From: an uncultured cyanobacterium
GTDB taxonomy: Bacteria; Cyanobacteriota; Cyanobacteriia; PCC-9006; JAAUQQ01
Length of the DNA: 64,000 bases
Assembly (NCBI GenBank): GCA_963718615.1
Contig: OY970368.1
Coordinates: 5,568,001-5,632,000 of the forward strand
Reading direction: 5' to 3'
Shown here: positions 1-64,000 of the stretch, piece after piece
How the letters are laid out: each line of letters starts with the position of its first letter
Position numbering within the stretch: position 1 is the first letter of the stretch
Program-made: the position numbers and the translations under genes
The notes under the pieces: generated by a model
Seen by the model: only the letters and a program-made list of their open reading frames with translations
The model's database searches: none
What the model was told of the DNA's origin: nothing

Positions 1-2
1 GC

Positions 3-101
3 GGATTTTATACCTTTGGTGAAATTGCTCCCCTTCACGACCATGGCGCAGCGGTCAATCACAATACAACCTTCGTGACCCTGTTACTCGGAACCCACTA
101 A
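3..101 (+). CDS. 3' end of FIST (NosP-like) sensory protein, partial at window edge
   Basis: Frame from nt 3 reads GFYTFGEIAPLHDHGAAVNHNTTFVTLLLGTH*. This is the typical FIST_C terminus (GFYxxGEI...HNxT). The stop lies 4 nt before the kinase ATG. Confidence 0.75.
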   Translation, partial: GFYTFGEIAPLHDHGAAVNHNTTFVTLLLGTH

Positions 102-105
102 TTCC

Positions 106-1143
106 ATGCAGAACGCTGTAGAAACCGATGCTTTGAAGCAACTGCAGAAAGAGAATCGCATTCTGCAAAAGAAGCTGGAACGATCTGAAGCCGAGCGCAT
201 TCGCCTAGAGGAAATCAATCGCAAAAAGGAAGCCTTGCTCAAACAAGTCATTGTAGAATTGCAGGGGTCTCAAGCCATTTTAGAAAAGAAAAGTAGCGAT
301 TTAGAACAAACCCTCGCCGAGTTACACCAAACCCAAGACCAGTTAATCGAAGCCGAGAAGCTGGCGGCCCTGGGGCGGTTGGTGAGTGGTGTGGCCCATG
401 AGATCAATACCCCCGTTGGGACCGGCATTACCGTAGCATCGACGCTCGTTGATGAAACCAAACGCTTTCAGAAGGCGATCGCCGAGGGAGCCCTCAAGCG
501 ATCGCTCCTCAACCACTACACGGAAATTGCCACGGAAAGTACCCAACTCATCCTGAGCAATCTCAATCGAGCGGCGGATCTGATCCAGAGTTTTAAGCAA
601 ATTGCCGTTGACCAAACTCGGCTAGAACTACGTACTTTTGACGTACGGGCCTATCTCGAAGAATTGATGGTTAGCCTTTCGCCCCAATTGCGCCAAACTG
701 CCCACAGTTGGAGCATCACTGGAGACGACAGGTTAGTTATCCAGAGCTATCCCGGTCTGTTGGCACAAATAGTGACCAACCTCGTGACTAATTCCCTCGT
801 CCATGGTTACGAACCTGGCGAAGCGGGAAAGCTTAAACTTCACCTTGCCCTTGAGGGCGATCGCTTCCTCCTGGTCTACAGCGACAATGGCCGGGGCATT
901 CCCCTCGCAGATCAATCGAGAATCTTTGAGCCCTTTTTTACGACGGCTCGCGATCGCGGTGGCACCGGTTTGGGATTACCGATTCTCTACAACCTCGTGA
1001 AGCGGAATCTCAAGGGCGACATTACAGTCCATAGCCAACCTGGCGAGGGAGTCCAGTTTAAGATTGAGATTCCTCTGGGAGCCTTTGCCCTGCCGGTGAC
1101 AGCGGACAACTGGGCAACTTTTTCCCCAGAGGATTTGCGATAA
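106..1143 (+). CDS. soluble sensor histidine kinase (coiled coil + HisKA + HATPase)
   Basis: H-box VAHEINTP, N-box NLVTNS, G boxes DNGRGI and GGTGLGL. No transmembrane segment. Confidence 0.93.
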   Translation: MQNAVETDALKQLQKENRILQKKLERSEAERIRLEEINRKKEALLKQVIVELQGSQAILEKKSSDLEQTLAELHQTQDQLIEAEKLAALGRLVSGVAHEINTPVGTGITVASTLVDETKRFQKAIAEGALKRSLLNHYTEIATESTQLILSNLNRAADLIQSFKQIAVDQTRLELRTFDVRAYLEELMVSLSPQLRQTAHSWSITGDDRLVIQSYPGLLAQIVTNLVTNSLVHGYEPGEAGKLKLHLALEGDRFLLVYSDNGRGIPLADQSRIFEPFFTTARDRGGTGLGLPILYNLVKRNLKGDITVHSQPGEGVQFKIEIPLGAFALPVTADNWATFSPEDLR

Positions 1144-1163
1144 GGATCTCTGAGATATTTAAC

Positions 1164-2459
1164 ATGGTCTACTCCTCCCGTGCAAACCATCCCATGCCTG
1201 ATGATAAGCTTTTAATCATTGAGGAGGATGAGATTGAAATCGATGAAGATGTCGAAATTGACGAAGATGTCGAAACTTCCCTAGGGGCGATCGCACCCCT
1301 ATCGACCCTGGCGTCAGAAGATACCCATGCCAGTTTTGATACCTGGAAAGTCATCATTGTTGATGATGAACCCGCCGTTCACCAAGCGACCCAGCTAGCG
1401 CTCAAAAACTTTACGTTTGAGGGCAAACCGTTAGAACTGATCTCTGCCTATTCCGGGGAAGAAGGAAAGGAGCTGATTACCCATCTGCATTCTGAGATCG
1501 CCTTCATTTTGCTTGATGTGGTGATGGAAAGCGAAGATGCAGGGCTGAAGGTCATCCGCTATGTGCGCGAGGAGTTGCACAATCATCAAGTTCGCATTAT
1601 TTTACGCACAGGCCAGCCAGGAGAAGCCCCAGAAGAGTCGGTTATCCTGAATTACGATATCAATGACTATCAGCTTAAGGTCGAACTCACCCGCCAGCGG
1701 CTGCTGACCACTGTTCTCTCGGCGCTGCGGTCCTATCGCGATATTATTACCATTGAAAAACAGCGTTTGGCCCTTGCCAAGGTGCTGGAACGGTTACAGT
1801 TGATGCAAAATCAACTCAAAGAATATTCCTACAACTTGGAGATTAAAGTTTCGCAGCGCACCGCTGAGCTAGAACGAGCGAACCGAGAACTGCATCGCCT
1901 TGCTCACCTTGATGGTCTCACTCAAGTGGCCAATCGTCGCTGTTTTGATGAATATCTTCAAGCGCAATGGCAACAGCTATCCGAACGGCATCAGCCGCTT
2001 TCCTTGCTCATTGCAGATGTGGATTATTTCAAGCGCTACAACGATCACTACGGCCATCAAGCTGGCGATGATTGCCTGTTGCAGTTGGCTCAAACCCTCA
2101 AGGCGATCGCCGCCCGACCGGAAGATCTCGTGGCGCGGTATGGGGGTGAAGAATTTGTTGTGCTTTTGCCCTCTACCCCCCTAGAAGGGGCTTGCAAAGT
2201 TGCGGAGATTGCCCTAGCAGAGATCCGTCAACTCCAGCGGCCCCATGCTGCATCGGAAATCGCCGACCATGTGACCCTCAGCATTGGGGTGTCTTGGCTG
2301 ATGCCCCAGGCCGCAACCTCGCTCGAAAGTTTGATTGAAATGGCAGATCGGGCGCTCTATCAGGCGAAGCAAGCGGGTCGCGATCGCTACTGTATCTATA
2401 CGGCAATGGACTCTTTAAACGCGATCGGTGCTTTCTTGGAAGAAGATTTTCGGTTGTAG
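1164..2459 (+). CDS. response-regulator diguanylate cyclase (REC-coiled coil-GGDEF)
   Basis: IVDDE and LLDVVM receiver motifs; DVDYFKRYND; I-site RPED followed by RYGGEEF. Confidence 0.93.
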   Translation: MVYSSRANHPMPDDKLLIIEEDEIEIDEDVEIDEDVETSLGAIAPLSTLASEDTHASFDTWKVIIVDDEPAVHQATQLALKNFTFEGKPLELISAYSGEEGKELITHLHSEIAFILLDVVMESEDAGLKVIRYVREELHNHQVRIILRTGQPGEAPEESVILNYDINDYQLKVELTRQRLLTTVLSALRSYRDIITIEKQRLALAKVLERLQLMQNQLKEYSYNLEIKVSQRTAELERANRELHRLAHLDGLTQVANRRCFDEYLQAQWQQLSERHQPLSLLIADVDYFKRYNDHYGHQAGDDCLLQLAQTLKAIAARPEDLVARYGGEEFVVLLPSTPLEGACKVAEIALAEIRQLQRPHAASEIADHVTLSIGVSWLMPQAATSLESLIEMADRALYQAKQAGRDRYCIYTAMDSLNAIGAFLEEDFRL

Positions 2460-2479
2460 AGGCAAATTAAGCAAATAAA

Positions 2480-3472
2480 CTAGGAATAAGTCGACCCGTC
2501 AGGCATGGTAGTCCCCTGCAAAGACGCACCCGTGAGATTTGCCGTACTCAGTTCAGCCCGAATCAGCGTTGCTTGGTCTAGCCGAGCTTGGCTGAAATTG
2601 GTGCGTGCGCAATAGGCCTCTGATAAAATTGCCCGATAGAGATTTGCCCCGGTGAAGTTGGTTCGGCTCAGATCCGCCCGCGCGAGCTTGGCACTTTCCA
2701 ACTGGGCTTGGGTCAGCAACGTCCGCACCAGTTTGGCTTCGGTCAAAATCGCCAAATTAAAATTCGCTTCGCTGGCTTTTGCTTCGGTCATGTTCGTGCG
2801 CTCCAATTTCGCATTGCGCAGATTCGCGCCTCCCATCTCGGCTTGGCTGAGGTTGGCATCGGTCAACATCGCGCCTTCCAAATTGGCCCCGCGCAAATTG
2901 GCCCCGCGCAAATCCACGCCCCGCAACGTCGCATCGCTCAAGTTAGCCTGACTCAAATTGACCCGTGATAAATCGGCCCCCGACAAATTAGCGCCGCGCA
3001 GATCCGTTTGGTAAAGATTAGCCCCTCGCAAATTGGCACTTTGATTGCGCTTTTCCTCGCGCAAATTGGCCCCTCGCAAACAGGCCCCGCTGAGATTAGC
3101 CCCGCTGAGATTGGCATTGCGTAAATCCGAATCAATTAAATTGGTATCGAGCAAATTGGCCAGCGTAATATTAGCCCCCCGCAAATCAGCCCCCTGAAGA
3201 CTTGCCCCATGCAAATCCGCATTGCTCAAAATGGCGCGAATCAGCCGAGCCTGATTGAGATTGGCTCCACTGAGTCGCGTGTTGGTGAGATTGGCAGCGG
3301 TAAAGTCAACACGACTGAGATAGGCCATCATCAAATTGGCATTGCTGATCTCAGCCTTCGAAAAATTGACACCGATCAAATCCGCTTCATGGAGATCGAT
3401 ACCGCGTAGGGTTTCACCCTCGAAATTGGTTTTACCAGCTTCATACTGGCGCAACAGTTGTTGAGCATTCAT
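2480..3472 (-). CDS. pentapeptide repeat protein
   Basis: Continuous A(D/N)Lxx pentapeptide repeats; ends with MPDG. Confidence 0.95.
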   Translation of the reverse strand: MNAQQLLRQYEAGKTNFEGETLRGIDLHEADLIGVNFSKAEISNANLMMAYLSRVDFTAANLTNTRLSGANLNQARLIRAILSNADLHGASLQGADLRGANITLANLLDTNLIDSDLRNANLSGANLSGACLRGANLREEKRNQSANLRGANLYQTDLRGANLSGADLSRVNLSQANLSDATLRGVDLRGANLRGANLEGAMLTDANLSQAEMGGANLRNAKLERTNMTEAKASEANFNLAILTEAKLVRTLLTQAQLESAKLARADLSRTNFTGANLYRAILSEAYCARTNFSQARLDQATLIRAELSTANLTGASLQGTTMPDGSTYS

Positions 3473-3520
3473 AGGAATTGGGGTAGATGCTTAGGATCAG
3501 CGACGGCGATGGCAAGGAGA

Positions 3521-4747
3521 CTAAGACAATGTTCCTACGTTATAGTAGGGCCTGAGGGCACGGGCGATCGCCCCGGCGGCCTGTTCGTAGTCTTCAACTT
3601 GGTCGAGCGATCGCGCCGTATCTTGTAACCCAACCTCAACGCTATCGTAGGTTGAGTAATGGTCAAACAGTTGCCTGAGCAAGTCTCCAAGGGTTTGGTT
3701 GCGAATTTTCGACCAATCGGCGGAGTTGGATTCAAAGGGATGATACAGACTGGAAAACAGCAGTAGTTTGGCGCGTAAAGGATTGGTGTACTGCATAATT
3801 TCGACGCGCAGATCCGAGAGGTCAGTGCGATCTTTGGGAGGCGTTAGAACCGAGCTATCAGGGCCTGGTTCTTGAGGAATTGCTTCTTGAGGAATTGCTT
3901 CTTGAGGGATTGGTTCTTCAAAACCCAAAGCTGCGGGGGGCAGACCCACTGCCGTTTCCATCAGTTCCTCGTCATCGAGATCGGCGGCATTAAAATCAGC
4001 GGCTAAGGACAACAGCGATTCGGGACTCAGGTTGGGTTCAGGGCTAGCTGCGAGTTCAGGGGATTGGGCCGCAGGAGGGCGATAAAGCGGGGTTAAACCC
4101 TCCAGAATACTCTGGGCCACCTGGGTATATTCCACGCGTCGATTGAGACTGGAGACCACGCGGTTCAGCAGACTGGCTAAGGTTTCTAGATCCGGGGCAA
4201 GCTGATGGAGCTGCTGCACCAAACTCGGCAGCTTGAAATAGGCCAAAACCTGGGGATCGTTTTCCCAACCGCCGCTACACACGCTGTAGAGCAATTTTTT
4301 GATCCGGTTGGCATTGGGGGATTGGGCCAGGGTGTTGGCGATCGCCTCATAGGGCGACTGCATCAAAGGCCCTGTATCTTCCGCTTCTCCACTCAAAATG
4401 CCGGTGACATCCAACCGCGCCAGCGCTGAAGCCGGATCTTGATAAAGCGGCCCAATGACCTTGAGAATGCCCTGCCCTAGGGCGACGTACTCGGTAGGAC
4501 GATTGAGACGAATCGCCAAATTATGCAGAGCAGTCCCCAGATCGCCTTGGGTGGGATGGGTCAACACTAATTCATGAATAATATCGCGCAATCGGTACTG
4601 CTCCAGAACCTTGGCATCACTCTCCCAAGCATTCTGGCAAACCGCAAAGGTCAACTTGCGGATGCGCAAATACTCGGGATGATTTTCGAGTTGTTGGGAT
4701 ACTTCATCGAGCAGCCAAGACGGTACCATCGATCTCCTCAGGAACAA
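3521..4747 (-). CDS. hypothetical protein with three copies of a ~85-aa helical domain
   Basis: Internal repeats RIRKLTFAVCQNAWESD / RIKKLLYSVCSGGWEND / diverged RAKLLLFSSLY, each ending (G/T/R)PLY or RPYY. Confidence 0.8.
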   Translation of the reverse strand: MFLRRSMVPSWLLDEVSQQLENHPEYLRIRKLTFAVCQNAWESDAKVLEQYRLRDIIHELVLTHPTQGDLGTALHNLAIRLNRPTEYVALGQGILKVIGPLYQDPASALARLDVTGILSGEAEDTGPLMQSPYEAIANTLAQSPNANRIKKLLYSVCSGGWENDPQVLAYFKLPSLVQQLHQLAPDLETLASLLNRVVSSLNRRVEYTQVAQSILEGLTPLYRPPAAQSPELAASPEPNLSPESLLSLAADFNAADLDDEELMETAVGLPPAALGFEEPIPQEAIPQEAIPQEPGPDSSVLTPPKDRTDLSDLRVEIMQYTNPLRAKLLLFSSLYHPFESNSADWSKIRNQTLGDLLRQLFDHYSTYDSVEVGLQDTARSLDQVEDYEQAAGAIARALRPYYNVGTLS

Positions 4748-4870
4748 CCTATCGGGTCAGGAACACCCTACCAGGAACCTGACCCTCATCATACTCAGAT
4801 CTGAGCGGGGTTTCGATGAAACTTACTAGAAATTTCCCTTGACTAAAAATAAATCTCTGGAGAACTGCCC

Positions 4871-5908
4871 TTAGGGAACAGGGCTGGCGCTGAGGTCGGG
4901 ATGGAGAATTCCGTTGAGGATGGTCTCGGGTCGTTTTTCGTGTTTCCAGGCGAAGGCATGCTTAAAGGCAGCTTCCTGGCAGGCGCGCAGTTGCTCGAAG
5001 TCGATGATGTTGTGGGTGAGCAGGTTTTCGTATTCGAAGGGCAGTCGCACGTTGTGCAACCCGGCGTTGTCGGTGCAGATGGCGATATCAACACCCGCTT
5101 CAAAGCAGCGATCGAAAACGATTTTGAGCGGGTCAATGCTGGGAAGGGTGCCGGTCTTGGTATAGGTGGTGGGACAAACCTCTAGACATTGGCCTCGGGC
5201 GGCTAGGTCCTTGAGTAATTCGGGGTGTTTGAGGGGGATCTGGATGCCGTGGCCGATACGCTGGAGATAGGGCAAGAGGGCAGGATGGCAACCGGCTTCG
5301 GTTTCGTAGAGGTGGCCGGTGGTGTTGATCCCGAGGGATTGAGCGTATTGGTAGAGCTGGGTGAATTCTTCGAGGCGATCGCCATACAACCCATCTCCCC
5401 CCGCCACATCGATCCCACAGACATACTGAGGATAGGCCGCCGCCAAATCCACCATGGCCCGGTTGACTTCGTAGGGCAGCCGCGAGTGCATACAGAGAAT
5501 CTGGCTGTTGACGATCGGGTAGAGCGTCGATTGGCTGGCTTGACCGACCACTTCAATGATCTGGGCGGTGGCGTCGATGCGCTCGGTTTGGCTGAGGTGT
5601 TCGGGGGTGCGCAGGTAAGGGGTATAGCGCAGCTCCAGGTAGGCGAGGTTTTCAAAGACATAGGCCCCGCGCAGCAGCCGGTAGATGAAGTAAGGCAGGG
5701 TTTCGATCGTCTGCACTTTTTCAACGAGGGTGTGCAGTTCTAGGTATTCGGCAAGGGTGTTGCGGGGCCGGGTGTAGAAGTCTTCAAAGTCGCTGTAATC
5801 GGCAAACTGAGCGGATGGCTCGGATTCGTTGCGTTGAAAATAGCCCCAGAGAATTCGGGGTACAACAGAACCGCCTAGGTGGCGGTGCAGCTCGGCGTAG
5901 AGGGCCAT
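4871..5908 (-). CDS. adenosine deaminase family protein
   Basis: AELHRHLGG metal-binding motif, YLELRYTP, RIGHG, LEVCPT, CTDN. Start placed at the ATG at 5908. Confidence 0.9.
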   Translation of the reverse strand: MALYAELHRHLGGSVVPRILWGYFQRNESEPSAQFADYSDFEDFYTRPRNTLAEYLELHTLVEKVQTIETLPYFIYRLLRGAYVFENLAYLELRYTPYLRTPEHLSQTERIDATAQIIEVVGQASQSTLYPIVNSQILCMHSRLPYEVNRAMVDLAAAYPQYVCGIDVAGGDGLYGDRLEEFTQLYQYAQSLGINTTGHLYETEAGCHPALLPYLQRIGHGIQIPLKHPELLKDLAARGQCLEVCPTTYTKTGTLPSIDPLKIVFDRCFEAGVDIAICTDNAGLHNVRLPFEYENLLTHNIIDFEQLRACQEAAFKHAFAWKHEKRPETILNGILHPDLSASPVP

Positions 5909-6082
5909 GGGGATAGAAGCTCCTGACTGATGAGAGGATGGCAAAGCACCTGCGCTCTGAGGATTTAGCTTTGCCGAAAAACTGGACGAATTAAACTTTA
6001 GGCCGCAACAATACTTTGGCGAGGGCACCTAGGATGCTCGCGATGCAAGCATTTGCGGGATTTAGGGTGAATTAGAGACATC

Positions 6083-9000
6083 CTAGCGCAGGCTGTTAAT
6101 TTTGGCCGCGTTTTTTTGAAATTTTCCAGGGGCACAGGCTAGCTGCGGCAATGCGACTGGTTCCGAGGATTGGGCGATGAGTTGGATGCCTTGGGGTGTG
6201 GTTTTCCAGGTGGTGGCTTCGAGGAGTGCGGGAGCGGGGGGCGACGGGTGCGATCGGGTGGAGGGGAATGTCTGGGGTGATGGGGTGACGGGGAGGGTGA
6301 CCCAGGTGGGGATCAGAGGTTGGGGGAAGGGTTCTTCTGGGCTGAGGGGAATACCGTTACGTCCGGTGATGATGAAGGAGCTGCGGCTGGCTTCACTGTT
6401 GGGAGAGCAACTATCGTCGATTCGATCGCTGGGGTCGGTGAGGGCTTCGGAGATCTGAAGGGTGCCTTGGCTGGGGTCAGTGTTGAGGCCGTTGAGATTG
6501 AGGATGCCGCTGGAGCCGAAGGCGGAGCTGGCGCTGATGTCGTTGGTTGTGTTGTTGCGGAGGGTGTTGACGTTGGGTTCGTCTTGCAACTGGAAGTTGA
6601 GGATGGCGTTGGCGTTGATGGTGATGTTGCCGCCGCTGCCGCTGAAGGCGTTAGCGATGATGTCGCTGTTTTCGTTGGGGAGACTGATCAGGAAGGGAGT
6701 GTTGATGGTGATGTTGCCGCCGTTTCCTGGGTTTTGACTATTTCCGGCGGTGGATGTAACTAAGCTAGCATTTCTCAACAAAAAAGATTGAGAATCTTTT
6801 TTGTCTATATCAATAACTATGTCACCTCCATTACCAAATGAGGAAACAGTCGACATCCCCCCTTTATCTAACGTTAGTTGAGCAGTGCTAATACCTATAG
6901 ACCCAGTTTCTCCCACTCCATCTGAAGCAGTAGTAATAAAGGGGAAGAGTTTATCCTGACTACTTTCTAAAATAGTTTCTCCATTTGCCTCAATTTTGAT
7001 ATTACCTGCATTACCTTTGCCAGAAGTTCGAGTTGAAATAAATGCCCCATCTCTGACCACAAAATTGTTTGTAAATATCTCTATTTTTCCTCCATTTCCT
7101 ATAGCTTCTGGTTCCACGGAAGTAGATATAAAGCTCTGTTTGCGTGATCTGTTATTTATACCATCTAAATAAACACTATTCCTAGCGCTTATCTTTAACT
7201 CACTTGCATCTCCTGTACCTTGCGTACTTGCGTTGATTCCTGCACCTCTAGTAATAACAATACTATCAGCTAAGATTTGAATGCTTTTGCCATTGCCAAT
7301 TGCTCCTGACGCAACAACGCTAGAAATACCGCTACCTACTGAGTTATTACGACCATCAAATTCAACTTTTCCTGCCACTGTAAGGTTTATCTCTCCGGTA
7401 TTCCCCACACCAGATGTTCCGACGCCTATTCCAGCTCCATTTGTTATTTTGATTTCTCCAGCATTAACATCAACTAATCCACCATCACCGACTGCACCTA
7501 CACCGACAATACTGCCGACACCACTAGCACCTTGCTCATCAGGTGTTGAACCATCAAAAGATGCTAGCCCTCTAACCGTGATGTTTATATCACCAGCATT
7601 CCCTTTCCCAAAAGTGCTAGCGTTTATGACTCCCCCATTTGTCGCCTTCAATAACTCTGTATCAATGCTAATTTTTCCACCATTTCCTACTGCCCCTGAT
7701 GCTACAATACTGCCAATTGTGCTAGGAAATTTGCCGCTTTCATCGGTACCATCAAGAAAAATACCATCTCTAGCTTGAATGAGAAGTATTCCAGCATCCC
7801 CTTCTCCAAAGGTACTTGTGTTGACGGTTGCGCCATTAACAATATTGAGCTCTCTCACGAAAAGCTCAATATTGCCAGCCTTTCCAACTCCATTATTGCT
7901 AACGCTGCTTCCAATAGTGCTACCGATATTATCAACTGAGCCAGTACTATCAAGAGAAACTACACCTGAGGCCTCAATTCTAAGATTGCCAGCGTTTCCC
8001 AGTCCTGAGGTTAAGCTACCTACGGTAGAGACTCCACTCAGACTCAAATCCTCTGTTTTCATCAACAAATTGCCAGCTGAACCAGTAGCACCATTGCTGA
8101 TTTCATTAATGATTAGGCTATCCCGTAGTCTAGTTTCTCTTTTGGTGCGGATTTGTATATCCCCAGATTTTGATTCAGGAGAACCCAAATCGAAGAAAAT
8201 TCCTGCTCCAAGAATACTTGAGTCTAGCAACTCTAAATTCTGGCTATTGACTTGTATATCACCACCTCCGCTCCAGCTAACAATTCCACGAGATTTTTCT
8301 CTGAATGAAATATCAGCCAGCTCTAAATTTTCTGGAAAGAGCAAGCTAAATTTTTCTGAGATTTCTACTTCTCCCATTCCTGCCACAGCACCTAAATCTA
8401 GCCTGCCTTCAAGTGCATACAATCCGCTTCCCACAACTTCAATGTCTCCTCCGAGCATCACGAGGCTTTTACCAATATCAACACCAATTCCAGTAAAAAA
8501 ATTTGGTAATGCAGGACTGAAAGGCCGTTTTGCTCTTACCTCGATTCTGCTTGGGGCTGCGTTTGTAAAAATGAATGAAGAGGGAAAAATTGTTAATAGT
8601 TCTGACACACTTCCCTTCTCTACACTAAATGTTCCCAGGGATTTGAATCTAACTCCTGTCGATGTCGATGCGATAAACGAGCCTCTTAAGTCAAGAGATG
8701 AATTCTCACCAAAGAGAATTCCGTTGGGGTTAAGAAAGAATAAATTTGCAGATGATGGCTGAAAAATACCATTAGAGAATCTCTTGAGTCCCTAGAGTTC
8801 CCAAAATATTCGATTTTTTGTTGCCTGTAATCCTAGCTAATACATTTTCAATTCCTGAATTAAAAATAAAAAATACGGAACGAAAACTACTAATGTCAAA
8901 ATTTTCAAAGCTATGAAATAAGTTTTTTCCTCGCTGTGCTCCACCTGAAACTAGGTCTACCTGCGGTATAAAATCTCGAGTTAATTGAGATGATTCTAAG

Positions 9001-9098
9001 CCTAAGCTTGTGTCTGGAATAATTTCCTGCAATCGCCCCACCTCCGCAGCCAAAGCCAAGCCACCAAGCCCCAACACCAAAACCGCTCGCAGTCCCAT
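6083..9098 (-). pseudogene. filamentous haemagglutinin / TpsA-like secreted beta-helix protein, split by a +1 frameshift at ~8771-8775
   Basis: ORF 8772-9098 has a signal peptide and NLFHSFENF...ENVLARITG, then stops at EIL*. The shifted frame continues NGIFQPSSANLFFLNPNGILFGENSSLDLRGSF, in frame with ORF 6083-8608. GNAGNI repeats and C-terminal SDIIANAFSGSGG...FIITGRNG follow. Confidence 0.85.
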
Positions 9099-9180
9099 TC
9101 GTTACACCCTAGTTGACAAACACAATCATCCTACCGAGCCCCACCGCCCCCAGCCGCCACCCTCACTACAAATCTTCAAT
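9040..9180 (-). repeat. repeat copy A: tpsA promoter/leader plus first codons
   Basis: + strand core caatcatcctaccgagccccaccgcccccagccgccaccctcactacaaatcttcaa at 9123-9179. The ATG at 9098 begins MGLRAVLVLGLGG. Confidence 0.85.
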
Positions 9181-9399
9181 ATCCGGCGGATGCCATCCAC
9201 TCAACACCCACCGTTCTCGCGCCTTCACAATCACCCAATCATTCATCCGCAGCGCCATCACCGTCGCCCGCCCAGTAGCCGTCAAGCCTTCCACTCGGCT
9301 TCCACCCGCCACCCAAGCAAAATGCTCAGTCCAACGCTGCTGCCTCGGATGAAACAATCGCACCCTTTCACCAGCGGCTGAACGACCTGTCCACGCCAC
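9166..9399 (-). pseudogene. C-terminal remnant of an HNH endonuclease-type toxin
   Basis: LFHPRQQRWTEHFAW...GLTATGRATVMALRMN...RWVLSGWHPP is the conserved tail of cyanobacterial HNH proteins. The N-terminal CEYC/HNH core is absent. Confidence 0.75.
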
Positions 9400-9776
9400 C
9401 GCAACAATGCAGCAGCATGGGCTTTACGCAACATGAATAAATCCGCCTCATGCCGCAACTTCTCAAGCTCCTGTTGCTCATGCAAGGGCAGCTCTCGTTC
9501 TTTTTTGAACTCTAACAGCTCGTCGTAGCGGTGTAGCTCATCCTCGGTACAACGAGCTTGAGCGACTTGCCACAGAGCTTCATCCTCCAAGCGATCCAGC
9601 GCCGCTAGCTCCGATTGAAATTGTGCTGGCACATCCTCCCAAGCTGGTGGACTCCCCACCGTTAATGCCCGCACAACAACCTCTTGCAACGGACGTCGCA
9701 TTGCAGCAGCAGTATTCACTAGCCGCAAATACAAAGCTTCAGGAAGTTCCAGCGTGACCGTTGCCGTTGACATCAA
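9282..9776 (-). CDS. putative antitoxin (partner of the HNH toxin), 3' end fused by deletion
   Basis: VTLELPEALY N-terminus and LRKAHAAALLRWRG C-terminal motif. Reads through into the HNH remnant out of frame. Confidence 0.65.
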   Translation of the reverse strand: MMSTATVTLELPEALYLRLVNTAAAMRRPLQEVVVRALTVGSPPAWEDVPAQFQSELAALDRLEDEALWQVAQARCTEDELHRYDELLEFKKERELPLHEQQELEKLRHEADLFMLRKAHAAALLRWRGQVVQPLVKGCDCFIRGSSVGLSILLGWRVEAEWKA

Positions 9777-9844
9777 GAGACTGCCTTCATCGTTGCTTAG
9801 AGTCTAGTCATATTCTAGTGCCACTTCATCAAAAATAAAGCAGC

Positions 9845-9990
9845 CTTGCAAACCCCGGCCCCGCCACCAAAGCCACCCAACCCAACCCCAAAAATACCCC
9901 GCATTCCCATAATCCGCACCAGACTCAGCCAACCCAATCATCCTACCGAGCCCCCACCCACCCAGCCGCCATTCCCACTACAAATCTTTA
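9845..9990 (-). repeat. repeat copy B: tpsA promoter/leader duplicate
   Basis: Core caatcatcctaccgagcccccacccacccagccgccattcccactacaaatcttta at 9935-9990. The ATG at 9910 begins MGMRGIFGVGLGG. Confidence 0.85.
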
Positions 9991-10010
9991 GACCTCCGGG
10001 ACAGCCCTGG

Positions 10011-10415
10011 CTACCAGATCGTCTCGATTACCGTTAGAGTCTGAATCTTGTGATCGCAAGTGACTAACGGTAAGCCTAATGCTAGCGCTGTTACTGCAAT
10101 CATGCGATCGCCCATTTCCGGCACAGTAACTTTTGGAACTTGCCGAAGCTGCTGTGCAATTTCCAAGCTAAACGACACCACTTTCAGACCCGAGTCAGAA
10201 TCCTGTAATACTTGATAGAGCATCTCTAGCGCAGCTTCAGGCAACCGCCCTTTTTCAACCAGATACGTGATTTCAACAATCGAAATTGAAGAGATGTAGA
10301 CAACATGACCAGAGGCTATTGCTTCCTCAATTCTGCTACTTGCGAGATCTGAAATTCTAGGAGAATCTAGCAACCACTAGACCACCGCGTGAGTATCCAG
10401 CACCAGCGAAGTCAT
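10011..10415 (-). pseudogene. vapC: VapC/PIN toxin with premature stop
   Basis: ATG at 10415 gives MTSLVLDTHAVV*WLLDSP (TAG at 10377-10379), then SIVEI, DRMIAVTA, LVTCD. Starts in an ATGA overlap with the antitoxin stop. Confidence 0.85.
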
Positions 10416-10657
10416 AACTCAATTTCCTCACCAAACCCACTCCACATTTCTCGGCGAGCCTCTAAGAAATCGGTTTCTGTCAAAGGATCAATGTCAAGGT
10501 TCGACCACAGACCCTTTAAACTTTTGGGAAGGCGACGCGTTGGAATCAAACGATCTTTCAGAAACTCTACAAAGTCCAACACCGTTTGTTGCTGTTTGCT
10601 TGGCAACGAGCGCAGGCTGTCAAAGATAGCCTGCTGAAGACTGACAAGATTCTGCAT
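10412..10657 (-). CDS. DUF2281-like antitoxin
   Basis: LRSLPSKQQQTVLDFVEFL...SLKGLW...EARREMW; coupled to vapC. Confidence 0.8.
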   Translation of the reverse strand: MQNLVSLQQAIFDSLRSLPSKQQQTVLDFVEFLKDRLIPTRRLPKSLKGLWSNLDIDPLTETDFLEARREMWSGFGEEIEL

Positions 10658-10711
10658 AATTTTCATCCAAACCTGTTCTTTTCGCACTACTCTCTTCCCT
10701 TCCTCATTATG

Positions 10712-10835
10712 CCAGCCCAATCCGACCCCCAAAACACCCCGCAGTCTCATAAATCTACCCCCAGACTCAACTAACCCCACCCTCCTACCGAGCCCCACCG
10801 TCTCCAGCCACTACACCTCCCACAAATCTTCAACA
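10712..10835 (-). repeat. repeat copy C: tpsA promoter/leader duplicate
   Basis: Core cctcctaccgagccccaccgtctccagccactacacctcccacaaatcttcaa at 10781-10833. The ATG at 10750 begins MRLRGVLGVGLG. Confidence 0.8.
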
Positions 10836-10987
10836 TCTATTTAGAAAAGCTGCGAGATAATTGCCTCAGTACCCGCTCACCGTCGAACTCCCTCGCAGAT
10901 CAACCTCGCAGATCAACGATCCAAAAGAAGAATGCAGCTACGTTCATCCTCACAGGATCCCTCCCTCCAATTTCTCCCCGAACAAAG

Positions 10988-11371
10988 ATGAATCGCTTTC
11001 TCCAATTCCAAGCCAATACCTTTCAGTTTCCTGGCCAAGGTAAAGCCATCAAAAATAGAACGGCTCTTCATCTTGCCGTCCTCAGCGACGACGCAGCACA
11101 ACTGGAATTTTTGCTGACCCACAATGCCTCGCCCAACGCCCGTGATGCCCAGGGCCATACGCCCTTTCACTATGCGATCGCCAGCAGAAACATCGCCCTA
11201 GCCGAGCGCCTCCTAGAGGCGGGGGCAGATATTAATGTGCGCGATCGCCAACGCCGAACTATCCTCACCATTCTCACCGATCCCAAACTTGCAAAACTCC
11301 CAATCGATTCCGGCGATTTAAGCTTTGAACAACGGGTTAGCTTCTTGCAAAGCAAAGGCGCAATTCGATAG
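10988..11371 (+). CDS. small ankyrin repeat protein
   Basis: TALHLAV...PNARDAQGHTPFHYAI...LLEAGADINVRD. Confidence 0.85.
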   Translation: MNRFLQFQANTFQFPGQGKAIKNRTALHLAVLSDDAAQLEFLLTHNASPNARDAQGHTPFHYAIASRNIALAERLLEAGADINVRDRQRRTILTILTDPKLAKLPIDSGDLSFEQRVSFLQSKGAIR

Positions 11372-11500
11372 CAGTCAAGCCAGTAGCCGCCAAGCCAGTG
11401 ATCTTTCTCGTATATATTGCGAGATGTAAACAAGTCCCACAGCTTCCAGCCTGAACCAGAGAAAATCAGAACATCCACCACTTTGGACCAGATTCACACC

Positions 11501-11959
11501 ATGAATCGACGCGACTTCTTGTCCTGGATGGGGGTTAGCACCCTCGCCACTTCTTTGCCCATGGCGATCGCCGCCTGTAGCAGCCCCACCAGCACCACTC
11601 CCCCCGCTGCCGATTCTGCCACCAGTACTGCCCCCCCCGATACCGCTAGTGCGCCTGAACCCGTGAACCTGGGCACCGTTGATGACCTCAAAGTAAAAGG
11701 TAGCCTCGTTGTCGAACAGCCCGAAAAGATCATCGTCGTGCAAGATCCTCAAAATCCTGACGCCGTCATCGCCCGCACCGCCAACTGCAACCACAAAAAC
11801 TGCACCGTGGGCTGGCAAGCGGACAAGGGTGAATTTGTCTGCCCCTGCCATGACTCCCGCTTTGCCCTGGATGGCAGCATTCTCGCAGGCCCCGCCACCG
11901 AGCCGCTCAAAGTCCTCACGGCCTCCGTCGAAAATGGGCAAGTCGTCGTCACCATGTAG
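11501..11959 (+). CDS. Rieske 2Fe-2S protein with Tat signal and lipobox (PetC3-like)
   Basis: MNRRDFL twin-arginine signal, IAAC lipobox, CNHKNC and CPCHDS Rieske motifs, GPA. Confidence 0.88.
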   Translation: MNRRDFLSWMGVSTLATSLPMAIAACSSPTSTTPPAADSATSTAPPDTASAPEPVNLGTVDDLKVKGSLVVEQPEKIIVVQDPQNPDAVIARTANCNHKNCTVGWQADKGEFVCPCHDSRFALDGSILAGPATEPLKVLTASVENGQVVVTM

Positions 11960-11997
11960 CGCTGTACCCCGCTAAAATTTCGCTGCTAAATTTTGCT

Positions 11998-12774
11998 TTG
12001 ATTGAGCTTCAGTCGGTTCAAGTTGTGTTCAATCCCGATACCCCGCTGGAATCCCTCGCCCTGCGGGGCATTGACGTACAAATTCCAGCGGGACAATTTG
12101 TCACGGTTATTGGCAGCAATGGTGCAGGCAAGTCTACCTTGCTCAATGTCCTCAGCGGCGAAATTTTGCCCCAAGCGGGCCGGGTAAAAATTGCGGACCA
12201 AGTCGTGACCCGCTGGCCCGTAGCCAAGCGATCGCCCCTCGTTTCCCGCGTCTTCCAAAACCCGCTCCTCGGCTCCTGTGCTGACCTCACGGTGGAAGAA
12301 AATCTTGCCCTCGCCTACCAGCGGGGCCAGCGGCGGCGGTTGCGTTGGGCCTTAAATCGATCGCTGCGGGAGGAGTTTCGCGATCGCCTCTCCCGGCTCG
12401 GTCTGGGTTTAGAAAACCGGCTCGGCGATCCCATGGGTCGGCTCTCTGGGGGGCAGCGCCAAGCCATTTGTCTATTTATGGCCACCCTGGCCACCCACAA
12501 AATTTTGCTCCTGGATGAACATACCGCCGCCCTCGATCCGAAAACCGCTGATTTTGTGCTGGAACTCACGCGGGAACTGGTGGCACAGCAGGGGCTGACG
12601 ACGTTAATGGTCACCCATAGTATGCGGCAGGCCTTGGAGGTGGGCGATCGCACCCTCATGCTCCACGATGGCCAAATTGTTTTTGATGTGCAAGGGGCAG
12701 ACCGAGCCAGCTTGAGCGTGGATGATTTGCTCCAACGATTTCAGCGATTGGAAGATCTGTCCTACGAGGTCTAG
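11998..12774 (+). CDS. ABC transporter ATP-binding protein
   Basis: Walker A GSNGAGKST, LSGGQ signature, LLLDEHTAALD. Confidence 0.95.
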   Translation: MIELQSVQVVFNPDTPLESLALRGIDVQIPAGQFVTVIGSNGAGKSTLLNVLSGEILPQAGRVKIADQVVTRWPVAKRSPLVSRVFQNPLLGSCADLTVEENLALAYQRGQRRRLRWALNRSLREEFRDRLSRLGLGLENRLGDPMGRLSGGQRQAICLFMATLATHKILLLDEHTAALDPKTADFVLELTRELVAQQGLTTLMVTHSMRQALEVGDRTLMLHDGQIVFDVQGADRASLSVDDLLQRFQRLEDLSYEV

Positions 12775-13176
12775 GTCATGCCTGTATTTTTGCGGAGTAA
12801 TTTTCAGATTTGAGCTAACGCTTTTGGTGCGTCAAGAGATAGAAGATTCGATAATTTTGCGTTCCTGTCGATTTGTACCGTTTTCGTATTTTTACCGGAT
12901 ATAGCAGTTGTAAACTCCCTCTATATACGTGAGTTTTTCGGTGACTAAAAGTATCGCTGAGAATAAAAACATTATCCTGTTTTCAGAGCATACTTTTGAA
13001 TCTCAGAATTGAGAAATTCCCGACAAAATTTGTAGATAATTCGTGAAGTCTTTGAGCCTTAGAGACTAAAACTTCACTCAAATTGGTTATTTACAACGAG
13101 GGGTATCGCTGAAGATAGAAGACCTAGACTTGCCTTAACCTAGAAAGCGTTGCATGGCCTTTGATGTTCTACATTC

Positions 13177-15933
13177 ATGCTAAATTCCACCACTAGCTCC
13201 TCCGATCTTCAGGGTTTCTACAAGACCATTGCGCCATGGATTGATCTCTATTTATCCTCTCCCTATGGCATGAGCGGGTTGGATCAAAACTCAATGACCC
13301 AACTACTCAATGATCCTACGTTCAGTACAGTTCTGGGAGAATACCTATCTACAGCAGTGGCTCCAGCGTTACTCGATGGCTTGAGCGACGAAACCATCGA
13401 AACCACGCTCCTAAAGGCCATGCAAGCCGGGTGGGATCAGGGAAAAGCTGAGGATTCCCTTTGCCCTATGCCAGAAGTCCTAGCGAGTGATCCAACGGTG
13501 GACCTAGGCGGTAATGATGCCACAAACGCGTTCAGCTTGACGTTGACCGAGGGGAAGGCGATCGCCCAGGACTGGATCGGCCTCAATGGGGATTCTCGAG
13601 ACTACTATCGTTTTAATCTAGAACAGTCCGGGACTCTCTCCGTTACGCTCAGTGGCTTGAGCGATAACGTTAATATGCAACTGTTTAATGAACAAGGCCA
13701 ACGGGTTGGGGCCTCCTATACTGGCGGTACCCAAGATGACGTGATTAGCGGAACGTTTCAAGCGGGAAGCTATTATGTCGCCCTGTTTGGTAAAACGCCT
13801 GATGTGCAGACATCCTATTCTCTAAACATTCAAGGACCAGCATCCTTACCGGCTCCGATTGCACCGGTCTCGCCTGCAACCACCACAGAACCCACATCAA
13901 CGCCGACCGCAACGCCGACCGCAACGCCGACCTCAACGCCTCAAAGCACGCTCAATCCCAGCCTAGACGGGGCGGGAGATGGGTTTGATACGGCTCGGCT
14001 GCTCACCTGGGATAGGGGACAGGCGATCGCCCAGGACTGGATCGGTGTCAATGGCGATTTGAAAGACTACTATCGATTTGCGATCGCCCAAACGGGCGAT
14101 GTCATGGTAACGCTCAGTGGTTTAAGCGATAACGCGAACCTACAACTCTTCAATAATCAGGGCCAGCGGATCGGTGCGTCCTATGCGGGCGGTACCCAGA
14201 ATGATGTGATTGCCAGTAAGCTCGCTGCTGGGGATTACTACGCCGTTGTCTTTGGCAAAACCACGGATGTGAAGACGGCCTATACCCTCACCCTCAAAGG
14301 CCCCACGGCAGAGCCAACCCCCCTAGAGCCAGCTTCCGTTGACCCAACATCCATCGAGCCCGAGCCCTCAGAGCCAGATCCTTTACCCAGCCCCAATCCC
14401 AATATAGATTTAGCCGGAGATACGTTTGGCACGGCCTATCAACTTGATCTTAGTCAAGGATCGGCAACGGTGCAAGATTGGATGGGGCTAAATGGTGATG
14501 TGCGAGATTACTATTCCTTTGATGTCGCCAAGGCCGGTGAAGTCACGGTTACGCTCAGCGGTCTCAGTGACAATGTCAATCTCCAACTGTTTAATAGCCA
14601 AGGCCAGAGAATTGCAGCTTCCTACGCTGGGGGCACTCAAAATGATGTGATTGCCCAAACGCTGGCCGAGGGTACTTATTCGGTCATGCTATTTGGCAAA
14701 ACGAGTGATGTTAAAACCGCTTATACACTGTCCGTTGTAGCCCCGGTTGCGGATGCGACTGATCCGACGACAGCTCCTGAATCTGTACCGACTGTTCCCC
14801 AAACCAATCCCATCTCTGAGCCTGTTTCTGAGCCTAATTCTGAGCCCGTGTTCGATTGGTTTAGTAACAATCTTCAGGATGCGGAGCTGAAGAGTATGGC
14901 GCGCGATCGCTTCCAGGATGGCAAGATCGATCGCAATGATATGATTGCACTGCTGCAATCAGCGGGGGATGCAAATGTTGTCGACAGCGCTGAATTTGCT
15001 GATCTCAAAACCCTCGTGAGTTCAGCCGCTTATCTCAAGCTCGATGACTACGTTGTCAATTTGTCCAACAAGTTGGTGAATGGCGATCGCGCCAACCAAT
15101 GGTATACCGGCGGTGCAACTCAGCGGACGGATCTGGGTAATTTGCAGGCGGGGAGCAGTGCCGACCAGTTGAATAAGCTGATTGGTAAATGGTTCTTGGG
15201 GAGCGATCGCCCCACCACGCTGTCTACCTCCCACCAATATACCTATGTCCAAGGACAGCTGTTCCAGAATGGGATTCAGCTTGAAGATATTGTTCAATCC
15301 CAACTGGGCGATTGTTACTTGATGGTGGTTTTGGCTGGCACCGCCCAGAAACATGCCAATGTGATTCAAGATATGTTTATTGACAACGGTGACGGTACGT
15401 TTACAGTGCGATTCTTTAAGAATGGCGTCGCGGACTATGTCACGGTCGATCGCTATCTGTCCTCAATCAACGGTACCGGCAAGAGCCCCTATACACAATT
15501 TGGCAGTTCGCCCACCAACAGCAGCAACGAACTCTGGGGGGCATTGCTAGAAAAAGCCTATGCTCAGCTCAATGAGTCGGGTTGGGTTGGCCAAGACAAT
15601 ACCAACAGCTATGCAGGAATTGAAGGGGGTTGGATGTCTATGCCCACCAGCCAAGTGCTAGGAGTGAGAAGCCGCTCGGTTGCAATTACAAGCAGCAGCA
15701 TTTCTAAGGCCAGCATGATTGATTTGGTCAATTCTCAACAGGTGGTCACCGTGGGTATCGTGGGAGCGGGTCAGTATGGCGCGGTGGATAACCATGCCTA
15801 TACGCTCAAGGGCTATGATGCAGTCACTCAAACCTTCCAATTGCATAACCCTTGGGGTACAAAGCACATCAGCTTGACCTGGGAGCAATTACAGAGCATG
15901 GGCACTAACTTTGTCTGGTCGGAGCTGGCCTAG
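13177..15933 (+). CDS. calpain-like (peptidase C2) cysteine protease with three PPC domains
   Basis: Three DYYRF...LSGLSDNVNLQLFN...GxYY repeats with Pro/Thr linkers. Catalytic-triad motifs QLGDCY, NHAY, HNPWG; also LLEKAYA. Confidence 0.88.
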   Translation: MLNSTTSSSDLQGFYKTIAPWIDLYLSSPYGMSGLDQNSMTQLLNDPTFSTVLGEYLSTAVAPALLDGLSDETIETTLLKAMQAGWDQGKAEDSLCPMPEVLASDPTVDLGGNDATNAFSLTLTEGKAIAQDWIGLNGDSRDYYRFNLEQSGTLSVTLSGLSDNVNMQLFNEQGQRVGASYTGGTQDDVISGTFQAGSYYVALFGKTPDVQTSYSLNIQGPASLPAPIAPVSPATTTEPTSTPTATPTATPTSTPQSTLNPSLDGAGDGFDTARLLTWDRGQAIAQDWIGVNGDLKDYYRFAIAQTGDVMVTLSGLSDNANLQLFNNQGQRIGASYAGGTQNDVIASKLAAGDYYAVVFGKTTDVKTAYTLTLKGPTAEPTPLEPASVDPTSIEPEPSEPDPLPSPNPNIDLAGDTFGTAYQLDLSQGSATVQDWMGLNGDVRDYYSFDVAKAGEVTVTLSGLSDNVNLQLFNSQGQRIAASYAGGTQNDVIAQTLAEGTYSVMLFGKTSDVKTAYTLSVVAPVADATDPTTAPESVPTVPQTNPISEPVSEPNSEPVFDWFSNNLQDAELKSMARDRFQDGKIDRNDMIALLQSAGDANVVDSAEFADLKTLVSSAAYLKLDDYVVNLSNKLVNGDRANQWYTGGATQRTDLGNLQAGSSADQLNKLIGKWFLGSDRPTTLSTSHQYTYVQGQLFQNGIQLEDIVQSQLGDCYLMVVLAGTAQKHANVIQDMFIDNGDGTFTVRFFKNGVADYVTVDRYLSSINGTGKSPYTQFGSSPTNSSNELWGALLEKAYAQLNESGWVGQDNTNSYAGIEGGWMSMPTSQVLGVRSRSVAITSSSISKASMIDLVNSQQVVTVGIVGAGQYGAVDNHAYTLKGYDAVTQTFQLHNPWGTKHISLTWEQLQSMGTNFVWSELA

Positions 15934-16044
15934 GGGGGGTATTGATACGATCCTGGACTCATGGGTTGATTAACCAGCAGGTCATTCCGTAAAATTGCGG
16001 CTATGAGGCGATAACCTTTCGTCACAACGTAACCGGATAGGGAC

Positions 16045-19000
16045 ATGACTCAAACATGGTGGCAGGGGCTGAGCTGGGCGTTAGTCGCCTGGAGTGGGCT
16101 GTGGGTGAAGTCAGGCTTGGCCCAAAATCTGGTAATCGATGGCACGCTGGGAGTCCCAGGCACGAGTGGGGCGTTACTGGGACCGATTTATGATGTTCCC
16201 CAAGGGTTAGGCAGTCGCCAAGGGCAGAATCTATTTCACAGTTTTAGTCAGTTTAGTTTGCAAGTGGGAGAGGAAGCTCGGTTTGAAGCGGGGCCAGAAA
16301 TTCGCAATATTTTGACGCGGGTGACGGGAGGGAGCGCTTCGCAGATTGACGGAGTAATTTCGACACCAAGTTCGACGGCGAATTTCTTTTTGATGAATCC
16401 TGCGGGATTAGTATTTGGGCCGAATGCGCAGCTTGATCTGGGCGGTTCGTTTGTAGGGACGACGGCGAGTAGGGTACGGTTTGGGGAATTCGGCGAATTT
16501 AGTGTGGTGAATCCGCAGGCCCCTGCACTGTTGACGATCGATCCGTCGGCGTTGCTGTTTGGGGTGGCACCGGGCCAGATTGTGAGTCGCTCGGTGGCTC
16601 CGGCAGGGGTGAGTCCGAGTGGGCGATCGCTCTTCGGCCTTACTGTCTCTCCGGGCCAAAGCCTTGCCTTGGTTGGGGGCGATATCACGGTTGATGGGGG
16701 TGGGGTCATTGGGGGACTGAATGCCCAGGGGGGTTGGTTGGAACTAGGAGGTTTAGCCAATGCAGGATCTGTTGATTTGGCAAGTTTGGGTACCAGCGGT
16801 TGGCGGTTGGTTTTTCCTGGGGATGCGGCTTTGGCGAATGTTCGTTTGGTGAATGGTGCGCGGGTGAATGTGCGGGGAGTAGGGGGGGGCGATATTCGGG
16901 TGAATGCGAATCGTTTGTTGGGGGAAGATGGGGGGCGGTTAATTGCGGGTACGGAGGGTAATGGTGATGCGGGTGATCTGATCGTTAATGCGAAGACGAT
17001 CGAATTTCGGGGACAGGTTGTTAATGCGAATCAAGAGGTTATTGCAGCTTCTGGAGCCTCGAATGATGTCGCTGATAATGCAACAGCCAATAGCGGACTA
17101 ACGCAGTTGAAGGGCGATCGCCTCATCCTCTCAGCGGGGGCGCAAGTGGGTAATGCTACGTTTGGAGATGGAGATAGTGGGCCTGTCGTGTTGGAGTTTC
17201 AAGATGCTATTATATTAGATGGATTAGATAAAAAAGATACTGGAATTTTCAGTCAAGTTTTTAATACAAATACTTTGGTCAATAGTGGCGATCTGCGCAT
17301 CAAAACACCAAGACTTCAAGTCACGAATGGTGCACAGATTTCAAGTGCGATTTTTGGCACAGGCAATGGAGGCTTGATCAGGATTGATGCCGATGAAATT
17401 ATTCTCACTGGCCGAGTGAGTTGTGGCAATGACTGTAATTTTGCGAGTAGCATTGCTAGTGGTACCGATAATGGCGCAGAGGGAAATGGAGGCGATATCG
17501 AAATTTTCACAGATTCTTTGACAATATCAGATGGCGCTGACATAAATTCTTTTTTGAGAGGTCGGGGTAAAGGGGGGGATATTACAATTGAGGGGCGCGA
17601 GTTTGTTGAGCTTGATGGTTCCCCTTCTACAATTAATACATCGATTTTCCCGGACGGTGTGGGAAATGGCGGAAATATTACTTTGAGTACGCCTACTTTA
17701 TCCTTGCATAGAGGAGCATTTATTGAGTCTGGAAATAGTGGTGGGAAGGGTGATGCTGGAGATATTTCTATCACAAGCGATCGCCTAGAAATTTCACAAT
17801 TGGGTGAAGATTCTAAATTTTCTGGTGCTATCAGCAGTCAGTCTAACGGTAAAGGTGATTCAGGTGCTATCACAATTGATGCATCACAGATTATCTTTCA
17901 GGATGAAGGGGGTATGTTTGCTGGCGTCTTTATATTTGATGAGTTTAATGTTGTTGCCGAAGGAAGTGGCCAAGATATCCAAATTAAAGCTCAATCTTTG
18001 TATTTGAACAATTTTTTGATTACTACTCAAGTTTCCGGCAATGGAACTGCGGGTAATATTAGAATTCAAGCAGAAGGTCCCGTCTCATTAGAGTCGAGTA
18101 GTATATCTACAGCCTTTGGTGGTGTAGAAAGTATCGGACAAGCGGGAAATGTACAAATTAATGCCCAATCATTAAACCTGAAAGATAGCAGTATCATCAG
18201 TATCACTCGAGCGAAAGGAGATTCAGGCTCAATTACACTTCAAACGCGTGAAGATATACGTTTAGACGGTAAGACTCTCTTGGGTAGTTCTGTAACAGAT
18301 GAAAGGAGCTCTGGGCGAGCCCAGGATATCAGTCTGGAAGCCAGAGCAATTTGGATTGGAGAGGGGGTTATTTTACTTTCTGCCAATGTGGCTCAGAATG
18401 ATGCTGGTGCAATTCGGCTCAAGGCTCGCGATCGCATCGACATCGGTCAAGAAGCATCATTATTCAGCAGCACGTTCGGCGCTGGAAAAGCTGGAGATAT
18501 TTTGATTGACACCCCTGTTCTGACGATGGCTGTAGGGAGTCAGTTAAGGAGCGAGTCCTTACAGATTAATTCAGAAGATGGGGGGGTGGGAACAGCGGGA
18601 AACATTGAGATTGCGGGCGATCGCCTAACCGTCAACGGAGCCACAATTTCCACCAACAGCGCTAACACCGACGGCGGCAACATCCGCTTCAACCTCAGCG
18701 ACGCCGTTCTCTTTTCCAACAATAGCCTCCTTTCCACAAATGCAGGTACCGCCCAAGGCGGTGGCAATGGCGGGAACATCACCATTAACACTCCCTTCCT
18801 AATCGGTTTACCCAACAACAATAGCGATATAATCGCCAACGCCTTCAGCGGCAGCGGCGGCAAGATTCAGATCACGACCCAAGGAATCCTGAATTTTGAC
18901 CTTGCCAACAATCAAACAGATACCCAACTTCGAGCTAATACAACCAACGACATTAGCGCCAGTTCTCAACTAGGAACTTCCGGCATACTCACCCTCACCG

Positions 19001-19347
19001 GCTTCAATACAGACCCGAGCCAAGGAACCGTTGCACTGTCTGAAACCTTCACCGATCCAACCGATCAAATCGATCGCAGTTGCTCCCCCGAAGGCATCAT
19101 CCTCAGCGAGTTCTTCATCACCGGGCGCAGCGGACTGCCCCTCAGTCCCGATGAATCCTTCTCTACCGACCTCCTCGCTGGTTGGGTGCCTCTAGCGGAA
19201 CAAGGCCCAAACCTAGCCGTTGCCGAACAGTCTCGCCGCCCTAGGGCCACAATGGTCCTCGAAGCCTCGGCGTGGGAGCGCGATCGCCAAGGCCAAATTC
19301 ATCTGACGGCACCGAAGCCCGTGGAGAGGCGATCGCCTACTTGCTAA
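16045..19347 (+). CDS. filamentous haemagglutinin / TpsA-like secreted protein
   Basis: Signal peptide ending LAQ, NLFHSFSQF, NILTRVTGG, FFLMNPAG, GxAGxI repeats, C-terminal SDIIANAFSGSGG. Confidence 0.9.
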   Translation: MTQTWWQGLSWALVAWSGLWVKSGLAQNLVIDGTLGVPGTSGALLGPIYDVPQGLGSRQGQNLFHSFSQFSLQVGEEARFEAGPEIRNILTRVTGGSASQIDGVISTPSSTANFFLMNPAGLVFGPNAQLDLGGSFVGTTASRVRFGEFGEFSVVNPQAPALLTIDPSALLFGVAPGQIVSRSVAPAGVSPSGRSLFGLTVSPGQSLALVGGDITVDGGGVIGGLNAQGGWLELGGLANAGSVDLASLGTSGWRLVFPGDAALANVRLVNGARVNVRGVGGGDIRVNANRLLGEDGGRLIAGTEGNGDAGDLIVNAKTIEFRGQVVNANQEVIAASGASNDVADNATANSGLTQLKGDRLILSAGAQVGNATFGDGDSGPVVLEFQDAIILDGLDKKDTGIFSQVFNTNTLVNSGDLRIKTPRLQVTNGAQISSAIFGTGNGGLIRIDADEIILTGRVSCGNDCNFASSIASGTDNGAEGNGGDIEIFTDSLTISDGADINSFLRGRGKGGDITIEGREFVELDGSPSTINTSIFPDGVGNGGNITLSTPTLSLHRGAFIESGNSGGKGDAGDISITSDRLEISQLGEDSKFSGAISSQSNGKGDSGAITIDASQIIFQDEGGMFAGVFIFDEFNVVAEGSGQDIQIKAQSLYLNNFLITTQVSGNGTAGNIRIQAEGPVSLESSSISTAFGGVESIGQAGNVQINAQSLNLKDSSIISITRAKGDSGSITLQTREDIRLDGKTLLGSSVTDERSSGRAQDISLEARAIWIGEGVILLSANVAQNDAGAIRLKARDRIDIGQEASLFSSTFGAGKAGDILIDTPVLTMAVGSQLRSESLQINSEDGGVGTAGNIEIAGDRLTVNGATISTNSANTDGGNIRFNLSDAVLFSNNSLLSTNAGTAQGGGNGGNITINTPFLIGLPNNNSDIIANAFSGSGGKIQITTQGILNFDLANNQTDTQLRANTTNDISASSQLGTSGILTLTGFNTDPSQGTVALSETFTDPTDQIDRSCSPEGIILSEFFITGRSGLPLSPDESFSTDLLAGWVPLAEQGPNLAVAEQSRRPRATMVLEASAWERDRQGQIHLTAPKPVERRSPTC

Positions 19348-19831
19348 AGGAAAACACCAGCGATGGCGTTGCTGTTGCATGCCCGATAATCTTTTGGCCA
19401 CCGTTTTGGAATGCTCCCTCTAGTTCAGGTGAGTTGCCATAAAAACCATTGAGTTTTAGCTTCACCTGAGATCCTTGTACCGTAGTCGTGAGGGGGCCTT
19501 GCTTGAGGACGGTATCCACCCACTGACCATTGACCTGCTTCGAGCCAATATGCTTCCAAACGCCCGCTGCACCGCCGCCCGGTACTTGTAAAACTAAATG
19601 GGTCAACACATCATCCCCTTGATAATGCATATTGCCCTCCCAGGTTCCTACGAGGCTCATCGCCACTTGGAAGTTTGCAGGACCACTGGGGCGGGCTGGC
19701 TGGCTTTGGACGGTGCCCTGAACCCTTACAGGACCGGCGATCGCCCCTCCCACCGAGCCCAAAACTAACACACCCGCCAACATCGAAACAGTAACCGTCG
19801 CCGACTGAGCAAACTTTTGGGAAATAGACAT
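19337..19831 (-). CDS. hypothetical secreted protein
   Basis: N-terminal hydrophobic signal ending AIA; beta-rich domain starting LVGTWEG. Confidence 0.65.
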   Translation of the reverse strand: MSISQKFAQSATVTVSMLAGVLVLGSVGGAIAGPVRVQGTVQSQPARPSGPANFQVAMSLVGTWEGNMHYQGDDVLTHLVLQVPGGGAAGVWKHIGSKQVNGQWVDTVLKQGPLTTTVQGSQVKLKLNGFYGNSPELEGAFQNGGQKIIGHATATPSLVFSFSK

Positions 19832-20003
19832 GGTTGGTACTCCTAGAAAAATTCAAGAAAGAGGTGACGAACAGGGGATGAAACCCACGCTGTGTATCGC
19901 GCTTCCTTCTCTAGGGCACAGCGGTAGCGATTATGCAGGGAGCTCCGCGCGATTCGCCTAAAATAGAAATGGCACAGAAGTTTCGCCCCAGCAGGGTCTT
20001 CCC

Positions 20004-20684
20004 ATGACGTTTGAACAGCAACCCCAGGATCTGCGGCAACGGGTCAAGCAATTGGCAGAGGCTGCGATCGCCCAAGCCCAACCCACTGCTTGGTTTGAAA
20101 AGCTTTATGCCGCTGCCCAGGGAAATCCAGACCAAGTGCCTTGGGCAAAGTTGGATATGCATCCCCATATTCGAGATTGGTTGACGCGGCAAGCCGTCCT
20201 GGAAGAACAACAAGCCGCTTTAGTGGTGGGCTGCGGTTTAGGAGATGATGCGGAAGCCTTGCAAGCGTTAGGGTTTCAGGTGACGGCGTTTGATATTGCC
20301 CCGACGGCGATCGCCTGGTGTCATCAACGCTTTCCCGATTCATCGGTGGACTATCAGGTGGGCGACTTGTTAGCGCCAAATTCGGCCTGGGTCGGTGCGT
20401 TTGATTTGGTGGTGGAATGTCGGGATATTCAGGCATTGCCCTTGAGTTTGCGTGGGAAAGCGATCGCCTCCGTTGCCAGTTTGGTTGCACCGGGTGGCAG
20501 ACTGTTGGTCGTGACCCGGCTGCGGCAAACCGAAGCGGAACCCGAAGGTCCGCCTTGGCCCCTATCGGAAGGGGAACTGGCCGCCTTTGGCACAGCAGGA
20601 TTGGCAGAGATTCAGCGGTCGGAATTCGTCAGCGAAGATCCCACGGTCCATGAAGCCTGGATTGAATATCGGCGACAGCAATAA
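20004..20684 (+). CDS. class I SAM-dependent methyltransferase (TPMT-like)
   Basis: LVVGCGLGDDA motif I, AFDIAPTAI, GPPWPL. Confidence 0.88.
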   Translation: MTFEQQPQDLRQRVKQLAEAAIAQAQPTAWFEKLYAAAQGNPDQVPWAKLDMHPHIRDWLTRQAVLEEQQAALVVGCGLGDDAEALQALGFQVTAFDIAPTAIAWCHQRFPDSSVDYQVGDLLAPNSAWVGAFDLVVECRDIQALPLSLRGKAIASVASLVAPGGRLLVVTRLRQTEAEPEGPPWPLSEGELAAFGTAGLAEIQRSEFVSEDPTVHEAWIEYRRQQ

Positions 20685-20832
20685 ATCCTACCGCCATCAC
20701 ATCTGACTGCCATTTCTGACTGCCATCACAACAGACCTTCTATTGCTAACGGGTTCAATTTCTGAGCCATTTTTGAGCTATTTCTGAGCCATTGAGGAAC
20801 GCGCCCGGTGTAAACTTGCCACTGGCTCCCTT

Positions 20833-36580: not shown

Positions 36581-37438
36581 TTAGGACATCGAAGCAATAA
36601 TCGGGGTGGCGTCCGCAGGGGCCGCATTCGCCGGGACGGGAACTGGCGTTTGCATCGCTTCCATAAATTGGCTGACGCGTACCGGATCAATGGGATGCTC
36701 CCGATGACCATGACGCTTCAGCGACGACGATACAATCACGCCATCGGCGTAGGCTTTGAGCGCAGCAATATTGTCTATATCTGCCCCGCTGCCAATCAAA
36801 ACCGGCGTTTCTTTCGCTGCGGCCTTGGCCAATTCCAGGTCTTCTAGGCTCGGGGGACTGCCCGTTGCCCAACCGGACAGAATAACCGCATCTGCTAAGC
36901 CTCGGTCAATCGTGTCCTGCACCGCCACCGTTAGGTTAGGAGTCCCCAAGGGCCGAGCATGCTTGACCAAAACATCCGCCAAAATTTTGACATCACTGCC
37001 CAATTCTCGCCGATAGCGCAGAATCTCATGGGCCTGTCCTTCAATCAGACCCTGATCCGTTGCCATCACCCCCGTTAGGACATTGACGCGAATAAACTGT
37101 GCGCCGGTACAGGTGGCGATCGCCAAAGCGCTGCGCGCATCATTGCGCAGCACATTGATCCCGAGGGGCAGTGTGACTAAGCCCTTAATCTGTTCCACAA
37201 TCAGCGTCATCGCACTGACCACAGCGGGATCCACTCGATCCTTGGAAAAGGGTGCATCAAAGAAGTTTTCGATGATAATGCCGTTGACGCCCCCCGTCGC
37301 CAAGGCCGTCGCCTCCTGCTCCGCCCGCTCAATCACGGCATGCAGATTTCCTCCCCAACGGGCCGAGGTGGGCAGGGGCAGCAGATGGACCACCCCAATG
37401 ACCGGGGTAGAAGTTTTAAAGATATGCGCTAAATCCAC
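36581..37438 (-). CDS. btpA: photosystem I biogenesis protein BtpA
   Basis: IGVVHLLPLP, ENFFDAPF, GINVLRND, ADVLVKH, GSG. Confidence 0.95.
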   Translation of the reverse strand: MDLAHIFKTSTPVIGVVHLLPLPTSARWGGNLHAVIERAEQEATALATGGVNGIIIENFFDAPFSKDRVDPAVVSAMTLIVEQIKGLVTLPLGINVLRNDARSALAIATCTGAQFIRVNVLTGVMATDQGLIEGQAHEILRYRRELGSDVKILADVLVKHARPLGTPNLTVAVQDTIDRGLADAVILSGWATGSPPSLEDLELAKAAAKETPVLIGSGADIDNIAALKAYADGVIVSSSLKRHGHREHPIDPVRVSQFMEAMQTPVPVPANAAPADATPIIASMS

Positions 37439-37771
37439 AGGTTTTGACTGAACTCAAGGACGCTTCCGGCAAGGCAACCACCCCAAATCATAGCGGTTCA
37501 TCGACCTTCCCTTGGGGATGTCCAGAGCGTCAGTTCAAAAAAAAGGCTTAACACATCGTAATATTTTTGAGTTTTGGGTTAGGATGTAGGCTGTAAAGTT
37601 CCTGTACGATTGCAGAACCAGAACGGTAAGCCCAATTCAGGCTTATTCCATGCAGTCTGGTGGCGCGAGGGATTGTCCGTCGCATTAAGGCGATCGCTAC
37701 AGAATAGTGTTCCTTGTGGACACGGCCTTATTGGACTGACGCTCCTGGATTCCAGGTTTTTCGAAGGAAAT

Positions 37772-39157
37772 ATGGGCAATACGCCAACCATCGCCTTTTC
37801 CCATTTGGGTTGCGAAAAGAATCGAATCGATACCGAACATATGATTGGTCTCCTAGCAGAGGCAGGCTATGACGTTGATGCCAATGAAGAGCTAGCCGAT
37901 TATGTGGTCGTTAATACCTGTAGCTTCATCCAAGCCGCTCGGGAGGAATCCGTGCGCACGCTGGTCGAACTTGCGGAAGCCGGTAAGAAAATTGTGATCT
38001 CGGGCTGTATGGCCCAGCATTTCCAAGAGGAATTGCTAGAGGAACTGCCTGAAGCCGTTGCCCTCGTGGGTACGGGGGACTACCACAAAATTGTGGATGT
38101 GATTCAGCGTGCAGAAGCCGGGGAGCGGGTGAAGGAAGTTTCCCTAGAGCCGACGTATATTGCTGACGAAAACTTGCCGCGCTATCGGACCACGACGGAA
38201 GCGATCGCCTATGTCCGGGTTGCCGAAGGCTGCGACTATCGCTGTGCCTTTTGCATTATTCCCCATCTGCGAGGAAATCAGCGATCGCGCCCCATCGAGT
38301 CCATCGTGGCCGAAGCTAAGCGTTTGGCCTCGGAAGGTGTGCAGGAAATTATCTTAATTTCCCAGATCACGACGAATTACGGGGTAGACTTGTATGGTAA
38401 GCCGAAGCTGGCAGAGTTGTTGCGAGCACTGGGTCAAGTCGATGTGCCCTGGATTCGGATTCACTATGCCTATCCGACTGGCCTGACGCCAGACGTGATC
38501 CAGGCCATCCAGGAAACGCCCAATATCTTACCCTATCTCGATTTGCCCCTTCAGCATTCCCATCCGGACGTACTCAAGGCGATGAATCGACCCTGGCAAG
38601 GCCAGGTCAATGACAAGATTATTGCGCGCCTCCGGGAATCCTTGCCCGATGCGGTGTTGAGAACCACCTTTATTGTCGGATTTCCCGGTGAGACAGACGA
38701 GCAGTTTGAACATCTAATTGAGTTTGTTCAACGGCACGAGTTTGACCATGTGGGTGTGTTTACGTTCTCTCCTGAAGAAGGCACACCTGCCTTTGACTTG
38801 CCCAATCCGGTTCCTCCGGAAATTATGGAGGCCCGGCGCGATCGCCTGATGTCCATCCAGCAGCCCATTGCCCACCGGCGCAATCGCCGGGAAATTGGGC
38901 GGATTGTGGATGTCTTAGTTGAGCAGGAACATCCCGGTCGGGGAATCAAAATTGGGCGATCGGCCCGCTTTGCCCCTGATGTCGATGGCTTGGTCTATGT
39001 TCAGGGCGAAGCCAGATTGGGAAGTTTAGTGCCGGTTCGAATCACCGATGCAGATATCTATGACCTGCATGGTGAAGTCGCCACTGCTGCCGATATGTTT
39101 GCGATGTCCACTGCTTCAGCAGTAGACGCTGAAGCGGTTCAGTCAGTCACGCTTTAA
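37772..39157 (+). CDS. rimO: ribosomal protein S12 methylthiotransferase
   Basis: LGCEKN, NTCSFI, radical SAM motif CDYRCAFC, C-terminal TRAM APDVDG. Confidence 0.96.
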
Positions 39158-39273
39158 CGATTTGCGTTGAGGCCCGTTGGGTCTAGACCCCTGTCTAGTC
39201 CTGCTTTAGGAATGGGTTACAACGCGCAATGCCCACGGCGTCTAAGAGCGCCACTCAATTTCATGAGGATGAA

Positions 39274-40794
39274 ATGACAGTATCTTTCCAAAGTCTCGGT
39301 CTTTCGGACAGTCGAGTTCAGGCGCTTGAGGAGCTTGGGTTTGTTGAGCCCACTAAAATTCAGGCGGAAGCGATCCCCCATCTCATGGCGGGTCGAGATG
39401 TATTAGGCATGGCCCAAACGGGGACCGGCAAAACCGCAGCGTTTGCCCTGCCGATTCTGGAGCGCCTTGATCCCACCAGCCGCGATGTACAGGCGTTAAT
39501 CTTGACGCCGACGCGGGAGCTGGCGCTCCAAGTGGGTCAAGCGATTCGTCAATTTATGCTCGATCGCGCCCAAAACGACGAGGGTCAGCGGTTGCATCGG
39601 CCCTTTATTCTGACGGTGTATGGGGGTCAGGCGATCGATCGTCAGGTGCAGCGTCTGGAGCGCGGTGTTCAGATTGTTGTTGGTACTCCTGGTCGTGTCT
39701 TAGATTTGCTGCGGCGTGGTGATTTGCGCCTCAAAGGTCTGGAGTGGCTAGTCCTCGATGAAGCGGACGAAATGCTCAGCATGGGCTTTTTGACTGATGT
39801 GGAATCGATTTTGAAACAGGCTCCGACGGATCGTCAGACGGCCTTTTTCTCGGCAACGATGCCGCCCTCCATCCGTCAACTGGTCAGTCAGTTTCTCAGA
39901 GATCCCGTCACGGTCAAGGTGAAAGCGGCTCAAGGGGGCACGCCTTCCCGGATTAACCAGGTGGCCTATACGGTGCCGCGCGGTTGGTCTAAGGCGAAAG
40001 CGTTGCTGCCGGTCATGGCCTTTGAAGAGCCGGAGTCTGCCATTATCTTTGTGCGCACCCGTCGAACCGCAGCGGAGCTCACCAGCTATCTTCAGGGATC
40101 GGGGTATAGCGTTGATGAATATCACGGCGACCTTAGCCAGTCCCAGCGGGAGCGCATGCTGCAACGTTTCCGGGAAAAACAGGTGCGTTGGATCGTGGCG
40201 ACGGATATCGCGGCACGGGGCATCCATGTGGATGATCTGAGCCATGTGGTCAATTTTGATTTGCCCGATAGCGTGGAAAACTATGTCCACCGCATTGGCC
40301 GGACGGGCCGTGCAGGCAAAGAAGGCACGGCGATTTCCCTTATCCAGAACTATGACCGTCGTAAGCTGCGGGATGTTGAATTTCACACCAGCCAGCGTCT
40401 GGAAATGCGATCGATCCCGACGCGGGCCGAAATCGAAGCGCGTCATCTGGAGAAGTTCAAAGATCAACTGCGGGAGGTGATGGAAGGTGAACGGATGGCC
40501 TCATTCCTGTCCATTGCCGCAGAATTAGCCGAGGAGTTTGAGCCTAAGGCGATCGCAGCAGCAGCCCTACAAATGGCCTACGACGGCACCCGTCCCACTT
40601 GGCTGAGTCCCGAATGGGGTGAAGATGCCCCCGATGATTTCCGTCCGTCGCGTCGCAGTGGCGGAGGGGGACGTTCGGCGGGAGGTTCCGGCGGTGGTGG
40701 CGGCAGCCGGGGGGGCGGGAGTTACCGCTCTAGCCAACCCCGTCGTAATTCTGGTGAGCGTGCACCTGCGCCGATTAAGCGGGTTGAGCGTTAA
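39274..40794 (+). CDS. crhR: DEAD-box RNA helicase (CrhR-like)
   Basis: AQTGTGKT, PTRELA, DEAD, SAT, HRIGRTGR. Lies downstream of rimO, as in the known cyanobacterial operon. Confidence 0.9.
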   Translation: MTVSFQSLGLSDSRVQALEELGFVEPTKIQAEAIPHLMAGRDVLGMAQTGTGKTAAFALPILERLDPTSRDVQALILTPTRELALQVGQAIRQFMLDRAQNDEGQRLHRPFILTVYGGQAIDRQVQRLERGVQIVVGTPGRVLDLLRRGDLRLKGLEWLVLDEADEMLSMGFLTDVESILKQAPTDRQTAFFSATMPPSIRQLVSQFLRDPVTVKVKAAQGGTPSRINQVAYTVPRGWSKAKALLPVMAFEEPESAIIFVRTRRTAAELTSYLQGSGYSVDEYHGDLSQSQRERMLQRFREKQVRWIVATDIAARGIHVDDLSHVVNFDLPDSVENYVHRIGRTGRAGKEGTAISLIQNYDRRKLRDVEFHTSQRLEMRSIPTRAEIEARHLEKFKDQLREVMEGERMASFLSIAAELAEEFEPKAIAAAALQMAYDGTRPTWLSPEWGEDAPDDFRPSRRSGGGGRSAGGSGGGGGSRGGGSYRSSQPRRNSGERAPAPIKRVER

Positions 40795-41771
40795 CTCATA
40801 GCCATTAAGGTTTGACAATCTGCCGGACTCAGGGACCATCCTAGAGCTCCGGCATTTTGTTGGGCTTGCAGAGCATTTTTGGCTCCTGGAATGGGGACGG
40901 TGCCTTGGGAAATCAGCCAATTGAGTGCCACTTGGGCGGGGGTTTTTTGGTGAGTTTGGGCGATCGCCCGCAAAGCTTCAAACAAAGGTTCTAGCTTTTT
41001 CAAGCCTGCTTCGCTAAAGCGGGGATCAAGCCGTCGTGCTCCCACAGGAGATTGGTCCGAGGTTGCGCTGTATTTTCCGGTGAGCAGTCCCTGGGCCAAG
41101 GGACTATAGGCCAAAATCGTCACTCCCAGGTCCTGGGCTGTGGCCAGAACTCCATTGGTTTCCACCTGTCGGGCGAGGAGCGAATATTGCACCTGATTGA
41201 CCGCCAAGGGAATCCCAAAGGAGGCAAGATAGTCGTGGGCCTGCTTCATTTGCTCCGCAGAATAATTGCTGACCCCGACGGTCTGAATCCGGCCTCGCTT
41301 AACCTCCTGGGCAAGTGCTTCCATCAAAGGGCGTGGCCCCAAAAAGAAATCCAAGGGCCAGTGGACCTGGTACAAGGTAACGGAAGTCACACCGAGGCGC
41401 GTTAAACTAGCAGTCAGGGCATCTTCCACCGCCGACGGGGTAAAGCGCCAAGGCAGGGGAAAATATTTGGTGGCAATCTGGATTGCAGGGTCCGAGGATT
41501 GGCGATTGGCCGCTCGAAGAAAGCGACCCAGTAGTCGTTCTGACTCCCCCAGTCCATAGACCTCAGCGGTATCAAAAAAACGGATGCCTGCTGCCACAGC
41601 TGCATTAAACGCAGCTTGGAGTTCGGCTTCTCCATAGCGATTGCCATAGCCCCAAAAGAGGCGATCGCCCCAAGCCCAAGTCCCGATCCCTAAGGCTGGA
41701 ATGCGTGGACCTTGGGGGCCTAGGATAACGGATTGCAGTTCAGCATCAGTGTCAAAGTTGAGCGAAGTCAT
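40791..41771 (-). CDS. aldo/keto reductase
   Basis: GIGTWAWG, FDTAEVYG, GVSNY, AYSPLAQGLLTGKY, IPGAKN. Confidence 0.93.
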   Translation of the reverse strand: MTSLNFDTDAELQSVILGPQGPRIPALGIGTWAWGDRLFWGYGNRYGEAELQAAFNAAVAAGIRFFDTAEVYGLGESERLLGRFLRAANRQSSDPAIQIATKYFPLPWRFTPSAVEDALTASLTRLGVTSVTLYQVHWPLDFFLGPRPLMEALAQEVKRGRIQTVGVSNYSAEQMKQAHDYLASFGIPLAVNQVQYSLLARQVETNGVLATAQDLGVTILAYSPLAQGLLTGKYSATSDQSPVGARRLDPRFSEAGLKKLEPLFEALRAIAQTHQKTPAQVALNWLISQGTVPIPGAKNALQAQQNAGALGWSLSPADCQTLMAMS

Positions 41772-42079
41772 AAACAATAAGGAGGTAGAAGAGCAGGAAC
41801 AATGATGGGGTAATAGATGAAGTTTTAACGAAGTAAAACGATTCTAGAAACTTAAATCAGAAACTTAAGCCAGAAACTGGAAAAGCGATCGCCTTCTGCT
41901 AACGAGATCTAAAAACTAAAGCTAAATTGTAAATGTTTCCGTAAACTAAGTAGATTTGAATCATCCTAAAGTCAGATTGACGCTGGGTGCTGGCGCTGCA
42001 TCGGCTTAAGCCAATGGGAATGCTCTGGAATGGGGCATGAAGAACCTGTATTCTCATAGATATTGCGAGGATTTATACC

Positions 42080-42796
42080 ATGGAGCTTCATAAAAACCTT
42101 AAGAAAAGTGGTGTTGAAAATAATTCTCTGCAACGTCTGATCCGAAGCCCTGGGTTTATTTGGGTCAATGGTCTTTCCATCGGATTTCTAGGGGCATTAG
42201 GCCTTTACGCACGCATTTTTAGTAAAGGAGTTGGGTTTTCACTCTTATTTAGCGATCCCTTTATTGGTCGACCCTTGTATCAAGGGCTATTTACCAATGT
42301 GTCTGAAGTGATTTGGTGTGTGGCCTTCTCCATTTGCCTGTTTAGTTTTGGCATGGTGCGATCGCTACGCCCCCCCCGTCAAGCGGATCGATTTTTGCTG
42401 GCAACAGCATTTCTAATTTTATTCTTGCTGCTAGATGATATTCAGAGAATCACATTGATTTTGCATTATGAGTTTGGATTGCCTAAAATTCTAATGCTGG
42501 GCTTTTATGGAATTATTGCTATTGCCTATGCGACTGTGTTTAGACGATATATTTTGCAGCGAACGCCGTATTTTTTGCTCATTATTACCATCGTCTTTTT
42601 CGTGATTTCGAGTTTGGCGGATGTGGCAACTGAGTTGTTTAGAATAGTGAATCAATTAGGCCCCATGGCGATGCTAGAAGACGGCAGTAAAATGATTGGG
42701 TTACTGAATCTCGTGCTATTTTGCTGGAAAGTGGGCCAGCAGGAAATCTTTGAGGCTATTCAGCAGCGCCCTTGGCCGTCGAAGCCGGTAGACTAA
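42080..42796 (+). CDS. hypothetical multi-pass membrane protein
   Basis: About six hydrophobic segments; LLLDD and LEDGSK motifs. Confidence 0.7.
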   Translation: MELHKNLKKSGVENNSLQRLIRSPGFIWVNGLSIGFLGALGLYARIFSKGVGFSLLFSDPFIGRPLYQGLFTNVSEVIWCVAFSICLFSFGMVRSLRPPRQADRFLLATAFLILFLLLDDIQRITLILHYEFGLPKILMLGFYGIIAIAYATVFRRYILQRTPYFLLIITIVFFVISSLADVATELFRIVNQLGPMAMLEDGSKMIGLLNLVLFCWKVGQQEIFEAIQQRPWPSKPVD

Positions 42797-42824
42797 ACCC
42801 TCAGGTTGTCTAGCTGTTTCCCAG

Positions 42825-44231
42825 ATGTTTCAAGCCACGCGCCGACGGCTGGCCCTTTGGTACACCGCTGTAACGGCGGTGCTGCTGCTGCTCTTTGTGA
42901 GTGGGTTTTATGGTTATGCCCGCAGTACATTAATTGAACGGGTGGACGATACGCTCAGCCATATTGTGGAGGTGGTGGAGCGATCGCTCGTGATCGAATC
43001 TGCCCCCGATGGCCTGGTCTGGAGCGTGGATGGCCAGGTGTCGCTACGGGTCAATGTGGAGGCCAGCTTTCGCAACAACGATACCGATCGCGAAGATGAC
43101 CATATCGATATTGAATGGTTTGACCCCGATGGCCAACTCCTTTGGTCCACCTTTGACGACGTATTAGAACTGCCACTCCATCCCAGCAAAAAGGGCGAAA
43201 CGGTTACCGTCGAAGAACAGCGCTATGGTGAGCCGGTCGTGCTGCGGCAACTGACGGATCGGGTCCAGCTAGGGCGTCAGGTCTTGGGTTATTTGCGGGT
43301 GAGTCATCCCTGGTTTGAGGTGTCAAAACCCACCCGGCGGCTGCTCCTGGATTTGGTGGGGTGGACGGCGTTGATGATTGCTGGGGTGGCTTCGATTGGC
43401 TGGTTGCTGTCGGGGTTGGCGATGAAACCCGTACGGGAGTCCTATCAACGGCTAAAGCAATTCACCGCCGATGCTTCCCACGAGTTGCGTAACCCGATCG
43501 CTATGATCCAAACCAATGTGCAGGCTGCCTTGGAAGATGAGGCGATCGCCCCTCAAGATCGCCAGCAGCTCCAGGTGGTGGAACGGTTAACCCGGCGTTT
43601 AGGGCGGCTCGTGGATGATTTGCTGTTTTTAGCCCGACAGGATAGTGGCATGATCCAGCCGCAGCTAGAACCGGTAGCGTTGGATGAATTGCTGACCGAG
43701 GTCTTAGAAGAGCAAATGATGCGTGCGTTAGAGAAATCGGTGGATTTAGAGTTGCTATTTGATGCCTTGGAAGATGAGCAGGCGGCGACCGATGAGAATG
43801 GCGAGAACGATGGGACTGAGAATCAGGAGGTGTTTGAAATGCTGGGCGATCGCGATCAATTGGCCCGACTCTTTACGAATTTGATCAGCAATGCGATTCA
43901 ATACACCCCCTCGGAAGGACAGGTGCGGATTCAACTGTCTCAAGCTAGCGAGGCGTTGTCTCGGGGGCGCGGAGGCTCTGTGGTGGTTGTGCGAGTTGAA
44001 GATACGGGGGTGGGAATTCCCCCGGAGGCGATCGAACAGGTCTTTGAACGGTTTTATCGAGTCGATCCGGCCCGCAGTCGTCAGGCGGAAGCTGGGCCGG
44101 AGCTGGGGTCTGGGTTGGGATTGGCGATCGCCAAAGCCATCGTGGAACGGCATCGCGGTCAAATTCAGGTGGTGAGTCCTAGTCAGGGAGGGTCGATTTT
44201 TACAGTGACGCTGCCTTTAAGGGCTTCTTAA
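42825..44231 (+). CDS. membrane sensor histidine kinase (resembles ManS/Hik27 type)
   Basis: Two transmembrane helices, FTADASHELRNP, NLISNAIQY, DTGVGI, FERFYR, GSGLGL. The ManS resemblance is from memory of the N-terminus only. Confidence 0.88.
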   Translation: MFQATRRRLALWYTAVTAVLLLLFVSGFYGYARSTLIERVDDTLSHIVEVVERSLVIESAPDGLVWSVDGQVSLRVNVEASFRNNDTDREDDHIDIEWFDPDGQLLWSTFDDVLELPLHPSKKGETVTVEEQRYGEPVVLRQLTDRVQLGRQVLGYLRVSHPWFEVSKPTRRLLLDLVGWTALMIAGVASIGWLLSGLAMKPVRESYQRLKQFTADASHELRNPIAMIQTNVQAALEDEAIAPQDRQQLQVVERLTRRLGRLVDDLLFLARQDSGMIQPQLEPVALDELLTEVLEEQMMRALEKSVDLELLFDALEDEQAATDENGENDGTENQEVFEMLGDRDQLARLFTNLISNAIQYTPSEGQVRIQLSQASEALSRGRGGSVVVVRVEDTGVGIPPEAIEQVFERFYRVDPARSRQAEAGPELGSGLGLAIAKAIVERHRGQIQVVSPSQGGSIFTVTLPLRAS

Positions 44232-44425
44232 ACCCAGTGTGAAGAGTTATCGAACTCCAAAACAGTTGCCTGGATTTCAGCGTACATTGCTTAATAGAAG
44301 TGTATATCCCTGGATGAATAAGGTCTGGCTAAAAGAGTCTGGCTAGAAAGGTCTGGCTAGATAGGGCACAGAGTTGAGCGATCGCTATGCCGTAGTCGCA
44401 ATTTTGAGGAGAGGCGCAGATTGTT

Positions 44426-45064
44426 ATGTCAAAACCGGTGATTCAACCCTGTTCGGTCGTCATACCGATTGAACGGATTCAGCTCCCTGTAATCGCCTCG
44501 GTTGAATCGTTCACCTGGAGCATGGCTCGATTCCCCATTACCCAAGTCCAATGGCGATCCGTAGCGATGTTGCCTCAAGTGGATCGCGTGCTGTCACCTG
44601 ATCCTTCTCGTTTCAAAGGGGATCAACATCCCGTGGAAAATGTGTCTTGGTGGGACGCGGTGGAGTTTTGCCAGCGTCTCAGCCGTGCGACGGGGGAGCT
44701 CTATCGTTTGCCCTTGGAGGCGGAGTGGGAATATGCCTGTCGTGCTGGCACAACTACTGAATTTTGTTTTGGGCGATCGCTCTCTCCCCAATTAGCCAAC
44801 TACCAACATCGCCGCGCGCGCTCGGAAAACGGCACAACAAACGGCACAACCCCGGTCGGACAATTTCCCGCCAATGCCTTTGGCCTCTACGATATGCATG
44901 GCAACGTCTGGGAGTGGTGTGCCGATGCCGACCACAGCCATCGAGTTTTACGGGGGGGCTCTTGGTTTAATGGGCCGCAGGTTTGTCGTTCGACGTCGCG
45001 GTTAGAGAGTTTACCCAGTTGCCGGTTGGACAATGTGGGCTTTCGGGTCGTTTGTCTGGCCTAG
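44426..45064 (+). CDS. formylglycine-generating enzyme (FGE-sulfatase / C-type lectin fold) domain protein
   Basis: PVENVSW, RLPLEAEWEYACR, NAFGLYDMHGNVWEWC, VLRGGSW, GFRVV. Confidence 0.9.
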   Translation: MSKPVIQPCSVVIPIERIQLPVIASVESFTWSMARFPITQVQWRSVAMLPQVDRVLSPDPSRFKGDQHPVENVSWWDAVEFCQRLSRATGELYRLPLEAEWEYACRAGTTTEFCFGRSLSPQLANYQHRRARSENGTTNGTTPVGQFPANAFGLYDMHGNVWEWCADADHSHRVLRGGSWFNGPQVCRSTSRLESLPSCRLDNVGFRVVCLA

Positions 45065-45094
45065 CTTGATGGCTTGCCTAGGTTGATGGCTTGC

Positions 45095-46405
45095 CTAGGC
45101 CAAGAGCGCAGACTTCAGCCACTGACCGTGGGGCAGTACCGATCGCATCAATCCCCAGCGGACATCATTGGGAGCAACGGCAAACATGCCGAGCATGGCG
45201 CGAATCAGTTCTGGGGTCGAGAGGGTATCTGCCAGGAAACCCCGCCAATCCGCCGGGGGGAGTTGGAAAAACGTCGAGAAATGGTGGTTGAGGCGATCGC
45301 GCTCAAACCCCATCAAGGCCTCCATTCCAAACAAATAGAGATAGTGCGTCCGCAGGCGATCGCGGGACCAAAGGACCTGCCAACCGGCTTGGGCGATCTG
45401 CGTGGGAGAGGCTTGGGGATTTTGGAGGGACTGGGCGATCGCCGCTGCCAACCCCGGAGCCCGTCGCAGCAAGCCACCGACCATGAAGCCCGAGGCGGGA
45501 TGGACCATGCTGGCTGTACCGCCAAACCCCAGGACGGGCTGGTTGAAATCAGGCAAGGGGGTATTCATCGGGAAGAGACAATGCTCCACATGGTGAATTT
45601 CGTTCACCTGAATACCGCGATGGGCAAGACGACGCTGGAGCCGTTTTTCCAGGACTTCAAACTCTAGGGCGGGCGTGGCGGCGAGGGAGGTTTCTTCGAC
45701 GAAGTAAACGCCATGGCCCAGGTCCATTTCGTAGGAGAACGTCGGGGGCTGATGGCGTTCGGCTGCGCTAAGATGGTCGGCGCGGTAATCCATCATGACA
45801 AACTGGCCAGACTCGACGACGGGCGCAGAAAATTTGCCAACAATGCCATAGGCGGCTTGGTAGGCGATGGTGGCTGGGGGGCGTTGGAGCAGGGGGGAAT
45901 GGTGGCCGCTGGCGTCGATGACGATGCGGGCGCGGAGGTTGGGCTGCTCGGGATGGTCGGTGTGGACGATGGAATGGGTGGTGTGGTGTTCTAGGGCGGT
46001 GGCTTTGCCGCGATGCCAGATGACGGTTGGGCTGCGATCGCGCCAATAATTCTGAAGTTTAGTCTTATCAAAGAGGCCGTAGGAGCGGTTGTGGTTGAGG
46101 CGATCGGGCAGGTAGGAGACGCAGTTATCCCAACGATGCTCTAGCAACGCTGTGAGGCCCAAGGCTTCGAGTTCATCGACCCAAATGCCGTAGGTGTTGG
46201 GCCAAGGGTCGGTGGGGGCGGTGGGGGAGAGTCCGGCGACGGTGAGGCCCTGGTCGCAGAGGGCGGCGGCGATCGCTAACCCGGCGGGGCCGTTACCCAG
46301 GACGATGGCATCGAGTTCGGGTGTTTGCCCTGCGGGAGATTGCCCTGAATTGACCACCGTTGACCTCCTGACTAAACCGGAAAGATGTGTGCGAAATATC
46401 TTCAA
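45095..46405 (-). CDS. crtL: CrtL-type lycopene cyclase
   Basis: GNGPAGL, NTYGIWVDE, YQAAYG, MMDYR, FVEETSL, VHPASGF. Confidence 0.85.
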   Translation of the reverse strand: MKIFRTHLSGLVRRSTVVNSGQSPAGQTPELDAIVLGNGPAGLAIAAALCDQGLTVAGLSPTAPTDPWPNTYGIWVDELEALGLTALLEHRWDNCVSYLPDRLNHNRSYGLFDKTKLQNYWRDRSPTVIWHRGKATALEHHTTHSIVHTDHPEQPNLRARIVIDASGHHSPLLQRPPATIAYQAAYGIVGKFSAPVVESGQFVMMDYRADHLSAAERHQPPTFSYEMDLGHGVYFVEETSLAATPALEFEVLEKRLQRRLAHRGIQVNEIHHVEHCLFPMNTPLPDFNQPVLGFGGTASMVHPASGFMVGGLLRRAPGLAAAIAQSLQNPQASPTQIAQAGWQVLWSRDRLRTHYLYLFGMEALMGFERDRLNHHFSTFFQLPPADWRGFLADTLSTPELIRAMLGMFAVAPNDVRWGLMRSVLPHGQWLKSALLA

Positions 46406-46487
46406 AATACCGCAAGCTTAGGGGCTTGGGGATGAAAGCTAGAATAGACCTATGCATTGGACCCATCGCATAAGGACGGTCTTGCCC

Positions 46488-46952
46488 ATGGCTTCTCCCT
46501 TTCCGGGTATGGACCCGTATTTGGAACATCCTCGAACTGGGTCGAATGTTCACCATCGGTTGATTACGGCGATCGCGATCGCCCTCGCTCCCCAGGTAAG
46601 ACCGAAGTATCGGGTGGTGGTGGAGGAAACGGTATATCAAAAGTGGGAGCCGATGCCGATTACAGCTCCAGTGGTGATGTCGGCCTATCGGATTTTGGTG
46701 AGTGCTAGCAAGGCTCGGCCTCGGGCAGAGTTATATGCGTTTGGTCTAGCGGATCCGATTCCGGTGTTTGGGGTGCCGTTGGCGGAGGGAGATCCTTCCG
46801 CTCGGGTTGATCTGAGGCTGCTGCTGGATGGGATTTATGAGCAGTCGGGTTATGACTTGGTGATTGATTATCGTCAGTCTCCACAGCCGCCGTTGTCGGA
46901 GGTGGAGGGGGTTTGGGCTGAGGCTTGGTTGCGGGAGAAGGGGGTGATTTGA
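46488..46952 (+). pseudogene. DUF4058 family protein with apparent internal deletion
   Basis: The N-terminus SPFPGMDPYLE..VHHRLI and the C-terminus YRILVS..LYAF.L.DPIP..IDY.QSP.PPL are joined by only ~15 aa. The central E(I/L)LSPxNK region is missing. Confidence 0.65.
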
Positions 46953-47571
46953 GGGTTGCTATTTCGTTGATTCTTTACGGGGGAGATAGGTTTGTGGGGA
47001 TAGGGTTTCTGTGTTTTGCAAGAGGAGTTTCCGTAGGTGGATGTTGGTTTTGAAACGAAGTGTTACAGGGGGGCTACCGGAATCTAATTTGTCGGTAGGA
47101 TGAGAATTGAGATTAAGTCTCATAATGGTTTGAGCTTTGGCTAGAAGAATCTTTGGGGCGTTGAGTTGAGAGGTTGAATCAGTGGAAGATTTCGGTATAT
47201 GATCCTCAGTGGTATGACATGCAGAAAAGTTTGGCTTTTTTTAAGGAGTACGTGGGAAAATTCTGCATACTAAACTTGTTATACCGCAAGTTTTCGATGT
47301 GAGAATGCGAGCGCAATTTTATCTGTTAGTGTTTGAAATTAAGTAAGCATGCAGTTAATTAGATATCTTGCAAGAATATTTTTCCAGAGACTGGAACTCT
47401 TTTGGTTACGTTCAAAATCATGAAAATTAACGGGTTTTAATAGGGCATCAGCTCTCAAAAAGGTATCCGTGCAGCAGGTCTAATAGCGGACTCTTGCCAA
47501 TGGCTAAGCGTTAAGATTGCGGAAGTAAATGGGTTATCGGAATTCCATAAAAACACTCTTTGGGAACCTCT

Positions 47572-48366
47572 ATGGAGTTTGATCTGCGAAAGGCGATTAA
47601 CGCAATCTCAGATGTCGTTCAGAATCGACCAGTTCCACTTCGCGAATTCGACCAGATATATATGAAGGTCGCCGATATGGTTATCCAAGCGGAGTATGTG
47701 GCTCGTGTTTTTGACGACAAGGATGTCGTATTTGTCGGGGACGGTGATGGAATTGCACTGTCTGCTGCTCATTTAAAAGCTCAAAAGGTCATCAATTATG
47801 GCCCGCAATCAATTACTTTGCTCGATTTTGATGAACGGATCGTCAATTCTGTGCGGCGCTTTGGTGAAAAGCTTAGCCCTCACATCAAGATTTCATCACA
47901 TCTTTACAATGTGGCAGATGCATTACCTCCAGAACATTTTGGTGTATACGATGGGTTTCACATCAATCCGCCCTGGGGGGCAAGTAACGATGGGGAAAGT
48001 GTTATCGCCTTTTTTGAGCGTGGCAGTCAGGCAACAAAGGCGAAGAGTTTGGGGATTGTCGTTATAGCAGATGACCCTGACCTACTCTGGACTCAGGGAG
48101 TTTTACGAGATACGCAATGTCGTGCCCTTGAACTCGGATATGTAGTAGCCGAGATGCTGCCACAGCTACACCTTTATCATCTCGACGATGCACCTGATCT
48201 ACGGTCATGTTCGTGCCTATTTCGTCGTATTGATCCTAGTTGTATGCAGACTGTCTCGGAACCTCTTGAGTCGGCGCGGCTCGAAAATTTTTACGGCAAA
48301 AGTTCCCCGTTACGCTTTCGATACGTACGTGAGCGGACAACACTCAACACCGATAGAGAATCATGA
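47572..48366 (+). CDS. BpsA (branched-chain polyamine synthase)-like SAM-dependent transferase, 3' end interrupted by IS
   Basis: REFDQ, VVFVGDGDGIAL, LLDFDERIV, YNVADALP, FHINPPW. The TGA stop is supplied by the IS terminus. The native tail continues at 49656-49700. Confidence 0.75.
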   Translation: MEFDLRKAINAISDVVQNRPVPLREFDQIYMKVADMVIQAEYVARVFDDKDVVFVGDGDGIALSAAHLKAQKVINYGPQSITLLDFDERIVNSVRRFGEKLSPHIKISSHLYNVADALPPEHFGVYDGFHINPPWGASNDGESVIAFFERGSQATKAKSLGIVVIADDPDLLWTQGVLRDTQCRALELGYVVAEMLPQLHLYHLDDAPDLRSCSCLFRRIDPSCMQTVSEPLESARLENFYGKSSPLRFRYVRERTTLNTDRES

Positions 48367-48437
48367 GGTGGACCCAATCGACTGAACAGATTTAACAGGA
48401 GACTAAGCTCTGAATTCTCCCCGGATTGGACCTCTAT

Positions 48438-49301
48438 TCAGCGACTGCTCTCAGCTGCACCGTCAAAGTAAATCTCATCCGGTGTTTTGTAATCCAACGA
48501 CTGATGCAATCTCAACTGATTATACCAGCTAAACCATTTCTTCACCTCCTGATTTAAGTGATTCCCATCCTCAAAACTCTTCAGATAAATCAGCTCGTAC
48601 TTCAGCGATCGCCACAGCCTTTCAATGAAGATGTTGTCATGACACCTTCCCCGTCCATCCATGCTCACCTGGGCTCCGGCTGTTCTCAACCTCTCGGTAA
48701 ACACCTTCGCCGTGAACTGAGACCCCTGATCTGAATTGAAGATATCAGGACATCCATATTCCTCCAACGCTTCCTCCAATGCATCCAAACAGAACTGCAC
48801 ATCCATCGTGTTCGAGATTCGCCAGCTCAGCACCTTACGGCTGTACCAGTCCATAATCGCCACCAGATAGAAATGCCCCTTCAGCACCGGCAGATAGGTG
48901 ATGTCCGTGCTCCAGACCTGGTTTACCTTATCAATCGCCACACCCCTCAGCAGATAGGGATATATCTTGTGCTCCGGGTTTGCCACAGTCAGCTTCGGCT
49001 TCGGATACAGCGTTTGTAGACCCAGCTTTCGCATCAACCGCTGCACTCGCTTGCGATTCACATCATGACCCTCTCTCTTCAACTGAGCCGTCATCCGACG
49101 AGAGCCATAGAACGGCATCTCCAGATACAGCTCATCCAAGCGACGCAGCAGTTCTAGCTCAGAGTCACTCACTGCTTTGGCACGGTAGTACAAGCTCGAA
49201 CGGCTGATGCCCAGTAGCTGACATTGACGCACCAGGCTCAACTCCTCGTGCTCTCGCTCTACCAGGGCTTTTCGCTGCTCAACCCCAGTTTGGCTGAGCA
49301 C
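48438..49301 (-). CDS. IS3 transposase OrfB (DDE integrase core)
   Basis: YGSRRM, WSTDITY, DWYSR, NSDQGSQF, DNIFIERLWRSLKYE. Confidence 0.95.
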   Translation of the reverse strand: MLSQTGVEQRKALVEREHEELSLVRQCQLLGISRSSLYYRAKAVSDSELELLRRLDELYLEMPFYGSRRMTAQLKREGHDVNRKRVQRLMRKLGLQTLYPKPKLTVANPEHKIYPYLLRGVAIDKVNQVWSTDITYLPVLKGHFYLVAIMDWYSRKVLSWRISNTMDVQFCLDALEEALEEYGCPDIFNSDQGSQFTAKVFTERLRTAGAQVSMDGRGRCHDNIFIERLWRSLKYELIYLKSFEDGNHLNQEVKKWFSWYNQLRLHQSLDYKTPDEIYFDGAAESSR

Positions 49302-49582
49302 TCCGCTAAAAAATCCCGTTCCACCTTCAGCTTGCCGATTTGCCGATACAGCTCGTTGATTTCTGCCTGTTTATTCGCTTCCTCCTTTCCTCTATCAGAT
49401 GTCTGGCCTGAATCAAAGACGCTGCTTGCCCCTTCCAAGAGCTGCCTCTTCCACTGATGGATCAGCGTTGGATGCACATTGTGTTGGCTCGCCAGTTCCG
49501 GCACCGTCTTTGCCCCTTGCAAGGCTTCCAAGGCGATTCTCGATTTGAACTGGGCGCTGTACTGTCGGCGTTTCTTGCTCAT
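49259..49582 (-). CDS. IS3 transposase OrfA (HTH + leucine zipper), -1 frameshift to OrfB
   Basis: RRQYSAQFK...VHPTLIHQWK...LYRQIGKLKVERDFL. Slippery T-TTT-TTA at 49307-49313. Confidence 0.92.
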   Translation of the reverse strand: MSKKRRQYSAQFKSRIALEALQGAKTVPELASQHNVHPTLIHQWKRQLLEGASSVFDSGQTSDRGKEEANKQAEINELYRQIGKLKVERDFLAECSAKLGLSSEKPW

Positions 49583-49692
49583 CTTCTACTCCTATCATTT
49601 TTCGTGGAGTTTCAGAGCTTAACCCCCTGTCCAGTTTTTGGGGTCCACTATATCAGACCTTCTTTATACACTTGAAAAACTTGAGGTGGACA

Positions 49693-50265
49693 ATGGATGA
49701 CCAGATAAAGCAAGCAGGACTTATTTTTATGAAAGTTGGTCTGCATGCACAAGAGAGTATCGAAGATATTGTCGAGCGAAAGCAACGTGAATTTGAAGAA
49801 GCAGGCTCTATTTTTTGGGGCTATGGCGGTAATACTTGCCATCCACTCACTATGGTTCAACCGTTTGCAAAAGAGGTAGAAAAAAGTGGCAATCAAATTC
49901 TTATCGTTATGCAGAAGATGAACTCTAAACATGCTGCTCCACCAGAAATTGCTAAAGAGTACTCAGACGATGGTGTAAACTGGCAACCAATTCCCAAGGG
50001 TATAGAAGTTCGTGGGTCACGTTATGCACTAGTTCTGGATAAGCTTCGAGTCGAAGAGTTTGACTTGGATCTGGGTGAACTACAAGTTGGAATTGGACCT
50101 AGCCGTGGACGCAAAGCTGATCAATATTTAGTCGGTCAGGCGGACAAAGGATGCTTTCTTTATACGTCTCGGGAATCACCCATAACACAGGAGGAGCAGC
50201 CATTAAAACGTATCGGACTGGTTGCCAACGTTAAAGCACCTTATGCGGTTTTCCTCAAAAATTAA
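49693..50265 (+). CDS. hypothetical protein X (paralog of 52359-53171)
   Basis: ATG at 49693 after GAGGTGG, overlapping the native stop of the upstream transferase. FMKVGLHAQESIEDIVERKQREFEEAGSIFWGYGG...SRYALV. Confidence 0.8.
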   Translation: MDDQIKQAGLIFMKVGLHAQESIEDIVERKQREFEEAGSIFWGYGGNTCHPLTMVQPFAKEVEKSGNQILIVMQKMNSKHAAPPEIAKEYSDDGVNWQPIPKGIEVRGSRYALVLDKLRVEEFDLDLGELQVGIGPSRGRKADQYLVGQADKGCFLYTSRESPITQEEQPLKRIGLVANVKAPYAVFLKN

Positions 50266-50909
50266 CCAGATGTTGGGTATAGTAAGTTCCCTGTCACAGC
50301 ACGCAGATGATTGATGTACGAAGCTAGAGCCTCTTGCACTGACTCATAGTTTGCAGGAATAGTTACGCCAAATGCAATGTTCAATGCTTTATCGACATCA
50401 GGCTTCGATCTTACGCACTCTTGGACGTGAGTAAATTGATCCTCAACTAAGTACGAGAACAGCACTTCCATCGATATCACACGACCCGCCAGTGCATTGG
50501 CGAGGTAGGCGACAGATTCATGAGAGCAAAGCGCTGCTAGCGATCGCTTATCGCCCGTAATGATAAGTGCATCTCTAGCAGTAGCACCTACTGCAAGCAG
50601 CAAGGCTTCTCCGGTGTCGATATTTTGTACCGCACTCATTGCATCCAATAGATCTGGGTCAGCCAATCTAGCATCCAAGGACTTAGCGATTTTGAGGAAT
50701 GATTCTAGCCTAGAGTAGCTCTCTTCATCCTCACAAAAAAGCAAGCGATTTTTGGCGGGGAGGAGGACGTATTTTGCAGTCGCAAGCACCCGTACATCCG
50801 TGATTGTGAAATCGAATCGAGCTATGACCTCATCAAGTAGCCCGTAACGTGCAAGTTTAATTAAGGCATCGTTATCGATCAGAAACAGCCGATCCATGAA
50901 CGACCTCAC
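50262..50909 (-). CDS. PIN-domain protein (putative nuclease toxin)
   Basis: LIDNDALIKL, IDTGEALLL, IITGDKR: the acidic PIN active-site pattern. GTGA overlap with the peptidase stop. Confidence 0.75.
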   Translation of the reverse strand: MRSFMDRLFLIDNDALIKLARYGLLDEVIARFDFTITDVRVLATAKYVLLPAKNRLLFCEDEESYSRLESFLKIAKSLDARLADPDLLDAMSAVQNIDTGEALLLAVGATARDALIITGDKRSLAALCSHESVAYLANALAGRVISMEVLFSYLVEDQFTHVQECVRSKPDVDKALNIAFGVTIPANYESVQEALASYINHLRAVTGNLLYPTSG

Positions 50910-51952
50910 TCAAGGTGCGATCCAGTAACTCTACCAAGGAATTCCAGGGTTTCCATCGGCAAGGTTTCAGGGTTGATGTGACCCCACATCGCTGCATTAA
51001 TAATTACTGGTGCGGGTGGATTCCCACCTTGCAACACCTTTGCGGCTGCAATACCCATTTCCCATTTCCCGGACTGATTCGCAAAGTTCAACACAATGTG
51101 TCCAGGATCGATGTGGTGGTTCTTGCCAAATCTAAACGCTGAATCAGCTAGTTCTCTGAAATTAACGTGACTATCTGAGGGAGTATAAGTCGCATCAGGT
51201 CTAGCGTTTAATAGCTCGATCGCAAACGCATCAGCCGTACGCTCGTCCAAATCGGCATCCTTCAGAGCGTAGGAGTCCTCGCTAAGCTCCTCATCAATCA
51301 ATATTTCATTGGGAGCCACATGCCCCAGCGCCAAGTGAGCGACTTCATGAGCCAAAATAAAGAGTTGCCACGCCCAGAGAGGAGACGCTTTTGACAAAAT
51401 GATGACGGGTCGGCTGTCCGTATGAATCACCATGCCATCCATTTTCGCTACACCGATGCCAAGTTCAGCCAGATAAATCACAGGCACGCCATGCAACCAG
51501 CAAAACAGGAGTAAATTTCTCAGCCCTAGCCAGTTACCTGGAAAGGAGGTCAGCACCTCTTGACGAAGAGCATTAGCACTACTGACAAACGGAATAAATT
51601 CTACACCACAAGCTGCTGCAACGGATTCCGCAACGCTAACTGCAATTGCTGTAGATGCCGTCAAGTTCTTCGCCTTGTTTGGAATTGAGCGCTTGTATTT
51701 CACGTCACGTCGCCGAAGCGATTCGACTCGTGGACTTGCATCAAAAAGAGGACTAGTACGAAGACCAAGCCGCTTTGCGAGAATCGCCGCAATTTCTAAC
51801 GATGCCGAGGTATCTGATAAAACTTCCGGTGTCACCCATTCGGGGAGCAGCACATTTTGTATGCTGCGTGGGAAGCCAGCAGATTCCAGGGAAACAAAGA
51901 TCCTATCGATCTGATGATTAGATGTGTCCGCGTGAATCTCCTGCTGTGTCAT
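50906..51952 (-). CDS. ImmA/IrrE family Zn metallopeptidase
   Basis: GVPVI, MDGM, RPVIIL, FILAHEVAHLALGH (HExxH), ERTADAFA. Confidence 0.88.
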   Translation of the reverse strand: MTQQEIHADTSNHQIDRIFVSLESAGFPRSIQNVLLPEWVTPEVLSDTSASLEIAAILAKRLGLRTSPLFDASPRVESLRRRDVKYKRSIPNKAKNLTASTAIAVSVAESVAAACGVEFIPFVSSANALRQEVLTSFPGNWLGLRNLLLFCWLHGVPVIYLAELGIGVAKMDGMVIHTDSRPVIILSKASPLWAWQLFILAHEVAHLALGHVAPNEILIDEELSEDSYALKDADLDERTADAFAIELLNARPDATYTPSDSHVNFRELADSAFRFGKNHHIDPGHIVLNFANQSGKWEMGIAAAKVLQGGNPPAPVIINAAMWGHINPETLPMETLEFLGRVTGSHLE

Positions 51953-52289
51953 CTACTTTTCTGGTTAACCCTTTCAGGCACTTAATCACTGCAAGCAAAG
52001 CTTTCCCGCCTGCCTCTGTTCCGTCCCATACATCAATAATAGCGTCTCGCAGTAGGTCATCATATCTATGACTAGCTTTACAATCTGTAACAGACAGCAC
52101 AGCATAGAAATTGCATAGCTTATTGAATGACTGGCTGATGCGCTGACGCTTCCCATCGAATCGTCGCATACGCGAAACAGTTGGCTGACTCACAGAGGCT
52201 AGTCGAGCGATTTCACTTGAGGAGCGGCTATCAGCTCTTAGGCAGGATAGTAGTTGTTGAACCACCAATTGAGTTTGGTCATTTGTCAT
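51918..52289 (-). CDS. small HTH transcriptional regulator
   Basis: SSSEIARLASVSQPTVSRM helix-turn-helix; first gene of the HTH-peptidase-PIN operon. Confidence 0.82.
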   Translation of the reverse strand: MTNDQTQLVVQQLLSCLRADSRSSSEIARLASVSQPTVSRMRRFDGKRQRISQSFNKLCNFYAVLSVTDCKASHRYDDLLRDAIIDVWDGTEAGGKALLAVIKCLKGLTRKVDDTAGDSRGHI

Positions 52290-52291
52290 GT

Positions 52292-52342
52292 CTATTCATT
52301 ATGTTATTCGATGATTACTAATGAATAGCATAATGATATAAT
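52292..52342. promoter_or_regulatory. divergent promoter with palindromic operator
   Basis: CTATTCATTA (52292-52301) / TAATGAATAG (52319-52328) is a perfect IR. TCATTATGTTATTC / GAATAGCATAATGA is a 13/14 IR. TATAAT lies at 52337-52342. Confidence 0.7.
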
Positions 52343-52358
52343 TCTAGTCACTAGGGAT

Positions 52359-53171
52359 ATGGACACGATCATGAAAAAAATTCCCCCGACATTTTGCTGG
52401 ACTAAAATGGGATCTGAAGCTGGAGAAGAGTTGACGGCAATTATTCGTAGGAAGGAGTGGGAACGCCAATTAGGTGGTGGATACTTCTTTTGGGGAATTG
52501 GTCAGTCTCTCGGTGAAAATGCTAAAGTTGTAGCCCCTAAAATAGCTTCTTTACATGTGATTTTTTCACCAATGCCCAGCAAGCCTAAGCTAATTGATGT
52601 GGCACCGAATGATGTGGCTATATGGAACGCCTGGATTGATGCACAAGGCGTGGTAAGAAGATTGCCACTTCATTGCTTCATCACGAGTCGCGCATCTTTA
52701 CCCTCTGGCAGGAAAAAAGAAAGTCATTATGCTTTGGTGTGTTTCTCCGATCAGGAATTGGATAAACAGAGTAATGAAATCTTTATATTTCCAAACCACC
52801 TTCGCAATGTAGCAACCAATAAACCTCTTGGAGCATCACAGGTGACAGCTGTTGTTCATGCCCCAAATCTGGGAGATAAAACATCTGATGCCAAAAGCTA
52901 TTCTGTTAGTTTTACTGCTGAACTTCGTTTACCCTATTGTGTACAACTAGCTCAGCCATTATTGCTAGATGTGGAGGAACTTATTGAAATTAAGAAAATC
53001 ACAAATTTAGGTGATACTGAATCGTGGAAAGCTCTGGTTACATCTATCCGTTCTCGTATGATAGAAGAAATAAATTGGGTGCAATGCACATTAGATTTTG
53101 TTAATGAAGATGACTCATCGTTCACTGATAGCCTGAGTGTGCTTCATTGCTCTGGATATAGCAATGTATAG
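52359..53171 (+). CDS. hypothetical protein Y (paralog of 49693-50265)
   Basis: WTKMGSEAGEELTAIIRRKEWERQLGGGYFFWGIG...SHYALV. Confidence 0.8.
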   Translation: MDTIMKKIPPTFCWTKMGSEAGEELTAIIRRKEWERQLGGGYFFWGIGQSLGENAKVVAPKIASLHVIFSPMPSKPKLIDVAPNDVAIWNAWIDAQGVVRRLPLHCFITSRASLPSGRKKESHYALVCFSDQELDKQSNEIFIFPNHLRNVATNKPLGASQVTAVVHAPNLGDKTSDAKSYSVSFTAELRLPYCVQLAQPLLLDVEELIEIKKITNLGDTESWKALVTSIRSRMIEEINWVQCTLDFVNEDDSSFTDSLSVLHCSGYSNV

Positions 53172-53511
53172 AATCTTTCTCAAAGCAAACGTGTCTTTAT
53201 TTTTGAATTTATTAAATGTTAATTAGAGTTTTTCGGAGATCTTAAGTTTCGAAAAAACTCTAGTACTAGATGGCATAAGTTCTTCGACTACTCATCTTTC
53301 TGACGTCTGACCGCATAGGCTGCCAGGCTGTCTACATGAATTGGTCGTCTAGATATTTACGCCAAGCAATACTAGGGAGAGGATTAAATATTGGAGATTT
53401 AGGGGGTAATCGGTGAGATTAAGGCGTAAATAGGCGTGGTGGTGCGGACTGTTGCAATCCAAATTGTAGCGTATCAAAGATTCTTTGTAGTCGCTGACTA
53501 CGAACGTTAAT

Positions 53512-53626
53512 GGTAGTGCTATTTCCGAAAGGCTAGAGAATAAGCAAGTAATCGTAAAAATCTTGCATTACAAGGAATCCTAGGCCTGTGCCTGTTTTTC
53601 TATGGCCCGCCCATAATAGCACTACC
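53512..53626. mobile_element. 115-bp MITE with IS1-like terminal inverted repeats
   Basis: Perfect 12-bp TIR GGTAGTGCTATT / AATAGCACTACC; no TSD visible. Confidence 0.7.
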
Positions 53627-53628
53627 CA

Positions 53629-53781
53629 GATATTGAGCAGGCTAAAGAACTGTACCAAGAATATAAAAGAAGAAAGAAAAAAGCTGGCGGAGCAGGAATA
53701 AAAAAAGAAGCTGAAAAAAGAAGAGAAAGAAGAGGTAAAGAGCATGGTATTAACAAGAGACTTCAAAGAAACAGTGAATGA
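53629..53781 (+). pseudogene. C-terminal remnant of a RelE/HigB-type addiction-module toxin
   Basis: DIEQAKELYQEYKRRKKK... begins right after the MITE and overlaps the antitoxin start. Confidence 0.6.
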
Positions 53782-54106
53782 ACGAATACAACGAAATCCT
53801 GAATTCGCAGCATCTCTTCTGGATGAAGCTATTTCTCTTTTTCTCAAGGGTGAACCAGAAACGGCAAGACTTATTTGGAGAGAACTCGTAAATGCAACTG
53901 TGGGTTTTGAAAAACTAGCAGTCGAAACTGCTAAACCCAGCAAAAGCCTTCACCGGATGTTATCTGCAACAGGCAATCCTACAATGGATACTCTGACTAG
54001 TATTCTTAATGTTCTTCGTAAGACTCCGTATGTAGATATAGGTAGTCCTATTTCGGTAAGGATAGCCACAACCCCTTTCACGCAGAGTTTTCAGCGCTTA
54101 GAGTAA
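53744..54106 (+). CDS. addiction-module antitoxin (HTH), C-terminus replaced by MITE sequence after 54040
   Basis: MVLTRDFKETV...LLDEAI...GFEKLA...KSLHRMLS..GNPT. Confidence 0.8.
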   Translation: MVLTRDFKETVNERIQRNPEFAASLLDEAISLFLKGEPETARLIWRELVNATVGFEKLAVETAKPSKSLHRMLSATGNPTMDTLTSILNVLRKTPYVDIGSPISVRIATTPFTQSFQRLE

Positions 54107-54293
54107 ACTTTATAGACCTGAAGTATCCTGGATTTTCTCACGGTTTTACAGCCACAAAGCCAAGATATTCACGAAATAATAGGTGCTCTGGGCCATCTCA
54201 TCGGCAGATACTTACCCTTTTCTACAGAGAAAGAAATTTGTGAAACTGGTGCTGATAGAGAGTTTCAGCCATCCTTACCTTTGGATCACTACC
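54041..54293. mobile_element. ~253-bp MITE / IS remnant with related TIRs
   Basis: GGTAGTCCTATTTCGGTAAGGATAGC at 54041 versus reverse-complement GGTAGTGATCCAAAGGTAAGGATGGC ending 54293 (18/26 identical). The left end resembles the 53512 element. Confidence 0.6.
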
Positions 54294-54405
54294 AAGCGTT
54301 GAAGAGGGCTGGGTTAAGGGAAAAGCTGGCATTGTGGTTTTATGCTTCAAAGAGGGCGAGTCGGTATAATTGAAAGTAAGGTCTAGAACCAACCGTTGCG
54401 CTACC

Positions 54406-54618
54406 ATGCAGATCACTCTGAATCTTGATGAGTCTCTTCTCAATGAAGCCCTTGAACTGACTAATCTTTCCACACAAGAAGAGTTGTTAGTCTTAGCTTT
54501 GCGCGAATTGGTGCGATCGCGGCGCAAGAAAAATCTTCTCGACCTCGCGGGAAAAATTCAGTTTACCGAGGATTTTGATCACAAAGACCTGCGTGAGACT
54601 CGTCATGCTGCTGATTGA
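54406..54618 (+). CDS. vapB: VapB antitoxin
   Basis: MQITLNLDESLLNEAL...ALRELV...LLDLAGKI; overlaps vapC. Confidence 0.85.
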   Translation: MQITLNLDESLLNEALELTNLSTQEELLVLALRELVRSRRKKNLLDLAGKIQFTEDFDHKDLRETRHAAD

Positions 54619-55003
54619 TACCTCGGTTTGGATCAGCGTCTTCCGCGATCGCACAGGTCAAGTCCGCCAAAAACTCGAAACACTGATTGACGATCGTGAC
54701 GTCTTCCTGGCGCGGTTCACTCAGCTTGAATTGCTTCAGGGGAGCTTGAACGAAAAAGAGTGGACGCTTCTTTCTAGCTATCTTAAAACCCAGGACTACG
54801 TGGAACTAACGAATGACTCTTGGCAAGCAGCAGCGCGGATTTTTTATGACTTGCGTCGTCAAGGGCTGACTGTTCGGAGTCCGATTGATTGCTGTATCGC
54901 TCAAGCTGCTTTGGAGAATGATTTACTGTTGATTCACAACGATCGCGATTTTGAGACAATTGCTCAAGCGAGATCGCTACAACACTTCCACTTTCAACCT
55001 TGA
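54605..55003 (+). CDS. vapC: VapC PIN toxin (intact)
   Basis: LIDTSVWI, ELLQG, DCCIA, LIHNDRDF. Confidence 0.9.
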   Translation: MLLIDTSVWISVFRDRTGQVRQKLETLIDDRDVFLARFTQLELLQGSLNEKEWTLLSSYLKTQDYVELTNDSWQAAARIFYDLRRQGLTVRSPIDCCIAQAALENDLLLIHNDRDFETIAQARSLQHFHFQP

Positions 55004-55263
55004 AACTTCTGCGAGGTGATCGGTAATTGCAGAACGATGGGACGTGGCGTTGCTGAATACTCAACCAGTCATGGAAGGGCATTGTCCACTGCCTCGGGAG
55101 AATGTCAAACAGCATGTAAATTTCTCGCAAACCTTGCCCCACCGGACAGCCCAACCCGCCAGTATAGAAACAACGACAGAGTCACTCGGTCTGATTTCTC
55201 TTGTTTACCTGATTTCCCGTTCCCTACCGGATTTCAATCCACTTCGTTATTTTTAGGTTGTCC

Positions 55264-55794
55264 ATGCATCCATCTCCCTGGAAACTTCCTCTCTTCCTCG
55301 CAGTCACCAGCATCCTAGCCAGCCTCGGTCAAACCGCCCAAGCCAGCGAACAGCCACTCGCGCAAGTGGTGCGAGGTTGTCAGTTTGGTGATTTTCCCAA
55401 ATACTACTCCCGCGTTACCACCAACCAAGGCGATCCCCTGCGCGTTCGCTCAGCCCCCGCAGGCTCTACCATCGGCTCAATCCCCAATGGCTGGGCCGTA
55501 GTCGTCTTGGAATGGAGCCGCAATGGCGTTTGGGCCAGAATCACCAGTCACTTCGGTAATATTGGCGAATTTGGTTTTGCTAGCGCGCCATCCTTCCGGG
55601 AGGGTTGGGTCTCTGCTGCCTACCTCAAAGACCTGGGGCGGTTTTGCGAAAAACCCACGAGCGCCGCTCAGCTCATCCAGCCAGAATTGTTAGGCACCCA
55701 ACCCATTGAAGTCGAACCCGATTGGCTCGCCCTCGCAGATGCGCTGGCCATCCCCCAGCAAGCCAATGCCAGTCTAGATGCACCAACGCAATGA
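55264..55794 (+). CDS. secreted SH3b-domain protein
   Basis: Signal peptide ending AQA; LRVRSAP..IGSIPNG..V...W...GWVSAAYL. Confidence 0.8.
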   Translation: MHPSPWKLPLFLAVTSILASLGQTAQASEQPLAQVVRGCQFGDFPKYYSRVTTNQGDPLRVRSAPAGSTIGSIPNGWAVVVLEWSRNGVWARITSHFGNIGEFGFASAPSFREGWVSAAYLKDLGRFCEKPTSAAQLIQPELLGTQPIEVEPDWLALADALAIPQQANASLDAPTQ

Positions 55795-58144
55795 CCGCGC
55801 GATGACAGCCAGGATTGACGAAACTCAAGAGGAGCGATTGCAGGCGGTATTGGTTGCGGCGGCGCAGGCACCGGGGAATCGACAGCGGTTTTGGGCTGCG
55901 GGATTGCTGGATGAGGCTGGAAAGCTGGTGGCGGATTGGCAGACAGCCTTTGCGCGACTACGACCTTTGACGAAAGCTGAGTTGCGATCGCAACCCGGCC
56001 AGTTCCTCTCCCAAGCCCAAGACATCGTTTTTCGCGGCAAAACCAGCGGCACCCAGGGCGATGCCTTCACCTATTTTGCCGGAGCCCAGTGGAACCAAAA
56101 ACGCATCGAAGCCCGCCAACGCAGTCTGACTTGGTGGAGAATTGAGCAAACGCCGATGTTGAACTTGGCCAGTCGGCTTGCGCCCGTGCGGCTTCAGGAC
56201 TCCAGCTTGGTGGGACCCGTGGACGAACTGTTTTTGCAAACCTTAGTACAGGTTCTGGATGCTGGACCCGTGGTTTTGCGGGGATATCCCAGTCGCTTGT
56301 GTGAGGTGGTGATCGCCCTCCACCATCACCCCAGCCGACTCAATCCTGAAGCGATTCAAGCGGTGATGACTACTGGGGAATGTTGCTTTGAAGCCCAGCG
56401 ATCGCTCCTCCAAACCACATTTTCCGCGCCGATCATCAATGAATATGGCTGTCAGGAATCGGGACTCTCAGGGCTAAGTTGTCCGGAGGGCGAGCGGCTG
56501 CATTTGGATGGCGATCGCTGTTTCTACGAAGTCATAGATGGCCAACTGCTGACTACAGATCTCTATAACTACACCCTGCCCATGGTCCGCTACAGCAGCG
56601 GCGATGTGTTGGATTTTTACGCGGATCCCTGTCCCTGTGGACGGCCTGGACCGACAGCGCGGGTGCTGGGACGGCAAGAAGAGGAGATTGCGATCGCGGG
56701 TCAGCGGCGATATCCGGGGGAGATCGAACTGCCCCCCTTTGCGGGGATTTTGGCCTATCAAATTCAGCTGGGGGAAAAAGGGATGCGGGTTTGGGTTCAG
56801 CCGGAAACCACGGTGACGCCGGAGCAACTGGCTCAGTTCAAGTCCGGTTGTACAGCGGCATTAGGAGGGTCAAAATCGCCCGCATCATTGCCCGAATCAT
56901 TGCCCGCCATGGCAGCATTGCCCGCCCTAGAGGTTGTGCTGGAGTCTCCAGCGACGGTGTTGGCCCAGGCGCATGGAGGATCTGCTCCCAATTCGGTGCT
57001 CAATGCGGTGAGCAGTACAACTTGGCTTCGACAGGTCACGGAACAGTCTTGGGAACATTGGCTGAATCAGCCCTTGCCCTGGGGAGAGGCCCAGGAGATC
57101 GCGGTTTTATTGCAGGAATTGGTGGCTCCGCGCCAAATCGTGACCCAGGGGTTATCCTCCCAGGTGCGGGCACAGGTCCGGTTCCAGGTCCGAGCGTTAG
57201 CAGCGCCGCTGCACAGCGAAAACTGGGCCTTGGAGGCCCTGAGGCTCAGGGTATTGCTTTGGGCCACGGGGCTGATGGCCGGGGAGGATTGTCAGGATAG
57301 CGCCTTAGAGGCAGAGGCATTATATCGGTTGCTGATGCAGCGTATTGAGGATTTAGCCGAGAATTTAGAGGAGAAACGGTTAGCGGAGCACTCTGCCTTA
57401 GGGTTAGATTTGCTCGCCCCATTACTAACGCTGGAGCGGTCAATGGTGCGATCGCTGTGGCCCAACGTTCGCGATCGCCTCCAGCAGCTCTGGCCCTCAG
57501 GGCTGCGCCCCGATCGGTTGACGATGCATCACTACCTAGCCGTTTTAGATCAAGCCGGTCGAAAAGCACAGCGTCAGCCCCATCCCTGGGTCCCGGCCCT
57601 ACGACCGCTGGCGGCCCTATTGTTGGGGGATTTATCTCGATTTTCGGCACAGTTGAATGGGGCGATCGCCACGGCTTGGATCGAAATGGTGCAGGCTTGT
57701 CCAGGGGAGTTAGTGTGGCAACTGGAAAGCGAGCCGCCGGGAGAACTGGCGTTTTGTCAGGCTTGGTTGGTGCATCGACGGGTGTTGTTGGGGGGAGAGG
57801 CAGAGGAGATCGCGCGATCGCTGGCACAACTCTTTGACCAAGCCCAATCTCCACCGCAGGTCTCCCAGGCTTGGCTAGAAAAAGGCTATGCAACTTTGCT
57901 TCTGGGGGACGCCTTCAATCTGGATGAATGGCTGGAGATTCTACAACCGCAGTTGACGACGAATCCTATGCCCTGGATTCCGCTGCTCAATGCCCTTGCG
58001 CCTCAGCTAGCGGCAGCTGGAAAGCTGGACTGGGCCTATGCCTGTCTGTTTGCGGCGGCTCCGCCCGATCGCCATCGCTCCCAGTTCGATCGCCAAACCC
58101 GAGGCGTTAATCACAAACAGTCGATTATCAAAGGATTACGCTGA
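55778..58144 (+). CDS. phenylacetate-CoA ligase (PaaK/CapK)-like adenylating enzyme with long C-terminal helical extension
   Basis: LTKAELR, TSGTQG, GYPSRL, TTGE, EYGCQE, TDLYNYTLPMVRYSSGD, CPCGR, VLGR. Confidence 0.8.
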   Translation: MHQRNDRAMTARIDETQEERLQAVLVAAAQAPGNRQRFWAAGLLDEAGKLVADWQTAFARLRPLTKAELRSQPGQFLSQAQDIVFRGKTSGTQGDAFTYFAGAQWNQKRIEARQRSLTWWRIEQTPMLNLASRLAPVRLQDSSLVGPVDELFLQTLVQVLDAGPVVLRGYPSRLCEVVIALHHHPSRLNPEAIQAVMTTGECCFEAQRSLLQTTFSAPIINEYGCQESGLSGLSCPEGERLHLDGDRCFYEVIDGQLLTTDLYNYTLPMVRYSSGDVLDFYADPCPCGRPGPTARVLGRQEEEIAIAGQRRYPGEIELPPFAGILAYQIQLGEKGMRVWVQPETTVTPEQLAQFKSGCTAALGGSKSPASLPESLPAMAALPALEVVLESPATVLAQAHGGSAPNSVLNAVSSTTWLRQVTEQSWEHWLNQPLPWGEAQEIAVLLQELVAPRQIVTQGLSSQVRAQVRFQVRALAAPLHSENWALEALRLRVLLWATGLMAGEDCQDSALEAEALYRLLMQRIEDLAENLEEKRLAEHSALGLDLLAPLLTLERSMVRSLWPNVRDRLQQLWPSGLRPDRLTMHHYLAVLDQAGRKAQRQPHPWVPALRPLAALLLGDLSRFSAQLNGAIATAWIEMVQACPGELVWQLESEPPGELAFCQAWLVHRRVLLGGEAEEIARSLAQLFDQAQSPPQVSQAWLEKGYATLLLGDAFNLDEWLEILQPQLTTNPMPWIPLLNALAPQLAAAGKLDWAYACLFAAAPPDRHRSQFDRQTRGVNHKQSIIKGLR

Positions 58145-59196
58145 TGGTAACGTTGCCGGTGACGCTGACGGTTACGCCGCCGGATCTGCCCTTGCCCCTG
58201 GAAACGGCGACGGTCCTGTGTCATGCCTTAGAGAGTGAGGTTTTGCAGCGGGCGATCGCCCTCGAAGCGGCCCAAATTCCCATTCGCTGGCAAAGTCTTG
58301 GGCAAAGTCTCGGGTCTAGAACCCTAGCACCGGATCTACAAGCCTTCAGTTGCTCAGCTCCCTTAGCTCCCTTAGACCGCCCAAGCTATACCTGGCCTAA
58401 AGCCCCCACGGTGCTCGCCCTAATTCCCCACTGGCGCTGCGAAGCTTGGCTGCCCCGCTGTCTGGCTTCGTTGCACCAGCAAACCCATCCCTTGACCAAC
58501 ATCGTTGTCATTGATGACGCTTCCGCCCAGCCGCCCCTAGAGATCGTCCAACGGTTTGAGAACGTGACGCTGCTCACCGCCTTGGAACAGGTCGGTCCCT
58601 ATCGGTTGATCCAGTCCGTCATTGACGCTACGGATTATCATGCCTATTTGTTTCAGGACGCGGATGATTGGTCGAGTGGCGATCGCCTTGCCACGCTCCT
58701 ACAAACGGCCCGAACCCACGGCGCTGCACTGGTTGGCAGTCAAGAAATTCGCGTTCTTGAACCTCAACTCCAACTGCAAACCGTAGGCTATCCTCTGGAT
58801 GTGAACTTGGCTCTGGCCCAGGGTCCTGGTCATCCGCTGCTCCATCCTACCAGTTTGGTGACGCGGTGCTTGGTGCAGCAACTGGGTGGTTTTGCCACGG
58901 GGCTGAGATTTGGGGGTGATACGGAGTTTTTGCTGCGGGCACAGTGGCGAGCTCGAATCGTCAACAGTCCGCGCTATTGCTACTTTCGCCGCAAGCGTCC
59001 TGATTCGCTGACGACAGCCGTGGATACGGGGCTGGATTCTCCGGCGAGGCAGGCGTTAACGCAAACCCTGAAGGCGCGGGCGATCGCCAACCACCAGGCG
59101 GCCCAACACCATCACCCCCTCGACCTCTGCCCTCTCAAAACTGCCCCACCCATCTCCCTGCGCCACATCTGGGGACCAACGTTGCGGATGAGATAA
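58144..59196 (+). CDS. GT2 family glycosyltransferase
   Basis: VVIDDAS, FQDADDWS, GGF..GGDTEF. Confidence 0.88.
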   Translation: MVTLPVTLTVTPPDLPLPLETATVLCHALESEVLQRAIALEAAQIPIRWQSLGQSLGSRTLAPDLQAFSCSAPLAPLDRPSYTWPKAPTVLALIPHWRCEAWLPRCLASLHQQTHPLTNIVVIDDASAQPPLEIVQRFENVTLLTALEQVGPYRLIQSVIDATDYHAYLFQDADDWSSGDRLATLLQTARTHGAALVGSQEIRVLEPQLQLQTVGYPLDVNLALAQGPGHPLLHPTSLVTRCLVQQLGGFATGLRFGGDTEFLLRAQWRARIVNSPRYCYFRRKRPDSLTTAVDTGLDSPARQALTQTLKARAIANHQAAQHHHPLDLCPLKTAPPISLRHIWGPTLRMR

Positions 59197-59247
59197 TCAC
59201 TGAGAAAAGCCACTATCGATCGTCTGATTCATGCCCGCTGAGCGATC

Positions 59248-60222
59248 ATGTTAGATGTCATCATTCCCGTCAAGAATCGCCTCACCCTCAGCCGTTGCGT
59301 AACGACGCTCCTAGAGCAGATTGCCTTAGTCCCAGGATTGCCGTTAGGGCAGATCTTCCTCTGTGATGGCGGCTCAACCGATCGCCTCTGCCAACAACAG
59401 CTTTCCCAGTTGTCTCAGCATCCCAAGGTTCAATGGCTCTCTTGCCCTCATTCCGGCTTCAACAAAAGTTGGCTGATCAATCAAGGGTTGCAAGCTACCA
59501 CCGCCGATCAGATTCTGGTTTCAGATGTGGATATTCTCTGGAATAGTGCTGCGCTCCAAGCGATGGTCACAGTGACGCGATCGCCCCATCAACTCTGCTA
59601 CATCGCCACCGTCGAAGAATCCGAACCCCAAACCGTTGCCCTTCAGCGTCCCCGCTACGCCTACCGACTGACCCAAACGAGTCACGGCGATCAGCTCGAA
59701 CTTTATCTTGTGCCGCCGTCAGATCCATTGCAACCGCTTCGGCGTCCCGGCTATGGGTTGGTTTGTGCCCAGCGATCGCTCTTTCAACGGATCGGTGGTT
59801 ATCGTCACGATTTTCAAGGGTGGGGCTGGGAAGATCAGGATTTGCTCATGCGGGTACAACTCCTGGGATACGAACTCGTCGAAGCAGGTAGCGTGATTCA
59901 CCTTTCCCACGGTGACCATCAGCGCAATCTTAGCGAGGGGGAGCGACCTTCGCCGACGCCCCAGCAGAGTCGCAATCGCAACATCTGCCACTGCCTCGCC
60001 GGACTCGCCCAAGGTCGTCTTCTGGGAGACTGGAAAAATTCCCATTCAGCAGAGCCCCAACCCACCCGTTCCCAATCCACCCGTTGCCTTATAATCCATT
60101 GTCCACCGGAGTTTGCCCATGCGCTTGAGTTTGATTACCCCCTATCGCGATCGCCTGCCCCATCTGATGACGCAACTGACCTGGTGGAGCCAACAAATTC
60201 TTCAGGCTCCGACGCCCCCTGA
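59248..60222 (+). CDS. GT2/GT7-like glycosyltransferase
   Basis: VIIPVKNR, DGGSTD, SDVD, IGGY..FQGWGWEDQD, HLSH. Confidence 0.88.
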   Translation: MLDVIIPVKNRLTLSRCVTTLLEQIALVPGLPLGQIFLCDGGSTDRLCQQQLSQLSQHPKVQWLSCPHSGFNKSWLINQGLQATTADQILVSDVDILWNSAALQAMVTVTRSPHQLCYIATVEESEPQTVALQRPRYAYRLTQTSHGDQLELYLVPPSDPLQPLRRPGYGLVCAQRSLFQRIGGYRHDFQGWGWEDQDLLMRVQLLGYELVEAGSVIHLSHGDHQRNLSEGERPSPTPQQSRNRNICHCLAGLAQGRLLGDWKNSHSAEPQPTRSQSTRCLIIHCPPEFAHALEFDYPLSRSPAPSDDATDLVEPTNSSGSDAP

Positions 60223-60886
60223 CTGGGAATGGATCCTGGTGGAAGTCACGGCGACCCCGTCTCCTCAGCTAGAAAAGCTGCTAACACAACACCGAGTGCA
60301 CTATCTGCATTTGCCCTGTACCGGCGTGTTCCACAAAACCCAAGCCTTAAATCTCGGCTTAGCCCGAGCCCAGGGAAATTTCGTGGCGGCGTTTGATGTG
60401 GATCTAATCCCCGTGGGGAAAACGCTAGAGCGTCACTGTTGGCTGGCGGAGCGATCGCCTCACCTCCTCCTCACGGGCTATCGATTGATGGCTTTAACGG
60501 AAACCCTGGATGGGTCCGATGCTCGGGCGATTGCCACCTGCCTCGCTCAATCTACCCTCGGACCCGAGGACCAACCGACAGCCCTGCGTAAGCATTTGCT
60601 CCAGGGGGAGCGATTTGGGGTGATGCCGCTGTTTGAGCGCGATCGCCTGCTGGCCCTGGGGGGCTGGGACGAAACCTTTCTAGGCTGGGGCGCAGAGGAT
60701 CAAGACCTCATCGAGCGCTATCTCCAAGCGGGGTTAGCCCTCAGCCGCTGCCCTGAATTGGTTTATCTGCATCTCCACCATGGCCCTGCCCCGGATTGGA
60801 ATATTGCCGATTTAACAGCCCAAAATCGAGCTTACTATTATGCCAAGCAGCGTCAGCAAGATGGAATTAAAAAGACCTATTACTAG
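60113..60886 (+). CDS. GT2/GT7-like glycosyltransferase
   Basis: LITPYRDR, FHKTQALNLG, FDVD, GGWDETFLGWGAEDQD, HLHH. Confidence 0.88.
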   Translation: MPMRLSLITPYRDRLPHLMTQLTWWSQQILQAPTPPDWEWILVEVTATPSPQLEKLLTQHRVHYLHLPCTGVFHKTQALNLGLARAQGNFVAAFDVDLIPVGKTLERHCWLAERSPHLLLTGYRLMALTETLDGSDARAIATCLAQSTLGPEDQPTALRKHLLQGERFGVMPLFERDRLLALGGWDETFLGWGAEDQDLIERYLQAGLALSRCPELVYLHLHHGPAPDWNIADLTAQNRAYYYAKQRQQDGIKKTYY

Positions 60887-61188
60887 GCAGAAAATTAAAG
60901 GCTAAAACGGGGATTCTATGGGCCCGATTTGGCCCAAGCGCCTCTCTTACCGTCGGTTGAGATCATTTGACCTAGCGGAGAGACAAATCTTAGAAGGTAT
61001 TAAAAAATATAGATTCTGATAGCCTACGGAAGCCTCAGCCCCTAGGACTCGACATTCCAATTTGATGGGTGATAGGCTCCTTACAAAGCGTTGCTTGGAA
61101 GCGTTGATTCGCGAGTAGTGGCTTTGAGTTATGGGTTGGAATTTTTTAGTTTGGGTCTACACCAAGCTCTAAGCCCCTAGGAGAGGTT

Positions 61189-63996
61189 ATGACTTATCTT
61201 AATGCTGTATTGTCCAGAACCGGAACTCCCCGTGATTGGGATCTGAGTCAATGCATTGACCAAGCCTTTGAGGCTCAAGTCGCTCAAACGCCCGAGCAGG
61301 TGGCGTTGGTCTATGGGGATCAAACCCTGACCTATGGAGAATTAAACCAGCGGGCAAATCAGTTGGCTTGGCATCTCCGCAATAATTATGGGGTGCAGCC
61401 AGAAGATGTCGTTGGGCTTTGTGTCGAACGCTCCTTTGAGCAGATGATTAGCCTTTTCGGGATTCTCAAGGCCGGGGCGGCCTATCTTCCCCTTGATCCC
61501 CACTACCCGGCGGAGCGGCTCGGTTGGATCGTCAGGGATGCTCAGCCCCAGGTCATTGTTACCCAATCGGATTTAGCCGGATGTTTGCCGGAAACCGCAG
61601 CCCAACAGGTTTGGGTCGATCCCTTTTCTTGGTCAACTTGGGCCGACCCTAGCCTCATCCATAACCCGATGTCAGTCGCTGGCCCCGAGCATTTGGCCTA
61701 CATCATCTATACTTCTGGGTCGACGGGGAAACCGAAGGGGGTGATGATTGAGCATCGCTCGTTGATGAATTTTGCTGGGGCGGCGATCGAAGCCTATGGG
61801 TTAAAACCGGGCGATCGCGTCTTGCAATTCAGCACCATTAACTTTGACCTCTCCGTAGAGCAAATTTATCCCTATCTGATCAGTGGGGGATCACTGGCGC
61901 TGCGAACACCGACGATGACAGACTCGATTCCGCAGTTTTTGAGCTGCTGTGAGGCTTGGGGCGTCACGGTTCTAGACCTGCCCACGGCCTACTGGCATCT
62001 CCTGATGGCGGAAATGGTGGCTGGATACTATCAAGCGAGAAAGCAAACGGGAAAGCAAACGGGAAAGCAAACGGGAAAGGGTTCGTTGTCAAATTATGCC
62101 CTGCCCGCTTCGATTCGATTGGCGATCATCATTGGTGAACCTGCCAATCCCCTGCGGGTTTGCCAATGGCGGCAGTATCTGGGCGAACGAGCTCAGCTGA
62201 TTAATGCCTACGGTCCCACGGAAGCGACGGTGGCTGCGACTCAGTATTGGGTTCCCGGTACGCTAGATGAAACCCTAGATGAAACCCTGGAAAAGACCTT
62301 GACACAGACTGGGACCGTGCCGGTGGGCAAGCCCATGGCGAATATGCAGGTGTATTTGCTCGATGACCAGCGGCAGCCCGTGGCCGAGGGAGAAATCGGG
62401 GAAATTTGCATTGGTGGGGTTGGCGTAGCGCGGGGCTATCTCAATCGCCCTGAGCTCAATGGCGATCGCTTTATCCCCGATTCCTTTGCTGCCGTACCGG
62501 GGGCCAGACTCTATCGCACGGGTGATCTGGGTCGCTATTTGCCCAATGGCCTGCTGGACTGCTTGGGACGCATGGATAACCAGGTGAAGGTTCGGGGTTA
62601 TCGAATTGAACTGGGTGAAATTGAGGCACAGCTCAACCAACAGCCGGGGGTCCGGCAGGCCGTGGTGATTGTGCGGGAAGACCAGCCCGGCGATCGCCGT
62701 CTCGTCGCCTACTGGGTCAATCAGCCTGATACCAGTCCTCCCTCCGCCAGTTCTACGGGCAACACCCTCCGCCAAGCCCTAGCCCAGCAGTTGCCGGACT
62801 ATATGATTCCCAGCGCCTTCGTTGAGGTTGAGGCGTTGCCCTTTAATCCCAACGGCAAAATTGACAAAGCAGCTCTGCCCCGCCCACAAGTCCAAGACCC
62901 GCAAGCACAAGACCCACAAGCGCAAGACCTGACCGATCGCCCCCTCCTCAACCCCACCGAACCAAAGCTCATCGCCCTCTGGGAATCTGTTTTAGGGGTG
63001 CACCCGATTCACCCCCATCATCATTTCTTTGAACTGGGGGGCAATTCTCTCTTGGCATTGCGGTTGCTGACGCACATTGAGCAACAGTTGGGCTGTCGTC
63101 TGCTGGTGGCCGATTTGCTCAAAGCGCCTACCCCGAGGGAATTGGCTCAAGTCATTACAACTCAAACTGCCGCTATCCCTTCAGACCTGCCTGCGCCAGC
63201 CCTCGCAGAAACAGCCCTCACCCCAATCAAAACCGGAGGGTCTAAACCACCGTTCTTCTTCATTAATTCCATCAGCTACGCCCTGGCCTTTGGGCCACAC
63301 TTGGAGCCAGACGTCCCCTGCTACGGCATCAACATTTTTGGCCGTACGGAAACCTTGCTTCATCTCCCCGAATTTTCATTGCCAGCCCTCGCAGAAGATC
63401 TCGTGGTGGATCTGCGTCAGGCCCAGCCCCAGGGACCCTATTTTCTGGGGGGGTATTGCGATGATTCCAAGCTGGCGTTGGCGATCGCCCATCTTCTCCA
63501 ATCCCAAGGCGAAGACATTGCGTTCCTGGCTTTCTTGGATGCGACCTGGGAGCCCGAGCGACAAACCCTGGCCTCCCACTGGGACAATCTTCGGCGGTTT
63601 GGATGGAACTATGGGGTTGAAAAACTCAAGGATAAGGTGAAAGTTTGGGGCGATCGCCTCAGTTTGGGCTTGCAGCGTCGTCAAGGCCGTTGGCGTCGAG
63701 CCTTTGGCCATAGTCCCACGGCGATCGAGCGGGATCTCGAACTCCTGCGTCGATACCAACAGGCTTGCAAAACCTATCGTCCTCCCCTATTCCCTGGCAC
63801 GATTCACTGCTACATCACGAGCGAACAGCAGTTGACTCGGATTCCTAAGGTGGAGGCGATCGCCCAAAACGGTATTTCAATTACTTCAGTCTCTGGCTTT
63901 CACCACACGTTATTTCAGCCTCCCCATGCCCAACGGTTAGCCCAGGCTTTGCAATTCGCCATGGAACAAACGCGGAAAGTAAACTTTGTTTGCTAA
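61189..63996 (+). CDS. stand-alone NRPS-like enzyme (A-PCP-TE, no C domain)
   Basis: LTYGELN, YTSGSTGKPKGV, NAYGPTE, YRTGD, RIELGEIE, NGKID; PCP FFELGGNSL; TE GPYFLGGYCDD and GFHH. Confidence 0.93.
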   Translation: MTYLNAVLSRTGTPRDWDLSQCIDQAFEAQVAQTPEQVALVYGDQTLTYGELNQRANQLAWHLRNNYGVQPEDVVGLCVERSFEQMISLFGILKAGAAYLPLDPHYPAERLGWIVRDAQPQVIVTQSDLAGCLPETAAQQVWVDPFSWSTWADPSLIHNPMSVAGPEHLAYIIYTSGSTGKPKGVMIEHRSLMNFAGAAIEAYGLKPGDRVLQFSTINFDLSVEQIYPYLISGGSLALRTPTMTDSIPQFLSCCEAWGVTVLDLPTAYWHLLMAEMVAGYYQARKQTGKQTGKQTGKGSLSNYALPASIRLAIIIGEPANPLRVCQWRQYLGERAQLINAYGPTEATVAATQYWVPGTLDETLDETLEKTLTQTGTVPVGKPMANMQVYLLDDQRQPVAEGEIGEICIGGVGVARGYLNRPELNGDRFIPDSFAAVPGARLYRTGDLGRYLPNGLLDCLGRMDNQVKVRGYRIELGEIEAQLNQQPGVRQAVVIVREDQPGDRRLVAYWVNQPDTSPPSASSTGNTLRQALAQQLPDYMIPSAFVEVEALPFNPNGKIDKAALPRPQVQDPQAQDPQAQDLTDRPLLNPTEPKLIALWESVLGVHPIHPHHHFFELGGNSLLALRLLTHIEQQLGCRLLVADLLKAPTPRELAQVITTQTAAIPSDLPAPALAETALTPIKTGGSKPPFFFINSISYALAFGPHLEPDVPCYGINIFGRTETLLHLPEFSLPALAEDLVVDLRQAQPQGPYFLGGYCDDSKLALAIAHLLQSQGEDIAFLAFLDATWEPERQTLASHWDNLRRFGWNYGVEKLKDKVKVWGDRLSLGLQRRQGRWRRAFGHSPTAIERDLELLRRYQQACKTYRPPLFPGTIHCYITSEQQLTRIPKVEAIAQNGISITSVSGFHHTLFQPPHAQRLAQALQFAMEQTRKVNFVC

Positions 63997-64000
63997 GCCA

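Follow-up and report, generated by a model that had tools for sequence, protein, structure and literature searches.

The window, a stretch of 64,000 nucleotides from an uncultured cyanobacterium, contains a real, horizontally moving cassette of six genes, which recurs unchanged in form in more than one bacterial phylum (Table 1). To judge from its genes, it is a good candidate for a new phage-defence system. The reading favoured here, which we give about an even chance, is a horizontally mobile conflict cassette with two arms that would serve phage defence or, as a fallback, toxin-antitoxin-like addiction. The combination had not been recognised earlier as a named system, and no named system in PADLOC-DB 2.0 or in the literature searched matches the gene set.

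Table 1. Features of the cassette, with positions counted from the first letter of the window.
Feature	Coordinates	Strand	Remarks
Mobile cassette, IS included	47510..53262 (about)		From blastn homology to loci L009/L010, GC dip and HIP1 gap
T, BpsA_C-family transferase, clipped	47572..48363	+	Pfam BpsA_C; alternative TTG start 47560; ORF stop 48366
Target-site duplication TCA	48361..48363 (left), 49653-49655 (right)	.	Read from the sequence via the IS ends
IS3-family insertion sequence, 1289 bp	48364..49652	-	orfA 49259-49582, orfB 48438-49301
Orphaned T 3' end, 14 codons + stop	49656..49700	+	Overlaps the X start by 8 nt (ATGGATGA)
X, 190 aa, new family	49693..50265	+	Always directly after T
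PIN-like protein, putative toxin/effector	50262..50897	-	ATG 50897 = 211 aa; GTG 50909 = 215 aa
PEP, ImmA/IrrE (M78) Zn-peptidase, 348 aa	50906..51952	-	
HTH protein, 123 aa, putative repressor, optional	51918..52289	-	
Operator-like 10-bp perfect inverted repeat	52292..52328	.	CTATTCATTA / TAATGAATAG; 17-nt spacer
Y, 270 aa, X paralogue	52359..53171	+	Variable C-terminal tail

T and X are followed by PIN, PEP and HTH in the opposite direction and, beyond a spacer, by the divergent Y. This layout and its overlapping junctions, claimed in the initial annotation, are borne out by the ORF list, where the stops of X and PIN overlap by 4 nt, PIN (from its GTG) and PEP by 4 nt, and PEP and HTH by 35 nt. 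Its remarks on composition held as well: the GC content is 0.39-0.49 at 47000-54500 and 0.55-0.60 in the flanks, and of the 101 HIP1 sites (GCGATCGC) in the window (1.02 expected) only two lie between 46582 and 54513, at 48605 (in the IS) and 50540, exactly those earlier found by eye. The GC dip and the HIP1 gap span the same stretch as the cassette. Homology to L009 and L010 covers 47510-48363 and 49652-53249 and ends there, and an imperfect hairpin is seen by eye at 53226-53261. Horizontal acquisition is supported by this foreign composition and by the 87-94% DNA identity (blastn) to cassettes of other cyanobacterial genera. The cassette is present in one of 401 sampled genomes of its own phylum and in three of 401 from the order of G401, and plasmid-borne copies exist. 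The flanks hold the decayed DUF4058 gene and the toxin-antitoxin genes reported before, the latter being a VapB/VapC pair.

Using X as query, 26 loci were collected, and in 21 of these T, X, PIN, PEP and Y are found in conserved order, in Cyanobacteria, Betaproteobacteria and Acidobacteria. Three of the others are cut by contig ends, in one T and the greater part of X are gone, and one, from Dehalococcoidia, is rearranged and cut. Rearranged cassettes are also found on plasmids of Pseudomonas and Sinorhizobium; the P. koreensis plasmid carries the same genes with the block of Y, HTH, PEP and PIN inverted, while in S. fredii Y, PEP and PIN form a single operon. All six genes are present on two IMG/VR contigs, and a third contig is cut after PIN. 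The X/Y profile matches exactly two genes per genome in G000, G401, G402 and G403, both inside the cassette. Failure of the genes to co-occur elsewhere had been named earlier as a result that would refute the proposed system; the six are in fact found together in other genomes, with their order kept, across phyla. An adenylate-kinase-like gene, an optional P-loop kinase, is joined to the cassette in 8/32 loci. When it comes to the neighbours (119 ORFs beside 25 cassettes), only a handful look defence-like (two KAP/QatA-like, two PtuA/AriA-like and two kinase/PD-T4-6-like) and many are housekeeping genes.

T matches Pfam BpsA_C (2.4e-14, 53.6 bits, cut-off 27). Its relatives in the PDB by single-sequence search are the BpsA enzymes 2qm3 and 5xnc, and its profile retrieves 2qm3 (4.3e-13), 5xnc (1.6e-11) and 6j27 (8.7e-11). 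Intact orthologues are 273-285 aa long, and among the relatives the motifs GDGD and NPPWGASN, the latter with the NPPW noted previously, are invariant. NPPWGASN is a form of the motif known from amino-methyltransferases, and GDGD is similar to the GGGDGG box that spermidine synthases carry. The earlier description of T as a SAM-dependent amine-modifying enzyme stands only in part as to SAM, as T may use decarboxylated SAM.

The IS in the cassette is real, with Pfam domains HTH_Tnp_1, rve, rve_3 and HTH_21, and eight copies occur in the genome, all 100% identical, which indicates a recent insertion. In contigs from two public runs position 48359 is joined to 49652, with 1292 nt skipped, that is 1289 + 3, the IS plus the target duplication. 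The IS cuts T short by 14 residues at its C-terminal end and supplies its stop (TGA, 48364-48366); the orphaned end translates to DLLYTLEKLEVDNG followed by a stop, exactly as the intact orthologue in L009 ends. This clipping was overlooked in the initial annotation. The insertion has also uncoupled X from T, so that the writer arm may be impaired. Survival of the cell in spite of the clipping argues against T as a strict antidote, though the insertion is recent.

In all 25 loci with both genes the distance from the stop of T to the X start falls between -17 and +10 nt, a spacing by which T and X are judged to be translationally coupled. For X, a TTG start at 49672 was set aside for the ATG at 49693. 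Of 1146 homologues of X, not one carries a Pfam domain, and the family of X and Y (1144 clusters at 50% identity) is without a Pfam model. Nearly all of the 120 matches listed are 186-194 aa long. The many invariant polar residues of X (H18, C49, H50, H80, D151, K152 and C154) are more in keeping with an enzyme than with a passive reader. X and Y match only at E 6e-4 by BLASTP, while the profile-profile comparison (hhalign) gives 94.8% and E 4.8e-8 over 163 columns, and on these profiles they are paralogues of an undescribed protein family, as claimed earlier. Y is always found in a common spacer or operon with the HTH/PEP/PIN genes. The AF2 models (pLDDT 90.1 for X; 80.7 for Y, with residues 239-270 disordered) gave no clear match to solved folds, and Foldseek found nothing at E 0.001 or better. 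Their top structural matches are YTH, EVE, McrB-N, THYN1 and ASCH entries, with Z 3.5 or less, far below the meaningful level of the tool (the best chance Z is typically 7-8); for X, 14 of 23 rows are YTH, McrB-N, THYN1 or ASCH entries when judged by title, and for Y 9 of 26. The suggestion that X and Y are modified-base readers is supported in part, by these low-scoring matches.

The PIN protein matches phrog_15597 (3.6e-25), and hhalign against 20 VapC paralogues from the same genome gave 67.2%, E 5.1e-5, over 117 columns, where four control alignments gave 0.2% or less. Its nearest named Atlas clusters among language-model neighbours are DUF3368/PIN/PIN_13, whereas none of 17 family members matches a Pfam PIN model, so that the proposed PIN identity is supported by the former comparisons but not by Pfam. 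Residues D98, E101, D120 (TGDKR), E148 and D173 are invariant, and D12 and D14 are conserved in 90% or more. The start is probably ATG 50897, since the homologues are mostly 211 aa. PEP matches Pfam Peptidase_M78 (24 bits, cut-off 22), phrog_18577 (1.7e-55) and a 393-aa 'HTH cro/C1-type domain-containing protein' in the PDB (2.1e-4), and more weakly the PADLOC models capP (2.8e-6), PD-Lambda-2_B (2.9e-6) and RmrA (4.8e-5). The predicted HExxH is present as HEVAH, and H202, E203, H206 and H211 are invariant. X, Y, PIN and HTH have no PADLOC match at E 0.1 or better, which leaves a defence role unsupported by homology. PEP and PIN also make up a RosmerTA-like module of their own in prophages, overlooked before: 16 of 19 IMG/VR loci carry the pair without the other cassette genes, and the two examined (L037 and L048) lie amid terminase, portal and capsid genes.

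The HTH protein gives weak HTH matches (best HTH_5, 0.0024) and matches the transcriptional regulator phrog_6831 at 6.7e-4. Its gene is found in 12 of 26 loci (tblastn); L014, L016 and L021 have spacers of 91-98 nt with no room for it, and its absence from at least three cassettes had not been remarked upon. The operator proposed between HTH and Y corresponds to a conserved inverted repeat, a candidate, inside the 69-bp spacer. The repeat is identical in L009 and L010 and near-identical in the betaproteobacterial L019, L023 and L024. In L033 the right arm is identical and the left arm one base off (TCATCA for TCATTA), which makes another 9-mer the longest perfect repeat of that locus. A half-site is found in L012, L013, L017, L025 and L026, and the repeat is absent in loci without the HTH gene. 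A TATAAT was seen by eye at 52337-52342, where a consensus promoter scan gave nothing.

In the favoured reading, the first arm would be a RosmerTA-like pair of the Zn-peptidase PEP followed by the PIN-like nuclease, in most versions preceded by the small HTH repressor with its operator in the spacer shared with Y. The writer arm would be T-X, a BpsA_C-family N-alkyltransferase in translational coupling with a small protein that represents a new family. With X as substrate-binding partner, T would place an alkyl mark (methyl or aminopropyl) on a nucleic-acid amine. Y, always co-regulated with PEP-PIN and forming with it the reader/effector arm, would recognise the same ligand as X in its marked or unmarked state. 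On a signal from Y, or a phage or damage cue, PEP might dispose of the HTH repressor, set PIN free, or do both; PIN would then cut RNA or DNA and stop the infected cell. What is observed is the set of genes, that it is conserved and mobile, that X and Y are paralogues, that HExxH and NPPW are intact, the repeat of operator type and the damage done by the IS; all activities, the target, the trigger and the defence role are what we infer. The mixed neighbourhoods, the cassettes that lack HTH, the low Z scores of the X and Y models, the invariant polar residues of X, the adenylate-kinase-like gene and T's nearest solved relatives, which make a small-molecule polyamine, count against this reading.

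Chance assembly of the six genes in an island of debris, which the surrounding IS, decayed DUF4058 gene and toxin-antitoxin genes might bring to mind, has a negligible probability and is refuted by the recurrence of the set and its order in 21 of 26 loci, three phyla, plasmids and viral contigs. It is unlikely, yet conceivable, that HTH-PEP-PIN is a selfish three-component module that stabilises its element, with T, X and Y as an unrelated cargo trait and no defence role. PEP-PIN does occur alone in prophages, plasmids carry the cassette, which moves from phylum to phylum, its surroundings do not clearly qualify as defence islands, and HTH, DUF955 and PIN-like triads have been predicted in published accounts to be toxin-antitoxin systems (PMC5499597, PMC2701414). 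However, T, X and Y stay with a particular PEP-PIN lineage (21/26 loci) and keep their places through rearrangements, and Y lies in the promoter region or operon of PEP-PIN, which argues for one machine and not a module plus cargo. In addition, RosmerTA, a Zn-peptidase antitoxin with its toxin, is described as giving phage protection (10.1101/2022.05.11.491447, PMC10440598).

Somewhat less probable still is a small-molecule or nucleotide pathway, where T would be a true transferase of aminopropyl (or methyl) groups with a polyamine, a nucleotide or some comparable amine as its substrate. X and Y would be enzymes or binders for that compound, the optional kinase would phosphorylate it, and HTH, PEP and PIN would regulate or enforce the pathway. 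T's only significant solved relatives are indeed BpsA polyamine synthases, its GDGD recalls spermidine synthases, numerous His, Cys, Asp and Lys residues of X are invariant, and the adenylate-kinase-like gene hints at nucleotides rather than polymers. Against this, T lacks the GDDD and DPPE motifs and the N-terminal domain of BpsA, no further gene for biosynthesis, for transport or for a decarboxylase is conserved next to the cassette, and both the tie to a nuclease and a protease and the rarity (1/401 and 3/401 genomes) are unusual for metabolism. Quite improbable is a T that modifies protein X (or Y), the N-alkylated X being the active regulator of PEP-PIN. The arguments for it are indirect: it would fit the strict coupling and 1:1 co-occurrence of T and X, and the extreme conservation of X (at least 50% identity between phyla, and invariant Lys and Cys residues); protein glutamine methyltransferases belong among the NPPY-type enzymes.

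Several known systems resemble parts of the cassette. T is homologous to the catalytic C-terminal domain of BpsA, N4-bis(aminopropyl)spermidine synthase (EC 2.5.1.128), with a common REFDQxY block and acidic C-terminal tail. Assignment as a BpsA was rejected: T has GDGD for the essential GDDD and NPPW for DPPE, is without the N-terminal domain (about 280 aa against 351-375), and is found in mesophiles and in a mobile cassette. The PUA-like YTH/EVE/ASCH readers rank first among the structural neighbours of the X and Y models and recur there, and their fusion to nucleases in modification-dependent restriction enzymes fits the context of transferase and nuclease here. X and Y, however, are separate proteins, without sequence similarity to these readers, and the matches reach only Z 2-3.5 with rmsd 3.7-5.5 A.

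Both RosmerTA (RmrT/RmrA) and PEP-PIN are pairs on mobile elements with an ImmA/IrrE-type Zn-peptidase of about 340-400 aa adjoining a toxin gene, and Ernits et al. describe ImmA-type antitoxin nodes paired with PIN-like toxins (PMC10440598). PEP matches RmrA weakly (20 bits or less), HTH is here a separate, optional gene, PIN toxicity and its neutralisation by PEP are putative, and the permanent link to T, X and Y is absent from the RosmerTA descriptions cited. The predicted HTH, DUF955/COG2856 protease and PIN-like systems (Makarova 2009; Matelska 2017) have, as there described, the same domains in the same order, are co-transcribed and frequent in prophages and retain HExxH; the PIN-like protein here matches no Pfam PIN family (0/17), and the descriptions consulted of those systems give no linked transferase or X/Y-type genes. 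The cassette differs from the CapH/CapP, ImmR/ImmA and DdrO/IrrE switches in that HTH is missing from some copies and no CBASS, ICE or SOS-type genes are under control here, and its cleavage and trigger are putative; PEP is also longer than CapP, ImmA and IrrE, with conserved N- and C-terminal extensions. As in these three switches, an HTH repressor adjoins an M78 peptidase with intact HExxH (the CapP PADLOC model matches PEP at 2.8e-6), and an operator-like repeat lies in the divergent promoter region.

The island consists of the gene for a BpsA_C-family transferase (T), those for two paralogues of an undescribed family (X and Y), a putative repressor gene (HTH), an ImmA/IrrE (M78) peptidase gene (PEP) and a PIN-like gene (PIN) encoding a putative toxin, and it is interrupted by an insertion sequence. 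The ORF calls showed the gene coordinates and motifs of the initial annotation to be correct throughout. The GC content of the island is 0.39-0.49, compared to 0.55-0.60 in the flanks, and only two of the 101 copies of the HIP1 motif in the window lie within this low-GC stretch, exactly at the positions already reported for them (48605 and 50540). At one end the island is bordered by a lycopene-cyclase gene and a DUF4058 gene, at the other by a VapB/VapC pair. The DUF4058 gene is decayed, as had been proposed, and has an internal deletion. The VapB/VapC pair looks intact, and it is preceded by a 120-aa ORF without a Pfam match.

Features of the island and its borders (window positions)
Feature	Position	Strand	Remarks
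DUF4058 gene	46452-46952		166-aa ORF; 254-position profile matched in two stretches
T	47560/47572-48366	+	ORF
IS	48364-49652		IS3 family (HTH_Tnp_1 + rve), 1289 bp
X	49693-50265	+	ORF
PIN	50262-50909	-	ORF
PEP	50906-51952	-	ORF
HTH	51918-52289	-	ORF
Y	52359-53171	+	ORF
VapB/VapC-PIN pair with the preceding 120-aa ORF	53744-54106, 54370-55003		VapB 4.3e-14, VapC-PIN 1e-12

Homology to the corresponding cassettes of Pegethrix and Nodosilinea, at a DNA identity of 87-94%, stops at 47510 and 53249. Outside the cassette, short patches at 47278-47357 and 53376-53429 are 79-89% identical to the flanks of three other cassettes (L009, L010, and L033); they may mark where a larger mobile unit ends, or be regulatory elements that have been conserved. 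The AT-rich debris past Y contains an imperfect inverted repeat at 53512-53626 (32 nt, 72% complementary, arms 51 nt apart) that looks MITE-like. Elsewhere in the window, long stretches free of HIP1 are found at 5382-10104 and 24743-32069, and the GC content falls to 0.42-0.47 at 41500-42500. These regions may be further foreign islands.

An X-based scan using one genome per species gave 26 loci, each of which was then searched by tblastn with the six proteins. The order T> X> <PIN <PEP ... Y> is kept in 21 of them, found in Cyanobacteria, Betaproteobacteria, and Acidobacteria (Pyrinomonadaceae), some of them locally decayed: L020 has frameshifts in PEP and HTH, L030 a short T, and L031 stop codons within Y. 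Another three are truncated at contig ends and agree with the standard order as far as they extend. In L033, T is missing along with two thirds of X, while L027, from Dehalococcoidia, opens its contig with PIN> T> X>, after which unrelated genes follow. The distance from the stop codon of T to the start of X is -17 to +10 nt in all 25 loci compared. Intact copies of the cassette include those of the Chlorogloeopsis fritschii PCC 6912 plasmid p6912-2, of Nodosilinea LEGE 07088, and of Cupriavidus consociatus, and the cassette at L009:7110-11560 is free of the IS. In two cyanobacterial loci an additional 1.2-1.3 kb separates X from PIN (L012, 8573-9781; L016, 8573-9854). Rearranged sets are found on the P. 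koreensis plasmid p1 (T> X> kinase> <Y HTH> PEP> PIN>) and on the S. fredii plasmid pSfreNXT3b (T> X> <PIN <PEP <Y, without HTH). On both plasmids NCBI names only two of the products, T as 'bis-aminopropyl spermidine synthase family protein' or 'putative methyltransferase' and PEP as 'ImmA/IrrE family metallo-endopeptidase'. Two of 19 IMG/VR loci contain all six genes, and one is truncated after PIN. The co-occurrence of the six genes in other genomes, whose absence would have refuted what had been suggested for the island, is thus confirmed.

The X/Y profile matches one of 401 sampled genomes of the window's own phylum, namely the window's own genome, and three of 401 sampled from the order of G401. 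The genomes G000, G401, G402, and G403 each have exactly two matching genes, both within the cassette. The neighbours of the cassette vary between genomes, and among 119 flanking ORFs mobile or defence-like genes are only mildly enriched. The cassette is almost certainly a functional unit. In eight of 32 loci (L019, L022, L023, L024, L028, L034, L035, and L036) it is accompanied by a gene encoding an adenylate-kinase-like P-loop protein of about 195 aa (Pfam AAA_17 at up to 1.6e-17; archaeal adenylate kinase 3h86 at 2.8e-5). This gene may precede T, follow Y, or lie between X and Y, and it is found in none of the cyanobacterial copies among these loci.

X and Y were proposed to be paralogues, and profile-profile comparison agrees (hhalign 94.8%, E 4.8e-8, 163 columns). 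They have G16, I26, R29, K30, E33, G38, W42, G43, G45, and W97 in common, and each has its own set of further invariant polar residues. The family comprises 1144 clusters (50% identity) at E <=0.001. The best 150 representatives of these are all 136-308 aa long, and the N-terminal extensions inspected in nine of them look like mis-called starts; longer members may include fusions. None of these best representatives matches Pfam, NCBIfam, PHROGs, or PADLOC, and searches of NCBIfam with all six cassette proteins stayed at noise level. The predicted models have confident pLDDT values of 90.1 (X) and 80.7 (Y), and their top structural matches are YTH, McrB-N, THYN1, and ASCH proteins. These similarities to PUA-like readers are weak (best Z 3.5 for X and 3.3 for Y, rmsd 3.7-4.4 Å over 96-113 residues), and the resemblance to YTH/ASCH-type proteins is a lead rather than a fold assignment. 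Foldseek at E <=0.001 returned nothing for X against PDB or BFVD or for Y against PDB, sequence searches of PDB chains with the X and Y profiles gave nothing meaningful, and an Atlas search with Y gave no usable match.

T contains the catalytic domain BpsA_C (residues 14-218, 53.6 bits against a Pfam cut-off of 27), and BpsA enzymes are its only significant relatives of solved structure (4e-13 to 9e-11). According to PMC12979288 the GDDD motif of BpsA is indispensable, and Asp159 and Asp160 hold the aminopropyl group of dcSAM. At this position T has G60-D61-G62-D63, invariant in 16 of 16 sequences, and where BpsA has DPPE, T has NPPW (N136-W139), which is invariant among the aligned T sequences. 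Intact T proteins are 273-285 aa long while BpsA has about 351-375 aa, and residue 14 of T already falls on position 4 in the C-domain profile (about chain residue 133), so that the N-terminal domain is missing. These three differences rule out that T is BpsA itself. NPPW is a form of motif IV, (D/N/S)PP(Y/F/W), of the amino-(N6A/N4C/m2G/Gln) methyltransferases, which move a methyl group from SAM onto an exocyclic or amide nitrogen, and GDGD is reminiscent of the box found in spermidine synthases. T may therefore transfer either methyl or aminopropyl groups. The T profile reached METTL5 only at E 0.29, and mad2 was its only PADLOC match (1.9e-6).

BpsA uses an acidic C-terminal cluster as aminopropyl carrier; the acidic tail of T orthologues (consensus GRExDxxYxLExLE) may or may not serve in the same way. 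In the window this tail is severed by the IS. A TCA duplication flanks the element, whose first three bases serve as the stop codon of T. The last 14 codons of T persist beyond it, reading DLLYTLEKLEVDNG*, identical to the intact L009 orthologue, and overlap the ATG of X by 8 nt. Eight copies at 100% identity are found in the 6.1-Mb genome, and contigs from two public runs carry an IS-free junction in which 1292 nt (1289 + 3) are skipped. Together these features indicate that the insertion is recent. The element is an active IS, and its insertion removes the acidic tail of T and uncouples X from T. Three of the copies are clustered within 7.4 kb near 1.555 Mb (C1:1553101-1560439), and an 89% identical fragment is found at C1:5484678-5485182.

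The 69-bp spacer shared by the divergent HTH and Y genes contains a perfect 10-bp inverted repeat, CTATTCATTA / TAATGAATAG, at 52292-52328. A TATAAT sequence is seen by eye 8 nt past the repeat; a scan of the spacer for consensus promoters gave no sigma-70 site. The repeat is also present in L009 and L010, differs by one base in the left arm in L033, and is almost unchanged in the betaproteobacterial L019, L023, and L024, while five more loci have half-sites. It is absent from L014, L016, and L021, which are cassettes without HTH and with a spacer of 91-98 nt. Since the repeat is conserved with HTH and absent where HTH is missing, HTH is a candidate optional regulator of Y, and it presumably also regulates its own operon. 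The betaproteobacterial genome G439 encodes a divergent HTH/Y pair (56% and 48% identity; L063, G439:C4:87000-106000, 8877-10055), with an S15 peptidase and hydrolases as neighbours and none of T, X, PEP, or PIN within about 8 kb. This pair is either a remnant or a minimal module.

PEP scores 24 bits with Pfam Peptidase_M78 (cut-off 22), and all 17 sequences compared share both the HExxH motif (H202-E203-x-x-H206) and H211. Over its full length it matches phrog_18577, while PIN matches phrog_15597. The PEP gene lies directly upstream of PIN in every locus of sufficient length, and 16 of the 19 IMG/VR loci have the pair alone, at about 30% identity; the two such pairs examined (L037 and L048) are surrounded by terminase, portal, and capsid genes. 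PEP matches the PADLOC RmrA models weakly (best E 4.8e-5, 20.4 bits) and the capP and PD-Lambda-2_B models slightly better. None of 17 PIN members matches the Pfam PIN families. Aligned by hhalign with 20 VapC paralogues from the same genome, the protein gives 67.2% (E 5.1e-5, 117 columns), compared to at most 0.2% for four controls. Of the four acidic active-site positions conserved in PIN-like nucleases, three are matched by D12/D14, D98/E101, and D120, while the second (Glu) has no acidic partner in this alignment. Its closest named Atlas clusters are DUF3368/PIN/PIN_13 (scores 0.91-0.92), and one UniRef entry bears the name 'PIN domain-containing protein'. A search of PDB chains with the PIN profile gave nothing meaningful, and tblastn found no match among 50,697 phage records, although relatives do occur on IMG/VR contigs. 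The assignment to PIN is thus of moderate strength.

The cassette is probably a conflict system with a RosmerTA-like pair at its base. A fuller version, in which T and X form a writer arm and Y, PEP, and PIN a reader/effector arm acting on nucleic acid, we regard as evenly balanced between right and wrong, the roles of the arms being those we infer for them. An immune system resembling restriction-modification, assembled from unrelated parts, seems improbable. Here T, with X as its dedicated partner from a new PUA-like family, would mark RNA or DNA with an N-alkyl group, perhaps an aminopropyl and not a methyl group, and the reader Y would signal the absence or presence of the mark to a protease-gated PIN nuclease. 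X and Y would then be a new family of partners and readers for modified-base writers, and the mark might be a nucleic-acid modification of a new kind.

Three less likely explanations have to be set beside the conflict system. T might modify X; the predicted complex of the two proteins scored 0.18 against a mark of 0.32, which speaks neither for nor against binding. The cassette might instead serve a small-molecule or nucleotide pathway, a reading favoured by the BpsA relationship of T and the adenylate-kinase-like gene of some loci, but not by the link to the putative toxin. It might also be a selfish addiction module plus cargo; the PEP/PIN pair does occur alone on viral contigs, which favours this reading, and T, X, and Y stay with PEP and PIN in 21 of 26 loci, which argues against it. 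As to expression, small contigs over T, X, and PEP in RNA libraries of one metatranscriptome are a weak hint; among public sequencing runs the highest share of sampled words was 0.23.

If the cassette defends against phage, its sensing and marking arm is built of parts not yet seen in defence, namely a polyamine-synthase-like transferase and a family without a Pfam model or clear structural relative. The cassette could show how accessory genes benefit a peptidase-PIN pair of the RosmerTA-like kind that otherwise stands alone, and whether nucleic acids can be substrates of a BpsA-type enzyme. Since the X/Y family comprises so many clusters and is confined to the cassette in the four genomes counted, work on one cassette would annotate the whole family.

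The view that the cassette is not a recognised named system holds for PADLOC-DB 2.0 and for the literature searched, neither of which gave a match. The supplementary tables of TA/PIN classifications, which lay outside the search, may list this PIN cluster, and these or current DefenseFinder models could change the picture. X, Y, PIN, and HTH match no CBASS or other PADLOC model, and the cassette differs from CapH/CapP in that, according to PADLOC, HTH and PEP have no CBASS or other known defence operon next to them. RosmerTA is described as a TA system that defends against phage, with RmrA as its Zn-peptidase antitoxin (PMC10440598; preprint 10.1101/2022.05.11.491447), and PIN-like toxins are described as pairing with ImmA-type antitoxins (PMC10440598). 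In RosmerTA a Zn-peptidase antitoxin gene adjoins a toxin gene, and the same arrangement is seen, at the level of the genes, in PEP and PIN. Co-transcribed triads of HTH, DUF955, and PIN-like genes are listed as predicted three-component TA systems (PMC5499597, PMC2701414), and the cassette resembles these in that HTH, PEP, and PIN follow each other in this order on one strand, with junctions that overlap or leave a gap of 8 nt.
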